Below the pieces are notes generated by a model. The model was not told the origin of the DNA. It did not search any database and was given only the letters and a program-made list of their open reading frames with translations. A DNA stretch of 59,585 bases from Patescibacteria group bacterium (lineage in GTDB: Bacteria; Patescibacteriota; JABMPQ01; JAQVVF01), in NCBI GenBank assembly GCA_028699085.1, contig JAQVVF010000006.1:1-59585 (forward strand), in the 5' to 3' direction. Made by a program: the position numbers and the translations under genes. Positions 1 to 59,585 of this stretch are shown here, piece by piece; position 1 is the first letter of the stretch; every line of letters begins with the position of its first letter.

Positions 1-2
1 TA

Positions 3-116
3 CAAGAATTTGTTAATTACTACAATTGTCAACGACCTCATAGTGGCATTAATGATCTTACTCCTTTACAAAGAATCGCTAATTATTTTTCCCAAAAAAG
101 TGTAAACAACGCTTGA
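3..116 (+). mobile_element. 3' end of a DDE (integrase-core, rve-type) transposase gene; the 5' part lies outside the window
   Basis: Frame 3 reads QEFVNYYNCQRPHSGINDLTPLQRIANYFSQKSVNNA then TGA at 114-116. The YN-x-x-RPH-x-x-I/L-x-x-x-TP string is the conserved tail of IS3/IS481-type transposases. Confidence 0.6.
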
Positions 117-133
117 CTTTCTTACATTTTTAT

Positions 134-162
134 TTGACAATAATTTTTGTTTGTGTTAGTAT
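134..162 (+). promoter_or_regulatory. sigma70-like promoter (TTGACA-17 nt-TAGTAT) for the 195-781 gene pair
   Basis: TTGACA at 134-139, 17-nt spacer, TAGTAT at 157-162. Confidence 0.45.
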
Positions 163-194
163 TTTAGATACTTGAAATGATACAGGAGGGAAGA

Positions 195-506
195 ATGGAG
201 ACAAAATCCAGAAATCTAGCAATTGCAACTGTTTGTGTCGCAAAAGCAACTACTTTTACTCTTGACCGCCTGACAAGTATCGATGAAGAAAAATATGCTT
301 TGGAAGCAACTGAAAATGGTTATTCGATTAGATTTCATAGATTTTCAGTTGGCTTGTACAGGAAAGATAACACTTATTATTTTAAGTCTGATGAAGGCGT
401 TGTTGTGAAAGATGAACCTATCGCAAAAAATATGACAAGAGCAGCAAATACGCTTTTTAATCAGGTAATGATTGTTTTGGCAAGGCAGACAGGAGGAGGA
501 CAGTGA
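195..506 (+). CDS. hypothetical protein (103 aa), GGAGG-led orphan
   Basis: GGAGG at 185-189 lies 5 nt before ATG 195, which I prefer over the ORF-track start at 177. No motif recognised. Confidence 0.6.
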   Translation: METKSRNLAIATVCVAKATTFTLDRLTSIDEEKYALEATENGYSIRFHRFSVGLYRKDNTYYFKSDEGVVVKDEPIAKNMTRAANTLFNQVMIVLARQTGGGQ

Positions 507-781
507 TGCAGGTTGATGACCAGATGGATATGACACGTTTTGCAAATAGAAGAGAAGCTCTTCTGAAATGTGCCGAAATTACTGACCTTTCAGAAGACGC
601 AATTTCTTTGCTGCATGCGCGACAGATCAGAACTATTGCTGATCTAGTGAAGGTTGCTAACAAAGATTATTTTTGGGAAAGAATGTTGAGAGCTGATATT
701 GCAATTTTTGATAGATTTTTGCGAAACCATGCCTTGCATCGCTGGATGAGCGAGCAAGAAGTAGACGCACTTTTGACTTAA
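506..781 (+). CDS. hypothetical protein (91 aa) with a helix-hairpin-helix-like segment, translationally coupled to the upstream ORF
   Basis: The upstream TGA stop and this ATG overlap (TGATG at 504-508). GGAGGAGG lies at 492-499. ISLLHARQIRTIADLV resembles the HhH of the RNA polymerase alpha C-terminal domain; this similarity is weak. Confidence 0.55.
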   Translation: MQVDDQMDMTRFANRREALLKCAEITDLSEDAISLLHARQIRTIADLVKVANKDYFWERMLRADIAIFDRFLRNHALHRWMSEQEVDALLT

Positions 782-804
782 CAGGTTTTTACCTGTTTTT
801 TTTA
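781..804 (+). terminator. intrinsic terminator
   Basis: ACAGGT tttt ACCTGT followed by a T8 run. Confidence 0.7.
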
Positions 805-969
805 TTGACTCACCAACTAATACTTTATCAAATATCATCGAATGCATTTTCGAATAATGCGCTTTATAAATATTTGTCGCTATAAATTGCCAATAAGTTG
901 GCTTATAGGTATTATTCAAAAAAACATAAGAGCCATTTGAAAAAGTATTGGAGCAAGGCCATAATTCTC

Positions 970-998
970 TTGCCAAGAGTTAAAAAACTAATTATAAT
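970..998 (+). promoter_or_regulatory. sigma70-like promoter of rpsA; predicts a leaderless or near-leaderless mRNA
   Basis: TTGCCA at 970-975, 17-nt spacer, TATAAT at 993-998. ATG 1006 lies 7 nt after the -10 box. Confidence 0.5.
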
Positions 999-1005
999 GG
1001 TCTAT

Positions 1006-2262
1006 ATGAAAAACACTAAACAATTAAAGACACTTGACAATCTTGTCAGTGAAAAAGTCAAAGAGACAGAAATCGAGCAGAAAAAAGAGCAGGAAGCTCT
1101 AATGAGCCAATTAGAAAATCAGGTTGTACCAAAACCTGGCGATACTTTGGTTGGCAAAGTTATTGAAATGTCGAAGAATGCTGTTTACATTGATCTAGGC
1201 CAATATGGTATTGGCGTAGTTCGTGGCAAAGAGCTTTGGGAAAGTTTAGACGTATATGGCGAATTGAATGTTGGCGATGAAGTTGAAGCCACTATATTAG
1301 AAATGGAAAATGAAGAAAATATTTTGGAATTAACATTCAGAAAAGCAACAAAGAAAGAAGTTTGGGATGAATTAAACGAAAAAAGAGACAAAAGAGAAAT
1401 CATTACAGTCAAAATACAAAGCGCAAATAAAGGCGGATTATTAACAACATTATTTGGAATTCCTGCTTTTATGCCTGTATCTCAATTGACACCAGAACAT
1501 TATCCTAGAGTTGAAGGCGGAGATCAAGACAAGATTTTATCTAAATTACAGTCTTTCATCGGAAAGAAAATGAAAATTCAAATTGTTACAGCAGATCCTA
1601 AGGATGAAAAGTTGATTATATCTGAAAAAGAAGCTGCATTCACAAAGCAAAAAGAAAAGATCGGAAATGTGAAGGTAGGCGATGTTGTAGAAGGCGAAGT
1701 TTCTGGAATTGTTGACTTTGGTATTTTTGTAAAATTTGATGGTCTTGAAGGATTAGTTCATATTTCTGAATTATCTTGGCAAAGAGTTGATGATCCAGCT
1801 AATTTGGTTAAGATTGGCGATAAGGTAAAAGCAGAAATTATTGGAATTGAAGATTCAAAGATTACATTATCAATAAAGAAATTACAAAAAGATCCTTGGA
1901 TTGAGGCAGTAAAGAAATATAAAGTTGGACAATTGGTAAAAGGAATTGTAAAAGAAGTTAAACCATTCGGTATTTTTATTCAACTTGATAAAGATATTCA
2001 TGGATTAGTCCATGTTTCTGAATTACCATTCAATATTACTGATGCAAAAAAAGAATTAGTAATGGGATCAGAAAAAGAATTTAGAATATTATCGATTGAG
2101 CCAGGAGAACACAGATTAGGATTAACTTTAAAATTAGATTCGGAAAAAAAAGAAGAAGTTGCTGAAGAAAAGGAAGAAAAAAAGGAAGTTAAGAAAGATA
2201 AGAAAGAAGAAAAACCTTCTGAAAAGAAAAAAGATAAAGAGAAAAAAGAATCTAAGAAATAA
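1006..2262 (+). CDS. rpsA: 30S ribosomal protein S1 (four S1/OB repeats, K/E-rich tail)
   Basis: Repeated S1 motifs: GDTLVGKVIEMSKNAVYIDLG, GDVVEGEVSGIVDFGIFVKF..GLVHISEL, GQLVKGIVKEVKPFGIFIQL..GLVHVSEL. The ORF-track start at 898 is a TTG upstream of the promoter; ATG 1006 (or 997) is preferred. Confidence 0.9.
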   Translation: MKNTKQLKTLDNLVSEKVKETEIEQKKEQEALMSQLENQVVPKPGDTLVGKVIEMSKNAVYIDLGQYGIGVVRGKELWESLDVYGELNVGDEVEATILEMENEENILELTFRKATKKEVWDELNEKRDKREIITVKIQSANKGGLLTTLFGIPAFMPVSQLTPEHYPRVEGGDQDKILSKLQSFIGKKMKIQIVTADPKDEKLIISEKEAAFTKQKEKIGNVKVGDVVEGEVSGIVDFGIFVKFDGLEGLVHISELSWQRVDDPANLVKIGDKVKAEIIGIEDSKITLSIKKLQKDPWIEAVKKYKVGQLVKGIVKEVKPFGIFIQLDKDIHGLVHVSELPFNITDAKKELVMGSEKEFRILSIEPGEHRLGLTLKLDSEKKEEVAEEKEEKKEVKKDKKEEKPSEKKKDKEKKESKK

Positions 2263-2273
2263 TAAATTTGAAG

Positions 2274-2296
2274 CCAGCGTGAAAACGCTGGTTTTT
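2274..2296 (+). terminator. intrinsic terminator
   Basis: CCAGCG tgaaaa CGCTGG followed by TTTTT. Confidence 0.7.
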
Positions 2297-2399
2297 GTTA
2301 CCTGAATTTGATGATTTTTAACTTTAAATCTTAACTGTATTAGAAAGAAAAGCTAAAACCTTGATAACTTTACTGATTAGTGATAAAATATCGCTACTT

Positions 2400-3344
2400 A
2401 TGCTAGATCAAGTTTTAAAAACAATTAAAGATAATAATCTAATCCAGTCTTCTGACAAGATTGTTTTAGGCTTGTCTGCTGGACCAGATTCTGTTTGTTT
2501 GCTTACACTTTTGGCTAAATTAAAACAAGAATTAAATTTTGATTTAGTATTAGCGCACGTAAATTATAATTTGAGAGGAAAAGATTCTTTTTTGGATATG
2601 ATTTTGGCACGTAAACTAGCTGAATTGTATAATTTGCCAATTTATGTCAAAGAGGTAAAAGATTTAGGATTAGAGGTAAAAGGTCTAGAAGAAAAATGTA
2701 GGCAAATTAGATATGATTATTTTAATGAGATTTTAATTAAAGAAAAATGTAATAAGATTGCAGTTGCACACAATAGAGATGATGATGCAGAAACAATTTT
2801 AATGTTTTTTTTAAGAGGCTCAGGATTAAAGGGCTTGAGCGGAATTAAATATCAGCAAAATAATATTATTAGACCTCTTCTGGATTGCTATAAACGCGAT
2901 ATTTTACTTTATTTGAAAGAAAATCATCTAGAATATAGAGTTGATAAAACTAATTTTCAAAAATTATATTTGAGAAATCGAATTAGACATGAATTAATTC
3001 CGTTTTTAGAGAAAGATTATAATCAAAATTTAAGATCAACTATTTGCCAAAGCGCCAAGACATTGAAGGATGATAGCGACTACATTGAAAAAGTTGCGAA
3101 GATTAAATTGAAAGAATTAAGTTTAGATGAAAATTATTTGAAACTGGAAGAGTTTTTGGCTTTAGATAAGTCTTTGCAAAGAGCAATCTTAAGATTAAAA
3201 TTAGCAAAATATAAAGATATTAGCTTTCTAGATCTTGAAGAAGCATTAAGAATTTTGAGAACAGCTAAAAATGGATCAATGCGACAAATTAAAGGGTTGC
3301 AAATTCGAAAGGATTATGACAGAATTATGTTAGTTGCCAGTTGA
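2400..3344 (+). CDS. tilS: tRNA(Ile)-lysidine synthase
   Basis: PP-loop GLSAGPDS and the HNRDDDAET region, with N-type ATP pyrophosphatase layout. Start moved to ATG 2400, preceded by TTGATA-17 nt-TAAAAT at 2360-2388. Confidence 0.85.
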   Translation: MLDQVLKTIKDNNLIQSSDKIVLGLSAGPDSVCLLTLLAKLKQELNFDLVLAHVNYNLRGKDSFLDMILARKLAELYNLPIYVKEVKDLGLEVKGLEEKCRQIRYDYFNEILIKEKCNKIAVAHNRDDDAETILMFFLRGSGLKGLSGIKYQQNNIIRPLLDCYKRDILLYLKENHLEYRVDKTNFQKLYLRNRIRHELIPFLEKDYNQNLRSTICQSAKTLKDDSDYIEKVAKIKLKELSLDENYLKLEEFLALDKSLQRAILRLKLAKYKDISFLDLEEALRILRTAKNGSMRQIKGLQIRKDYDRIMLVAS

Positions 3345-3386
3345 CAGTTGTTAGTTACGTGACTTACAACTGCTTACTTACAACTT
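3339..3386 (+). repeat. intergenic imperfect hairpin (AGTTGACAGTTG word family) between tilS and ftsH
   Basis: CAGTTGTTAGT (3345-3355) pairs with ACTTACAACTG (3362-3372) with one mismatch. The same words occur at 31660-31737. Confidence 0.5.
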
Positions 3387-3397
3387 ATAACTAATTT

Positions 3398-5236
3398 ATG
3401 AAAAAAATACTTAAAAATTTTTTATTGGCAATTTTAGTGTTTTTTATAATTGCATCAATTTTTGCTTTTTATAAAACTCCTTTAACAAAGACTGAAGAGA
3501 TATCCTTGACTCAACTAAGCCAGAATATTAATGATAGCAAAGTTAAGCAGATTACTATCTCCGGCAACGATTTAAAAATTAAACTAAATGATGACAAGGA
3601 TTTAGTTGCTAAAAAAGAAGCTGAAACCTCTTTGACTAATACATTGAAGAATTATGGAGTAAAAACTGAACACTTGGATAAAGTAAATATAACAGTAACT
3701 GAAGATACTGGGTTTACATATTGGATGGCAAATATTTTGCCTTTTGTATTGCCTTTCTTACTTGTAGGTGTATTTATCTGGTTTATGGCAAGAGGATTAC
3801 AAAAATCAAATTCAAAAGCAATGATGTTTGGTGAATCTAGAGCAAAAAAATATGAGCCAGAAAAAGGAAAAAAGAAAATAACTTTTAAAGATGTTGCTGG
3901 CGCAAAAGAAGCGAAAGAAGAATTATGGGAAGTTGTAGAGTTTTTAAAAAGCCCAAAAAAGTTTTCTGAACTTGGCGCTGAAATTCCAAAAGGAGTATTA
4001 TTGATTGGACCTCCAGGAACAGGAAAGACCTTGTTAGCAAAGGCTGTTGCCAATGAGGCGAATGTGCCTTTTTATAGCATTTCTGGTTCTGAATTTGTGG
4101 AAATGTTTGTTGGTGTTGGTGCTTCAAGAGTTAGAGATTTGTTTGATAAAGCGAAAAAAACTGCTCCATGCTTAATTTTTATTGATGAAATTGATGCTGT
4201 TGGCAGACACAGAGGAGCAGGACTTGGAGGATCACATGACGAAAGGGAACAGACTCTAAATCAGATTTTGTCAGAAATGGATGGATTTGTCCCAAATTCT
4301 GGAATTGTGGTGATTGCTGCGACAAATAGACCTGACGTTTTAGATCCTGCTTTACTTAGACCAGGAAGATTTGATAGAAGAGTCATTTTAGATTTACCGG
4401 ATATGCAATCAAGGGAAGCAATCTTAAAAATTCATGCAAAAAATAAACCATTAGATAAAGAAGTTGATATAAAGGTATTAGCACAAAGAACTCCTGGATT
4501 TTCTGGAGCAGATTTAAAGAATTTAATGAATGAAGCTGCTATTTCGGCTGCAAGAGAAAATAAGAAAACAGTAAGCATGAAACACTGTGTAGATTCGATT
4601 GAAAAAGTAATGCTTGGACCTGAACGAAAGAGCTTTATGTTATCAAAAGAGGAAAAGAAGATTGCTGCTTATCATGAAGCTGGACATGCTTTAACTTCAC
4701 ACTTGTTGCCGAACGCTGATCCAGTACAAAAAATTTCTATTATTTCCAGAGGACAAGCTGCTGGTTATACGCTTAAATTACCAGAAAAAGAAAAACATTT
4801 TCATGCTAAGGCTGAATTTTTAGATGATTTAGCTGTATTATTGGGCGGATATGTGGCTGAAAAATTAACCTTTGGTGATGTAACAACTGGCGCCACTTCT
4901 GATCTAAGGCAAGTAACTGCTGTTGCTCGTAAACTCGTGACTGATTATGGCATGTCTGATCTTGGTCCAATGACTTTTGGTCAAAAAGAAGAATTAGTAT
5001 TTTTAGGAAAAGAAATTGGCGAGCAAAGAGATTATTCTGAAGCAGTTGCTGCTGAAATAGATAAAGCTGTACGTGGATTTGTGGAAAGTGGTTATAAAAA
5101 ATCACAAGAAACTATTGAGAATAATAAAGCTAAGCTTGAAAAAATTGCTAATGCTTTAATTGATCATGAGGTTATTGAGAAGGAAGAATTTAATAAATTA
5201 ATGTCCGATGAAAACAAGAATGATGTTGCCAAATAA
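3398..5236 (+). CDS. ftsH: ATP-dependent zinc metalloprotease FtsH
   Basis: Two N-terminal TM segments, Walker A GPPGTGKT, Walker B LIFIDEID, zinc site HEAGHA. Confidence 0.97.
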
Positions 5237-5272
5237 ACGATAACTAAATATCGAATATTAAATATTGGAGGG

Positions 5273-5641
5273 ATGGACAAGAAATATCTAAAATTAGGTG
5301 ATTTGCCTGTTTATAGAATGTCTTTGGAATTAAGCAATTATTCTTGGATTATTTATGAAAGCTTAGGCTGGCAAGACAAAAAAGTATTTGGCGATCAATA
5401 TATTCGATCAATTGATTCTATTGGCGCTAATATTGCAGAGGGATACGGTAGATATCATTATAAAGACAGAATTAAATTTTATTATAATGCAAGAGGTTCG
5501 CTTATTGAGGCAAAACATTGGTCTTTATTATTAAAAAATAGAAAGAAAATTTCTAACAAAGTTTTTAATGATTTATTACAAAGGCTAAATAATATTCACA
5601 AAAGTTTAAATACTTATATCAAAATGTGCTATCCTAGATAA
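5273..5641 (+). CDS. four-helix-bundle protein (23S rRNA intervening-sequence protein / Avd-like family)
   Basis: Family-typical pattern: LSNYSWIIY ... SIDSIGANIAEGYGR ... ARGSLIEAKHW (TIGR02436/PF05635-like, recognised by eye). Flanked by a 13-nt AT-only inverted repeat at 5254-5266 / 5640-5652. Confidence 0.8.
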   Translation: MDKKYLKLGDLPVYRMSLELSNYSWIIYESLGWQDKKVFGDQYIRSIDSIGANIAEGYGRYHYKDRIKFYYNARGSLIEAKHWSLLLKNRKKISNKVFNDLLQRLNNIHKSLNTYIKMCYPR

Positions 5642-5680
5642 TATTTAATATTTATTATTCAATGTTCTAAAATCAAACAT

Positions 5681-6586
5681 ATGGATTATATAAAACTTGT
5701 AAAACGTAGTTTAATTTTAACCTGGAAATACAAGTTTCTTTGGATTTTTGGTTTGTTTATTGCTTTAGTATCTGGAGGAACTGGAATGAATTCAAGTTAT
5801 GATTTTGGCAATAGTACAAAAAATACTAAGGAATTAGGTTTTGAAAATGTCCAAAATTGGATTTCTTCTGACATTAATCAATACTTATTTTGGATAATAA
5901 TTATTTTGATTGCTTTATTTGTGATTTTTTTAGCATTATGGATTTTATCAGTAATTTCTCAAAGCGCTTTGATTGGCTGTGCTGACAAGTTGGATAAAGG
6001 AGAGAAAACAAGTGTTAAAGATGGAATTACAATTGGTAAAAAATATTTTTGGAGAATATTTGGAATTTCATTGCTTTTTGGCGCAACGATATTTTTGTCG
6101 TTCATAATTCTTGGCGTACCTGTATTTCTGCTTTTTTATTTTCAATTATTTGGTAGAGCAGTTTTATTGCTAATGCTAGCATTGCTAATTTTTGTACCTG
6201 AAGCGATTTTTTTATCTTTGATTATGAATTATGCTGTGAGAGCAATAGTTTTGAAAGATAATAAAATTATCGAATCCATAAAGACTGCCTATAAATTACT
6301 CATTAACAATTTCTGGCAGACTATCGTTGTAACATTAATTTATATTGGTATTAATATTGCGGTTTCAATTGTTATTTTTATTGCGATATTTTTATTAGCT
6401 GTACCAGTAATTGTTTTAATATTACTCACTAAAGCTTTACTTGGATCAATTGTTTTTTGGATTTGTGTTTGCCTTGTAGTATTATTGATGATAGCTTTGA
6501 CATTACTAATGAAAACTTTATTGATAACCTTCAAGTATAATCTCTGGACTCTGACTTTTAAAGAATTAAAAAATAAAAATGACTAG
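5681..6586 (+). CDS. polytopic membrane protein, function unknown
   Basis: Multiple long hydrophobic segments. TAAAAT lies 7 nt upstream of the ATG; no SD. Confidence 0.7.
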   Translation: MDYIKLVKRSLILTWKYKFLWIFGLFIALVSGGTGMNSSYDFGNSTKNTKELGFENVQNWISSDINQYLFWIIIILIALFVIFLALWILSVISQSALIGCADKLDKGEKTSVKDGITIGKKYFWRIFGISLLFGATIFLSFIILGVPVFLLFYFQLFGRAVLLLMLALLIFVPEAIFLSLIMNYAVRAIVLKDNKIIESIKTAYKLLINNFWQTIVVTLIYIGINIAVSIVIFIAIFLLAVPVIVLILLTKALLGSIVFWICVCLVVLLMIALTLLMKTLLITFKYNLWTLTFKELKNKND

Positions 6587-6948
6587 CTGTTGCTAGTCTT
6601 TTTTGACACATAAGTACTGATAAAAACGAAAAGATCGATTGTGAGAAAGAAAATGAATCCCAATAAATAGAAAATATGCAACCAGCTTTGAATTTTACTG
6701 TCAATCAGGAAAACTGGCGGAATTAGTGAAATCATATTTATTGAGATTAAAGCTCTACGAAGATTCATCAATAAATAAGGAAAGACTAAAATATAAAGAC
6801 CGATAAAGCAGACAAAACTAATCAAATAAAAATTATCGATTGGAGATGGAAATCTGAAAGAACCTATGCCAGACCAGATTATGCCAAGACCCCAAAAGAT
6901 TGATTGGAAATCAGTAATGAATTGAGTGAAACGGCTTTGTTCGAACAT
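6583..6948 (-). CDS. small membrane protein (121 aa), GGAGG-led
   Basis: Three to four hydrophobic segments. GGAGG at 6954-6958 (minus strand) lies 5 nt from the ATG. The 3' end overlaps the convergent gene by 4 nt. Confidence 0.6.
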   Translation of the reverse strand: MFEQSRFTQFITDFQSIFWGLGIIWSGIGSFRFPSPIDNFYLISFVCFIGLYILVFPYLLMNLRRALISINMISLIPPVFLIDSKIQSWLHIFYLLGFIFFLTIDLFVFISTYVSKKTSNS

Positions 6949-7019
6949 TTTTTCCTCCTTTTTATTGCAAGGTACGAATATAAAATATTAATATTATTTT
7001 TACTATAAATCAACAACAA

Positions 7020-8510
7020 ATGGCTGATTTATTATCTAAATTAGATTTTGGCCAGCTAAAAGCAGCGACCTCTAAATCTAAGCATATCCTTTGTTTAGCC
7101 GGTGCAGGCTCTGGAAAAACACGAGTTTTAACGTCTCGTGTTTTTAATTTGGTAAAAAATAATATCAAGCCAGAAAATATCCTAGCAATAACTTTTACAC
7201 GAAATTCCGCAAAAGAGATGCGCGAAAGATTGCAAAAGATGGGAGTTGATTCAAAAAAAATATGGTGCCAAACTTTTCATGCAGCTGCTTTTAAAATTTT
7301 GCGTGAAAATTATAAATCTGTTAAAAAAATTAGAATTATAACTGATAAAAATCAAGATCAGCTATTTAAACTTTGTATTGCTAAATTATGTTTAAATAAA
7401 AAATTTGCCTTATGCTACCAAGATTATTTGAAGGAAAACAATTGGCCAGAATATTTGTTTTTTGAGCAGATAACAAAAGTAATTAAAGAATGTAAATCAA
7501 GATCGTTAACTTTGGTTGATGTAATTAAACGAGCAAAACTGATTTCTGATGATGATGCTAAAAATTTTTATAGATTATTGTATTTAATTTTTAAATTTTA
7601 CCAGAAATATTTGTTTCTAAATAACTATTTTGATTTTGAAGATTTGATGAACAAGGCAATCGAATTACTTTCGCAGGATAACCTAATTTTGCAGCATTAT
7701 CAGAATAAATTTCAACATATTTTAGTTGATGAATTTCAAGATGTTAATTTTACACAAGTTAGGTTTTTAAATTTACTAAATAATAAGGATAATAATTTAT
7801 TTGTGGTTGGCGATGATTGGCAGGCAATATATGGTTGGAGAGGAGGAAATATTGGCTACATTTTGGATTTTCAACGTAAATACCGTGATTGCGAAAAAAT
7901 CATCTTACCGTTCAATTACAGAAGTGATGGATATATCGTGAACGCTGCTTCTAAAGTGATAAGAAAGAATAAACGTCAATATAAAAAGAAAATAAAATCT
8001 TTCTGGCCGCATAAGAATAAAATTTTTATTTTCAAAGCTAAAGATAAGAAAGAAGAGCTAAATTTTGTACTTAAAAGGATTAAAATCCTTTTGAAAAGAT
8101 ACAAGCAAGAACAAATTATGCTTTTAGGCAGAAATTGGAAAGTATTAGCCTCGTATATTGATAAATTGAAACGAACAAAAGTGTTGATCACGACAATTCA
8201 CTCTGCAAAAGGCATGGAAAGAGAGGTTGTCTTTATAATTGGTCTTCATTCTGGCAGACATGGCTTTCCATATATTAAGGAAGATTACGAAATTATGAAA
8301 GTAATTCGAGATTCCAACATGAATGAAAGACTATGCGAGGAAAGAAGATGTTTTTATGTAGGCATTACTCGAGCAAAAAAAATTCTTTACCTTTGTACTA
8401 TTAAAAATAGAGAATCTAAATTTGTTGAGGAAATACCGAAAAGATTTTTGAAAATTTTAAATAAAAAAATAACCGTTGAAACGGTTAGGATAAAAGGTCA
8501 GAATAGGTGA
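7020..8510 (+). CDS. UvrD/Rep/PcrA-family superfamily 1 helicase (short, 496 aa)
   Basis: Walker A AGAGSGKT, DEFQDVN, VGDDWQAIYGWRGG, TIHSAKGME, YVGITRAK. Confidence 0.85.
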   Translation: MADLLSKLDFGQLKAATSKSKHILCLAGAGSGKTRVLTSRVFNLVKNNIKPENILAITFTRNSAKEMRERLQKMGVDSKKIWCQTFHAAAFKILRENYKSVKKIRIITDKNQDQLFKLCIAKLCLNKKFALCYQDYLKENNWPEYLFFEQITKVIKECKSRSLTLVDVIKRAKLISDDDAKNFYRLLYLIFKFYQKYLFLNNYFDFEDLMNKAIELLSQDNLILQHYQNKFQHILVDEFQDVNFTQVRFLNLLNNKDNNLFVVGDDWQAIYGWRGGNIGYILDFQRKYRDCEKIILPFNYRSDGYIVNAASKVIRKNKRQYKKKIKSFWPHKNKIFIFKAKDKKEELNFVLKRIKILLKRYKQEQIMLLGRNWKVLASYIDKLKRTKVLITTIHSAKGMEREVVFIIGLHSGRHGFPYIKEDYEIMKVIRDSNMNERLCEERRCFYVGITRAKKILYLCTIKNRESKFVEEIPKRFLKILNKKITVETVRIKGQNR

Positions 8511-8517
8511 GCTAGGA

Positions 8518-8928
8518 TTAAGGCTTGTGCTCGAGGTAAGACATACATTTTTCGAATATTTCATGAATTTCTTTTCCATGTAGATTCTCGGTACATCTAA
8601 ATTCATATTCGCGATCCAAATACTCAATAGACAAATGGTCTGGCAATGCTTCTCCTAGCTCGATATCAGGAACATACAAGCTAAGAAAGATGTCTTCAAC
8701 ACAAACATCGAAACCTTTTTTGATGTTTACGAAATTCTTTCTTTTGGCATACCTTTGATTGTAAATTCTTGTCCATACCTGAATCCAGGATGGAAGATCC
8801 AAATATTGGCTCTTTTCCAACCTTCGTAACGCAATTTGCGCTGCTTTTGCAAAATGCTCAGCACTCGATGAATTTGCGACAATAGTCAATATGCTCTTTA
8901 CGATTTCAAGGCAATCGATTTGTAACAT
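8518..8928 (-). CDS. hypothetical protein (136 aa), GC-richer GGAGG-led orphan
   Basis: AGGAGG lies 4 nt upstream of the ATG. Has its own promoter. No motif recognised. Confidence 0.6.
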   Translation of the reverse strand: MLQIDCLEIVKSILTIVANSSSAEHFAKAAQIALRRLEKSQYLDLPSWIQVWTRIYNQRYAKRKNFVNIKKGFDVCVEDIFLSLYVPDIELGEALPDHLSIEYLDREYEFRCTENLHGKEIHEIFEKCMSYLEHKP

Positions 8929-8971
8929 TTTTCCTCCTGTTGTTTCCTTGGTGCTGTATTTACAGCTTTTT

Positions 8972-9000
8972 AGTATATGTTAAATATACTATTCTGTCAA
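8972..9000 (-). promoter_or_regulatory. sigma70-like promoter (TTGACA-17 nt-TATACT) for 8518-8928
   Basis: Minus strand: TTGACA at 9000-8995, 17-nt spacer, TATACT at 8977-8972. Confidence 0.5.
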
Positions 9001-9078
9001 TGTTTTAAGCAGCATATATTCCTTCCATGGACAGAATTGAAACTCAAATTTTTAATTTTTTTAGAATTTTTTGCAAAT

Positions 9079-9101
9079 AAAAAAAAGACCAGTGATGGTC
9101 T
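9079..9101 (-). terminator. intrinsic terminator of 9101-9361
   Basis: Minus strand: AGACCA tcac TGGTCT followed by T8. Overlaps the stop codon. Confidence 0.7.
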
Positions 9102-9361
9102 TAAGCCGAAAAAATTTCGAAACGAACAAAATGAATGGAAAGAGTATTAATAATCATATCACGACAATCTCTTTCAACTCGACCTGTTTGAGTCCCATTT
9201 TGCATTGAATCATGAACGGATCTGACATTTTTCATGTAAACAAGATTGCCTTCCACACTGTAAACATACCCGATAAATTGCATTTGAACATAGCCTGGAG
9301 TGTGAAGAAGGCTTGGTCTATTTTCAACTGCAATGACAGTTCTTCCGATGAGCTCTTGCAT
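9101..9361 (-). CDS. hypothetical protein (86 aa), GC-richer GGAGG-led orphan
   Basis: GGAGG at 9369-9373 lies 7 nt from the ATG. Has its own promoter and terminator. Confidence 0.6.
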   Translation of the reverse strand: MQELIGRTVIAVENRPSLLHTPGYVQMQFIGYVYSVEGNLVYMKNVRSVHDSMQNGTQTGRVERDCRDMIINTLSIHFVRFEIFSA

Positions 9362-9403
9362 TGCCCTTCCTCCTCTTCGTGCGAGTGAAATTATGGATAT
9401 ATT

Positions 9404-9432
9404 AATTTAGCATAAAAATATTGTTTTGTAAA
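9404..9432 (-). promoter_or_regulatory. sigma70-like promoter (TTTACA-17 nt-TAAATT) for 9101-9361
   Basis: Minus strand: TTTACA at 9432-9427, TAAATT at 9409-9404. Confidence 0.4.
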
Positions 9433-9558
9433 GATTTTAGTTTCTACCCTTCCCGCGAGAGTGGTTCGTACAAAAAACTTTAAAGCCTTTTGAAACGAAA
9501 TCCCTGCCATGGGCAGGGTAGAAATTTTTCATTTTGAATTTTGCATTTATAATTTTTC

Positions 9559-9635
9559 TGGTGGGCCCGAGCTGACTCGAACAGCTGACCTTTACGATGT
9601 CAACGTAACGCTCTAACCAACTGAGCTACGAGCCC
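9559..9635 (-). tRNA. tRNA-Val (anticodon GAC), CCA encoded
   Basis: Minus strand folds as a cloverleaf: GGGCTCG TA GCTC AGTTGGTTA GAGC G TTACG TTGACAT CGTAA AGGTC AGCTG TTCGAGT CAGCT CGGGCCC A CCA. Confidence 0.92.
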
Positions 9636-9651
9636 ACATTAATTTGCAAAA

Positions 9652-9747
9652 TGGCGGTATCTAATTTGAAATATTAACTCCTTTACGATGTCAACGTAAC
9701 GCCTGCCTGCCGGTAGGCAGGCTCTAGACAACTGAGCTAACCGCCCC
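9652..9747 (-). pseudogene. tRNA-Val(GAC)-derived tRNA-like element, probably a pseudogene
   Basis: Shares a 23-nt identical anticodon arm (GCGTTACGTTGACATCGTAAAGG) and the D arm with the neighbouring tRNA-Val. It carries a 20-nt GC-rich palindrome (CTGCCTACCGGCAGGCAGGC) after the D stem, an AU-only T arm lacking GTTC, and an imperfect acceptor stem. Confidence 0.5.
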
Positions 9748-9870
9748 GTTTTAATAACAAAATAACTAAATTATAAATAACAAAATTTCGGTAATTTTTC
9801 ATTTTGAATTTAGTTATTTTTAATTCGAACTGGGCCTGGTTGGGATCGAACCAACGACCAATCGGTTATG

Positions 9871-10486
9871 CATTTTACTACCACTTTCGTGATTCCTTTC
9901 GGATTTGTAATCTGGACTATCTCTTCTCCAAATACTGGAGCTTGCCGTTTAGTCTCTACACCTTTCCAGCACATAATTTTATGTGCTTGGACTTGGCTCG
10001 GGATTGCCATAGCATATATGCTTTAGGTTTCCCCGAATTTGACAAGATATACTTAAAGATTGCTCTCTAAGCAGCCCTTTGATAATAATGCATTTTATGT
10101 TATACTATAGTTATGATACATGTCATAAGCTGTAAAATTTGTGGAAAAGAATTAAGAGGTAGACAAACGTGCTATTGTAGTATCTTATGTAAAAATAAAG
10201 CTGATCAATCTTATCCAGCACAAAAGAAGCGAGGCATTGCAAGAAAAATTGAACTTATTAATAAATTAGGAGGTAAGTGTACTATCTGCGGATACAAGAA
10301 AAATTTAGCAGCTTTAACTTTTCATCATAAAGTTCCTAAGCTTAAAAAGTTTAAACTTGATATGAGATCTTTATCTAATAGGAAGCTATCTCTAGTTAAA
10401 GATGAAGTCAAAAAATGTATACTGATTTGCCACAATTGTCATGCAGAGCTTCATAACCCTAAACATAATTTAGCATTATATCGTTA
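9871..10486 (-). mobile_element. group I intron, subgroup IC3 (Azoarcus tRNA-Ile / cyanobacterial tRNA-Leu type)
   Basis: The minus-strand core contains GUCAAAUUCGGGGAAACCUAAAG, UAUGGCAAUCCCGAGCCAAG and GGUGUAGAGACUAAACGGCAAG, near-identical to the Azoarcus ribozyme as I recall it. P7 is GACUA/UAGUC, there are two GAAA-capped hairpins, and the last nucleotide is G at 9871. Exact splice sites are predicted, not proven. Confidence 0.8.
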
Positions 10487-10487
10487 A
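10113..10487 (+). CDS. HNH homing-endonuclease-like protein, encoded antisense inside the group I intron
   Basis: N-terminal Cys cluster CKICGKEL..CYCSILC, then the HNH motif CTICGY..LTFHHKVPK ... LICHNCHAELH. TATACT at 10101-10106 lies 6 nt before the ATG. The TAA stop at 10485-10487 reaches the tRNA anticodon loop. Confidence 0.8.
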   Translation: MIHVISCKICGKELRGRQTCYCSILCKNKADQSYPAQKKRGIARKIELINKLGGKCTICGYKKNLAALTFHHKVPKLKKFKLDMRSLSNRKLSLVKDEVKKCILICHNCHAELHNPKHNLALYR

Positions 10488-10564
10488 GCCGACCGCTCGT
10501 ACCACTGAGCTACAGGCCCAAGATAAATTAATTGTTAAAAGTGCTAGTTTAAATTTATCTCATT

Positions 10565-10594
10565 TTGAACTTTTAGTCAATTATATGTTATACT
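10565..10594 (+). promoter_or_regulatory. sigma70-like promoter (TTGAAC-18 nt-TATACT)
   Basis: TTGAAC at 10565-10570, TATACT at 10589-10594. Confidence 0.4.
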
Positions 10595-10615
10595 AATTAC
10601 AAATAAATTAATCTT

Positions 10616-11176
10616 ATGTTAAAACAAAAACCTATTAAAGTTCATGTACCGAAGTTTCTAAGCCCCAAAAATATTTTAAGCCAAGCAGGAATTGCTCAAG
10701 ACATGAAAGTGATTGATTTAGGTTGCGGATCTGGATATATGGCTTTTGAGGCTGCAAGATTAGTTGGACCATCTGGAATTGTTTATGCAGTTGATATTCA
10801 AAAACCTGTTCTTTCCAGCATTAGATCAAATATTCAATTCTATGGATTAAGAAATGTGAAACCAATTTGGGCTGATATTGAAAAAACAAATTCAATAGGG
10901 ATAGAAGAAAATAGCTTGGACATGGTATTGATTATTATGAATTTATATCAAGCAAGACAACATGATGCAATTCTTTCAGAAAGCTATAAAATGTTAAAAC
11001 CAGAAGGCAGATTACTAGTTGTTGATTGGAAAAAAGAAGCAATTCCAATGGGGCCAGATGTAAAATTTAGGATTTCTTATGATGTTGCCCGTAAAATGGC
11101 ACAAAACGTTGGCTTTAAGTATGTCGGTGACATTGAAACAGATCCATATCATTTTGGAATACTCTTCAAGAAATAA
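10616..11176 (+). CDS. class I SAM-dependent methyltransferase
   Basis: Motif I VIDLGCGSGYMA, motif II-like VYAVDI, post-motif LKPEGRLLVVD. Confidence 0.8.
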   Translation: MLKQKPIKVHVPKFLSPKNILSQAGIAQDMKVIDLGCGSGYMAFEAARLVGPSGIVYAVDIQKPVLSSIRSNIQFYGLRNVKPIWADIEKTNSIGIEENSLDMVLIIMNLYQARQHDAILSESYKMLKPEGRLLVVDWKKEAIPMGPDVKFRISYDVARKMAQNVGFKYVGDIETDPYHFGILFKK

Positions 11177-11193
11177 CAAAATCCAAATTACAA

Positions 11194-11580
11194 ATGTCAA
11201 ATGAATGTCAAATTTTAAATGATAAAAAAACTATCGGTAATCTTGGCGAGAAATTAGCCTGCAATCATTTGAAAAAGTTAAGTTATATTATTTTAGATAA
11301 AAATTTTCGTTCTCGATATGGCGAAATTGATATTATTGCAAAAGATGGAGAAGCGATTGTCTTTGTTGAAGTCAAAACAAGAACAAATTTAGAATATGGT
11401 CAACCGCAAGAAGCGGTTGATTTTTTTAAGCTAAAAAAAATGGCAAAGACGATTTATAATTATATCAGCCTAAACAATATACGTGGTGCTGTGAGAATTG
11501 ACGTTGTGGCAATAAATTTAGACATGACAAAACGAAAAGCAAGGTTGAGGCATTTTAAGGATGCCTTGGCAGAATATTAG
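11194..11580 (+). CDS. yraN: YraN-family (UPF0102) endonuclease-like protein
   Basis: GEKLACNHL ... YGEIDIIAKDGEAIVFVEVKTR. The start is uncertain because several ATGs lie in a low-complexity stretch. Confidence 0.8.
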   Translation: MSNECQILNDKKTIGNLGEKLACNHLKKLSYIILDKNFRSRYGEIDIIAKDGEAIVFVEVKTRTNLEYGQPQEAVDFFKLKKMAKTIYNYISLNNIRGAVRIDVVAINLDMTKRKARLRHFKDALAEY

Positions 11581-11648
11581 GCTGCAACATTGACTTTTTT
11601 GTATTTTAGAATAATAATAGCTAATGCCTTTGACAAGGAGGACGAAGA

Positions 11649-12119
11649 ATGGAAAGAGAATTTGGCGATGATCCAATGGATAAATTTTCTAGATTTGAAG
11701 TAAAAGAATCTGAATTAGGGATGCTACTTTGTCTTTCGGAGAGAAGGAGCTCTGATAAGCCAGGCCGTTCTTTGCGAGTAATGTTTGATCGCCGTATGCC
11801 TTTGACAGAAGATTTTGAATGCGAATATGTTTATTGCGTGTTTTTTGACCAAGAAAATAGTTGGGCTGGCAATCATTACCATAAAGAGAAACATGAGATC
11901 GTCTACTGCATGCATGGTAGTTGCGAAGTGATGTTGCGCAGAGCTTCAGGGACTGCTGGCGAAATTGAAACCCACACCTTGTCTGCTAACGCCCATAATG
12001 GGATGTATATTTGGCCAGGAGTTGTTCACAAAGTTACTGCTAAATCCGATGGTGCGGTAATACTGGTTATTGCTAATTCACCAAATACGCTAGAGGATGA
12101 ATTTTATTGCGACGTTTGA
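11649..12119 (+). CDS. cupin-fold protein (WxcM/FdtA-like sugar isomerase fold), GC-richer, GGAGG-led
   Basis: GNHYHKEKHEIVYCMHGSCEV ... WPGVVHKV ... ILVIANSP resembles the double-stranded beta-helix of FdtA/WxcM C-terminal domains. GGAGG lies 7 nt upstream of the ATG. Confidence 0.55.
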   Translation: MEREFGDDPMDKFSRFEVKESELGMLLCLSERRSSDKPGRSLRVMFDRRMPLTEDFECEYVYCVFFDQENSWAGNHYHKEKHEIVYCMHGSCEVMLRRASGTAGEIETHTLSANAHNGMYIWPGVVHKVTAKSDGAVILVIANSPNTLEDEFYCDV

Positions 12120-12179
12120 AATTCTCTTGCATTTTCCGTACATTATGCTATTATTATGTAAAGTTGAATAAAGCAATAT

Positions 12180-12204
12180 AGAACACTACACAGTGTTCTT
12201 TTTT
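12180..12204 (+). terminator. intrinsic terminator
   Basis: AGAACACT acac AGTGTTCT followed by TTTTT. Confidence 0.7.
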
Positions 12205-12273
12205 ATTAGCTTGCTAGCAAATTTTTTCAAAGTTTGCTAGGATTAGAGTATAAATATTAATTATTATAAATTT

Positions 12274-13500
12274 ATGGCAACAGAATTTGAATTAGCTATA
12301 GAACAAATTTGTGAAGAAAAAAATTTAAAGAAAGAAGATGTAATCTCAACAATTGAGGCTGCTTTGGCTGCAGCTTTTCGTAAAGATTATGGCAAAAAAG
12401 GTCAATTAATTGAGACTGAATTTGATCCTAAAACTGGTAAAACATTAGTTTTTGATGTTAAAGAAGTTGTGGAAGAAAAAGAAGATCTTGAGAAGGCTGA
12501 AAGACAAGTAACAGTAGAAGAAGGAGAAAAATTGAAAAAAGGCGCAAAAGTTGGCGATATTATTAAAACTGAAATTACTCCAAAAGAGATTTCTTTTGGC
12601 AGAATTGCTGCTCAAACTGCAAAACAAGTTATTATCCAAAAAATCAGAGAAGCAGAAAGAAATACGATTTTTGACGCATACAAGGATAAAGAAGGCGAAG
12701 TTTTGAATGGCACAATACAGCGAATGGAAGGTCAAACAATGTTTGTTGATCTTGGACAAGCTACTGGACTATTATTTCCTACAGAACAAATTAGAGGCGA
12801 AGAATATTCTATAGGACAAAGATTAAAAGTATATTTAGTTGAAGTAAAAGAATCAGCTAAAGGTCCTGAAATTATATTATCTAGGTCTCATCCTGATATT
12901 GTTAAAAGAATGTTTGAACTTGAAGTTCCAGAAATTGCAGCTGGAGCTGTAGAAATTAAAGCAGTTGCAAGAGAAGCTGGAGCAAGAACAAAAATTGCTG
13001 TTGTTTCTCATAAAGAAGAAATTGATCCAATTGGCGCATGTGTCGGTCAAAGAGGGACAAGAGTTCAAACAATTATCAATGAATTAGGCGGAGAAAAGAT
13101 TGATATTATTTCATGGGATGAGAATCCAGTTAAATTTATTACTAATGCTTTATCTCCAGCTAAGGCTATTTCTGTTCAATTGAATGAAGATGAAAAAACA
13201 GCTAAGGTTGAGGTTGTTGAAGATCAATTATCATTAGCTATTGGCAAACATGGCCAGAATGTTAGATTAGCTGTTAAATTGACTGGCTGGAAGATTGATG
13301 TTTTGAAAGAAGAAGGCGCTGAAGAAACAAAGACTGAAGAAAAGAAAGCTGATGGAGCAAAAGACGAAACTAAAAAAGAAGAATCTAAAGATAAGGATGA
13401 AAAAAAGACAGAAGAACCAAAATCAGAGGCTAAAGAGGAAAAGAAAGAAGAGAAGACTGAAGTTAAAAAAGAAGAAAAAACTGAAGAAAAAGCTAAATAA
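12274..13500 (+). CDS. nusA: transcription termination/antitermination factor NusA with K/E-rich tail
   Basis: N-terminal domain, S1 domain (GEVLNGTIQRMEGQTMFVDLG), two KH domains (GACVGQRGTRVQ, AIGKHGQNVRLA). Confidence 0.93.
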   Translation: MATEFELAIEQICEEKNLKKEDVISTIEAALAAAFRKDYGKKGQLIETEFDPKTGKTLVFDVKEVVEEKEDLEKAERQVTVEEGEKLKKGAKVGDIIKTEITPKEISFGRIAAQTAKQVIIQKIREAERNTIFDAYKDKEGEVLNGTIQRMEGQTMFVDLGQATGLLFPTEQIRGEEYSIGQRLKVYLVEVKESAKGPEIILSRSHPDIVKRMFELEVPEIAAGAVEIKAVAREAGARTKIAVVSHKEEIDPIGACVGQRGTRVQTIINELGGEKIDIISWDENPVKFITNALSPAKAISVQLNEDEKTAKVEVVEDQLSLAIGKHGQNVRLAVKLTGWKIDVLKEEGAEETKTEEKKADGAKDETKKEESKDKDEKKTEEPKSEAKEEKKEEKTEVKKEEKTEEKAK

Positions 13501-13533
13501 AACTTTAACAATATAACAATTTAATCTAAGACT

Positions 13534-15516
13534 ATGTCAATCTTTGCGTTGGTATCAGCTTTGGTTGCTCTACTTTTTGCAGGCTATTTGGCTTTGCAAA
13601 TTAAAAAAGTAGAAAAAGGCAGCCAAAAAATGGAGGAAATTTCAAAGGCGATCAGAGAAGGAGCAATGGCTTACTTAAAAAGACAATACAAGGCTATTGC
13701 TGTCTTTTCCGTTATTTTGTTTGTTGTGTTATGGATTGCAACAAACTTCCAAACTGCAATTGGATTCTTGTTTGGCGCTCTATTATCTGCTTTAGCAGGT
13801 TTTATTGGAATGAGCATTTCTGTTAGATCAAACGTCAAGACTGCTCAGGCTGCAACAAGAGGATTATCGAAAGCTTTAAGCGTTGCTTTTAAAGGCGGAG
13901 CTGTAACTGGCATGGCTGTTGTTGGAACAAGCCTTTTGGGCGTAACTATTTTCTATTTAATTTTTAAAGATCCAATTTTATTAATTGGATTCGGTTTTGG
14001 CGCTTCTCTTGTATCATTGTTTGCGAGAGTTGGCGGAGGAATTTATACAAAAGCTGCTGATGTTGGCGCTGATTTAGTTGGCAAGGTTGAAGCAGGAATT
14101 CCGGAAGATGATCCAAGAAATCCAGCTGTTATTGCCGATAACGTAGGCGATAATGTTGGAGATTGCGCCGGTATGGCTGCTGATTTATTTGAAACTTATG
14201 CTGTAACATTAATTGCGGCAATGCTTTTGGGTGTAACGGTTTCAAATGGCGTAATTTTTCCATTAGCTTTGGGTGGCGTAGCGATTATTGCATCAATTCT
14301 TGGAACATTCTTTGTAAAATTGACTGATGAAAATATTATGAAGGCTTTGTACAAAGGTACAATTGCTTCTGCAGTTTTGTCAGCATTAGGTTTTCTAGTT
14401 GTTGTTAGGATTTTAAAAGTTGATTTAAATTTATACTTTGCCGCATTAGTTGGCTTGGCTGTAACAATAATTATTACAGTTATTACTGAATATTACACAG
14501 GCAAAAATGGACCAGTAAAAGCAATAGCAAAAGCATCCGAAACTGGAGCTGGGACAAATATTATTACTGGATTGGCTGTTGGTCTGCAAAGCACTTGGCC
14601 AATTGTATTAACAATTGTAGTTGGTATTTTAGCGGCTTTTTCTTTAGGCGGAGTTTATGGAATTGCAATTGCAGCTTGTGCGATGTTATCAATGGCTGGA
14701 ATTGTAGTTGCAATTGATTCTTATGGACCTATTACTGATAATGCAGGCGGTATTGCGGAAATGTCTGGCTTGCCAGAAGAAACTAGGAAAATAACTGATG
14801 CTTTGGATGCGGTTGGTAATACAACTAAAGCTGTTACAAAAGGTTATGCAATTGGTTCTGCTGCTCTTGCTGCTCTAGCATTGTTTGCTGCATATTCTGA
14901 TGAAATTATTAATGCTGTTAAAAAGTTTAACCTAAATTTTGATACAGTTTTGCCAGTTGATAATGTCTATGTTTTAGTTGGCTTATTGATTGGTGGAGTT
15001 TTGCCTTTTGCATTTAGCTCAATGGCAATGCAAGCTGTAGGCAAAGCTGCTTTCAAAATTGTCGATAATGTTAGAAAGCAATTTAGAGAAAAGAAAATCA
15101 TGGAGGGTGTTGATAAACCAGATTATGGACAATGTGTTGATATTGTTACAAAAGCTGCTCAAAAAGAAATGATTGTACCAGCATTATTGGCAGTATTATC
15201 TCCAATCTTAGTTGGCTTTATACTTGGACCTAAGGCTCTTGGTGGTATGTTGATTGGTTTAATCATTACTGGACTATTATTGGCAATTCAAATGACAACA
15301 GGCGGTGCTGCTTGGGATAATGCTAAGAAATATATTGAAGATGGAAATTTAGGCGGTAAGGGCTCAAATGCTCACAAAGCAGCAGTTGTAGGCGATACAG
15401 TTGGCGATCCTTTCAAGGATACAGCTGGACCAGCTCTTAACTCTTTGATTAAAGTTATTAATACAATTGCCGTGATCATCGCTGTTCTAGTTGCTCAATA
15501 TCATATCTTTGGATAA
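13534..15516 (+). CDS. hppA: membrane-bound pyrophosphate-energised cation pump (V-type PPase)
   Basis: [49 protein letters not shown]; many TM helices. Confidence 0.95.
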
Positions 15517-15536
15517 AAGAAGCTTAGATAAAAGAA

Positions 15537-15563
15537 AAGCCGAAGTAAATCTTCGGCTTTTTT
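15537..15563 (+). terminator. intrinsic terminator of hppA
   Basis: AGCCGAAG taaat CTTCGGCT followed by TTTTT. Confidence 0.75.
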
Positions 15564-15567
15564 GTAT

Positions 15568-15590
15568 AAAAAAACAGCAGAAAATGCTGT
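15568..15590 (-). terminator. intrinsic terminator of 15608-16009
   Basis: Minus strand: ACAGCA ttttc TGCTGT followed by T7. Confidence 0.7.
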
Positions 15591-15607
15591 ATTAAGGTGC
15601 GAAATTA

Positions 15608-16009
15608 CTAGGCAGTAATCTCTGGAGGCTGATTGATTGCTGGATCACGGCCATATAGAAAATGAAGAAGGTTCAATACTTTTTGGCTATCCGGCAGTCG
15701 ATGATATTCTTGAGTCATGTGCAAGAATTCTGTTTTGTCTGGTCCGATCCACGTGAATTTTCCAAATTTGTCAGGACGAAGGTAATAGACTCCGGGAGAA
15801 TTTGAGGCAATTGGATCATCAATAGTCAACCTGCCCTCATGATTTCGAAAATGAACAATCAAACCAGATTGTTCGACACGGACAACTTCGAATGTTCCAT
15901 CATCAGAAATCGTCAAACGAAACATCAAATCAGAAAGCCTGATTCCTTGCTCAAGATAATATTCACGCAATTCGTAAACAGCTTGCGAGATTGGCGGTCG
16001 TGCTGACAT
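15608..16009 (-). CDS. orphan paralog A (133 aa) of a three-member family
   Basis: The N-terminal module AVYELREYYLEQGIRLSDLMFRLTISDDGTFEVV aligns with 16376-16900 and 16996-17478. AGGAGGG SD. Confidence 0.65.
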   Translation of the reverse strand: MSARPPISQAVYELREYYLEQGIRLSDLMFRLTISDDGTFEVVRVEQSGLIVHFRNHEGRLTIDDPIASNSPGVYYLRPDKFGKFTWIGPDKTEFLHMTQEYHRLPDSQKVLNLLHFLYGRDPAINQPPEITA

Positions 16010-16091
16010 TTTCCCTCCTGGTCTGCCTTGCGGCTGGACTCAATGAGCAATATCTAATATATCTTATTTTATTATTTATGGCAAGAGCAAT

Positions 16092-16114
16092 AAAAAAATA
16101 GCAACTAGTGCTAT
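16092..16114 (-). terminator. intrinsic terminator
   Basis: Minus strand: ATAGCA ctagt TGCTAT followed by T7. Overlaps the stop codon. Confidence 0.65.
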
Positions 16115-16356
16115 TTCAAAGGTTCTGGTATTTCAGAAGGTCTCTCTGGTTCTTCATATCTATCAAAGATTATTGGCTCGTCAATACCACCATTATAAGA
16201 GATTCTGCAAAGTCCATCCATAATTTGTTGCTGTCTTTCTGGTGTTAATCTGTCCCAAGCAGCATAATCATTTCTTATTGCTGCCAAAAATTCTTCATTA
16301 AGAATCCCTACTGGTGTTTTGTCTTCTTTCTTATCTACATCTTTTTCATCAGCCAT
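16111..16356 (-). CDS. small acidic hypothetical protein (81 aa)
   Basis: Start set to the internal ATG at 16356, with GGAGG at 16365-16369 (8-nt spacer). Protein begins MADEKDVDKKEDK. Lies 19 nt downstream of paralog B. Confidence 0.55.
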   Translation of the reverse strand: MADEKDVDKKEDKTPVGILNEEFLAAIRNDYAAWDRLTPERQQQIMDGLCRISYNGGIDEPIIFDRYEEPERPSEIPEPLK

Positions 16357-16375
16357 TTCTGCTTCCTCCTTGTCG

Positions 16376-16900
16376 TTATGTTGAAAAATTGGAGAAAATA
16401 ATTTGTCCATTCTTGATTAGAACAAGGTAATCTCCATTGCCTAGCGGCAAAAGTTCCTCTTCTTTGCTTCTTGCTCCATATAAGTGGATTTGGCTTAGAC
16501 TTTCATCGTGGCTGATAACAGAAATTTCATAAATGTCATTTTTTACAACAGTACTAGCAACAAAATCGCGCTTCAGACCTTTCTTTTCTAAATAACGATT
16601 AAGAATCAAGGATAGAGATTTTTTATATGCAATTACTGGAGCTTCGAATCCTAGTTCAGTAAACCTAAGCAAAACTATTTTTTCAGGCTTATCTGCTTCT
16701 ACGTTTGGTTTGAAATCATTAGGCCAGGAGAAAAAAATTGGATCATTTTCCGGCGGACAAATGTAAATTACTTCAAATTTTTCATCTTCATAAATTCTAA
16801 CTACTATTCTTAAATCAGAAAATGAAAGTCCTTTTTGTTGATGGACACGTTTTATTTCTTGGACTGCTTTGTGATAGGCTTCATTAGTCTCGGTTCTCAT
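16376..16900 (-). CDS. orphan paralog B (174 aa)
   Basis: N-terminal module AVQEIKRVHQQKGLSFSDLRIVVRIYEDEKFEVI. AAGGAG SD with a 6-nt spacer. Confidence 0.65.
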   Translation of the reverse strand: MRTETNEAYHKAVQEIKRVHQQKGLSFSDLRIVVRIYEDEKFEVIYICPPENDPIFFSWPNDFKPNVEADKPEKIVLLRFTELGFEAPVIAYKKSLSLILNRYLEKKGLKRDFVASTVVKNDIYEISVISHDESLSQIHLYGARSKEEELLPLGNGDYLVLIKNGQIIFSNFST

Positions 16901-16973
16901 TTTTTTCTCCTTTTCATCCTGAATGATAAAAAGAGCTTAATTCAGTATAATGAATTAACTAATTTTTATCAAG

Positions 16974-16996
16974 AAAAAAACAGCAATAAATGCTGT
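16974..16996 (-). terminator. intrinsic terminator of paralog C
   Basis: Minus strand: ACAGCA tttat TGCTGT followed by T7. Same stem as the terminator at 15568-15590. Confidence 0.7.
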
Positions 16997-17478
16997 TACT
17001 TGCAAGTTCTTGGTTTTGAGGCGCAAAAAGGTGCATAAGACTTTGTTGGGATGTTGTAATCACAAGGATGGATAGCATGAGTAATCTGATCAATGAATCC
17101 TTGATCATTATGGGCAACAATTGTAAAGACATTATATTCCAGCTCGAGATCGTAATAAATCAAGGAGAAAGGATTCATTCTTACTTCAACGCTTTGCATA
17201 AAAGCTATCAATACTGGCTCAAAAAAAGCTTCAACGACAAGATATGAACCATAAATGCGAAAATAATGACTGCCAACTGAATATCTCGTTCTATCGTAAG
17301 TTGTGCCATATCCGGATTCAATCTTTGTCTCGTTATCGTCGTCAATTAGAAAAATACAGAAATTATCTGTTTCGCTAATTTCAAGACGGAATCGTAATCT
17401 AACTAAACTTCTTCCGAGATGCTTGTATTGTTCTTTGATGAGATTCAGGGCTTGTGCAATCGTTTTTTCGAATGGCAT
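16996..17478 (-). CDS. orphan paralog C (160 aa)
   Basis: N-terminal module ALNLIKEQYKHLGRSLVRLRFRLEISETDNFCIF. GGAGG at 17483-17487. Confidence 0.65.
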   Translation of the reverse strand: MPFEKTIAQALNLIKEQYKHLGRSLVRLRFRLEISETDNFCIFLIDDDNETKIESGYGTTYDRTRYSVGSHYFRIYGSYLVVEAFFEPVLIAFMQSVEVRMNPFSLIYYDLELEYNVFTIVAHNDQGFIDQITHAIHPCDYNIPTKSYAPFCASKPRTCK

Positions 17479-17552
17479 GCCCCCTCCTTTGTGATGAAAT
17501 GAACTTCTTTGATTATACTACAAATTTCTTTTTTGGCAAGATGCAGACTAAA

Positions 17553-17581
17553 TTGACAAAATATAAAAAAAGATATATAAT
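17553..17581 (+). promoter_or_regulatory. consensus sigma70 promoter (TTGACA-17 nt-TATAAT)
   Basis: TTGACA at 17553-17558, TATAAT at 17576-17581. Confidence 0.6.
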
Positions 17582-17626
17582 TGGGAATCCTGAATTTCTC
17601 ACCCCCGCTTAGCAAAGGAGCAGAGA

Positions 17627-18418
17627 ATGGCAACTCCTGCATCTTGGAAAACTGAACTTAAATTTCGATGGCTGGAGATCAAAAATTTCTTTTTGACAAA
17701 AATATGGCCGAAAATCGTTGCAATCAAGAATGGATTGTCAATTTTGGCAAAGATCAAAAGATATATCAGACTGATTACATTTGCAGTTGTGATTATCGCA
17801 CTTCTGGCGCTGATCGCTGTGTTTAGCAAAGCTCTTTATTCGAATGACAAATCCAAATTTTCAGGCTGTAATTGCAATTCTGAGCCAAGTGTTTCTGATG
17901 CAGGAGTTCCTGTCAAGACTGACCCTGAATCGAATGTTCCAAAAGTTGAAAGAACTCGATTTCCAATTGATCCTGATGTTGGCGTAGAAGTTGAACCTGA
18001 AATTAAAAAGAAGACTCATGTTCTCGGTGAATCTGCAGAAGCATTCTGGAAAGTTGTGCTAATTCAAGGTGGCAAAAAAGGGAAACAAGTTGAACCAGCC
18101 GCTATTGATCACTGGAAAGCTGAACTTCAGTTAATGCGCTATCGGTGCGATAGCTATTATAATGAACGAGTGGAAGTAAATTGCTGGAGAGATGAAAATT
18201 ATTGTGATGTTTCATTTGTTTCGAAAGTTGCAGAAAAAAAATACAGGATGTTCTTCAGATCAAAAGTTTCGGTCAAAGGCTATGACGAAATCACAGACTG
18301 GAAGGTTTATAGCGTAAATCCTGGAGTAATTGGCAAAATGACGATTGAAGATCGAGTCAGTCTCGTTGACCAAATCATTCAAGCTCGGCCAAATTGCAAT
18401 CCTTTCAATTCGAAATAA
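17627..18418 (+). CDS. membrane-anchored hypothetical protein (263 aa) with Cys-containing extracytoplasmic domain
   Basis: Single TM segment LITFAVVIIALLALIAVF, then a Pro/Val/Glu-rich linker and a Cys-containing domain. AAGGAG SD with a 6-nt spacer. Confidence 0.65.
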   Translation: MATPASWKTELKFRWLEIKNFFLTKIWPKIVAIKNGLSILAKIKRYIRLITFAVVIIALLALIAVFSKALYSNDKSKFSGCNCNSEPSVSDAGVPVKTDPESNVPKVERTRFPIDPDVGVEVEPEIKKKTHVLGESAEAFWKVVLIQGGKKGKQVEPAAIDHWKAELQLMRYRCDSYYNERVEVNCWRDENYCDVSFVSKVAEKKYRMFFRSKVSVKGYDEITDWKVYSVNPGVIGKMTIEDRVSLVDQIIQARPNCNPFNSK

Positions 18419-18535
18419 AATAAGTTCTTTGTTTAGTCCTCATTAATTTGGGGATTTTTTTTATTGTCTAATATTGACTTTTATGCGAATTTTGTTAGAC
18501 TTAGACTATATTTAAACAATAAATTAAATAATATT

Positions 18536-19825
18536 ATGAAAGTAAACGTTCAAAAATTACCAAAATCAAGCGTAAAAATCAAGATAGAAGTTGAACCTTC
18601 AGAAATTGAAGTGAAATTAGACTTAGCTTCTAAAAACATTGCTAAAGACATGAAAATGCCTGGATTTCGACCTGGTCATATTCCAGCTAACATTGTAAAA
18701 AAAGAAGTTGGCGAGATGAGAGTCTGGCAAGAAGCTTGCGCTATTGTTTTGCCTCAAATGTATGCTAAAGCTATAATTGATAATAAATTAGAAGCTATAG
18801 GCCAGCCAAAAGTTAACGTCGAAAAGATTGCGCCAAATAATCCGTTAGTTTTTACAGCTGAAGTTGCCTTATTACCTGAATTTAAATTGCCAGAATATAA
18901 AAATATTAAGATAAAAGAAAAAAAAGTTGAAGTTAAAGACAGTGAAGTTGATGCTGCATTGAAACAATTACAGACAAGCAGAACACACACATATAAAGTT
19001 GAAAGAGAAGCAAAAAAAGATGATATGGTAGTAGTTGATTTCAAAACATTCTTAGACAACATTCCAGTTGATAAAGGACAAAGCGTTGATCATCCAATTG
19101 TAATTGGCGAAGGCAGATTTATTCCTGGATTTGAAGATCAACTCGTTGGCTTGAAAGCAAATGATAAAAAAGAATTTAAATTAAATTTTCCGAAAGATTA
19201 TCATCAAAAAAATCTCGCAGGAAAAGAAGTTGAATTTAAAGTAGAAGTAAAATCTGTTAATGAAAGACATTTGCCAGAATTAAATGATGAATTTGCTAAA
19301 AAATTAGGCAAATTTCAGAGCATGGTTGAATTAAAATCAGAAATTAAAAAGAATATGGAATTGGAAGCAAAGGAAAAGGCAAGAGGAAGCGCAGAAATGG
19401 AATTAATGGACAAAATTGCTGATAAGGCATCGATTGAGCTTCCTGAAGTTTTAGTTGAAAGCGAATTAAATAAAATGCTAGAAGAATTGAAAGGCATGGT
19501 ACAGTCATCTGGCGGACAATTTGATCAATATTTGCAAAGCCTAAAGAAAACCGAGGAAGAACTAAAGAAAGATCTAAGAGAAAGAGCTGAAAAGAGAGTT
19601 AAAATTGGTTTAATCTTGAGAGAAATTACAAAGCAAGAAAAAATAGCTGTAGATGAGAAAGAATTAGAACACGAAATTGAACATACTGCTTCACATTATC
19701 AGCATGATCCAAAGATGGTTGAAAAAATTAAGAGCGAAGATTATAAAGAATATGCTAGAGGATTAATGCAGAATAAAAAAGTATTTGAAATGCTGAGAAA
19801 GACTTGCATTGAAGAAGAGAAATAA
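18536..19825 (+). CDS. tig: trigger factor
   Basis: N-terminal ribosome-binding region with PGFRPGHIP, an FKBP-like domain (FIPGFEDQLVG), and a C-terminal helical arm. Start moved from TTG 18464 to ATG 18536. Confidence 0.93.
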   Translation: MKVNVQKLPKSSVKIKIEVEPSEIEVKLDLASKNIAKDMKMPGFRPGHIPANIVKKEVGEMRVWQEACAIVLPQMYAKAIIDNKLEAIGQPKVNVEKIAPNNPLVFTAEVALLPEFKLPEYKNIKIKEKKVEVKDSEVDAALKQLQTSRTHTYKVEREAKKDDMVVVDFKTFLDNIPVDKGQSVDHPIVIGEGRFIPGFEDQLVGLKANDKKEFKLNFPKDYHQKNLAGKEVEFKVEVKSVNERHLPELNDEFAKKLGKFQSMVELKSEIKKNMELEAKEKARGSAEMELMDKIADKASIELPEVLVESELNKMLEELKGMVQSSGGQFDQYLQSLKKTEEELKKDLRERAEKRVKIGLILREITKQEKIAVDEKELEHEIEHTASHYQHDPKMVEKIKSEDYKEYARGLMQNKKVFEMLRKTCIEEEK

Positions 19826-19881
19826 TCAAGATACAAGATACAAATAAATCTCAAATTAAAATAACCAAATTACAAACCTAA

Positions 19882-19906
19882 AGCGCGAACTAATTGCGCT
19901 TTTTTG
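19882..19906 (+). terminator. intrinsic terminator of tig
   Basis: AGCGC gaactaatt GCGCT followed by TTTTT. Confidence 0.65.
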
Positions 19907-19923
19907 TTTGATGTCAGAATAGA

Positions 19924-19951
19924 TTGGCATTTTAATTTTATCTGCTATAAT
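19924..19951 (+). promoter_or_regulatory. sigma70-like promoter (TTGGCA-16 nt-TATAAT)
   Basis: TTGGCA at 19924-19929, TATAAT at 19946-19951. Confidence 0.55.
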
Positions 19952-19989
19952 GAAAAGCCAAAAATTTTTGGCCAACATAGGAGGCAGAG

Positions 19990-20853
19990 ATGACAAGCAA
20001 TCGCGCACAGCAGATTAAAGAAAGTCGACAACAGGATCAAGAGACCTTGATGATTCGTCGCGAACGAAAGAAGCAGATTATGAAAATAAGAAAAGAGCGT
20101 CGGGCTGCTTATCGTCTGCACATCGACCAGCATAAGGATCACGATGATCTCGATTGCTGGTGGTGCGAGGAACGAGCTTCGGCATTACGCGAACAAAAAC
20201 TGGAAGAGGAGATACGAGTGCACGAAGCTCTGGGTGAAAACTGGCAGTTTGAACAACAACGTCATCTTCCTGATATAGCTGCTGTACGAATTGCTCAGGG
20301 AACCCCAGAAACTGTTGAATGGCTGTCCGCGCTAGTGATGGGCAAATTCCATAGCAACGAGGGCCTTTGCACGCGTAGGGAACTGGTAAGGATGCTCAGT
20401 TCTATGGAACTTGTAGTGATTCCAAGCCAGAATCCACACAACATTTCTTCGGTAAGCGATTTGGTTGTTATCGTTGTTCCGTGTTTGGCAGTTCGAGCCG
20501 ACGGCAAGCTTATCAGAAATGAAAATGGCCGGCGAATTTACCTGCCGAGGTTTTGCTTGCTCTCGTCTGAAGAGGGGCTGCTGGCGGTTCGTCTTCGAAG
20601 ACAAAAACTGGTCGACATCCTGGTCGAAAGACAGGGTGTTGACTATTCTACTGCCGAGGAATTAGTTATCGTGGCTGAGGACGAAATTTCAGCTTGGCAT
20701 GATGGCTGCCTATCGCTTGGCGATTTGAGGCCACTGCCCCTTGGAATCGTCAAGGATATGCTACTGAAGGCCACAGCTCAGTTAGAAAAGTTGGAAGAGG
20801 AATATTCTACTCTCGTATCTCTTCCGACTCGGTCTAGCAACCCTAAAGACTAG
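19990..20853 (+). CDS. hypothetical protein (287 aa), the most GC-rich ORF in the window
   Basis: GGAGG lies 5 nt before the ATG. Arg/Glu-rich N-terminal helix. No motif recognised. Long antisense ORFs over it are a by-product of its composition. Confidence 0.65.
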   Translation: MTSNRAQQIKESRQQDQETLMIRRERKKQIMKIRKERRAAYRLHIDQHKDHDDLDCWWCEERASALREQKLEEEIRVHEALGENWQFEQQRHLPDIAAVRIAQGTPETVEWLSALVMGKFHSNEGLCTRRELVRMLSSMELVVIPSQNPHNISSVSDLVVIVVPCLAVRADGKLIRNENGRRIYLPRFCLLSSEEGLLAVRLRRQKLVDILVERQGVDYSTAEELVIVAEDEISAWHDGCLSLGDLRPLPLGIVKDMLLKATAQLEKLEEEYSTLVSLPTRSSNPKD

Positions 20854-20872
20854 CACCTTCTGTTCTTTGGAG

Positions 20873-20907
20873 CAAGGGAACAGCCTTATTAAATTGCTGT
20901 TCCCTTG
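20873..20907 (+). repeat. 12-bp perfect hairpin without a U-tract, directly after the 19990-20853 stop
   Basis: CAAGGGAACAGC cttattaaatt GCTGTTCCCTTG. Confidence 0.5.
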
Positions 20908-20960
20908 GTCCTCTCATAAAACATAAACTTCAGTTTGTGTTTTGCGAAAGGATATAAAAA

Positions 20961-20982
20961 CTCGCATGCTTGCGGGTTTTTT
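20961..20982 (+). terminator. intrinsic terminator
   Basis: CTCGCA tgct TGCGGG followed by TTTTTT. Confidence 0.6.
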
Positions 20983-21064
20983 GTTTTTGTTTTTTTAGAT
21001 TATTTTAGGTATAATACGTAATGGACAAACATTGTTTATTCACTATAATAATTAAAACAAAAAC

Positions 21065-21511
21065 ATGAAAGTAAAAGATATCATGACCAATAATGTTGTA
21101 ACTTGTGATGTTACAACACCAGTGAATTCCGTTGCAAACAAATTAGTTGATAATCATATTACTGGCATGCCAGTAATGGATGGCGAAAAGATTGTTGGCA
21201 TTATTACTGAAGCTGATTTGATTATGCAAAAAGCAAAAATTCAGATTCCTCAATATATTCAAATTCTGGATAGCTATCTATATCTAGAAGATCCGAGTGA
21301 AGTTGAAACTGAATTAAAAAAAATTACAGGGATGACAGCAAAAGAAGTTATGACTTCTAAACCAATAACAATTAAGTCAAATGGTTCTGTTTCTGATCTT
21401 GCAACTTTGATTGAAGAAAATCATATCAATCCGATTCCGGTTGTTGATAATGACAAACTTGTTGGAATTGTTAGCCGAGCTGATATTGTGAAGTTACTTG
21501 CAAGAGGCTAG
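21065..21511 (+). CDS. CBS-domain pair protein
   Basis: Two CBS repeats: VKDIMTNNVVT..GMPVMDGEKIVGIITEADL and AKEVMTSKPIT..IPVVDNDKLVGIVSRADI. Confidence 0.85.
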   Translation: MKVKDIMTNNVVTCDVTTPVNSVANKLVDNHITGMPVMDGEKIVGIITEADLIMQKAKIQIPQYIQILDSYLYLEDPSEVETELKKITGMTAKEVMTSKPITIKSNGSVSDLATLIEENHINPIPVVDNDKLVGIVSRADIVKLLARG

Positions 21512-21515
21512 CTTT

Positions 21516-21622
21516 AATTTTGAATTTTGAATCAATTTTGAATATTTAATTTCTAATTTTAATAAGAAATTGTTTTGAGATTTAATATTATAATTTTTAA
21601 AATTAATTCGAAATTCGAAATT
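21516..21622 (+). repeat. long AU-rich intergenic hairpin filling the CBS/kinase spacer
   Basis: Arm 21516-21539 pairs with arm 21599-21622 at 23 of 24 positions, including two U-G wobbles that exist only in the + strand RNA. The hairpin ends 1 nt before ATG 21623. Confidence 0.6.
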
Positions 21623-22141
21623 ATGTTAATTCTTGTTGCCGGCCTTCCTGGAGTTGGCAAAAGTACAGTTGGACAAATGTTAAGGGCTAAACTTAGAGAA
21701 CAGGTAATTGAGTCAGATCAACTTAAACCAACTAAAAAAATGTTAGATGGATTAAAAAATAGAAGTTTTTGGGCAAAAGAAGTCAAAACTTCAGTTTATA
21801 ATACGTTATTTTCTAATGGGGCGAAAAGATTAATGAATGGTCAAAGTGTTATATTAAATGCAACCTTTTTTAAAAATGTTTATGTTGATCAAGCAAAAAG
21901 ATTAGCAGAGCTGTTCAAAACTAAACTTTATATTATTGAAGTAAAATGTGATGAAGAGATCACTAAAAAAAGAATTGAAAAGCGTTTTAAAGATAAGGAG
22001 AGCGAAGTAACAATGAAGACTTATCACATTATTAAAAGTAAATCTGAACCAATACTTGAAAAAAAGATTACAATTTATAATAACGAGGGCAAAAAAGAAC
22101 TAGAGAAGCAAGTTAATAAAGTTATTAAAAAAATAAAATAG
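21623..22141 (+). CDS. P-loop NTPase / AAA_33-like kinase
   Basis: Walker A GLPGVGKST at the N-terminus. Start moved to ATG 21623. Confidence 0.7.
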   Translation: MLILVAGLPGVGKSTVGQMLRAKLREQVIESDQLKPTKKMLDGLKNRSFWAKEVKTSVYNTLFSNGAKRLMNGQSVILNATFFKNVYVDQAKRLAELFKTKLYIIEVKCDEEITKKRIEKRFKDKESEVTMKTYHIIKSKSEPILEKKITIYNNEGKKELEKQVNKVIKKIK

Positions 22142-22144
22142 TTT

Positions 22145-22192
22145 GTGGTCCGGCCTTTAGGCCGGAACTTCCCAGGCTAAAGCCTGGGCCAC
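22145..22192. repeat. GC-rich double-hairpin (REP-like) element
   Basis: GTGG TCCGGCC ttta GGCCGGA actt CCCAGGC taaa GCCTGGG CCAC: two 7-bp hairpins enclosed by a 4-bp outer stem, in an otherwise AT-rich spacer. Confidence 0.55.
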
Positions 22193-22216
22193 ATTTTAGG
22201 ATTAACTTTTTAAATT

Positions 22217-22999
22217 ATGGAAAACTTTTTAAAGGAAGCAATTGAGATTGCAAAAAAGGCAGGTAAATCATTAATGAATGATTACCAAAATTTAAGTGAG
22301 AGAGATATTTATGCCAAGGGAAGCAATGAACTTGTAACTAAAGCAGATATTAAAGCTGATAAAATTATTGTTAATTATCTTAAAGAAAAATTTCCAAAGC
22401 ATAATATTGAATCCGAAGAACAAAACAAAATTGATAATAAATCTGACTATACTTGGGTGATTGATCCTTTAGATGGTACAACAAATTTTATTATTCAAAA
22501 TCCTTTGTTTGCTGTCTCAATCGCTTTGATTCGTGCAAATGAAATTCAGTTAGGTGTTATTTATGCACCATTTTTAAAAGAATTGTACACAGTAACAAAA
22601 GACGGTAAGGCATTGCTATGGGATAAACCGTTAAATGTTTCTATGATTGATTCTGTCAAAGATTCAGTATTGCTTTTTTGTAGTGGACATAAAGCGATGC
22701 ATAAAGAAAAGACGATTAAGATTTATCAAGAATTTAAATTGAGAGCAAAATCATTGAAATCTTTTGGAGCTGCATCACTTGAATTAGCCTATGTTGCTTC
22801 TGGACGCGCTGATGCAATATTGTTACCTGGAGCGCCAATTTGGGATGTGGCAGCAGGAATTTTACTAGTCCGACAAGCAGGAGGCAAGGTAACTGATTTT
22901 AATAATGATGAATGGACTGTAAGATCACGAGATACTTTTGCAACAAATGGAAAAGTCCATGAAAATTTGATGAATGATACACAAAAAATTGGACTCTAA
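22217..22999 (+). CDS. inositol monophosphatase family protein (SuhB-like)
   Basis: ESEE, WVIDPLDGTTNF, WDVAAGILLV. Confidence 0.88.
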   Translation: MENFLKEAIEIAKKAGKSLMNDYQNLSERDIYAKGSNELVTKADIKADKIIVNYLKEKFPKHNIESEEQNKIDNKSDYTWVIDPLDGTTNFIIQNPLFAVSIALIRANEIQLGVIYAPFLKELYTVTKDGKALLWDKPLNVSMIDSVKDSVLLFCSGHKAMHKEKTIKIYQEFKLRAKSLKSFGAASLELAYVASGRADAILLPGAPIWDVAAGILLVRQAGGKVTDFNNDEWTVRSRDTFATNGKVHENLMNDTQKIGL

Positions 23000-23022
23000 A
23001 TAATCAATAACCAATAATCAGA
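22997..23022 (+). repeat. left arm of a perfect 26-bp inverted repeat bracketing the four-helix-bundle gene
   Basis: TAAATAATCAATAACCAATAATCAGA. It starts at the stop codon of the upstream gene, and its exact reverse complement lies at 23465-23490. Confidence 0.85.
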
Positions 23023-23058
23023 AAATAATCAATCATCAATAACTAAATAACCAAAAAT

Positions 23059-23436
23059 ATGGAGGGTAGAAGGCAACATAATTTTGATTTGGAAAATAGA
23101 ACACTAGATTTTTCGAAAAGAGTAATAAGAATGTGTAATGCATTACCTAAAAATAATATTAACTTACCTTTGATTGATCAAGTAGTTAGAGCATCTTCCT
23201 CTGTTAGTGCGAATTACCGTGAAGCTAACGATGCATTAAGCAAAAAAGACAAATTAAATAGGATGAGAATTTCGAGAAAAGAAGCAAAAGAAAGCCATTA
23301 TTTCATTGAATTAATAATAGAAAATAATCAAGATATGAAAAAAAGAATATTGAATCTTTTTGATGAAGCTAATCAGCTGAAAAGAATTTTATCAGCGATT
23401 ATCGATTCTTTATCGAGTACGAAGGATAGTTTTTGA
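23059..23436 (+). CDS. four-helix-bundle protein (23S rRNA IVS protein / Avd-like family), second copy
   Basis: FSKRVIRMCNALPK ... VVRASSSVSANYREAN ... SRKEAKESHYF (TIGR02436/PF05635-like pattern). Confidence 0.8.
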   Translation: MEGRRQHNFDLENRTLDFSKRVIRMCNALPKNNINLPLIDQVVRASSSVSANYREANDALSKKDKLNRMRISRKEAKESHYFIELIIENNQDMKKRILNLFDEANQLKRILSAIIDSLSSTKDSF

Positions 23437-23464
23437 TTATTTTTAATTTGTTTATTGGTTATTC

Positions 23465-23490
23465 TCTGATTATTGGTTATTGATTATTTA
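23465..23490 (+). repeat. right arm of the perfect 26-bp inverted repeat
   Basis: TCTGATTATTGGTTATTGATTATTTA is the reverse complement of 22997-23022. Confidence 0.85.
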
Positions 23491-23495
23491 CATAT

Positions 23496-24068
23496 ATGCA
23501 ATCATTAACTCAAATTGCCGAACAAGTCAAAACTTGCCAAAAATGCGATTTATACAAGCAAGCAAAAAATCCAGTGCCTGGAGAAGGCAACGCACAAGCA
23601 AAAATAATGTTTATTGGTGAAGGACCTGGCGCCACAGAAGATGAATTAGGCAGACCATTCGTTGGCAATGCTGGGCAACTGCTTTCAAAACTTTTGGCTC
23701 TTGCAGGATTAAAACGAGAAGATGTATATATTGCGAATGTGGTGAAGCATCGACCGCCGAATAATCGTGATCCGCAACCAGATGAAGTTGCAGCTTGCTG
23801 GCCATATTTGGAAGAACAAATTAAGTTAATTAAGCCAAAAATTATCATTCCTCTTGGACGTCATGCAATGGCAAGATTTATCCCAATTGGTACGATCTCT
23901 AGAAATCAAGGCAGAGTATTCAGACGCGAAATTAAGAATCTAGGAAAATTATATTTTTATCCGATTTATCATCCAGCTGCTGCACTTCATCAGCCAAGTT
24001 TGTATCGAGATTTAGAAAATGCTTTCAGAAGATTGCCGGCAGTATTGAAGAAAGTGATGGCAAATTAG
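23496..24068 (+). CDS. uracil-DNA glycosylase, family 4
   Basis: CQKCDL, FIGEGPGATED, NVVKHRPP, HPAAAL. Confidence 0.88.
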   Translation: MQSLTQIAEQVKTCQKCDLYKQAKNPVPGEGNAQAKIMFIGEGPGATEDELGRPFVGNAGQLLSKLLALAGLKREDVYIANVVKHRPPNNRDPQPDEVAACWPYLEEQIKLIKPKIIIPLGRHAMARFIPIGTISRNQGRVFRREIKNLGKLYFYPIYHPAAALHQPSLYRDLENAFRRLPAVLKKVMAN

Positions 24069-24087
24069 ACCTTATTTATAATATAAA

Positions 24088-24108
24088 AACCGCAACATGC
24101 GGTTTTTG
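24088..24108 (+). terminator. intrinsic terminator
   Basis: ACCGC aacat GCGGT followed by TTTT. Confidence 0.65.
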
Positions 24109-24122
24109 TTTAGCAAAATCCC

Positions 24123-24151
24123 TTGCCAAGACCAAAAAAATGAGGTAGAAT
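24123..24151 (+). promoter_or_regulatory. sigma70-like promoter (TTGCCA-17 nt-TAGAAT) of rpmF
   Basis: TTGCCA at 24123-24128, TAGAAT at 24146-24151. Confidence 0.5.
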
Positions 24152-24202
24152 TATGTTAGCAAGAAATTTTTCATTTTGATTTTTTAATTTTAAATTTTTA
24201 AC

Positions 24203-24439
24203 ATGCCAGTTCCAAAAAAGAAACATACTAGATCAGCTGTTGGACAAAGAAGATCCCATCACGCTTTGAAACAAGTAAAATTAGCAAAATGTCCAAAATG
24301 CAGTAAACCTATTTTACCTCATACTGCTTGTTTAGCATGCGGAAATTATAATAATCGCCAAGTTATTGATATTGAAGCCAAAAAAGCTAAGAAAGCAAAG
24401 AAAGACAAAAAGAAACAACAGCAAGCACAACAAAAGTAA
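24203..24439 (+). CDS. rpmF: 50S ribosomal protein L32 with K-rich tail
   Basis: MPVPKKKHTRS..RRSHHAL and zinc ribbon CPKC..CLACG. Confidence 0.93.
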   Translation: MPVPKKKHTRSAVGQRRSHHALKQVKLAKCPKCSKPILPHTACLACGNYNNRQVIDIEAKKAKKAKKDKKKQQQAQQK

Positions 24440-24440
24440 T

Positions 24441-24566
24441 TACGAATAACCAATAAACAATAAACAGAAAATAATCAATAACCAAGAATAGAATAATCAG
24501 AAATTTTTGAAATTTGGTTATTGGAAATTGTTAATTCTTTGGTAATTGATTATAGGTTATTCGTTA
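24441..24566 (+). repeat. long intergenic hairpin of the AATAATCA / TGATTATT repeat family (empty form)
   Basis: Left arm is ACGAATAACCAATAAACAATAAACAGAAAATAATCAATAACC. Right arm ends GGTAATTGATTATAGGTTATTCGT. Confidence 0.6.
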
Positions 24567-24600
24567 AAATATTTGAGTAACATAATTAAAACAAAAAATC

Positions 24601-25038
24601 ATGTCTAATAGGCACCTTCTTAGAACAGTAGCATTACAAACACTCTACGAGTGGGATTTTTATGGTAAAGATGATAAACAACTATCCAAGTTTTTGAAAC
24701 AAAATATGGAAGAGTTTGCACCTGGTGCTGAAGAGCCTAATTTTGCAAAAGATTTGTGCTTAGGCGTAATTAAAAATATTAATGACATTGATAAAATAAT
24801 TACTGATGCTGCTCCTGATTGGCCACTAGATCAAATTACCATGGTTGATCGCAATGTTTTAAGAATGGGCGTCTTTGAACTACTTTTTGACAAAAACATA
24901 CCGCCGAAGGTAGCAATTAATGAGGCAATTGAATTAGCAAAAATGTTTGGCGGAAAATCATCAGGAAAATTTGTGAATGGAGTGCTAGGAAGTATATTTA
25001 GAAAGATGGAAGAGGAGATTGCGAAGAATAAAAAATAA
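24601..25038 (+). CDS. nusB: transcription antitermination factor NusB
   Basis: [13 protein letters not shown] ... [12 protein letters not shown] ... [18 protein letters not shown]. Confidence 0.9.
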
Positions 25039-25044
25039 TTAGAA

Positions 25045-25153
25045 TTTTCAATTTTCAATTTACAATTTACAATCAATTACCAATTACCAATTTTCAAATA
25101 ACTTGAGAATTGATCATTGAAAATTTTTTGTAAATTGATTATTGTAAATTGAA
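25045..25153 (+). repeat. long intergenic hairpin (TTCAATTTACAAT word family) between nusB and rnc
   Basis: Left arm TTCAATTTACAATTTACAATCAATT is complementary to right arm AATTGATTATTGTAAATTGAA, with mismatches. Confidence 0.55.
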
Positions 25154-25163
25154 CATTTGCGCT

Positions 25164-35136: not shown

Positions 35137-35745
35137 ATGAATATTATAATTCTGTGGTTTATAAGATTTGCCTTTAGTACATTAACCTTATTTGAATTAG
35201 GTAATCTGTTCGGTATTTTTCATTTTGAAATTGATTTTAGCTGGCTTGGACTATCTCTTACAGCTTTAGCTGTTTGGATCGGTCTAGAGTTTGTTCTGTA
35301 TTATGTTAAGAAGAAATTTAACTATACGATTCCATCTTTTGTATTTCTGATCCCTTTGGCAAATATTTTAATTGATTTTTTTGGAGATTTTTGTAAGTTA
35401 TATAGTAGGATTTCTTGGTATGATCAGATGGCTCATTTTTTAGGTGGGGCGTCTGCAGCTGGAGTAACTTTTTTCATAGTCTGTGCATTACTAAAAAGAA
35501 GACGAGTCGATTTTAAAAAATATTTGATTGGTAGCTATGCTTTTTTTGCAGCCTGCTTTCTTGGAACAATCTACGAGCTTGAGGAATATGCAGAAACACT
35601 GTTTTTAGGCAATAATAGACTCGGAGATAGACTTGATACTCCAAATGATATCTTTTTCAATACGATTGGTGCGCTAATCGGAGTATTCATTGTCTATCTG
35701 TATGTTAAACTGACTGACACATTGAGTAAAACCGAAGAGAAATAG
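35137..35745 (+). CDS. polytopic membrane protein (about 202 aa), function unknown
   Basis: Six hydrophobic segments. Conserved-looking WYDQMAHFLGG and DTPNDIFFNTIGA. Start moved from TTG 35107 to ATG 35137. Confidence 0.65.
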   Translation: MNIIILWFIRFAFSTLTLFELGNLFGIFHFEIDFSWLGLSLTALAVWIGLEFVLYYVKKKFNYTIPSFVFLIPLANILIDFFGDFCKLYSRISWYDQMAHFLGGASAAGVTFFIVCALLKRRRVDFKKYLIGSYAFFAACFLGTIYELEEYAETLFLGNNRLGDRLDTPNDIFFNTIGALIGVFIVYLYVKLTDTLSKTEEK

Positions 35746-35786
35746 TTAATTTATAATTTTTAATTTAGTTATTTTGTTATCATATT

Positions 35787-35862
35787 GGGCCTGTAGCTCA
35801 TCTGGTAGAGCGCCTGCTTTGCAAGCAGGAGGTGAGCGGTTCGAGTCCGCTCAGGTCCACCA
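35787..35862 (+). tRNA. tRNA-Ala (anticodon UGC), CCA encoded
   Basis: GGGCCTG TA GCTC ATCTGGTA GAGC G CCTGC TTTGCAA GCAGG AGGTG AGCGG TTCGAGT CCGCT CAGGTCC A CCA, with the G3-U70 identity pair. Confidence 0.95.
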
Positions 35863-35895
35863 AATTAATAATAGAGAGTTAGCTTCTAAATAGAA

Positions 35896-35917
35896 ACAGC
35901 AAATAGCTGTTTTTTTG
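35896..35917 (+). terminator. intrinsic terminator after tRNA-Ala
   Basis: ACAGC aaata GCTGT followed by T7. Confidence 0.65.
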
Positions 35918-35978
35918 TATTTGAAGTATTAAAAAATTCTGCTATAATGATATAACTAATTAAATTAATAAAACAAAA

Positions 35979-36443
35979 ATGTCTAATTTATTTCTGATTT
36001 TCTTTTTTATTATTGTTTTTGCTTTGCTTGGATGGGTAATTTATCTAACTTTCTTAGTCAAATCATATGTTGCTGATAAAAAAGGCGTTTTGGCTGAAGC
36101 GAGAGAAAAGGGATTAGAAAATGTTCTAGATGATTGTTCGAAACAAATCAAAAGAATTGATACTGACGTTAAAGAACTTTACAATATTTCTGATCAGTTG
36201 AATAAAATAATGATGAATAGCTTGACTAAGGTGGGAATTGTCCGTTTTAATCCTTTTAACGATACAGGCGGAGATCAAAGTTTTGCTTTGGCTCTTTTAG
36301 ATGCAAATGATAACGGCGTTATTATCTCCTCATTACATTCAAGAGCTGGTACAAGAATGTTTGCAAAGCCAATAAAGGGCGGAAAGTCAGAATACAATTT
36401 GTCAGATGAAGAAAAACAAGCAATTGAAAAGGCACAAGAATAA
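35979..36443 (+). CDS. DUF4446-family protein
   Basis: N-terminal TM segment, then VGIVRFNPFNDTGGDQSFALALLD..GVIISSLHSR, typical of the family. Confidence 0.75.
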   Translation: MSNLFLIFFFIIVFALLGWVIYLTFLVKSYVADKKGVLAEAREKGLENVLDDCSKQIKRIDTDVKELYNISDQLNKIMMNSLTKVGIVRFNPFNDTGGDQSFALALLDANDNGVIISSLHSRAGTRMFAKPIKGGKSEYNLSDEEKQAIEKAQE

Positions 36444-36448
36444 CCCAG

Positions 36449-36570
36449 AATTTCAAAGCTCAAATAGCAAATGTCAATGAATGAATGATAAATGCTAAAG
36501 TCGCGAATTTAGAAATTTAAAATTTGATATTTGAAATTGATTTGGCATTTGTAATCTTTAATTTGAAATT
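36449..36570 (+). repeat. long intergenic hairpin (AATTTCAAA / CAAATG word family)
   Basis: Left arm AATTTCAAAGCTCAAATAGCAAATGTCAATG. Right arm ATTGATTTGGCATTTGTAATCTTTAATTTGAAATT. Confidence 0.55.
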
Positions 36571-36581
36571 AATCTAAACTT

Positions 36582-36983
36582 ATGTTTAAAAAAAACGTAA
36601 AACCAATCGAAGCTACAGTGGCAGGAGGAGAAGAAAATAACGAAACGATTGTTGGTTCCTCTGTAAAACTAGAAGGTGATTTAGTTAGCACTGGTAATAT
36701 AAGCATCTATGGAGATGTCACTGGCCAAATTAATACAGAAAGAGATGTGACAATTGGCGATTCGGCAACGATTAAGGCTAATATTGCTGGAGATAACGTA
36801 ACTGTTGGCGGAAGAGTTGAAGGAAATGTCAAAGCTGCTGGTAAATTAAGCATAACAGAAACTGGCAAAGTATTCGGCGATGTTGTAGTTTCGTCAATAT
36901 CAATAAGCGATGGTGCGATGTTTTCTGGTCATTGCCAAATGGGAATAGAGGAAAGTGATAACAATCAGGTCAACGAAGATTAA
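36582..36983 (+). CDS. bactofilin (polymer-forming cytoskeletal protein)
   Basis: Beta-helical repeat pattern VKLEGDLVSTGNISIYGDVTGQI..VTIGDSATIKANIAGDNVTVGGRVEGNVKA. Confidence 0.85.
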   Translation: MFKKNVKPIEATVAGGEENNETIVGSSVKLEGDLVSTGNISIYGDVTGQINTERDVTIGDSATIKANIAGDNVTVGGRVEGNVKAAGKLSITETGKVFGDVVVSSISISDGAMFSGHCQMGIEESDNNQVNED

Positions 36984-37068
36984 GCCAAAGTTACAAATAC
37001 CAAGCCACAAGTAAATTCTAAAACATAAATTACAAAGTTTTTGGGATTTGTAATTTGAAATTATAATT

Positions 37069-37917
37069 ATGTATTTTTTTATATACGAATCAAATAAAAT
37101 AAAAGATAAGCAAGCCAAGCTTTTGGATATTATTAGTTTAAAATTTTCTGATCTCGGTATCCGCTACGATAAAGTAACCGTAACGCCTTTGAGAACAGCT
37201 GATATTTTGGCTCATGATGCAATTTTAGAGGGTAGATACAAAACAATTGTTGCAGTTGGCTCTGATAAAACAGCAAGCCAGGTAATAAATACGCTTGCTA
37301 AGCTAAAGAAAGCGAATCCGCAAGTAAAAAATTGGCCAGTTTTTGGAATGGTGCCGCTTAGAGATTCTAGAATCGCTGATGTATTAGGGTTGCCACATGA
37401 CGCAACTATTTGTGATACTTTAACAAGCAGAAAGGTTGAAGTAATCGATTTAGGACGAGCTGATGGTAGTTATTTTATGACTTCTTTTAATGCTGATGTC
37501 GTTGATCGCAAAAAATCTATATGGGATAAATTGACAACTGCAGTAAAATCTTTTTCAAAAACGAGGCTTCCGGAGGTTTCTTTTGATGTTGATAAACAAA
37601 TTTTTGCAAAAACAAAGCTAACAAGCCTATCAGCCATTAATTCTTTGAGCGACATTAATTTTGACGGCAAAGAAAAAATAAAACTGTCAAAAATTACTCC
37701 AAAAGATCAGATGTTAGATTTTATTATGTATGGAGGGGATAAAAAGAACAAAGAATCTGATTTATCCTTTTTTAGAGGCAAAAGAATAAAATTTTATTGT
37801 AAATATAAATTAATAATGTCCTGCGATGGTCAGCCAATTAAAAAAGTACCTGAAGTATTTGAGATTGTGCCAAAAGCAATGGAAGTAATTGTAGGAAAAA
37901 CTAGACGATTTAATTAA
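37069..37917 (+). CDS. diacylglycerol-kinase-catalytic-domain (YegS/BmrU-like) protein with degenerate motifs
   Basis: The layout matches lipid kinases, but GGDGT is replaced by GSDKT (IVAVGSDKTASQVIN) and the GTxND region reads PLRDSRIAD. Confidence 0.6.
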   Translation: MYFFIYESNKIKDKQAKLLDIISLKFSDLGIRYDKVTVTPLRTADILAHDAILEGRYKTIVAVGSDKTASQVINTLAKLKKANPQVKNWPVFGMVPLRDSRIADVLGLPHDATICDTLTSRKVEVIDLGRADGSYFMTSFNADVVDRKKSIWDKLTTAVKSFSKTRLPEVSFDVDKQIFAKTKLTSLSAINSLSDINFDGKEKIKLSKITPKDQMLDFIMYGGDKKNKESDLSFFRGKRIKFYCKYKLIMSCDGQPIKKVPEVFEIVPKAMEVIVGKTRRFN

Positions 37918-37933
37918 AAAATATTTTTAGTAA

Positions 37934-37968
37934 TAAAAAAAACTCGCTTGTGCGAGTTATTTTATTTG
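37934..37968. terminator. bidirectional intrinsic terminator
   Basis: A-run, AACTCGC ttgt GCGAGTT, then a T-rich run. Sits between convergent genes. Confidence 0.65.
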
Positions 37969-37977
37969 GGGCGAAAT

Positions 37978-40893
37978 CTAGCTAATCCTAAATTCTATTT
38001 TGTTGAGGAAAGCTAAGCCGTTAATAACTTTGAATAGGAAACTAGATTTTTTGTTGCTTGACTTATCAGGAACTGTTTTTTGAGGTGTTGTTGGTTTTTC
38101 TGGAGTACTGGCAGCAGCTATAGAAAAAGAGACTTGATTACTAAATATTGCTCTGCCTGTTTCATCAACTGCTGCAGCTTGAACTGAATAAGATCCAGTT
38201 CCAGGATAAGATAAGCTAGTCGAAAATGAATTTCCAGTTGGCGAACCGACCTCATCATAGATAGCGCCATTAAGTAAAAACTGAACCTTCTGTAATGTTC
38301 CAGAATAAGCGACAGTTGCCGTTAAGCTGATTGGAAAATCTTGTTTAGTTAAATTTCCCGAACCTGATGAAGAAAGCGAAATTGAGGAAGCACGATCAAC
38401 TTTTGTTTCAATAGTTACCTGAGAGCTTGCTTTCTGACCAATTTTATCTGTAACTGAGGCCGAAACTGTATGGAAGCCATTTTCGAATCTACCAGTATAA
38501 AATTCTGCTGAATAAGGCTCTGTAGACGCTGAACCGATTGATGTACCGTCTACAGTAAAATCTACGTTTTTAACACCATTTGGCGCAGTAACAGATGCGC
38601 TAACTGTGATAGTACCTTCTTTTATTAAGCCACCTGTTGGAGAAGTGATGCTGATTTTTGGTTTTTTGACAGGACTACAAACATCAGTAGTTTCTTTTGG
38701 AATTTGAGTAATTCCCTTATTATCTTTGCCAGCCCAAGCCTGGACTGCGCTTTCCCAATTGTTGTATTGAGGATCAGCAGCAGGATTTTTAGGAGCTTCG
38801 CCTCTCGGGTTGTCCTTTTCAACATAAAAGAGAATTGAATGAGCGCTACGGATAGTAACTTCTTCGACTGATTCAGGTGGACAATCATCGGTCGCTAATT
38901 TTTTTGTTGTTTTCTCAATCCTAACCTTTTCCTCTGATCCTGATTTACCCATAAGCACGGGCTTGTCAACTTTTATAGGATCATAGCTTTTAAATTCTTC
39001 TACTGGCTGTCCTTCCATTGCTTGCTCCATAAATGAATGCCAAATCGGAGCAGCGACAACAGATCCATCAGCTCCTGAGTTCATTTCGGCGCCACTATTA
39101 TTACCAACCCAAACTCCAGCAGCTAGACTTGGAGTATAGCCAACAGTCCAAGCGTCTTTAAAATTTTCAGTTGTTCCTGTTTTAACGGCAACCTGTCGAT
39201 CAGCTAGTCTTAAGTTTGGTGCAGAACCGAAGACCATTTGACGAGCATTAGTATCTGACAATATGCTTGAAAGCTGACGAGCAACCTGATCTTCAACAAT
39301 ACGCTTTGCATCAGCCTTTGAATTATCTTGGATGACCTTGCCTTTGCGATCGATAACCTTAAGAATAGCTTTTTTGTCATTTTTTAAGCCATCATTTGCA
39401 AAAACGCTATATGCAGAAACTTCATCAAGAAGCTTAACCTCGCCACCTCCTAGAACAAGAGATAATCCATAATTACTAGAATCGCCAAGAGTTGTTATTC
39501 CAAGCTGATGAGCAAAATCAATTGTGTTTTCAAGGCCAGCTAAGTAAAGAGTCTTTACTGCTGGAATGTTTAGAGAATTAGTTAATGCTTGACGCATTGT
39601 TACAGGACCGTGTGTTTGGCCATCATAATTGCTAGGTTTGTAGTTATTGCCGAAATCAGTTGGAACATCATAAAGAATTGTATCAGGGGTATAGCCCTTT
39701 TTAAGCGCTAAAGCATAAACAATCGGCTTGAAAGATGATCCAGGTTGACGATCTCTAATAGTGACATTAACATTGCCTTCATTTTCTTTGTCAAAATAGT
39801 CTTTTGAGCCTTGCATAGCCAAAATCTCACCAGTTTTTGGATCAACTGCAGCTAAGGCAGCATTTGTTGCTCCATAACCATAATTGCGATCAACACCTTC
39901 TGGGATTACTCTTTCAGCTATTTTCTGCAATCTCATATCAAGCGTTGTGTAGACCTTATAGCCACCTTTTTGAACTTCTTTTTCGCCGTACTCTTCAACA
40001 AGCAAATCTTTTACGTACATTACAAAGTGAGGAGCAATTATGCCTTCTTGCTTTTCCACAAAAGCAAATTTCTCTTGTTTTGCCTTGTTTGCTTCTTCTT
40101 TGGTTATATATTTATCATCAACCATACGGTCAAGAATCCATTCTTGGCGAGCTTTTAAAGCGTCTGTATTAGACCCATATGGAGAATAATATGTTGGCGC
40201 TTGCGGAATTGCAGCAAGAGTAGCAGACTCGGCAAGCGTCAAATCTTTGGCTTTTTTGCCATAAAAAGTTTCAGCAGCAGATTCAATGCCAAAAGCATTA
40301 GATCCGTAAGGGATTTCGTTTAAATACATCTGTAAAATGTCTTTTTTTGTATACAGGGCTTCAATTTCAACTGACAAGATCAGCTCTTTAATTTTTCTAG
40401 TATATGTCTTTTCTGCTGACAAAGCAGTGTTTTTTACCAATTGCTGTGTGATTGTTGAGCCTCCTACTCTTTCATCGCTTTTTGTATTTTTTAGCGCAGA
40501 ACGTATAATTCCAATAGGATCAAAGCCAAAATGATGATAAAAGTTTTTATCTTCAGCCGATATTGTTGCTTCTTGAATATATTCTGGCATTTCAGATAGC
40601 GGGATCAAGGTTCTTTTTACGCCACCGTGGATTTCATAAAGAAGTGTTTCACCAGAACGATCAAATATTTTGGTTGATTCGGAAGTATTCTTTGAGTTTA
40701 TTTTTCGTGGAGATGGTAGATCTTTCGCATAATAAGCAAAAATTCCGCCAAAAACAAGCACAAAAAAGGCAACAATGCCAAGCAGAAAGATAATAATCTT
40801 TCTCTGTCTTTCTTTATTAATTTTTGGCTTGTTTCCGCCGTTATTGCCGATATTAATCACTTTTTTCTGATTACTACTTGGCATTTTAAACAT
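37978..40893 (-). CDS. class A penicillin-binding protein (PBP1A-type) with C-terminal Ig-like repeats
   Basis: GT51 motifs EDKNFYHHFG and GGSTITQQL. Transpeptidase motifs SSFKP, SLN, KTGTT. About 250 aa of beta-rich repeats (VSASVTAPNGVKNVDFTVDG ...) at the C-terminus. Confidence 0.92.
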   Translation of the reverse strand: MFKMPSSNQKKVINIGNNGGNKPKINKERQRKIIIFLLGIVAFFVLVFGGIFAYYAKDLPSPRKINSKNTSESTKIFDRSGETLLYEIHGGVKRTLIPLSEMPEYIQEATISAEDKNFYHHFGFDPIGIIRSALKNTKSDERVGGSTITQQLVKNTALSAEKTYTRKIKELILSVEIEALYTKKDILQMYLNEIPYGSNAFGIESAAETFYGKKAKDLTLAESATLAAIPQAPTYYSPYGSNTDALKARQEWILDRMVDDKYITKEEANKAKQEKFAFVEKQEGIIAPHFVMYVKDLLVEEYGEKEVQKGGYKVYTTLDMRLQKIAERVIPEGVDRNYGYGATNAALAAVDPKTGEILAMQGSKDYFDKENEGNVNVTIRDRQPGSSFKPIVYALALKKGYTPDTILYDVPTDFGNNYKPSNYDGQTHGPVTMRQALTNSLNIPAVKTLYLAGLENTIDFAHQLGITTLGDSSNYGLSLVLGGGEVKLLDEVSAYSVFANDGLKNDKKAILKVIDRKGKVIQDNSKADAKRIVEDQVARQLSSILSDTNARQMVFGSAPNLRLADRQVAVKTGTTENFKDAWTVGYTPSLAAGVWVGNNSGAEMNSGADGSVVAAPIWHSFMEQAMEGQPVEEFKSYDPIKVDKPVLMGKSGSEEKVRIEKTTKKLATDDCPPESVEEVTIRSAHSILFYVEKDNPRGEAPKNPAADPQYNNWESAVQAWAGKDNKGITQIPKETTDVCSPVKKPKISITSPTGGLIKEGTITVSASVTAPNGVKNVDFTVDGTSIGSASTEPYSAEFYTGRFENGFHTVSASVTDKIGQKASSQVTIETKVDRASSISLSSSGSGNLTKQDFPISLTATVAYSGTLQKVQFLLNGAIYDEVGSPTGNSFSTSLSYPGTGSYSVQAAAVDETGRAIFSNQVSFSIAAASTPEKPTTPQKTVPDKSSNKKSSFLFKVINGLAFLNKIEFRIS

Positions 40894-41145
40894 AAATTTA
40901 AATTATTGCTGGATAATGGTATATTATCCAGTATTTTTTGTCAATTATATTATAGCATAATTCTTGACAGTATTTAATTTAGGATATAGCATAAACTTGA
41001 GTTATCCACAGGTTCTCAACATGTTGTGAACATATTGATTCTTACTCTTTTGTTTATTTGAAGCTATACTATATTAACAATATTAACAATAAAACGATAA
41101 AAAATTAAAAGGCTTTTTAAAAATAAAAAATAAATACTATTTTTT
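40894..41145. other. candidate oriC part 1 / dnaA promoter region with DnaA boxes
   Basis: Perfect TTATCCACA at 41002-41010. Inverted pair of TTATCCAG boxes at 40909-40916 (complement) and 40924-40931. AT-rich tracts. Confidence 0.6.
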
Positions 41146-42531
41146 ATGGACAATAATCAAATTTGGCAAGGCGTACTTGGAGAGCTTGAACTTTCCTTAA
41201 GCAAGGCAAATTTTACAACTTGGTTTAAGGAAACAAATGTGTTGCTCGCAACAGGCAGTGAATACGTAATTGGTGTTCCGAATGGTTTTACCAAAGAATG
41301 GTTACAGAATAAATATCATAAAGATATCGCAAGAGCTCTTCAAAATATTACATCTTCTAGAGTAACAAAGATTACTTATGAAATTAATAAAAAGAACTCT
41401 GGATCAACATTAGATTTAACCAGACCGGTCGCTCGACCAGCTGAGTCATTCGAGAAAAAACAGAGCATACTGCCTAGCCAAGATATTCAAACTGGCTTGA
41501 ATCCTAAATATATTTTCGAAAATTTCATTATTGGAGCAAATAACGAGCTTGCAAAGGCAGCAGCAACGGCAATTTGCAAAAATCCAGGCAAGATATATAA
41601 TCCATTTTTTATTTATGGTGGCGTTGGACTCGGAAAAACACATCTTGTTCAGGCTATTGGCAATAAGATTTTGCAAGATAACAAAGATGCTCAAATCGTT
41701 TATGCGACTTCCGAAAAATTTATAAATGATTTCATTAGTTTCATTAGAAATAAGAATAATGATAGCAAATCTGGTGATTTTCAAACCTTTTATCGCAATT
41801 GCGATGTCCTTATTATTGATGACATTCAGTTTCTAGCTGGAAAAGTGAGTTCTCAAGAAGCTTTTTTCCACACTTATAATAGCTTGTTTCAAAATAATAA
41901 GCAGATAATCCTAACATCCGATAGGCCACCAAAAGCGATTTCTGGTCTAGAAGCAAGGCTAGTGTCTCGTTTTGAAGGCGGAATGGTAGCCGATATTAGC
42001 GCGCCTGATTTTGAAACAAGAAAAGCAATTTTATCCACAAAGTGCAAAGAAAAAGTTTATAATGTTCCAGATGATGTCTTAGATTTTATTGCTTCTAATG
42101 TCCAAAGCAATATCAGAGAGCTTGAAGGTGCTTTAAGCCGTGTTGTTGCTCATAGTCAGCTGAATAATAGCATTCCAACATTAGAAAGCTGCAAAACCAT
42201 CCTAGCTGACATAGTAATTTTGCCAAGCAAGCAAACAACAAGTTCAAAAGAAATTATTGAGGCTGTTGCTTCTTTTTATGATATTGACCCATCCGATATC
42301 CTCGCAAAGAACAGAAGAAAAGATATCGCTTGGCCAAGACAAATCGCAATGTTTTTAATGAGAAAAGAATTAAATAAAAGTTACCCAACAATTGGAGATG
42401 AAACAGGCGGAAGAGACCATACGACAGCAATACATGCTTTTGAAAAAGTAAAAAAAGAACTAGAAAAAAATAATAATTTAAAACAAGAATTGGAAGCCAT
42501 AAAGCAAAAAATGTATGTAAGCAGTTGTTAA
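41146..42531 (+). CDS. dnaA: chromosomal replication initiator DnaA
   Basis: Walker A GGVGLGKTHL, LIIDDIQFL, sensor motifs, C-terminal DNA-binding domain (RQIAMFLMRKEL..SYPTIGDETGGRDHTTAIHA). Confidence 0.97.
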   Translation: MDNNQIWQGVLGELELSLSKANFTTWFKETNVLLATGSEYVIGVPNGFTKEWLQNKYHKDIARALQNITSSRVTKITYEINKKNSGSTLDLTRPVARPAESFEKKQSILPSQDIQTGLNPKYIFENFIIGANNELAKAAATAICKNPGKIYNPFFIYGGVGLGKTHLVQAIGNKILQDNKDAQIVYATSEKFINDFISFIRNKNNDSKSGDFQTFYRNCDVLIIDDIQFLAGKVSSQEAFFHTYNSLFQNNKQIILTSDRPPKAISGLEARLVSRFEGGMVADISAPDFETRKAILSTKCKEKVYNVPDDVLDFIASNVQSNIRELEGALSRVVAHSQLNNSIPTLESCKTILADIVILPSKQTTSSKEIIEAVASFYDIDPSDILAKNRRKDIAWPRQIAMFLMRKELNKSYPTIGDETGGRDHTTAIHAFEKVKKELEKNNNLKQELEAIKQKMYVSSC

Positions 42532-42760
42532 TAGCTTGTTAAAATCTTGTGGATATTAGAAGAATATCAACAAGCATTTTAAAAAACTATAAAAATATTA
42601 ACTTTTTAAAAAAGATATTAAGGAATAAAGAGATAGTTATTAAGCAGATATGAGAAATCTTTATGGCTTAATTAATAAATAATTGCCGGTTATACACAGA
42701 TTTTTCTTCTATTATTACGTATTATTGTTTATATATACATATACTATACTAACTTACTAA
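42532..42760. other. candidate oriC part 2 (dnaA-dnaN spacer)
   Basis: DnaA-box-like TGTGGATAT at 42548-42556 and TTATACACA at 42690-42698 (each 8/9 to consensus). Long A/T-only tracts in between. Confidence 0.55.
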
Positions 42761-43864
42761 ATGAAAATTGTTTGCACACAAGAAAATCTAGCTAGAGGGA
42801 TTTCTTTGGTTAGTAAAAGTATCGGAAAAGACGCGAACCTACCGGTATTAGCGAATGTACTAGTAGAAGCAAAGAAAGGAACGATAAAAATAGCAGCAAC
42901 TAATTTAGAGATTGGAACTATTTGTTTAGTAAGAGGAAAGGTTGAACAAGAAGGGTCGATTACTATACCAGCTCAATTATTATTAAACTATATATCTAGC
43001 TTACCGAGGAATAATGTTTCTGTGTCAGTAGAAAATAATGTTGTTAAAATTAATTGCGGAAGCTATTCGGGAGAAATTAATGGCATTTCAGCTTCTGAAT
43101 TTCCATTGATTCCTAAGATTGATTGTGAACCTTTTTGTGATATTAAAGCTGATTTGTTAAAAGAGGCTTTGAATAAAGTTGTTTTTGCTGCTGCTCGAGA
43201 CGAAATGAGGCCAGAAATTTCAGGTGTTTTTTTAAATTCAAAAGATGGTAAGCTAAGATTAGCTGCAACTGATAGTTATCGTCTTGGTGAAGTTACTACG
43301 AGTTTATTAAAAGGCAATAATAAAGAGACCGAGATGGTTGTTCCAGTTACTACGATGCAAGAACTTTCTAGAATTCTTGATGAAGGAGCTTCCTCGATTA
43401 AGATGTTTATGATGGAAAATCAAATAAAAATTGTTGCTGATGACGTTATTCTTGTTTCTCGTCTTATTGAAGGACAATATCCTGATTATCTCAAAATAAT
43501 TCCTAAAGATTTTACAACTATTTTAGAGATTCATAAAAGTGATTTTATAAAGGCAATAAAAACAACGAGTCTTTTTTCTAAAACAGATACTAATGAGCTC
43601 AAGCTTAAAGCTAGTAGTCTTAAAAAAGAGATAGAGCTAAGTGCTGAATCTGGTCAGGTTGGAAAAAATATTGCAAAATTAGCTTGCGGATATGATGGGA
43701 AAGATGTCTCTGTCGTATTTAATTCTAAATATTTGATTGAAGGTTTGAATTCAATTAGTTCTGAAGTTATTTTGATGAAACTGTTAGGTGATTCTGGGCC
43801 TGGTATGATCTTGGGCAAGGAAGTTAAAGAGCACTTTTATATTGTTATGCCAATAAAGAAATAA
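42761..43864 (+). CDS. dnaN: DNA polymerase III beta sliding clamp
   Basis: Three-domain clamp of typical length; LPVLANVL, ATDSYRL, LIEGQYPDY. Confidence 0.95.
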   Translation: MKIVCTQENLARGISLVSKSIGKDANLPVLANVLVEAKKGTIKIAATNLEIGTICLVRGKVEQEGSITIPAQLLLNYISSLPRNNVSVSVENNVVKINCGSYSGEINGISASEFPLIPKIDCEPFCDIKADLLKEALNKVVFAAARDEMRPEISGVFLNSKDGKLRLAATDSYRLGEVTTSLLKGNNKETEMVVPVTTMQELSRILDEGASSIKMFMMENQIKIVADDVILVSRLIEGQYPDYLKIIPKDFTTILEIHKSDFIKAIKTTSLFSKTDTNELKLKASSLKKEIELSAESGQVGKNIAKLACGYDGKDVSVVFNSKYLIEGLNSISSEVILMKLLGDSGPGMILGKEVKEHFYIVMPIKK

Positions 43865-43929
43865 AAGAAGAAAAACAAATAATAGTATTGTTTTTTACTT
43901 TTTATTATTATTTTTTAATTTTTTTGAAC

Positions 43930-44661
43930 GTGTCTGGTCATTCGAAATGGAGTACAATCAAGAGAAAAAAAGGAGTTCGTGATATCGTTCGTGGCAAGGT
44001 TTTCACGAAGATGGCAAATTTGATCGCAATTGCGGCAAGAGAAGGTGGTAGCGACCCAGAAGCTAATTTTAAGTTGCGATTAGCAATTGATAAGGCGAGA
44101 AAAAATAATGTTCCTTTGGAAAATATTGATCGGGCGATTAAAAAGGGAGTGAGTGGGGCTGGCAGTGATTTGGCTGAGCAGATTATTTACGAGGCATATG
44201 GTCCAAATGGGGTTGCGTTAATGATCGAGGTTGTAACAGATAGTCGAAACCGAACGGTGCCGGAATTGAGAAAAATATTGTCAGATAATAATGGTAGGCT
44301 TGTCGAAAATGGCAGCGTGGCATGGATGTTTGAAAAGAAAAATGTAATTGAAATTGATCTTCAAAAGAATAGGATATCGGAAGATGAAATGACTTTGTTG
44401 CTTATAGAGAACGGCGCATTAGATGTTGTAAGAAAGGATAATTTTTTAATATCATTTTGGGATTCAGATGATTTAAAGAAGGCTAAAGACTATTTAGGGG
44501 AAAAGAATATTATCGTGGATTTAGTTGAGTCGCGGTTGGAGGCAAAAAATATTATTATGGATGTAGATAAAAACGTCTTGTCCAAAATTAATAATTTGTT
44601 TGCTGAATTGGAAGATCAGTCTGATGTTATACATATTTATGCCAATGTTAAGCTTAAATAA
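43930..44661 (+). CDS. yebC: YebC/PmpR-family transcriptional regulator
   Basis: (V/M)SGHSKWSTIKRKK start motif. GTG start at 43930 preferred over the ORF-track ATG at 43888. Confidence 0.9.
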   Translation: MSGHSKWSTIKRKKGVRDIVRGKVFTKMANLIAIAAREGGSDPEANFKLRLAIDKARKNNVPLENIDRAIKKGVSGAGSDLAEQIIYEAYGPNGVALMIEVVTDSRNRTVPELRKILSDNNGRLVENGSVAWMFEKKNVIEIDLQKNRISEDEMTLLLIENGALDVVRKDNFLISFWDSDDLKKAKDYLGEKNIIVDLVESRLEAKNIIMDVDKNVLSKINNLFAELEDQSDVIHIYANVKLK

Positions 44662-44681
44662 TCTGGGAATAATATAAAATA

Positions 44682-45152
44682 ATGAAAATATTAGGAATTG
44701 ATCCTGGATTGGCAATTGTTGGTTTTGGAGTCATTGTAAAAAATAAAAATAAAATAAAGTTGTTAGCGAGTGGATGCGTATTGACGTCAAAGGACGAGTC
44801 TGTTTATGAGCGAATTGGAGCAATTTACGAAGATATTGTTGGTTTGATCGAAAAATATAAGCCTGATGTTGTAATCTGTGAGGAACTTTTTTATTTTAAG
44901 AATGCGAAAACTGTAATAAATGTTGCGCAAGCAAGAGGAGTAATCATGCTGGCTGCGAAAAAAAAGAGTGTGCCGTTTTTTGAATATACTCCATTACAGA
45001 TAAAACAAGCTTTGACTGGCTACGGAAGAGCTGACAAGAAACAGATTCAGGAAATGACAAAGGGCTTGCTTGGATTGAGCGGATATTTAAAGCCTGATGA
45101 TGTTGCAGATGCAGTTGCTTCAGCAATTTGCCATGCTAATTGCGTGCGATAA
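44682..45152 (+). CDS. ruvC: Holliday junction resolvase RuvC
   Basis: ILGIDPGLAIVGFG, CEELFYFKN, GYGRADKKQ, DVADAVA. Confidence 0.93.
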   Translation: MKILGIDPGLAIVGFGVIVKNKNKIKLLASGCVLTSKDESVYERIGAIYEDIVGLIEKYKPDVVICEELFYFKNAKTVINVAQARGVIMLAAKKKSVPFFEYTPLQIKQALTGYGRADKKQIQEMTKGLLGLSGYLKPDDVADAVASAICHANCVR

Positions 45153-45285
45153 ATATTTTTGAGAAGATCTTGACAATAATTTTATTTTTTTATTTTTTTT
45201 TGCTATAATTTTGGTATAAAACTTGACAGAAATAGATGGTGATGTTGGATTTTGAATTTTTATGTGACAATTTTTTAAAAAAGAC

Positions 45286-46812
45286 ATGAACAAAAAGAGT
45301 ATTCTATGTGTATCGTTTGCGATTTTTATGACTGTAATTGTGTTGTTTGGTTTTGTCGTAAAAGCTCAAGATAATTCATTATCTTTAGATCTTCGAGCGT
45401 CTGCTGGTGGAGATAAAAATGTAGCTGTTGGCAAAAAAGTAGTTTTTGATGCATCAAAAACTACTGATAATAGAAATAGTGCTTATATTGGGTATTCTTG
45501 GGATTTTGGTGACGGAACTTATTCGGAAGGGAGAGAAGTTATTCATAGCTATAATTTACCTGGTGAATATAAAGTTGTTCTTAATGTTAATAATGGATAT
45601 GAAACTGATAAAGATGAAATTACAGTAAGCGTATATAAAGACCTTGTTCTTCTGGTAGCTGATAAAACCCCAACCTCTGATCAAATTAGAGATTTGAAAA
45701 GAGATGCTGCTAGGAATCAGGCTTTGCTTGTTGCTATTATAAATCGTCAAGGAGAGGCGGACTATGTTATTGAAGGAGCTTTATCTAATGCTTTGCTTGA
45801 AGCAAAAGAAGATGTCCAAAATGCTGACATTCTAATTCTTTGGACTTCTGGCAGTTTGGGATTGAACGCGATGTCAAAGTTTGCTCAATCGGCCGGTAAT
45901 TTAGCTGATTTTAGGATGGATCAGAAAGGCATTGTAAGTGCTGGAAAGAATGTTAAAGCTAATGCTAGGATTGCGCAGTCAACTTATGATGTTTTAAAAC
46001 CAGAATATATATTATTAGTTAAAGATAGTTATTTAAATTCTGTTATTAGTTCACATAATTCGGATGATTTGTTATCAAAAGTTCAATCTGATAATGCTGA
46101 GCATACTCTGATTGGAAAGCATTCGGAAAGGGCGGTCACAAAACTTGGAGCAACTAATTTCTTAAGTTATTCGATTAATTATTTAATAAACAGGGGCGTT
46201 GCGATTGATAATTTGTTTTTATTATTAATGTTGCCAATAATTGCAACATTAATTGCTTTTTTAAGGCAAATATTAGGAATTAAAACCTTTGGTATCTATA
46301 CGCCGACAATTATTACTTTGTGCTTTATCTCTACTGGTTTGAAATATGGTTTGACCATTTTTATTGTTATCTTATTGGTAGCAACTGTGCTGAGGTTTTT
46401 GTTGAGAAGATTTAAATTGCTTTATCTACCGAGAATGGCTATCGTTTTGTGCGTTGTTGCATTAGTGTTGCTGTTCTTGTTTATGGTTGGAGCATATTTT
46501 GATAAGACTGGGATGATAACTTTGTCTATTCTGCCGATTCTAGTATTGATAATTATGGTGGAGAAATTCATTGCTGTTCAAATAGAAAAAGGAGGTACTA
46601 CTGCAATTTTGTTATCTTTAGAAACTATATCGGTGTCTGTGGTCTGTTATTGGATTGTAAATTGGGAATGGTTTAAGACATTGATTTTGTCATATCCGGA
46701 ATTGGTTCTGCTGACAATCGTAGCAAATATCGCTTTGGGAAAATGGACAGGATTGAGATTATCTGAATATTTTAGATTTAAAGCGCTATTAAAGAAAAAT
46801 TCGAAGTCCTGA
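45286..46812 (+). CDS. membrane protein: signal anchor + PKD domain + unknown domain + C-terminal 7TM module of the '7TM fused to inactive transglutaminase' type
   Basis: PKD motif WDFGDGTYSEGREVIHSY. The C-terminal TM bundle carries LRQILGIKTFGIYTPTII, LLYLPRMAIVL, IMVEKF and GKWTGLRLSEYFRF, which recalls PF14402. Confidence 0.65.
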   Translation: MNKKSILCVSFAIFMTVIVLFGFVVKAQDNSLSLDLRASAGGDKNVAVGKKVVFDASKTTDNRNSAYIGYSWDFGDGTYSEGREVIHSYNLPGEYKVVLNVNNGYETDKDEITVSVYKDLVLLVADKTPTSDQIRDLKRDAARNQALLVAIINRQGEADYVIEGALSNALLEAKEDVQNADILILWTSGSLGLNAMSKFAQSAGNLADFRMDQKGIVSAGKNVKANARIAQSTYDVLKPEYILLVKDSYLNSVISSHNSDDLLSKVQSDNAEHTLIGKHSERAVTKLGATNFLSYSINYLINRGVAIDNLFLLLMLPIIATLIAFLRQILGIKTFGIYTPTIITLCFISTGLKYGLTIFIVILLVATVLRFLLRRFKLLYLPRMAIVLCVVALVLLFLFMVGAYFDKTGMITLSILPILVLIIMVEKFIAVQIEKGGTTAILLSLETISVSVVCYWIVNWEWFKTLILSYPELVLLTIVANIALGKWTGLRLSEYFRFKALLKKNSKS

Positions 46813-46900
46813 TTTTAGTAATAAAAATTTAAATATATGAAAAACTAAAGATTGCAAATATGCTGGTTTTTTATGTTTTTATGTTTTTATTTTTTTAAGT

Positions 46901-48328
46901 ATGAGGGCAACAGACATTTTGGGCATGAACGAGCGTAATTTACGTTATATTCGTGTCTATAATCGACGTGATGACATTAGGGTCGTTGATGATAAATTAG
47001 CGACAAAAGAAATTTTAAGAAAAACCGGAATAAAGACTCCGCGTGTTTATGGTGCGATTCAGACATCTCGTGATTTAAAAACTTTTGATTGGAATAAACT
47101 GCCAATGAGTTTTGTTGTCAAACCTGATCATGGTTTTGGAGGAGAAGGCGTAATGGTTCTTAGAGCATCGGAAAAAAAGAAGGAATTTATGCAGAAAACG
47201 ATTGATAAAAGAGTGTGGTTAAAAAGCGACAATGAAGATGTGACTTTTGAAAATTTAAAATCGCACATCCTTGATACTTTAGACGGAAGATTTTCACTTG
47301 CAGGCATACCAGATGTTGCTTTTTTTGAAAGAAAGATTATTTTACATCCATTATTGAAAAAGTATGTTTATAAAGGCATTCCTGATGTTCGAGTGATCGT
47401 ATTTAATAAAATACCAGTAATGTCGATGTTAAGGTTACCAACTAAATTGTCAAAGGGCAAAGCGAATTTAGCTCAGGGTGCGGTTGGTGTGGGAGTTGAT
47501 ATCGCGACTGGCGTTTCGACTCATGCAATTGTTAAGGTTCCGAAAAGAAGCGAAGTGATAACTCATCCAGATACAGGGCAGAAATTAGTTGGTTTTCAAG
47601 TGCCTTTTTGGGATGAAATACTAAAGATGTCGATAGAAGCTCAGCAAGCATCCGGATTGGGTTTCATTGGAGTTGATATTGCAATTGATAGGACTTTTGG
47701 TCCTGAAATTCTGGAATTGAATGCAAGGCCAGGATTAGAAATTCAAAATGCTAATTTATTAGGTTTAGCAAGGAGATTAGAAAGAGTGTCTGGTTTGGCA
47801 ATTAGGACAGTAGATCATGGTGTTCGAATTGCAAAAGAACTTTTTGGGGCAGTCTCAACCAAGAAGGCAGAGGTTTTAGGCAGGAAGGTGCTTGGATCAA
47901 TTGAAAAAGTAAAAGTATTAAGCAAGAATGGTAAAAGTACTTTTGAGATATTAGCGAAAGTAGACACTGGAGCTGCTTCTACATCAATTGATTTTGTGTT
48001 AGCAAAGAAACTTGGCTATGGGGACTTGTTGGATTTGATTAACGATTATAAATTAGATTCGAAGATGACTGATACTCAGGCAGAAAAAGCAGCAAAAAAA
48101 GCAGAAAAAGAGTTAAAAGCATTGTCTGCAGATGTTGAAAAAGTCAATTATGTTCGATCTGCGCATGGTTTAACCTTGAGACCGTACATAAAGTTAGCTT
48201 TTTTTGTGGCAGGTGAGAAAAAGATTTCAATCGTCAATCTTTCTGAAAGAGGGCTTTTAAAATATCAAATGATTATTGGCATGAAAGATATTAAAGGATA
48301 TTTAGTGAACGTGGAAAAGAAACATTAA
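46901..48328 (+). CDS. alpha-L-glutamate-ligase-related ATP-grasp enzyme fused to a retropepsin-like (DTGA) domain
   Basis: The N-terminus LGMNERNLRYIRVYNRRDDIRVVDDKLATKEIL is typical of TIGR02291. ATP-grasp core FVVKPDHGFGGEGV, GVDIAID..ILELNARPG. C-terminal KVDTGAASTSID resembles the RimK-associated protease family PF05618. Confidence 0.75.
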   Translation: MRATDILGMNERNLRYIRVYNRRDDIRVVDDKLATKEILRKTGIKTPRVYGAIQTSRDLKTFDWNKLPMSFVVKPDHGFGGEGVMVLRASEKKKEFMQKTIDKRVWLKSDNEDVTFENLKSHILDTLDGRFSLAGIPDVAFFERKIILHPLLKKYVYKGIPDVRVIVFNKIPVMSMLRLPTKLSKGKANLAQGAVGVGVDIATGVSTHAIVKVPKRSEVITHPDTGQKLVGFQVPFWDEILKMSIEAQQASGLGFIGVDIAIDRTFGPEILELNARPGLEIQNANLLGLARRLERVSGLAIRTVDHGVRIAKELFGAVSTKKAEVLGRKVLGSIEKVKVLSKNGKSTFEILAKVDTGAASTSIDFVLAKKLGYGDLLDLINDYKLDSKMTDTQAEKAAKKAEKELKALSADVEKVNYVRSAHGLTLRPYIKLAFFVAGEKKISIVNLSERGLLKYQMIIGMKDIKGYLVNVEKKH

Positions 48329-48339
48329 TAATACAAAAT

Positions 48340-49290
48340 ATGAAAGAAAATAGAGAATTAGTTTGGGAATCAATAAAAAAAATGGGCGGTTTAGTCTCTG
48401 AAATTGATAAAGAGAGAACTGTTGACGAGGCTTGTTTTGGAGAAAAGAAATTTTTGTTCTCGCACAAGTTTTTTGTTCGAGCAAAATATAATTTTTTGAG
48501 AGATTCTGCTTTATATAAAGACTTGATGGCAAAACTTTTGTTAAGGAAAAAAATTGCAACTCCAAAAACAGTTTTTATTGATGAAAAGATAACAGATGAT
48601 GGAGTAAAAAAAATAATTTCAGGATGGGATTATCCGATAGTTGTAAAATATGCTGAAGGATCAAAAAGCAAAGGGATTTTTATGAATTTGAAAGATCAGG
48701 AATCTGTATTGAAGGTTGTAAGAGAGCAAATTGGGATTTATAAAAAAATGGTTATACAGGAAATGGTTTTTGGAGATGAATATAGAATTTTAATTTTGGA
48801 TGATAAATTGATTGGAGCATTGAAAATGGTTCCGCCATTTGTTGTTGGCGATGGTAAGAAAAAAGTATTGGATTTAATGCATGAAAAACAAGAAAAAACT
48901 GTTCAGCGAACAAAGGAAGATGAGGCATTGAAAATCATTTTGCAAGAACAAAACGAAGATTTTGATTCGGTGCCGGCAAGTGATAAAAGGGTTTATTTAA
49001 GGCGGAATTCTTGTCTTGACGAAGGTGGAATTACGGTTGATTGTACAGACGAAATTGATGAAAAGATGATTGAGATTTGCCATCAAGCAGCTGAAGCTGC
49101 TGGAATTAAATTGGCAGGTATTGATGTAAAATGCAAAGATTTAAAAGGCTCGTTTGAAAATAAGGATAAAAATTTTTCGATTATTGAAGTTAATAGTAAG
49201 CCAGATTTAAATATTCATTATTATCCAAACGAAGGCAAGCCAAGAGACGTGATAACAGAAATTTTAAAATATATTGTAAATAAATTATGA
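48340..49290 (+). CDS. ATP-grasp ligase (cyanophycin-synthetase N-domain / RimK-like)
   Basis: YPIVVKYAEGSKSKGIF, VIQEMVFGDEYRILILD, VVGDGKKKVLDLM, GIDVKC..IIEVNSKPDL. Confidence 0.65.
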   Translation: MKENRELVWESIKKMGGLVSEIDKERTVDEACFGEKKFLFSHKFFVRAKYNFLRDSALYKDLMAKLLLRKKIATPKTVFIDEKITDDGVKKIISGWDYPIVVKYAEGSKSKGIFMNLKDQESVLKVVREQIGIYKKMVIQEMVFGDEYRILILDDKLIGALKMVPPFVVGDGKKKVLDLMHEKQEKTVQRTKEDEALKIILQEQNEDFDSVPASDKRVYLRRNSCLDEGGITVDCTDEIDEKMIEICHQAAEAAGIKLAGIDVKCKDLKGSFENKDKNFSIIEVNSKPDLNIHYYPNEGKPRDVITEILKYIVNKL

Positions 49291-50741
49291 TTTTAATTAC
49301 AAATAAGGAAGATATTAAGAAAGCATTAGAAGATAATAATTTTAAATTGTTTGGAATTGGAGGGTATCCTTCAACGCGTTCAGAAATTTGGCCATTAGTA
49401 AATGATTATGAAGTTATTTGTGGAAATCCTTCTGGCGAATTAGACGCGATAAAACAGCGGACAAAAGTCTCTGTTTTTTTGCAAACAGAAAATAATAAAA
49501 TTCCAGAAAAAAAACCGCAAGTTATTTTGAGTGATAAATCCGTTGTTGAACACATAAATAGTTCTGGTAAAAACAAGAAGGTTGCTTTGTATTTTTATAA
49601 GCCGACAGAAAAAGTCGCGGAGATTTGTAAAAAGAATAATTGGATTATGATTGCAAATAAGCCGGAATTGTTTGAAAAATATAGCAGTAAGCTAGCATTT
49701 TATAAAATTTTGGAAGATTTAAAAATAAATCGAGATATAAAAATTTTTGATTTGGAAAAATTAGATGAAAATTTAGATAGCTTGTTTGAGATTTGGGGTG
49801 AAAAAATTGTAATACAGTTTGTTGATGAGGGCGGAGGAAGAGGAACTTTCTTTTTTAAGAAAGAAGAGCGTAATAAAATTATGGATAGAATTGCGGAAAG
49901 ATTTGAATTGATTGATAAGGAAAAAAGCGCGGGCATGAAAATCGTTGCTAGCAGATTTGTAGAAGGCCCAGTTTTGAGTATTACAGGCTGTATAACAAAA
50001 GATAATGGAATATTGACGTCATACTGCCAATACCAAATGATTGATATCCCAGAGGCCATAAAAAACAAGAAAGATGCAGTGGGAGTTTTCTGCGGGCATG
50101 ATTGGTCGCTTTCAAAGAACATTCCTGACAAAATAAATAAAAAAGGAATTGAATTGATCACTAAAATTGGTGAAGAACTAAAAAAGGCTGGAATGCTAGG
50201 AATTTTTGGCTTGGATTTGATTTGGGACAAAGAAAAAGAAGATTTGATACCATTAGAAATAAATGTTAGATTATTAGGAACTTATCCAACAACTGTTTAT
50301 GTTCAGCTTGATAAAGTCGAAGTGCCATTAGTAGCTTTTCATTTGCTTGATTTTTTAGGAATAGATTACAAGATAAAAAATGAAGAGGTTTTTAGAAAAG
50401 ATAAGATCAGAAATGGCGCTCATTTGTTGCTTTTTAATCCAACTGGATTTGATGCAAAATGTGGTAAGGAATTAAAAGGTGGCGTATATAAGATGGTTGA
50501 CGGAAAAATGGAATGGGTGAGGCTTGGTGTTGAGCTTGCTGATATTCAAAATAAGGGAGAGTTTATTTTGACAGAAGGCGTTCCGATCAAGACTTTAGTT
50601 TATAAGAGAAATGGAAAATTATTAAAAGTATTAGCTAAAGAAGAATTATCTGTTAATGATGCAAGAGAACTGAATTCTTGGGCAAAGCAAATTGTTGAAG
50701 TTATTTATAAAGAATTAAATTTACAACCTAATGAAAAATAA
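49287..50741 (+). CDS. ATP-grasp ligase, divergent (484 aa)
   Basis: KIVIQFVDEGGGRGTFFFKK, VASRFVEGPVLSITG, GIFGLDLIWDKEKEDLIPLEINVRLLG. The start overlaps the upstream stop (ATGA). Confidence 0.55.
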   Translation: MILITNKEDIKKALEDNNFKLFGIGGYPSTRSEIWPLVNDYEVICGNPSGELDAIKQRTKVSVFLQTENNKIPEKKPQVILSDKSVVEHINSSGKNKKVALYFYKPTEKVAEICKKNNWIMIANKPELFEKYSSKLAFYKILEDLKINRDIKIFDLEKLDENLDSLFEIWGEKIVIQFVDEGGGRGTFFFKKEERNKIMDRIAERFELIDKEKSAGMKIVASRFVEGPVLSITGCITKDNGILTSYCQYQMIDIPEAIKNKKDAVGVFCGHDWSLSKNIPDKINKKGIELITKIGEELKKAGMLGIFGLDLIWDKEKEDLIPLEINVRLLGTYPTTVYVQLDKVEVPLVAFHLLDFLGIDYKIKNEEVFRKDKIRNGAHLLLFNPTGFDAKCGKELKGGVYKMVDGKMEWVRLGVELADIQNKGEFILTEGVPIKTLVYKRNGKLLKVLAKEELSVNDARELNSWAKQIVEVIYKELNLQPNEK

Positions 50742-51639
50742 AAAAGTAGCAATTTTTTTGCCAAGCATAGATCCAAATTCTAAAAAGAAAACTGGATTTT
50801 TGAGCAAAGAAGAAGTTTTAGAAGTAGAAGAAAAATTAAAAAATAATTCTGAAATCGAATTCCTGGGAAATGTCAATTTTGATAATTTGAAGGTTTTGGA
50901 CACTAATTTTTGGTGTGGCGATGTTAATTTGAGTGAATGTGATTTATTTTTTTGGTATGGTCCAGGCATGAAAAAAAATATGGATGAGCTTAAGGCATTG
51001 TCAAAAGTAACAAAAGTTTTGAAAAGTCCGGAATCTTTAGATATTGTTGATGATAAATTTAAAGCTCATGTAGCTTTAAAAAAACAAGGCTTGCCTGTAT
51101 CTGATTTTGCATTAATTCCTTATAATAATTTAGAGCTGATGGAAAAAATTATGAAGGATTGGAAGACTGTTGTTGTGAAGCCTAGATTTGGTAGCTTTGG
51201 TAGAGGAATAATAAAAGTGAGCGATTTTGAAACTTTAAGAGATATCGCAGGAATGTTAAGGATGGAGCATAAACAAGAGAAAATTTTTGTAGAAAGATTT
51301 GTAGAAAATGACCAAAAAGCTTGGATGAGCACGACAATCATTGATGGCAAGGTTGTTTATGGCTATAGAAAAAAAGAAGAAAAATTTGCTGGCTGGAAGG
51401 TGTATGATATTAAGGCAAAAGGTGGAGGAGCTTATTATGTTGATCCAGCACCCGTACGAGAATATGCAGAAAAAGCAGCAGCAATTTTGGATAAATCTAT
51501 TTGCGGCTTTGATTTTATTAAAACAGCAGATGGCTATAAAATTGTTGATGAAAATAATTTTCCTGGTTTTTATCCAGAAGCATTTAAAGATGCGGGCGTT
51601 AAAGCAACTGATTTAATTGTTAATTTAATAGTAAAATAA
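50731..51639 (+). CDS. RimK-type ATP-grasp ligase
   Basis: VVVKPRFGSFGRGIIKV, FVERFVEND, ICGFDFIKTADGYKIVDENNFPGF. Overlaps the upstream gene by 11 nt. Confidence 0.7.
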   Translation: MKNKKVAIFLPSIDPNSKKKTGFLSKEEVLEVEEKLKNNSEIEFLGNVNFDNLKVLDTNFWCGDVNLSECDLFFWYGPGMKKNMDELKALSKVTKVLKSPESLDIVDDKFKAHVALKKQGLPVSDFALIPYNNLELMEKIMKDWKTVVVKPRFGSFGRGIIKVSDFETLRDIAGMLRMEHKQEKIFVERFVENDQKAWMSTTIIDGKVVYGYRKKEEKFAGWKVYDIKAKGGGAYYVDPAPVREYAEKAAAILDKSICGFDFIKTADGYKIVDENNFPGFYPEAFKDAGVKATDLIVNLIVK

Positions 51640-51644
51640 TTATT

Positions 51645-52643
51645 ATGTTTGAATTAGAGAGATATTCTGGCAATCCAATACTAAATCCTATTAAGGATCA
51701 TGTCTGGGAATCGAAAATGGTTTTTAATCCAGCCGTGGTTTTAAAGGACAATAAAATCCATGTAATTTACCGTGCTAGAGGAGAGCATGAATTTAAAGGA
51801 ATTTTGATTTCAAGGCTTGGTCATGCAATTTTTAAAGATGATGGGGTAACATTGGAAAAGAGATTTGAAAATCCTGTTTTTGAACCTGAAGAATGGTATG
51901 AACCAGCTGGTTGCGAGGATCCAAGGATAACAAAGATTGATGGAAAATATTATTTGTTGTATACTGCTTATTCAGGCACAGAAATAGATCCTTTTTTAGG
52001 TTTGGAAAGAGTCAATATTGCAGTTGCAACAACAATGGATTTTGTTGATTGGCACAGACAAGGCTTATTATTACCTGAGGTAGAAAAACCGGAAAAAAAT
52101 GGGGTATTGTTCCCTGAAAAAATTAATGGTTATTATGTTTGTTATTATAGAATCGATCCGCATATTTATGTGGCGTATTCAAAAACATTAGAGCATCCTG
52201 TTTGGAGAGGACATAAAAAAATTATTTCTCCAAGGAAGGGGATGTGGGATAGTGAGAAAATTGGAGCAGGAGCACCGCCGATAAAAACTGATTTAGGCTG
52301 GCTGTTCATTTATCATGGAGTCGACCGAAAGGGACCTTCAAGACTAAAAATTAAAAAAACTGGATATGGGACGGTTGATTATGATAGAACTTATCGATTA
52401 GGTGTAATGTTGATTGATAAAAATAATCCTGAAAAAATATTATATCGTTCTGAAGGATTTATTTTGGAGCCAAAAGAGGATTATGAAAAGATGGGAATGA
52501 TTCCAAACGTTGTTTTTACTTGTGGAGCTGCTGTTGTTAGAGAAAAACTTCTTGTTTATTATGGCGGTGCTGACACTGTGATTGGTTTAGCGACATGTAA
52601 GATGGCCGATTTGTTGAAAGCGATCCAAAATAAATCGATTTGA
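51645..52643 (+). CDS. glycoside hydrolase family 130 protein (beta-mannoside phosphorylase-like)
   Basis: NPILNP..WESKMVFNPAVV, CEDPRITKIDGKYYLLYTAYSG, GAPPIKT..GWLFIYHGV, VYYGGADT. Confidence 0.8.
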   Translation: MFELERYSGNPILNPIKDHVWESKMVFNPAVVLKDNKIHVIYRARGEHEFKGILISRLGHAIFKDDGVTLEKRFENPVFEPEEWYEPAGCEDPRITKIDGKYYLLYTAYSGTEIDPFLGLERVNIAVATTMDFVDWHRQGLLLPEVEKPEKNGVLFPEKINGYYVCYYRIDPHIYVAYSKTLEHPVWRGHKKIISPRKGMWDSEKIGAGAPPIKTDLGWLFIYHGVDRKGPSRLKIKKTGYGTVDYDRTYRLGVMLIDKNNPEKILYRSEGFILEPKEDYEKMGMIPNVVFTCGAAVVREKLLVYYGGADTVIGLATCKMADLLKAIQNKSI

Positions 52644-52668
52644 AATTATTGGAGGTTTTGTTAAATAT

Positions 52669-53862
52669 ATGACAAGACAATTATTTGGAAGTTTAAAAAG
52701 GAAAAAATTAGGTGTATGTTTTGTTTCAAGCTATCCGCCTCGCGAGTGCGGAATTGCAACCTTTACCTCTTTTCTTAAAGAAGCAGTAAAGAAAAATTTG
52801 CCCAAGGTCAAATTTAGAATTATTGCGATTGATGAACCTAGAAAAAGAAGAAAATACACGAATAGAGTAATTAAGGTTGTAAGAAGAGATAACCTTGAGG
52901 ATTATATTGAAGCAGCGGAAATTATTAATAAAAATAAAGATATCGATTTAGTCAGCGTACAACATGTTTTTAGCTTGTTTGGTGGCAATGATGGAGAACT
53001 AATCTTGGAGTTTCTAAAAAGATTGAAGAAGCCTTGCGTGACAACAATGCACATGGTTTATCAACCGACAAAGAAGCCTCACAAATTTGAAGTAGTGGAA
53101 ACTAATTTTGTTAAAATTACAAAAGAAATTGTAAAATATTCAGCAAAAATTGTAGTAATGATTCAACCAGTAAAAGATTTGTTGGTTTACAAATATAAAG
53201 TACCAAGAAATAAAGTTGTGGTAATACCACATGGGTTGCCAAATATTGAAAAACAAAATCCGGAAAAATATAAGAAAAAATTAGGATTTGTTGGCAAAAA
53301 AATTATTTCAACTTTTGGTTTGATCAGGCAGAAAAAAGGCTTGGAATATGTAATCTATGCAATGCCGAAGATATTAAAGAAATATAAAGAAGCAATATTT
53401 TTAGTATTAGGCGAATCACATCCAGCCAGAACAAGAACGTATTATGATTTTTTGAAAAAAGAAGTAAAAAGATTGAAGCTTGAAGATAACGTTGTCTTTA
53501 ATGAGACTTATCTGACCTATAAAGAGATTATTAGATATTTATTAGCTTCAGATATCTTTGTAACGCCGTATTTAGTTCCAGAACAAACAAGCAGTGGAGT
53601 CGTATCATATGCGATGGGTTGCGGAAAAGCAATTGTAGCGACAAAATTTTTATATGCTAAAGATGTTTTATCTGATGGCAGAGGAAAATTGGTTAATTTT
53701 AGAAATTCGCGTCAGATTTATGAAGAAATAATGTATTTATTCTCTCATCCAAAAGTAAAAAAGAGGATTGAAGATAGAGCATACAAATATGGTCAGACAA
53801 TGATTTGGGAAGAAGTGGCAAAAAATTATATTGAATTGTTTTTTAAGGTTTTAAGCAAATAA
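52669..53862 (+). CDS. glycosyltransferase family 4 (GT-B)
   Basis: SSYPPRECGIATF N-terminus, plus the C-terminal E-x7-E-like region PEQTSSGVVSYAMGCGKAIVAT. Confidence 0.8.
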   Translation: MTRQLFGSLKRKKLGVCFVSSYPPRECGIATFTSFLKEAVKKNLPKVKFRIIAIDEPRKRRKYTNRVIKVVRRDNLEDYIEAAEIINKNKDIDLVSVQHVFSLFGGNDGELILEFLKRLKKPCVTTMHMVYQPTKKPHKFEVVETNFVKITKEIVKYSAKIVVMIQPVKDLLVYKYKVPRNKVVVIPHGLPNIEKQNPEKYKKKLGFVGKKIISTFGLIRQKKGLEYVIYAMPKILKKYKEAIFLVLGESHPARTRTYYDFLKKEVKRLKLEDNVVFNETYLTYKEIIRYLLASDIFVTPYLVPEQTSSGVVSYAMGCGKAIVATKFLYAKDVLSDGRGKLVNFRNSRQIYEEIMYLFSHPKVKKRIEDRAYKYGQTMIWEEVAKNYIELFFKVLSK

Positions 53863-53872
53863 TTTTAAATAT

Positions 53873-55048
53873 ATGACAAAAGATTTGAAAGAAATGAATA
53901 TTATTTTGCTTTCCTCATTTCCTCCTCGTGAGTGTGGAATTGCGACATACGCAACTCATTTATTTTCTGCGCTTAAGAAAACTTTGCCGGAATTAAAAAT
54001 AATTGTTCTAGCAGTTGACGAAAGAAAAAGACCACAAAAATATGAAGATCTTGTGAAACATGTTATAAAAGATGAATCTGTTGAGTCATATCAAAAAGCT
54101 GCAGAATATATTAATGAATCAGGCGCTGGTTTGGTTTGCTTGCAGCATGAATTTGGGATTTACGGTGGTTTTGATGGTACTCTTGTTATAGAGATGATGA
54201 AAAAAATTAAAGTACCGATTGTAACAACTTTACACACTGTTCCAATAACAAAAAAAGCAAAACGTAGAGATACGAGATTAGCTATTCTTAAGGAAATTAT
54301 TAAATATAGCAAAAGAGTTCTATTAACTACCGAATATGCTAAAGAATGCTTGAAAAAAGAAGCAGGAGCTCCTGATAGAAAATTGAAAGTTATTTTGCAT
54401 GGTACGCCAGATGTTAAATTGATTGATCCAGATGAGGCAAAGAAAAAAGTTGGTTTAGAAGGCAAAAAAGTTATTTCAACTATTGGGATGATCAATCCAC
54501 ATAAGGGAATCGAAAAAATAGTTGAAGTCTTGCCGGCAATTGTTAAAAAGCATAAAAATGTTGTTTATCTTATCGCTGGCGAGGTGCATCCAAGAAAGAA
54601 AAAAGAAGTTGATGCATATTTGGCAAGAGTTTATGCGAGAGCAAAAGAGCTGGGTGTTTATAACCATATAAAAAGAGTAGATAAATATTTTACTGAAGAA
54701 GAATTAGTAACTTATTTTCAAGCATCAGATATTTTTATGACGATTTATGATGTTCCAGAACAAGTATCATCTGGAACGCTTGCTTACGCGATTGCATGTG
54801 GTAGGTGTGTGGTTTCAACTCCTTATATTTATGCGAAGGAATTAATTGGTGAAGATGTGCGAGGATTTTTAGTAAAGTTTGGAGATTTGCCTGCTATTGC
54901 TTCTAAAGTAAATTATATTTTAGATAATCCATTAGTGCAGCAAGAAATGGAAAAGAAAATTTATGAATTTGGTAGAAGGACAACTTGGGAGGCGGTAGCA
55001 AAGAAACATTTTGAAATTTTTGAAGAAGCAGTGCAGGATTTTTTTTAA
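53873..55048 (+). CDS. glycosyltransferase family 4 (GT-B), paralog of the preceding gene
   Basis: SSFPPRECGIATY and PEQVSSGTLAYAIACGRCVVST; collinear with 52669-53862. Confidence 0.8.
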   Translation: MTKDLKEMNIILLSSFPPRECGIATYATHLFSALKKTLPELKIIVLAVDERKRPQKYEDLVKHVIKDESVESYQKAAEYINESGAGLVCLQHEFGIYGGFDGTLVIEMMKKIKVPIVTTLHTVPITKKAKRRDTRLAILKEIIKYSKRVLLTTEYAKECLKKEAGAPDRKLKVILHGTPDVKLIDPDEAKKKVGLEGKKVISTIGMINPHKGIEKIVEVLPAIVKKHKNVVYLIAGEVHPRKKKEVDAYLARVYARAKELGVYNHIKRVDKYFTEEELVTYFQASDIFMTIYDVPEQVSSGTLAYAIACGRCVVSTPYIYAKELIGEDVRGFLVKFGDLPAIASKVNYILDNPLVQQEMEKKIYEFGRRTTWEAVAKKHFEIFEEAVQDFF

Positions 55049-55067
55049 AGTCTTAATTCAAAAAAAT

Positions 55068-55223
55068 ATGAAAATAAAAGTTTATTGCCCAAGCTGTGGG
55101 CAGGAGTATGATTATGATGGAGAGCATGGATGGATTCAGACTAAAGAAAAAATGATGTGCCAGAAATGCAGATATAATGGATATTTTGTGAGGAAGAGAC
55201 CGAAGATTGATGAAGAAAAATAA
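55068..55223 (+). CDS. small zinc-ribbon protein (51 aa)
   Basis: CPSCG ... CQKC pairs. Start set to ATG 55068, because the ORF-track start overlaps the upstream gene. Confidence 0.5.
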   Translation: MKIKVYCPSCGQEYDYDGEHGWIQTKEKMMCQKCRYNGYFVRKRPKIDEEK

Positions 55224-55267
55224 AAAGTCAAAATTTAAAAGCAAAAAGTTACAAGTAAAAAAAAATC

Positions 55268-55296
55268 AAAAAACTGCGTCAAGAAACGCAGTTTTA
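55268..55296. terminator. bidirectional intrinsic terminator
   Basis: A-run, ACTGCGT caagaa ACGCAGT, TTTT. Sits between convergent operons. Confidence 0.7.
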
Positions 55297-55315
55297 ATTT
55301 AAATTATTTTTTGGC

Positions 55316-56494
55316 TTATTTGATTTTAACGAATTTTCTTCTGCCAATCTGGATGATATCGCCGGATTTGATTTCAGTTTCTTCTTGCCAATTACTGTTT
55401 ACTTGATCATTAATTTTGACTGCTTTTTGTTCGATCAATCGGCGTGCTTCTGATTTTGATTGGACTTGTTTAGTCTGCAAAATTAAGTCAATTAGTTTTA
55501 ATTTTTTTTCTTTTATTTCTATTTCAGGAATATCTGTCGGTTTGCCTTTATCTTTGAAAACTTGATTGAATTCTTGTTCTGCTTGGTCAGCTTGTTCTTT
55601 ACTATGATATAAAGTCACAATTTCTTTGGCTAGTCTTGCCTTTAAATCTCTTGGATTTGCGCCTTGTTCTAATTCTTGTTTAATTTTATTTACTTCTTCA
55701 AGAGGCAATTTCGTACATAATAAGAAGTAATCTGGAATTAGTTCGTCATGCATGGACATTATTTTGCCAAACATGTCATTTGGTTCATCAACTATTGTGA
55801 TTATATTGCCCCAAGATGTAGACATTTTACGGCCATCTAGTCCCAATAACATTTTGCAAGTCAGAATATCTTGCTCTGGTTGATTGAAATGTTTTTGGAT
55901 TAATCGGCCAGCTTTTAAATTAAATAATTGATCGAAACCGCCAACTTCAACATCGGATTTGATCTGGACTGAATCATAGCCTTGCATGATCGGATATAAA
56001 CATTCACGAAGTGAAATTTCTTGTTTTTTCTCAAATCTGTCTTTAAAATTTCTTCTGGCTAACATTTGCTGAATAGAAAAAATTTCTGCTAATTGTCCAA
56101 TTTCTTTAAAAGTTAAATCTTTTAGCCATTCTGAATTATAGCGGTATTCAACTTTTTTTAAATCTAAAATTTTTCCTAATTGTTCTTTGTAATTTTCAAG
56201 ATTCTTTTTTATTTCTTCTTCTGTTAAAAATGGTCTTTTTGACAATTTGTCAGAAGGATCGCCAATTTGAGCTGTAAAATCGCCGATAATCAAAACAATT
56301 TGATGACCTAATTCTTGAAGATCACGAAGTTTCCAAAGAGGAATTGCACGACCGAGATGGATTTTTGGACCAGTTGGATCAATGCCAAATTTAATTCTAA
56401 GCTTTTTAGATTCAAAAGCTTTTGTTAGATGTTCTTTTTCGATAATATCTTCGATTCCGCGAGTTAAAATTTCGTTGATTTTGTTATTGTCCAT
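55316..56494 (-). CDS. tyrS: tyrosine--tRNA ligase
   Basis: HIGH-type PKIHLGRAI, KMSKS-type KMSTSWGN, C-terminal S4-like domain (SKSEARRLIEQKAVKIN). Start set to ATG 56494; the upstream extension runs into a REP element. Confidence 0.9.
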   Translation of the reverse strand: MDNNKINEILTRGIEDIIEKEHLTKAFESKKLRIKFGIDPTGPKIHLGRAIPLWKLRDLQELGHQIVLIIGDFTAQIGDPSDKLSKRPFLTEEEIKKNLENYKEQLGKILDLKKVEYRYNSEWLKDLTFKEIGQLAEIFSIQQMLARRNFKDRFEKKQEISLRECLYPIMQGYDSVQIKSDVEVGGFDQLFNLKAGRLIQKHFNQPEQDILTCKMLLGLDGRKMSTSWGNIITIVDEPNDMFGKIMSMHDELIPDYFLLCTKLPLEEVNKIKQELEQGANPRDLKARLAKEIVTLYHSKEQADQAEQEFNQVFKDKGKPTDIPEIEIKEKKLKLIDLILQTKQVQSKSEARRLIEQKAVKINDQVNSNWQEETEIKSGDIIQIGRRKFVKIK

Positions 56495-56506
56495 ATTTTT
56501 ATGACA

Positions 56507-56576
56507 GGGTGGAGGCAAGCTCCACCCCTACGCGGGTATAATTTATCTCGCGTAGGGGCGGAGTTTATCTCCGCCC
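56507..56576. repeat. GC-rich REP doublet (two inverted REP hairpins)
   Basis: GGGTGGAG gcaa GCTCCACCC CTACGCG ... CGCGTAG GGGCGGAG ttta TCTCCGCCC. Confidence 0.75.
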
Positions 56577-56588
56577 TAATTAGATTAA

Positions 56589-57056
56589 TTAGTTATCAAA
56601 AATATAATATTTATAATCTTCTGGCTTCTTAACAAGATTTGCTTTAAGCGGATTATTGAGAATGTAATAATATTTTTCTTCTAAATCTTTTTCATTTCTA
56701 ATGATGTGGTCATAATATCCCCGTTGCCAAATTTTTTGATAGGTTTTGGAATGTAAATTTATTTCTCTGGTTGTTAATGATTTATAAGCTTGAATAATTT
56801 GTGAGAGATTTATTTTATTATTATGCGAAAGCATTATTATAACATGTAAATGGTTTGGCATAATGCAGCCTGCAGTAATTTTAAATTTAAATCTTATTTT
56901 TAATTGTACAATAATTTTTTTGATGATTAAACAAATTTGGTTATTAATAAATAATGGTTTTTTGTCGTAGGTATCTATCGTAATAAAATAATAACCTGGT
57001 GTTTTATAATTAAAATCTTTTAATCTTAGGCTGTTTTTACGAAAATTAATGTACAT
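56589..57056 (-). CDS. REP-associated tyrosine transposase (RAYT; IS200/IS605-like Y1 HUH transposase)
   Basis: HUH motif MPNHLHVII. Catalytic-Tyr region WQRGYYDHIIRNEKDLEEKYYYILNNPLKANLV..PEDYKY. Confidence 0.8.
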   Translation of the reverse strand: MYINFRKNSLRLKDFNYKTPGYYFITIDTYDKKPLFINNQICLIIKKIIVQLKIRFKFKITAGCIMPNHLHVIIMLSHNNKINLSQIIQAYKSLTTREINLHSKTYQKIWQRGYYDHIIRNEKDLEEKYYYILNNPLKANLVKKPEDYKYYIFDN

Positions 57057-57078
57057 TTTTTGTTTTTGTATATAACGA

Positions 57079-57159
57079 GGGTGGAGGCAAGCTCCACCCC
57101 TACGCGATATTGGTTTTTGTTTTGTTAAAATCGCGTAGGGGCGGAGTTTACCTTCGCCC
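57079..57159. repeat. GC-rich REP doublet, second copy
   Basis: GGGTGGAG gcaa GCTCCACCC CTACGCG ... CGCGTAG GGGCGGAG ttta CCTTCGCCC. Same orientation as 56507-56576. Confidence 0.75.
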
Positions 57160-57218
57160 TTTATAGAGATATTTTATTATCTTTTATTATAGCAAGAATG
57201 AAAAATAATTCAATTTAG

Positions 57219-58373
57219 TTAAAATTGTTTGATAACTAATTGATCTAACGATTTTTTAATTAAAGCATCAATTTCTAACTCTTGTTCATTTTTTATAACT
57301 TCTTCTAATCTAGCTTTTGTTTCTGGACTATCTGGAACAAAAAGAGAACAACAATCTCCAAAAGGTTGAATTGAAGTTTGATAAGTATCAATTTTATTAG
57401 CGATATTTATTATCTCTTCTTTGTCTAGTCCTGCTAGAGGTCGAAATATTGGCAAATTTGTGGACTGTGAAACAGCTTGGATGTTTTCAAGAGTTTGAGA
57501 GGCAACCTGGCCGATTGAATCACCAGTAACTAAGGCTTTGGCGTTTTCTTGTTCTGTGATCTTTGTGGCAATGCGCATCATCATCCTTCTGTATAAAATA
57601 ACACGAAGCTTGGCTGAGCATTTGGCAACAATTTGTTTTTGAAGATCTAAAATTGGAATTAAATATAATTTGGAATTTTGCTGATATTGATCTAAAATGC
57701 TGACTAATTTTTTGACTTGGTCTTGTGATTCTTTTGATGTTTGAGGATAGGAATGAAAATGGCAGAAAATTATTTGACAGCCACGCTTCATAATTTGGTA
57801 TGAGGCGACTGGCGAATCAATACCACCAGAAATTAAAGAAATAACATTTCCAGCTGTTTCAGTTGGCAAGCCTCCGCAAGCTTTAATTTTTTCTGAATAA
57901 ATTAAAGCTTGATCATATAAAATATCAATATAAATAGTCAGGTCTGGATTTTTTAATTTTACTTTTTTGTTCTTAAAATTATCTAAAATTACTCCGCCAA
58001 TTTGTTCATTAACATGTTGAGAAGATATCTTAAATTTTTTGTTGATGCGATTTGTTTTGATGGCAAAGGTTGTAAATTTATTTTTTTGCGCAATTGTTAT
58101 GGTTTGTTTTTTTATTTCTTCAAAATCTAATGGAATCGAATTGGCAAATGAAAAATTAGAAATACCAAAGACATGTAGTAGAGAAGTTTTAATTTTTGAA
58201 ATATCAGAACTATCTTGTTGTTCAAACAAAATTCGATCATGTAAATGAACAAGTTTAAAAGAGCCCAATTGGTCAATATGGGCTTTTATGTTTTTAATTA
58301 GTTTATTTTCGAAGATATTACGATTTCTGCCTTTTAATCCAATCTCCGAATAATGGATAATAATTGTTTGCAT
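57219..58373 (-). CDS. thiI: tRNA 4-thiouridine synthase ThiI
   Basis: HYSEIGLKGRNR N-terminal ferredoxin-like/THUMP region and PP-loop SGGIDSPVA. Confidence 0.9.
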   Translation of the reverse strand: MQTIIIHYSEIGLKGRNRNIFENKLIKNIKAHIDQLGSFKLVHLHDRILFEQQDSSDISKIKTSLLHVFGISNFSFANSIPLDFEEIKKQTITIAQKNKFTTFAIKTNRINKKFKISSQHVNEQIGGVILDNFKNKKVKLKNPDLTIYIDILYDQALIYSEKIKACGGLPTETAGNVISLISGGIDSPVASYQIMKRGCQIIFCHFHSYPQTSKESQDQVKKLVSILDQYQQNSKLYLIPILDLQKQIVAKCSAKLRVILYRRMMMRIATKITEQENAKALVTGDSIGQVASQTLENIQAVSQSTNLPIFRPLAGLDKEEIINIANKIDTYQTSIQPFGDCCSLFVPDSPETKARLEEVIKNEQELEIDALIKKSLDQLVIKQF

Positions 58374-58374
58374 T

Positions 58375-59052
58375 CTATTTAATAATTTCGTTTGGATTAT
58401 ACCAACTGTCTAGTTCTGATTGATTACTGACATAGCCTCGTAATTCAATACTTGATCCTTTGTGAATTGCAAAATGCAGATGTTTTCTTTCACCATCTGT
58501 TTCATCGGAGTACTCATTGCCTAAAACAGCGATTTGTTGACCCCTTGCAACTTGATCGCCAACAGATAAGCTTACCGAAGATAACTTAATATGTCCATAG
58601 AGAAAGGTGGCAGGCTGATTATCGATTTGTCCTTGCAAGATAATAACACCGCCATAGCCTGCAACAAAACCAAGATAAACAACTTCAGAATCTTCGACTG
58701 CAAGAACAGGAACATCTTGGTTGATTTGATCAGAATTTATTTCAATATCAACGCCGGTATGAAAGCCATAAAATCTTTCTGGTTGAACTGGTGAATTTTG
58801 GGCTGTTATAAATTGACCAAAAGTCTTTTTAGTTTGATTGGTTGTAAAATTTTGGATTGGAGTTATAAATTGTGATTGTGCTTCTGAATTTGTATCTGTG
58901 TCAGGATCTATAATATTAAGATTTTGCTTAAAATTTTGTTGTGAAGTTTTTGTTTCGTCACTAAAAAAGACAAAATAAATTGCCAAGCTAGTGATTGTAG
59001 CGGCAATTAAAATAGAAATGATTATTATAATAATTTTGATTGTTTTTGACAT
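58375..59052 (-). CDS. M23-family (LytM-type) metallopeptidase with N-terminal membrane anchor
   Basis: HTGVDIE ... HLHFAIH zinc ligand motifs. Confidence 0.85.
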   Translation of the reverse strand: MSKTIKIIIIIISILIAATITSLAIYFVFFSDETKTSQQNFKQNLNIIDPDTDTNSEAQSQFITPIQNFTTNQTKKTFGQFITAQNSPVQPERFYGFHTGVDIEINSDQINQDVPVLAVEDSEVVYLGFVAGYGGVIILQGQIDNQPATFLYGHIKLSSVSLSVGDQVARGQQIAVLGNEYSDETDGERKHLHFAIHKGSSIELRGYVSNQSELDSWYNPNEIIK

Positions 59053-59056
59053 TTTT

Positions 59057-59380
59057 TTATTCTACGACAACTGCTGTTCCATAACATAATACTTCAGTAA
59101 TTCCAGCGCCGATTTCAGTTGCGTCATAGCGAACTCCAATAACTGCGTTTGCGCCTAATTCCTTGGCATGTTCTAGCATTAAATTGTAGGCATCTTGTCT
59201 TGTTCTTTCGCACAAAGAAGTGTAGAGAGTTATATTCCCGCCAACGATTGTTTGAAAAGCAGCGCCGATTGAACCAAGGACTGATCTGGAGCGAACAATG
59301 ATACCTTTGACTAGGCCGAGATTTTTGATGATTTTTTTGTTAGGTAACTCAAAAATTGTTGTTGTGTCTTGGATTTGCAT
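59057..59380 (-). CDS. ybjQ: YbjQ-family (UPF0145) protein
   Basis: [42 protein letters not shown]. Confidence 0.88.
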
Positions 59381-59585
59381 AAATTTTTAGAAAAACTAAT
59401 TTGTGAAATATTGAATGATCTTATCATTGTTAAATATGATAATTATTAAAACTGATACTGTAAATTATACTAGCGTTGTTGACACTTTTAATAAAAAGAA
59501 AGGTTGGTTAAAATAGTTAGTGAGTATAGAAAATATTAACTAATTAACCAGACCTCTCTATGCACAAGAATACCAGATTATTGCC

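Follow-up and report, generated by a model that had tools for sequence, protein, structure and literature searches.

[quoted passage not shown]

Here, we analyse a tRNA(CAU) gene in a stretch of DNA from a Patescibacteria group bacterium (contig JAQVVF010000006.1, positions 1 to 59,585, the whole of which is called the window below). [quoted passage not shown] Splicing is predicted from the gene anatomy, and the role of the HNH protein as the homing endonuclease of the element is likewise deduced from sequence comparisons.

Results and Discussion

The split gene is located on the minus strand. The window in which it lies occurs in the sequencing run SRR22315503. A G+C content of 33%, a 16S insertion and the labels of the nearest HNH and tRNA relatives mark it as Patescibacteria-like. 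The parts of the gene are the following:

10487..10519, minus strand: tRNA 5' exon, positions 1-33, last base U33 (ARAGORN with introns allowed, and cloverleaf of the in silico spliced sequence)
9831..9870, minus strand: tRNA 3' exon, from C34 to the discriminator A73, CCA not encoded (ARAGORN with introns; homologous loci)
9871..10486, minus strand: group I intron, 616 nt, omega G at 9871 (Rfam RF00028 and the U(-1)/omega-G junction rule)
10552..10580, minus strand: tRNA-gene promoter-like site, TTGACT, 17 nt, TAAATT (consensus match only)

The coordinates and strings given in a preliminary description of the locus are all present. It was proposed there that the exons 10519-10487 and 9870-9831 join into a canonical tRNA of 73 nt, and ARAGORN indeed calls the joined sequence tRNA(cat), with a canonical cloverleaf. 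The split gene is missed both by ARAGORN in its default mode and by the Rfam tRNA model, while ARAGORN with introns allowed finds it together with its 616-nt intron. The 5' exon is kept in 25 homologous loci, and the putative promoter is situated 33 nt upstream of tRNA position 1.

The predicted exon junction joins GGUCGGCU to CAUAACCG, i.e. GGCU to CAUAA, which places the splice site between U33 and C34 ("position 2"), inside the anticodon loop. In related split genes, ARAGORN with introns sets the junction 2-3 nt off. Its calls of Leu(caa/taa/cag), Ser, Gln(ctg) and Arg(ccg) for these genes were rejected, as all of them become CAU after re-mapping with the U(-1)/omega-G rule, which gives an identical junction in all homologues.

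The ribozyme between the exons, which had been recognized by hand folding, is matched by the Rfam model RF00028 (Intron_gpI) at 9890-10096(-) with 85.0 bits (gathering score 50, E=3e-20), over the full model (1-253). Its elements are:

9871..10071, minus strand: ribozyme core P2-P9 (23-sequence pair counts)
10071-10064/10059-10052, minus strand: P2
10046-10041/9946-9941, minus strand: P3
10036-10031/10003-9998, minus strand: P4
9997-9995/9962-9960, minus strand: P6
9954-9950/9919-9915, minus strand: P7 (GACUA/UAGUC)
9940-9935/9931-9926, minus strand: P8
9911-9907/9878-9874, minus strand: P9

In 23 homologous introns, the helices P1-P9, including the P3/P7 pseudoknot, comprise 61 pairs, with 97.3% of the cells paired and with compensatory change, i.e. 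alteration on both sides, at 37 of the 61. None of 500 shuffles was as good, and slid controls were only 31-47% paired. The hand-folded P2, P4, P7 and P8 and the terminal G9871 all fall within this structure, which is backed by covariation in the 23 homologues. P9a and P9b are each capped by a GAAA loop, and this two-hairpin P9 domain resembles that of the fMet.2Ug, Met.2Ug and Leu.3Ug seed introns. RNAalifold suggested that the 3' strand of P7 pairs with GGGCUG, the guide, an alternative that shows one-sided change only. The canonical P7 is preferred because its fifth pair covaries (A-U in 15 sequences, G-C in 8), this being the one covarying pair of P7.

At aligned positions the core is 73-83% identical to five seed introns of a 2020 preprint (doi 10.1101/2020.01.27.920355), a range that does not discriminate between the classes. 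The database to which this preprint refers assigns all classical bacterial tRNA introns to IC3. Taken at the level of sequence, a group I, IC3-like intron in the tRNA(CAU) anticodon loop is supported.

The structure also bears on the possibility that the tRNA gene has been inactivated, with an intron that no longer splices and an intact tRNA-Ile2 elsewhere that decodes AUA. As had been pointed out, an encoded CCA is absent here, unlike in the other three tRNAs of the window (tRNA-Val, tRNA-Ile(GAU) and tRNA-Ala), and a degenerate tRNA-Val-like fragment lies immediately downstream of the split gene. In addition, the visible genome amounts to 59.6 kb only. However, no core helix is damaged and all of them agree with the covarying consensus, the exons give a perfect cloverleaf, and the HNH ORF is intact. 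Furthermore, CCA is encoded in 16 of 25 homologous loci and absent in the other 9, and its absence is thus no sign of decay. We consider an inactivated gene to be very improbable.

The splice site of the putatively functional intron is defined by P1, for which the relevant elements are:

10072..10077, minus strand: internal guide sequence GGGCUG (read from the sequence)
10447..10483, minus strand: P1 extension, 5' strand, antisense of the last HNH codons (RNAduplex)
10080..10120, minus strand: P1 extension, 3' strand, complementary to the HNH promoter and start codon (RNAduplex)

In the predicted P1, the exon sequence CGGCU (10491-10487) and intron nucleotide +1 (10486) pair with GGGCUG. The P1 pairs are invariant in the 23 homologues (97.8% paired), and so are the splice-site wobble U10487.G10076 and the terminal G9871. 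Because of this invariance, covariation neither supports nor contradicts P1. The candidate P1 with a U-G pair of the preliminary description is accordingly backed by conservation in the 23 homologues and not by covariation, and the splice site rests on the U/G rule and the restored cloverleaf.

The 10-bp helix described earlier (10482-10473/10091-10081) contains 10 pairs and one bulged U, and it constitutes the outer part of a longer pairing, in which 10483-10447 and 10120-10080 form three helices with an energy of -23.0 kcal/mol (RNAduplex). Over 22 loci, cognate flank pairs average -22.4, compared to -15.2 for non-cognate ones, and helices a and b did better than all of 1000 partner shuffles. 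These outer two helices are nevertheless only 59-69% paired in fixed columns, because the register shifts between loci; register-free duplex energies were therefore judged to be a better measure of the P1 extension than fixed-column covariation. The inner helix GUUAUG/CAUAAC is conserved, shows no covariation and does not beat the shuffles.

We now turn to the identity of the interrupted tRNA(CAU), which is most likely tRNA-Ile2 on the basis of its sequence. This had already been held probable, and the earlier grounds are strengthened here by the G3-C70 rule, by G27.U43 and by elimination on the contig of locus L100. The acceptor stem, GGGCCUG/CAGGCCC, contains G3-C70, C4-G69 and C5-G68, and the spliced sequence has a non-initiator body, with a paired G1-C72, U12-A23 and no A11-U24; the initiator tRNAs adjoining related loci look different (CGCGGGG...). 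G3 or A3 with C70 or T70 has been described as excluding Met and fMet (PMC1635315), and G3 is present in 25 of the 26 intron-bearing copies. C4-G69, C5-G68 and G27.U43 are E. coli TilS determinants, the last of these being also an anti-determinant for the tRNA-Met acetyltransferase TmcA (PMC2500205, PMC12069591). G27.U43 is found in the window and in all 26 copies, and C4-G69/C5-G68 are not kept across the homologues (the Saccharimonadia copies begin with GGGGG).

The contig L100 carries an intron-less copy that is identical at 73 of 73 positions to the spliced exons of the homologous locus L020, and also an initiator tRNA and a distinct C3-G70 Met-like tRNA, i.e. all three CAU tRNA types. L102 and L146 resemble it in having this tRNA type plus a distinct C3-G70 Met-like tRNA. 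The presence of the lysidine synthetase gene in the window was confirmed:

2361..3344, plus strand: tilS, tRNA-Ile lysidine synthetase (Pfam PF01171 E=2e-49; NCBIfam TIGR02432 175 bits, cut-off 93.6)

A search for the SGGxDS motif returned a ThiI-like protein only, and tilS was then located by profile searches. Counted over 30 long ORFs of the window, 18% of the Ile codons are AUA. A BLAST search with the spliced tRNA against annotated E. coli genomes was dropped as an isotype test, since it does not separate Ile2 from Met: the window tRNA and a Met-like CPR tRNA both yield 'tRNA-Ile', and a Saccharimonadia copy yields 'tRNA-Asn'.

Another option considered was that an elongator tRNA-Met is interrupted instead, which would leave the self-splicing intron and the antisense HNH gene unchanged. 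The most similar seed intron in the 2020 catalogue, with a very similar core, indeed bears the label Sba135.Met.2Ug, ARAGORN labels any CAU tRNA as Met, and C4-G69 and C5-G68 vary, as mentioned above. However, both G3-C70 and the TmcA anti-determinant G27.U43 speak against tRNA-Met, as does the occurrence of this tRNA type beside a distinct Met-like tRNA in L100, L102 and L146, and the same HNH family accompanies classical Ile2.5Ug introns too. We find an elongator tRNA-Met quite improbable, and the tRNA will be called tRNA-Ile2 in the following.

The gene inside the P1 loop and its control region are:

10113..10487, plus strand: putative HNH endonuclease gene in the P1 loop, encoding 124 aa on the strand opposite to the tRNA (profile, residue and model evidence)
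10079..10106, plus strand: HNH promoter-like site, TTGATA, 16 nt, TG-n-TATACT (promoter scan, 10/12 matches, upstream TG)

That this 124-aa ORF encodes an HNH protein, as suggested before, is supported by PHROG 2255 (E=2e-18) and by the presence of all family-invariant residues. Over the PHROG HNH families, the E-values range from 2e-18 to 1e-14, and the Pfam family HNH (PF01844) scores 21.3 bits, just below its cut-off of 21.4. A total of 437 homologues were found, in which Cys, His and Asn residues are invariant. In 28 sequences, C56, C59, H71, H72, N89, C106, N108, C109, H110 and H114 are invariant, and so are C7, C10, C22 and C26. An AlphaFold2 model of the protein has a pLDDT of 90.7, and its fold matches are almost all HNH nucleases, although all of them are weak (E>=0.096, TM-score ~0.3). 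The best hit of a PDB profile search reached only E=0.06, and the sequence and fold searches together gave no solved relative better than E=0.06-0.1.

The TAA stop codon (10485-10487) overlaps the anticodon loop by one base, U33, as had been noticed. This is not peculiar to the window, as the same overlap recurs in 8 of ~20 loci. At the other end of the gene, the TATACT box reported 6 nt from the ATG is confirmed and is preceded by TG; this distance between the -10 box and the ATG implies a leaderless mRNA, with the transcription start sites being predicted from the sequence. The sigma-70-like promoter starts directly beside the complement of the guide sequence, and the layout is shared by ~18 loci, in which this complement, CAGCCC, lies 34-36 nt before the ATG. 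The HNH mRNA contains three AUA codons. Facing the tRNA promoter head-on, the HNH gene may be kept silent.

The antisense HNH-in-P1 layout occurs in ~25 loci of Patescibacteria and Chloroflexota. In Gammaproteobacteria, related HNH genes stand alone next to introns of the Azoarcus type, and in Bacteroidota they are located within such introns in the sense orientation. Thermomonas sp. LB-4 and Lysobacter daejeonensis are carriers of the free-standing form. The loci L002 and L024 have an ORF-less intron in the same tRNA, with the HNH gene outside it. Judged by these comparisons, a single HNH family, spread over at least five bacterial groups, is devoted to tRNA-Ile2 genes and occurs in three arrangements. 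Homologues with at least 42% identity were found in or adjoining intron-bearing tRNA(CAU) genes at ~47 loci, compared to none in 120 intron-less loci (734 kb covered).

Evidence for mobility was also obtained. Related Chloroflexota have the same intron with and without the cassette, with identical 5' exons (L011, L024); in L024, a GNRA loop takes the place of the cassette. Intron-less alleles, which the preliminary description proposed to look for in related genomes, do exist: besides the copy in L100, there is an orthologous empty site, L196, that is collinear with L020 and has a neighbouring tRNA-fMet with 100% identity.

These data can be used to weigh a rival explanation, in which the ribozyme still splices and the HNH gene has lost, or never had, the role of a homing endonuclease at this site. 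The gene could then be a passenger that is silent and on its way to decay, or it could encode a nuclease with a different function, and it could be retained for the P1 extension that its two ends have come to form. In line with this, 3 of the 29 copies associated with introns have stops or frameshifts, the gene faces the tRNA promoter head-on, and neighbouring initiator tRNA genes remain uncut and intron-less while sharing GGCTCATAACC, a similar anticodon-loop sequence. The cassette flanks also pair in the precursor RNA, and part of the sequence could thus be conserved for the RNA alone. On the other hand, 26 of the 29 copies are intact (24 of 27 where the gene is inside the intron), the promoter layout is conserved, and the catalytic and zinc-binding residues stay the same from phylum to phylum, with an overall identity of 60-70%. 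Moreover, the family was found only where an intron is present (~47 loci, compared to none of 120 intron-less loci), and it is also free-standing beside ORF-less introns. We therefore consider this explanation rather unlikely, and the HNH protein is taken as the putative homing endonuclease below.

On the basis of these results, the following mechanism can be proposed. The precursor would be transcribed from the minus strand, and the ends of the P1-loop insert would form an interrupted duplex of ~25-30 bp that brings the strands of P1 together. P1 would set the 5' splice site by pairing the exon CGGCU and nucleotide +1 with the guide GGGCUG ~410 nt downstream. An exogenous G would then attack after U33, and the terminal G9871 would mediate exon ligation, by which the loop CUCAUAA is restored. 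Before reading AUA, the spliced tRNA would need CCA addition and a lysidine at C34, introduced by the TilS encoded in the window. The HNH protein, finally, would introduce a nick or a cut close to the anticodon of intron-less tRNA-Ile2 genes, and repair would copy in the intron together with the cassette.

It is instructive to compare the element with known systems. A group I intron in the tRNA-Ile(CAU) of Azoarcus sp. BH72 was reportedly described by Reinhold-Hurek and Shub in 1992. It is of class Ile2.5Ug, and cryo-EM work on it is available (PMC13168695). The host tRNA type is the same, both introns have a compact IC3-like core with GNRA loops, and the J3/4-P4, P6 and P7 strings (AAAUUCGGxGAAACCUAA, CAAUCCCGAGCCAAG, GGUGUAGAGACUA) are near-identical. 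In Gammaproteobacteria, a member of the same HNH family adjoins introns of the Azoarcus class. However, the Azoarcus intron is inserted after U36, with a guide that pairs with CAU, while the insertion here is after U33, with a guide that pairs with GGCU. It is 205 nt long, has no ORF and has a single-hairpin P9, compared to the two hairpins found here. The near-identity to the Azoarcus ribozyme claimed earlier therefore stands for the core strings, which are common to bacterial tRNA introns, but does not extend to the insertion site and the P9 domain.

In the tRNA-fMet intron of Synechocystis PCC 6803 (fMet.2Ug), the I-Ssp6803I ORF is on the same strand as its intron, whereas the ORF here is antisense and has its own promoter. 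The two introns share the insertion between U33 and C34 of a CAU loop, and also in Synechocystis the endonuclease gene is located in P1 and overlaps ribozyme sequence (PMC3073962). The host there is, however, an initiator tRNA, and the nuclease is of the PD-(D/E)XK type and not HNH.

The intron class itself is not new: the 2020 preprint (doi 10.1101/2020.01.27.920355) already lists position-2 introns in Met-like and Ile2 tRNAs, and CPR tRNAs have been noted to contain group I introns (PMC8172020). Like the Met.2Ug and Ile2.2Ug classes, the present intron has position 2, U(-1) and the omega G junction. Its P1 (GGCU/GGGCU) is also that of the Sba135.Met.2Ug seed, in which P9 has two hairpins in the same layout, while the Ile2.2Ug seed Gba28 has another core. 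The preprint maps junctions only and states that introns above ~400 bp may hold genes; the HNH family, its orientation and its promoter are not described there.

An antisense gene in a peripheral loop with its own promoter is also found in myxomycete nuclear rDNA introns (I-DirII, I-DsqI; PMC9548176, PMC3073962). Those systems are eukaryotic, with His-Cys box proteins in P9 or P2-type loops of rRNA introns, and they employ a Pol II promoter, spliceosomal introns and polyadenylation, with the transcripts in separate nuclear compartments. Here, by contrast, the host is a bacterium, the gene is HNH and resides in the P1 loop of a tRNA intron, and one RNA polymerase serves both strands.

In 'collaborative homing', as known for instance from T4-like phages and cyanophages, an ORF-less intron is mobilised by a homing endonuclease whose gene is free-standing. 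The HNH genes outside ORF-less introns in Gammaproteobacteria, L002 and L024, which occur only where the intron is present, are similar to this. Those cases, however, concern protein-coding genes of phages, while the present one concerns a tRNA gene on bacterial chromosomes.

The coexistence of free-standing, sense-embedded and antisense-embedded forms leads to a further, more speculative proposal, namely that the HNH cassette, made up of the promoter, a leaderless ORF and inverted repeats on either side, is an autonomous module that has repeatedly colonised tRNA-Ile2 introns and becomes wired into the ribozyme when antisense. The wiring would consist of the cassette ends forming the P1-assembling helix, the promoter overlapping the guide-sequence region, and the HNH mRNA being fully complementary to the precursor of the AUA-decoding tRNA. 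We regard this proposal as unlikely; if it is true, expression of the nuclease would work against the maturation of tRNA-Ile2 and vice versa, and the cassette would be a built-in control or addiction circuit and not a mere passenger gene.

Conclusion

The view of the preliminary description that an antisense HNH gene in such an intron is not a standard case holds for the gene arrangement, while the intron class had already been catalogued. In the literature found, there is no description of a bacterial group I intron with an endonuclease gene on the opposite strand, of a conserved HNH promoter that abuts the guide with coding ends that double as the P1-closing helix, or of an HNH family dedicated to tRNA-Ile2 genes in three arrangements. 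These arrangements would form a natural series, which would start with cooperation between a free-standing nuclease and an ORF-less intron and would lead to nucleases inside the intron. Standard tRNA finders miss the split gene or, when introns are allowed, misname it as Leu, Ser, Gln or Arg, and the carrier genomes therefore appear to be without tRNA-Ile2. C34, the target of TilS, adjoins the splice site, and in these tiny genomes the AUA-reading tRNA may thus depend on self-splicing before TilS can act.

The split gene and its intron

The preliminary description proposed a tRNA(CAU) gene split by a 616-nt group I intron with an antisense HNH gene. This finding is real, and the interpretation was essentially right. 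The features concerned are as follows.

10519-10487 and 9870-9831, minus strand: tRNA exons, GGGCCUGUAGCUCAGUGGUACGAGCGGUCGGCU joined to CAUAACCGAUUGGUCGUUGGUUCGAUCCCAACCAGGCCCA
9890-10096, minus strand: Rfam Intron_gpI match
10077-10072: guide sequence GGGCUG
10113-10487, plus strand: HNH gene, 124 aa
10079-10106, plus strand: promoter-like site of the HNH gene
10565-10594, plus strand: promoter-like site of the next gene
10616-11176: methyltransferase-like gene
2361-3344: tilS

The joined exons adopt a tRNA(cat) fold in ARAGORN, which recovers the split gene with its 616-nt intron once introns are permitted; neither default ARAGORN nor the Rfam tRNA model detects it in the window. The Intron_gpI match covers the whole model with 85 bits (E=3e-20), the gathering score being 50. 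Within the intron, the antisense gene announced earlier is the sole sizeable ORF. Phage HNH families match its product with E=2e-18, and its Pfam HNH score of 21.3 bits lies marginally under the cut-off of 21.4. The AlphaFold2 model of the protein is confident (pLDDT 90.7), and its PDB matches are nearly all HNH nucleases, yet weak. We infer self-splicing of the intron, the transcription starts, and the activity and target of the nuclease.

The splice site lies between U33 and C34; a 2020 preprint (doi 10.1101/2020.01.27.920355), which sorts bacterial tRNA introns into 21 classes, names this 'position 2, Ug'. The Azoarcus intron (Ile2.5Ug) is instead inserted after U36, so the likeness to it noted earlier is valid for the core strings only. 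In the same preprint, the cyanobacterial tRNA-fMet intron is of class fMet.2Ug, and the seed intron Sba135 (Met.2Ug) has the same P1 and two-hairpin P9 as the window intron, whereas an Ile2.2Ug intron, also in the seed alignment, differs in its core. Group I introns were also mentioned in passing as frequent in CPR tRNAs by a 2021 paper (PMC8172020). On these sources together, the intron class is already known at catalogue level. An endonuclease gene at the identical position, likewise in P1 of a tRNA intron, encodes I-Ssp6803I of Synechocystis tRNA-fMet, but this is a PD-(D/E)XK enzyme (PMC3073962) and not an HNH one. Antisense endonuclease genes are also carried by myxomycete nuclear rDNA group I introns (PMC3073962, PMC9548176). 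Full-text literature searches, in which absence is not proof, brought up neither a bacterial tRNA intron described as carrying an antisense or HNH endonuclease gene nor a report linking this HNH family to tRNA-Ile2 genes.

Homologues and the ribozyme core

The HNH protein search gave 437 relatives, and a one-genome-per-species scan at least 572 loci encoding them, 80 of which were fetched. The gene lies antisense within a 558-651-nt tRNA-gene intron in 25 fetched loci and two probable ones. In every antisense-HNH locus the corrected junction has GGCU ending the 5′ exon, G ending the intron and CAUAA opening the 3′ exon, and nhmmer matches the window core directly beside the nuclease gene. Rfam confirms a group I core in both such loci sampled (L004 and L022).

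For covariation, 23 'mini-introns' (exon ends plus all sequence from the guide onwards) were aligned, and pairs were counted on a hand-drawn P1-P9 structure including the P3/P7 pseudoknot. Altogether 97.3% of cells are paired and 37 of 61 pairs show changes on both sides, values matched by none of 500 shuffles; sliding the partners by 1-3 columns lowers the pairing to 31-47%. Compensatory changes abound in P2, P6a, P8, P9, P9a and P9b, and in P7 a single pair alternates, being A-U in 15 of the sequences and G-C in the other 8. To judge from the alignment, the ribozyme is under selection. The proposed P1, exon CGGCU with the guide sequence, gains intron nucleotide +1 and is compatible with the structure; as its pairs are invariant, it is without proof by covariation.

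Identity of the tRNA

The window tRNA carries G3-C70, described as ruling out both Met types, and C4-G69 and C5-G68, described as frequent in Ile(CAT) (PMC1635315). Every one of the 26 copies with an intron has G27.U43, which is listed as a TilS-binding determinant in E. coli and blocks acetylation by the tRNA-Met enzyme (PMC2500205, PMC12069591). Metagenome contig L100 has three tRNAs with a CAU anticodon: one uninterrupted and matching the spliced L020 exons at 73/73 positions, one initiator, and one Met-like with C3-G70; contigs L102 and L146 separate the types in the same way. Profile matches place tilS in the window, as stated before, and AUA makes up 194 of 12,478 codons in 30 long ORFs, or 18% of Ile codons. 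On the published discriminators and the elimination argument on L100, the interrupted tRNA is very probably tRNA-Ile2. BLAST against annotated E. coli tRNAs, initially supportive, was then shown not to discriminate isotypes.

A fragment resembling a tRNA (9640-9748, minus strand) separates this gene from tRNA-Val(GAC). It consists of a well-formed 5′ half with acceptor and D-arm, GGGGCGGUUAGCUCAGUUGUCUAGAGC, followed by an 18-nt hairpin, CUGCCUACCGGCAGGCAG, by 23 nt that repeat the tRNA-Val anticodon arm exactly, and by a pseudo T-arm rich in AU and ACCGCCA. It is called neither by ARAGORN nor, at E up to 1, by the Rfam tRNA model. The 16S rRNA gene (region 32796-35862) has a ~90-nt insertion, against 6 nt in the model, near model position 455. 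Downstream, tRNA-Ile(GAU) and tRNA-Ala(UGC) are 1 kb apart with two membrane-protein-like ORFs between them (34863-35123, 35107-35745), and no 23S rRNA follows the 16S within the window.

The HNH cassette

On the plus strand, CAGCCC, the complement of the guide, is directly followed by the promoter-like site of the HNH gene: a -35-like hexamer, 16 nt, TG-n-TATACT, 6 nt and ATG, with 10 of 12 consensus matches. The TATACT box reported earlier thus belongs to a common layout, as ~18 loci have CAGCCC 34-36 nt ahead of the ATG and a TATAAT-like box 6 nt ahead, a spacing that implies a leaderless mRNA. The identical extended -10 box TGTTATACT precedes the methyltransferase-like gene, and the promoter therefore resembles a normal one of the host organism. 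No terminator-like site was found between the two genes, so HNH transcripts could cross the tRNA 5′ exon and the tRNA promoter and continue into the latter. At the other end, the stop codon indeed overlaps the anticodon loop, by one base at U33, in the window as in 7 more loci. Another 8 loci have it 8-11 nt into the intron. With the promoter abutting the guide complement and the stop reaching the splice-site region, the cassette takes up the whole P1 loop.

The first 40 nt of the intron are antisense to the last HNH codons, including the conserved His-Asn-Pro, and the 45 nt ahead of the guide sequence to the HNH promoter and start codon. In the window these stretches pair as three helices (-23 kcal/mol), where a single helix closing the HNH loop had been suggested. 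Cognate flank pairs average -22.4, compared with -15.2 for non-cognate ones. Covariation is seen in the outer two helices, which none of 1000 partner shuffles equalled; the inner helix is conserved and does not covary. The ORF-less relative L024 has the same outer helix, capped by a GCAA loop.

Arrangements and evidence for mobility

With junctions corrected, and checked by eye and with Rfam, HNH relatives of at least 42% identity show four arrangements, all at tRNA(CAU) genes.

Table. Arrangements of the HNH gene (arrangement; loci; taxa or loci)
Antisense in P1 of position-2 intron; ~25; Gracilibacteria, Moranbacteria, Saccharimonadia, other Patescibacteria, Chloroflexota, MAGs labelled Bdellovibrionales
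Free-standing near ORF-less position-2 intron; 2; L002, L024
Free-standing, divergent, 63-138 nt upstream of classical Ile2.5Ug gene; 15; Gammaproteobacteria including isolates Thermomonas sp. LB-4 and Lysobacter daejeonensis
Sense inside Ile2.5Ug intron; 5; Bacteroidota, Rhodothermales

The gammaproteobacterial loci (L023, L025, L027, L029-L034, L036-L039, L042, L046; e.g. L030:1600-2400) have ORF-less, Azoarcus-type tRNA-Ile2 introns after U36, the Lysobacter strain being GH1-9. The sense-HNH introns (L040, L041, L043, L045, L047, ~1920-2690; including Emticicia agri) measure 665-689 nt and occupy the Azoarcus position. Remoter relatives accompany introns in tRNA-Phe and in tRNA genes whose mapped junctions leave Thr and Asn ambiguous.

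In one Moranbacteria contig (L004:1714-2761), the antisense-HNH tRNA-Ile2 adjoins a second interrupted gene, tRNA-Phe(GAA), whose ORF-less group I intron follows U33 and measures 247 nt; Rfam matches both introns. In Solirubrobacterales and other Actinomycetes (L056, L060, L063, L071, L075, L077, L079), a distant relative, 39-47% identical across the catalytic half, lies upstream of an uninterrupted tRNA-Asn(GUU) gene in the same orientation, its end ~40-80 nt away; by ARAGORN, none of these loci has an intron-containing tRNA. Phage records of interest are those of Klebsiella phages KpS110 and Bullseye (H21-H23) and of T5-like phages (H47-H48). In some phages, a tRNA(CAU) 84% identical to the spliced window tRNA overlaps or abuts an 'HNH endonuclease' feature; the stretch that matches the window HNH in tblastn lies, in T5-like phages, under a 'tRNA-Ala' annotation.

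Two Chloroflexota loci, L011 and L024, have identical 5′ exons and cores differing at a minority of positions; the difference between them is the ~370-nt cassette. The nuclease gene of L024 stands free upstream of a tRNA cluster, and that of L002 (Gracilibacteria) keeps its TATAAT-6-ATG promoter 1.5 kb from the ORF-less intron. A metagenome scan for the uninterrupted junction gave at least 120 loci, in some of which the tRNA differs by 0-1 nt from an interrupted gene after splicing of its exons. Intron-less alleles, which the preliminary description had suggested looking for, thus exist: L196 is collinear with L020 (exons 97%, spacer 65%, neighbouring tRNA-fMet 100% identical). Neither nuclease nor ribozyme core occurs in 120 intron-less loci (734 kb). 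In Saccharimonadia-type loci (L013, L019, L020, L021, L044, L100, L195, L196), tRNA-Ile2 lies 0.5-1.2 kb from the initiator gene, which shares its anticodon-loop sequence GGCTCATAACC and is never interrupted there.

Of 29 loci, 26 have an intact nuclease gene and 3 a decayed one, a mixture that an element cycling between invasion and decay would be expected to show.

Follow-up and report, generated by a model that had tools for sequence, protein, structure and literature searches.

Introduction

A triad consisting of a seven-transmembrane (7TM) protein, an ATP-grasp ligase and an aspartic protease was named rloABC in 2025, together with genetics and crystal structures (PMC12239564). In Pseudomonas the Rlo system is required to survive osmotic stress, its protease RloA cuts stretches of 8 or more glutamates, and deletion of rloB or rloC rescues a rloA1-3 triple deletion mutant (PMC12239564). 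Four RloA residues, K46, D48, R114 and R137, serve polyglutamate binding or cleavage catalysis, and the exchanges R114A and R137A abolish function (PMC12239564). Post-translationally polyglutamylated proteins are named as possible RloA substrates by Lormand et al. In the Rim system, RimB causes a four-fold rise in RimK ATPase activity and is required for poly-α-Glu synthesis. RimB-RimK hybrids have been published, one of them being active, with a domain order opposite to that of the CPR fusion described below (PMC11957791). We found no published description of a CPR form of the Rlo system.

Results and Discussion

The window, meaning the whole stretch of 59,585 nucleotides analyzed here from contig JAQVVF010000006.1 of an ultra-small bacterium of the Patescibacteria (CPR), carries five tightly packed forward-strand genes, whose coordinates and gaps in the open reading frame list are exactly those claimed in a preceding sequence-only reading: g1 (45286–46812, 508 aa), g2 (46901–48328, 475 aa), g3 (48340–49290, 316 aa), g4 (49287–50741, 484 aa) and g5 (50731–51639, 302 aa). 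They are separated by 88, 11, −4 and −11 nt, and the overlaps of g3, g4 and g5 by 4 nt (ATGA) and 11 nt suggest translational coupling. The spacer that separates g1 from ruvC (45153–45285, forward strand) is AT-rich, features perfect TTGACA and TATAAT hexamers, with promoter-like sites at 45128–45188 that are consensus matches only, and is likely to be the promoter region of the cluster.

The proposal of a single operon held for the tight, co-directional arrangement of g1–g5 and fell short in its extent, as the run continues without a terminator through a GH130 glycoside phosphorylase (51645–52643) and two GT4 glycosyltransferases (52669–53862 and 53873–55048), all on the forward strand, assigned by Pfam and NCBIfam matches and following g5 with gaps of 5, 25 and 10 nt. 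These three genes, spanning 51645–55048, are probably co-transcribed with g1–g5 here. Of 85 loci compared, just L001 and L003 have them next to the cluster, and they are a separate module outside the conserved core. A strong bidirectional intrinsic terminator at 55270–55295, with a hairpin of 10–11 pairs and T runs on both strands, ends the co-directional run and faces tyrS on the reverse strand. PADLOC returned zero matches.

Profile searches upheld the assignments to PF14402, TIGR02291, PF05618, PKD and four ATP-grasp enzymes, and the motifs quoted for them (WDFGDGT, GIKTFGIYTPTII, LLYLPRMA, MVEKF, GKWTGLRLSEYFRF, LGMNERNLRYIRVYNRRDDIRVVDDKLATKEIL and KVDTGAASTSID) are all present. The first gene encodes a 7TM protein that resembles RloB but has no transglutaminase domain, an architecture common to more than 120 homologous clusters, of which every named one is from CPR. 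A hydrophobic stretch following MNKK forms a signal-anchor helix in the AlphaFold2 model (residues 3–23; 45292–45354) and precedes a predicted extracellular PKD domain (residues 38–117; 45397–45636; PF18911 8e-18, PF00801 8e-13) resembling the ColG PKD domain 2y72 (Foldseek E 1.9e-6, TM 0.88). Residues 119–276 (45640–46113) are modeled with a pLDDT of 82–90 as a three-layer α/β ectodomain of alternating β and α elements, for which Foldseek gave only weak generic Rossmann-like matches (TM <0.3) and no transglutaminase fold, in line with the claimed absence of that domain. A phmmer search against 1.84 billion representatives retrieved 68 clusters, nearly all of them proteins of 500–545 aa with the domain at residues ~120–300, and by this search the ectodomain is private to the g1 protein family. 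While the RloB family features an inactive transglutaminase, g1 thus has the PKD domain and this ectodomain in its place.

The 7TM bundle (residues 285–507; 46138–46806) matches PF14402 at 1e-36 (127 bits, residues 285–501), with seven helices modeled within residues 292–507, and is the only part of g1 matched by the NCBIfam RloB model NF052267. Foldseek gave no informative match for it. The bundle ends in the conserved cytoplasmic tail GKWTGLRLSEYFRF, whose last residues are basic, not Glu. Twelve residues are invariant in 27 g1 homologues (R327, Q328, K333, R370, R383, E426, Q432, E472, N481, R491, E494 and R497).

Profile searches and residue conservation identify g2 as a RloC-type ATP-grasp ligase fused to a RimB/RloA-type retropepsin. 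Its ligase domain (residues 2–298; 46904–47794) matches PF14397 (ATPgrasp_ST) at 2e-72 (243.9 bits) and TIGR02291 at 3.5e-85, the latter with 285.8 bits lying below the trusted cut-off of 314.2, and its residues K74, E143, D259, E272, N274 and R276 are identical in 85/85 fusions. The retropepsin-like domain (residues 331–471; 47891–48313) scores barely above the PF05618 cut-off (27.7 vs 27 bits) and is matched over residues 323–472 by the NCBIfam RloA2, RloA3 and RloA models. A 14-sequence g2 profile searched against the PDB found the RloA structures 9G59 (E 2.5e-5) and 9G58 (E 3e-5) as well as RimK (~6e-5). The active-site DTGA is encoded at 47963–47974, the codon of D355 being 47963–47965. 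RloA K46, D48, R114 and R137 align to K353, D355, R427 and R450 of g2, the two arginines being 23 residues apart in both proteins, and these positions are conserved to 100 %, 100 %, 96 % and 100 % among the 85 fusions (R427 in 82, K or R at 353 in all). D355, T356, G357, R450 and G460 are found in all 85. As judged from these alignments, both g2 domains are shown to keep all catalytic residues as well as the residues matching the polyglutamate-binding ones of RloA. The earlier statement that no product or function is known for the triad is outdated, since rloABC has been named, its protease cleaves polyglutamate and the NCBIfam RloA and RloB models match g2 and g1. Pseudomonas RloA is secreted, whereas the g2 protease domain is predicted to be cytoplasmic and should act there, because it is fused to a ligase without a signal peptide.

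Three additional ATP-grasp ligases follow. The stand-alone enzyme g3 falls into one clade with the G domain of cyanophycin synthetase and the C-terminal domain of GshF (TIGR02068 4.4e-52 over model positions 209–471; GshAB 1.6e-40), with CphA1 (7lgm, 8e-31; 8fxh) and GshF (3ln7) as PDB matches and an orthologue group of 42 members from 33 loci. PRK06524 is the sole profile match of g4 (2.8e-25, 88 bits vs a cut-off of 684). Its AlphaFold2 model is a complete three-domain ATP-grasp enzyme (pLDDT 93.3), which Foldseek places in the PurD/PurK/biotin-carboxylase/L-amino-acid-ligase structural class, with matches to PurD (2yrx, 1e-16), biotin carboxylase and BacD/YwfE at 11–15 % identity. The g4 family, with invariant D310, E324, N326 and R328, is CPR-restricted, every named one of its 46 homologues being from CPR, and in P0272 g4 is fused to a RimK-like ligase. 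The last gene, g5, is RimK/MptN/LysX-like, with MptN (77 bits) and RimK family (72 bits, about 1e-21) scores both under cut-off and a Pfam RimK score of 45 bits; its orthologue group comprises only the window and L001/L002. Pairwise BLAST of g2, g3, g4 and g5 gave no significant similarity, so the description of the ligases as mutually divergent is correct for all four and for g3–g5 among themselves. Ordinary housekeeping roles for g3–g5 were rejected: all Ddl, PurK, PurD, GshB and carbamoyl-phosphate synthase (CPS) models score far under their curated cut-offs (e.g. Ddl TIGR01205 31 vs 246; PurK 30 vs 318).

Related genomes conserve the genes together, and with about 80 other genomes showing the arrangement, it is not due to chance. 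The 7TM gene is followed by the fusion in 81/84 loci (median gap about 18 nt), mostly downstream of YebC-RuvC, and the order YebC-RuvC-7TM-fusion shows synteny across about 80 genomes. The 7TM protein and the fusion are the conserved core, which all of the ~80 related CPR genomes examined retain. The ligase-protease fusion is no peculiarity of the window but the standard Patescibacteria form, with over 120 protein clusters and the 80 best GTDB species loci containing it. Most CPR relatives encode a bare 7TM protein without an ectodomain. Among loci with enough downstream sequence, one to three more ATP-grasp genes lie directly 3’ of the fusion in 60/70, and 10/70 have none. The idea of four ligases adding successive residues as a fixed set does not fit these data, as the accessory ligases amount to zero to three genes per locus and are drawn combinatorially from at least five unrelated families, and the set of g3, g4 and g5 occurs beyond the window only in a 93 %-identical relative. 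The commonest accessory family, c0, matches the Pfam TTL model, one locus (L053) encodes a double ligase in tandem, another (L007) a full CphA-like gene with ATP-grasp and Mur ligase M and C domains, and in L030, L049 and L080 a MATCAP-type C-terminal carboxypeptidase (PF08014, 3e-47 in L080) is fused to the ligase-protease. This accessory gene content points to peptide-chain chemistry. Compared with the rloABC triad, g1–g5 form a rearranged and enlarged relative, as had been proposed, with a RloB-like g1, RloC-type and RloA-type domains joined in g2, and g3–g5 as extras.

Our best explanation, which we consider about evenly balanced between right and wrong, is that the cluster is the CPR form of the Rlo/Rim-type ligase and retropepsin system, a cytoplasmic one that makes and trims acidic poly-amino-acid chains, has a membrane 7TM partner and plays an envelope-related role. 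That the product is polyglutamate-like we infer from protease specificity and residue conservation only.

With perhaps half that likelihood, the cluster might instead be a reversible tagging system for the tail of a specific protein, for example ribosomal protein S6 (the target of RimK), the 7TM protein or a different envelope protein. The ligases would attach Glu or other residues to its C-terminus or side chains, and the retropepsin, joined in some relatives by MATCAP, would take them off again, making the system a bacterial counterpart of the TTL/TTLL-carboxypeptidase cycle of tubulin. RimK and RimB work in this way on RpsF, polyglutamylated proteins are among the RloA substrates considered by Lormand et al., the MATCAP-type fusions and the TTL match of c0 fit such a cycle, and a cytoplasmic protease suits an intracellular target. 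However, no conserved acceptor gene candidate was found in the loci examined, the g1 tail is basic and without Glu, g2 and g5 both fall under the RimK family cut-off, a ribosomal target leaves the tight 7TM linkage unexplained, and the CphA-like accessory gene argues for free polymer synthesis.

That last gene and the similarity of g3 to the cyanophycin synthetase G domain, along with its match to an N-acetylglutaminylglutamine synthetase model, would also suit an intracellular storage or osmolyte compound (cyanophycin-like, poly-Glu or a NAGGN-type small peptide), in which a scavenging cell banks amino acids while the 7TM protein has no more than a regulatory or sensing part. Every enzyme is cytoplasmic, and an osmolyte role of glutamate and poly-Glu is discussed in the literature, but we regard this as unlikely: g3 has neither the N domain nor the Mur-ligase (M) domain of CphA1 (177 bits vs a cut-off of 850), g3-type genes are missing in about half of the loci while the 7TM protein is nearly always there, and a cyanophycinase-type gene was not found in the loci examined.

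Mere synteny, with g3–g5 as unrelated cell-wall, thiol or cofactor ligases sharing an operon with a Rlo-like g1–g2 pair in a compact genome, is more improbable still, since the variability of the accessory set, a g5 score above the Pfam Dala_Dala_lig_C cut-off (29.7 vs 24), the gene density of CPR genomes, whereby short gaps carry little information, and the equally tight packing of GH130/GT4 genes clearly outside the core are set against the low housekeeping scores, the exclusive presence of ATP-grasp genes directly 3’ of the fusion in 60/70 loci, Rosetta-stone fusions joining ligases to one another and to peptidases, and the overlaps of g3, g4 and g5.

Conclusion

In the favored Rlo/Rim-type system, the g2 ligase domain would use ATP to build α-linked, acidic (glutamate-rich) chains, either free or attached to an acceptor, while the protease domain would dimerize and cut long acidic runs in cis, setting chain length and speeding turnover like RimB for RimK. 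The CphA-G-like g3, the PurD/LAL-class g4 and the RimK-like g5 could bring other residues into the chain by priming, extending or decorating it, which would give a lineage-specific product, although some accessory ligases may serve other pathways because the accessory set is so variable. The 7TM protein would dock the enzyme at the membrane and hand on the product or present it at the cell surface, to be handled there by the PKD and α/β ectodomain. Assigning an export role to PF14402 is speculative, and surface presentation is weakened by the lack of an ectodomain in most CPR relatives. As the Pseudomonas protease is secreted and that of g2 cytoplasmic, the logic of the system may differ. By analogy with Pseudomonas rloABC, the physiological role of the cluster in these bacteria would be envelope or osmotic homeostasis.

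Results and Discussion

Five genes are packed on the forward strand at 45286-51639, namely g1 (45286-46812, 508 aa), g2 (46901-48328, 475 aa), g3 (48340-49290, 316 aa), g4 (49287-50741, 484 aa) and g5 (50731-51639, 302 aa), with successive spacings of 88, 11, -4 and -11 nt. The ORF list of the window recovered exactly the coordinates and spacings reported in the sequence-only reading, and each peptide motif quoted there is present in the translations.

Part of the core of the cluster is g2, in which an RloC-type ATP-grasp ligase is fused to a C-terminal retropepsin of the RimB/RloA type. With 243.9 bits against PF14397 (cut-off 31.4) and 285.8 bits against TIGR02291 (E 3.5e-85, under the trusted cut-off of 314.2), g2 is clearly assigned by profile to the RloC-type TIGR02291/PF14397 clade. 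The fused DTGA retropepsin domain claimed by the sequence-only reading (codons at 47963-47974, + strand) was found as well: residues 331-471 reach PF05618 with 27.7 bits at a cut-off of 27, and the C-terminal 140 residues also match the NCBIfam models of the RloA, RloA2 and RloA3 retropepsins. Single-sequence PDB searches with the protease or the ligase domain returned noise or no match; a profile built from 14 homologues finds the RloA crystal structures 9G59 (E 2.5e-5) and 9G58 (3e-5), and also RimK. The N-terminus of g2 (MRATDILGMNERN...) is not hydrophobic, and since the protease domain (residues 331-471 of 475) is fused to the ligase C-terminus and no signal peptide is present, we predict it to be cytoplasmic.

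Conservation of the functional residues was assessed across 85 fusions. All 85 are identical at the ATP-grasp catalytic residues K74, E143, D259, E272, N274 and R276, which include the ATP-grasp lysine (K74) and the Mg-binding residues (D259, E272 and N274), as well as at D355-T356-G357 of the retropepsin active site and at G460 of the psi-psi-Gly motif. In the alignment to 9G58, K353, D355, R427 and R450 of g2 pair with K46, D48, R114 and R137 of RloA, the two arginines being spaced by 23 residues in both proteins. Of these, R450 is identical in 85/85 fusions, position 353 is K or R in 85/85, and R427 is kept in 82/85. As the catalytic and substrate-binding residues are conserved, both domains of g2 are predicted to be active, and the protease to retain the determinants for acidic substrates.

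These residues gain their meaning from the rloABC operon named in Pseudomonas aeruginosa (Lormand et al., mBio 2025, PMC12239564), a work by which the earlier statement that no product or function is known for such systems is outdated. RloA is a secreted retropepsin that cuts runs of at least eight glutamates and has a basic substrate channel, formed by K46, R114 and R137 around the catalytic D48; RloB consists of an inactive transglutaminase and a 7TM bundle, and RloC is a cytoplasmic ATP-grasp protein (PMC12239564). Loss of all three RloA paralogues leads to death in low-salt medium and upsets the tolerance of beta-lactams, the shape of the cells and the formation of biofilms as well, while deletion of rloB or rloC suppresses the defects of rloA loss (PMC12239564). 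In Vibrio, the cell-wall stress system VxrAB is a strong inducer of the Rlo system (PMC12239564).

The cluster of the Patescibacteria (CPR) shares with rloABC the PF14402 7TM protein, the TIGR02291/PF14397 ligase and the PF05618 retropepsin, encoded by adjacent genes in both, and the CPR fusions conserve the catalytic Asp together with the residues matching the polyglutamate-binding residues of RloA. It differs in that its predicted cytoplasmic protease is carried C-terminally on the ligase without a signal peptide, whereas RloA is separate and secreted, and in that its 7TM protein has no inactive transglutaminase, carrying a PKD and a private alpha/beta domain in the window and neither of them in most relatives. 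Furthermore, one to three additional ATP-grasp ligases usually follow the fusion, and the hosts are Patescibacteria, whereas 96% of RloB matches are from Proteobacteria (PMC12239564). As encoded, the CPR cluster thus appears to miss two features that define rloABC, the secreted stand-alone protease and the transglutaminase on the 7TM protein.

A fused arrangement finds its closest parallel in the Rim system, the subject of a companion paper (Little et al., JBC 2025, PMC11957791), where polyglutamate is trimmed by RimB, an RloA homologue of the cytoplasm. RimB boosts its ligase RimK four-fold and is required for efficient poly-alpha-glutamate synthesis, and an active RimBK hybrid, with RimB at residues 1-163, occurs mainly in Flavobacteriales and Rhodobacterales (PMC11957791). 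Like Rim, g2 pairs a putatively cytoplasmic ATP-grasp ligase with a retropepsin, that of Rim cleaving poly-alpha-glutamate and stimulating the ligase. Unlike in RimBK, where RimB is N-terminal, the protease of g2 is C-terminal; its ligase belongs to the RloC family and not to RimK (TIGR00768, 54 bits versus a cut-off of 143.4), and the CPR cluster has a 7TM partner, which Rim lacks. A further trait of the Rim system is the glutamylation of RpsF; the rpsF gene is absent from the window.

That partner, g1, had been recognized as a PF14402 protein from its sequence, a call well supported by a match of residues 285-501 to 7TM_transglut (1e-36, 127.1 bits versus a cut-off of 25) and by seven helices in its AlphaFold2 model (27 homologues in the alignment, mean pLDDT 77), in which they follow an N-terminal anchor helix, a PKD sandwich and a beta/alpha domain at residues 119-276. 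The transglutaminase already noted as missing is indeed so: the RloB model NF052267 aligns to g1 only through its 7TM half, model positions 295-507, and its first 294 positions have no counterpart. In their place stand the PKD domain (8e-18 in Pfam; TM 0.88 to ColG 2y72 in Foldseek) and the Rossmann-like middle domain, whose beta and alpha elements alternate at a pLDDT of 82-90. Foldseek returned no transglutaminase or papain-like match for g1; a degenerate transglutaminase was ruled out for the middle domain because of its three-layer alpha/beta fold and because its Foldseek matches are weak, generic Rossmann-like ones. For the 7TM bundle there was no informative fold match, PKD matches dominating the list. 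In 1.84 billion representatives searched exhaustively with phmmer, the middle domain occurs in 68 clusters, virtually all of them proteins of 500-545 aa with the domain at the same position. It appears to be private to the g1 family and, being confined to one architecture, hence yields no functional lead from this search.

The fusion might have been taken for a peculiarity of the window, yet it is shared by more than 120 full-length protein clusters with 45-93% identity, of which the named ones are all from Patescibacteria. A scan of GTDB species representatives placed relatives at no fewer than 569 loci, a count to which non-fused RloC genes may contribute. The best 80 of these at least 569 loci are from CPR metagenome-assembled genomes, by labels of which some are evidently wrong, and match essentially the whole fusion, with one apparent frameshift (L012). 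Almost every locus examined has the gene order YebC - RuvC - 7TM - fusion, and among 85 loci the 7TM-fusion pair often lies near dnaA-dnaN. The sequence-only reading had left co-conservation in related genomes to be checked, and in 81 of 84 loci the 7TM gene immediately precedes the fusion; 83 loci are independent, L005 and L009 being the same contig. This synteny is unusually rigid across classes. The 7TM protein itself comes in a long form of about 500-560 aa with PKD, alpha/beta and 7TM domains, found in the window and about 15 loci and known from more than 120 clusters, and in a bare form of about 215-230 aa in Moranbacteria-type genomes; most CPR 7TM partners have no ectodomain. The literature yielded no account of a CPR form of the Rlo system, which is thus widely conserved and, as far as we could find, undescribed.

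The proteins g2-g5 are all members of the ATP-grasp superfamily. They show no significant pairwise BLAST similarity, in agreement with the mutual divergence read from the sequence, and recent duplication was ruled out as the origin of the four ligases on this ground. Over its full length, g3 (ATP-grasp motif IIEVNSKPD) aligns with the G domain of CphA1 (7lgm, 8e-31) and with the ligase at the C-terminus of GshF, CphA1/CphA2 and GshF being its nearest known counterparts. CphA1 combines an N domain, the ATP-grasp G domain and a Mur-ligase M domain in one protein, whereas g3 is a stand-alone domain of 316 aa without N and M domains; it spans model positions 209-471 of 862 in the cyanophycin synthetase model and stays far under the equivalog cut-offs of CphA (177 versus 850 bits) and GshF (139 versus 425). 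For g4, no Pfam match exceeds the threshold, and its AlphaFold model (pLDDT 93) shows all three domains of an ATP-grasp enzyme from the structural class of PurD, PurK, biotin carboxylase and the L-amino-acid ligases (BacD, YwfE). Foldseek matches have E-values of about 1e-16 and TM scores of 0.55-0.6, and 21 homologues all share the Mg/ATP residues D310, E324, N326 and R328. Unlike these enzymes, to which its identity is 11-15%, g4 reaches no equivalog model (88 versus a cut-off of 684 for PRK06524) and is restricted to CPR, 46 homologues having been found of which the named ones are all from this group. Finally, g5 (motif IVDENNFPG, also matched by ATP-grasp models of Pfam and NCBIfam) is a RimK/MptN/LysX-like ligase below every curated cut-off, with 72.3 versus 143.4 bits for the RimK family TIGR00768.

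Assignment of g3-g5 to ordinary housekeeping families, the outcome that the sequence-only reading had named as counting against it, is not what the searches gave, because no NCBIfam housekeeping equivalog (Ddl, PurK, PurD, GshB, CPS or biotin carboxylase) comes near its cut-off; the scores are 31 versus 246 for Ddl (TIGR01205), 30 versus 318 for PurK (TIGR01161) and 18 versus 272 for GshB (PRK05246). An anti-phage defence role was rejected, as PADLOC gave no match at E ≤ 0.01 for any of the five proteins.

To count accessory ligases in the relatives, family HMMs were iterated, since a first-pass phmmer synteny search had undercounted them; the iterated g3 HMM acted as a general ATP-grasp detector, and the families were therefore re-split by BLAST clustering. 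Among 70 loci with more than 4 kb downstream of the fusion, 10 have no extra ATP-grasp gene directly after it, 23 have one, 24 have two and 13 have three. The accessory genes fall into at least five unrelated families: c0, which is RimK/TTL/YheCD-like and matches the TTL model (49 members), the g3 type (42 members in 33 loci), the bona fide RimK-like c2 (39 members), the g4 type (6 loci) and the g5 type, confined to the window and the relative with 93% identity (L001/L002). The idea that the four ligases form a singular, fixed pathway could not be upheld in view of this variation. Members of the g4 family lie in this cluster or are fused to RimK-like ligases, as in the homologue P0272 within another multi-ligase cluster.

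Some relatives go further. In the Patescibacteria metagenome-assembled genome L007, a complete cyanophycin-synthetase-like gene (11595-14153, 852 aa; ATP-grasp, Mur_ligase_M and Mur_ligase_C) lies directly 3' of the fusion, in the place of g3. Three loci (L030, L049 and L080, with L075 also listed) carry a MATCAP/DUF1704 metallocarboxypeptidase (PF08014, 3e-47) as a third domain on the ligase-protease, and L053 has a tandem double ligase. The protein of L080, encoded at 9986-12388 of a complete 1.14-Mb CPR chromosome, is an 800-aa triple fusion of RloC-type ATP-grasp ligase, retropepsin (motif DTGE) and MATCAP/DUF1704.

Upstream of g1 we find dnaA, dnaN, yebC and ruvC, followed by 133 nt of AT-rich intergenic sequence in which both the -35 and the -10 hexamer are perfect. 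The yebC ORF as listed (43888-44661) has a TTG start and an odd hydrophobic leader of 15 residues (MFFTFYYYFLIFLNV) before the canonical SGHSKW, and its true start is probably an internal GTG/Val codon just 5' of this motif. Past 51639 the co-directional run continues after 5 nt with a GH130 gene and two GT4 glycosyltransferases (gaps of 25 and 10 nt), and its end is marked by the only strong terminator, a hairpin at 55270-55295 that is bidirectional. The module at 51645-55048, packed straight after the ligases, comprises a beta-mannoside phosphorylase-like GH130 gene and two paralogous GT4 genes; in L003 it is followed by a GalT-like gene. The Pfam name 'sugar-transfer associated ATP-grasp' had suggested that GH130/GT4 belong to the system; they were rejected as core genes since no more than two of the 85 loci (L001 and L003) have them beside the cluster. 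Conserved with it in this sub-lineage only, they are best regarded as an adjoining module. A class A penicillin-binding protein (transglycosylase, transpeptidase and Big_7) is encoded a few kb from the cluster at 37978-40893 on the - strand, and likewise in four fetched loci (L001, L004, L005 and L086). This proximity is notable beside the cell-wall phenotypes of rlo mutants and may be plain synteny.

Two RNA loci elsewhere in the window deserve mention. At 9831-10519 (- strand) lies a tRNA gene whose anticodon loop is interrupted by a group I intron about 600 nt long, with 85 bits for Rfam RF00028 at 9890-10096. The 5' half of the tRNA (GGGCCTGTAGCTCAGTGG...) begins at 10519, and the 3' half (...GGTTCGATCCCAACCAGGCCCA) stops near 9831. 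ARAGORN made no call for it, its anticodon is ambiguous, and it is not a tRNA-Leu because the variable loop is short. Within the intron region, though on the opposite strand, a 124-aa ORF (10113-10487, + strand) gives a borderline HNH endonuclease match (21.3 bits versus a cut-off of 21.4) and may be an intron-associated homing endonuclease. At 32796-35862, the order is 16S rRNA (about 1620 nt versus a 1533-nt model), tRNA-Ile, a 212-aa ORF (35107-35745) with no Pfam match, and tRNA-Ala. No 23S rRNA gene is found in the 24 kb remaining after tRNA-Ala, and hence the rRNA operon is unlinked; its spacer tRNAs flank a protein gene.

Taken together, g2 is by homology a relative of the Rlo core, and its two enzymatic domains are intact. 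In CPR, the fusion almost always has a PF14402 7TM gene in tight linkage, and it is usually followed by further putative ligases of the peptide-bond-forming ATP-grasp class and sometimes joined by putative chain-trimming peptidases. In the mechanism that we propose, the ligase domain of g2 would build alpha-linked acidic chains, and a dimer of the fused retropepsin would cut long acidic runs in cis, setting length and turnover in the manner of RimB with RimK. The ligases g3, g4 and g5 could act on this chain by priming, extending or decorating it. The 7TM protein may dock the enzyme and pass or present the product at the surface, transport by PF14402 proteins being putative, and the physiological role might lie in envelope or osmotic homeostasis. 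To this reading as a whole we would give roughly an even chance.

A different use of enzymes of these kinds is known from the tubulin tail cycle, in which TTL/TTLL ATP-grasp ligases add residues to an acidic tail and MATCAP, VASH or CCP peptidases remove them. By analogy, and not by homology of the systems, the cluster might reversibly modify a protein tail: some CPR relatives have MATCAP joined to their ligase-protease, and the accessory family c0 is TTL-like. No acceptor gene is conserved in the cluster, however, and the window differs from the tubulin cycle in having no MATCAP domain. Tail modification is a possible, if unlikely, alternative. A polymer kept in the cytoplasm for storage or as an osmolyte is improbable, and mere synteny of unrelated ligases very much so.

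Chain synthesis with cis trimming can also be carried a step further, to a modular, template-free 'ATP-grasp assembly line'. Here, the RloC-retropepsin docked on the 7TM protein would work with a combinatorial set of ligases and carboxypeptidases to deliver an acidic hetero-polypeptide of lineage-specific composition to the surface, as a coat or as an attachment or osmoprotective layer. We consider this version rather unlikely. If true, such a layer would serve wall-dependent, host-attached ultra-small cells, and the same logic would lead to the identity of the rloBC product in Pseudomonas and Vibrio.

Conclusion

The clinically relevant Rlo system affects how Pseudomonas tolerates antibiotics, forms biofilms and keeps its shape (PMC12239564), and its CPR form provides independent and testable clues to the chemistry of RloB and RloC. 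Protease and ligase are predicted to work in one cytoplasmic polypeptide, the transglutaminase domain appears to be dispensable, and the CPR system seems to have recruited cyanophycin-synthetase-like ligases, RimK-like ligases and a MATCAP carboxypeptidase, all of which points to the synthesis and trimming of a poly-amino-acid chain. As a single-chain ligase-protease, the fusion is moreover an easier object for work in vitro than the three-compartment system of Pseudomonas. For the Patescibacteria themselves, the nearly fixed position of the core in about 80 genomes stripped of most biosynthesis implies a function that is important and has so far escaped discussion.
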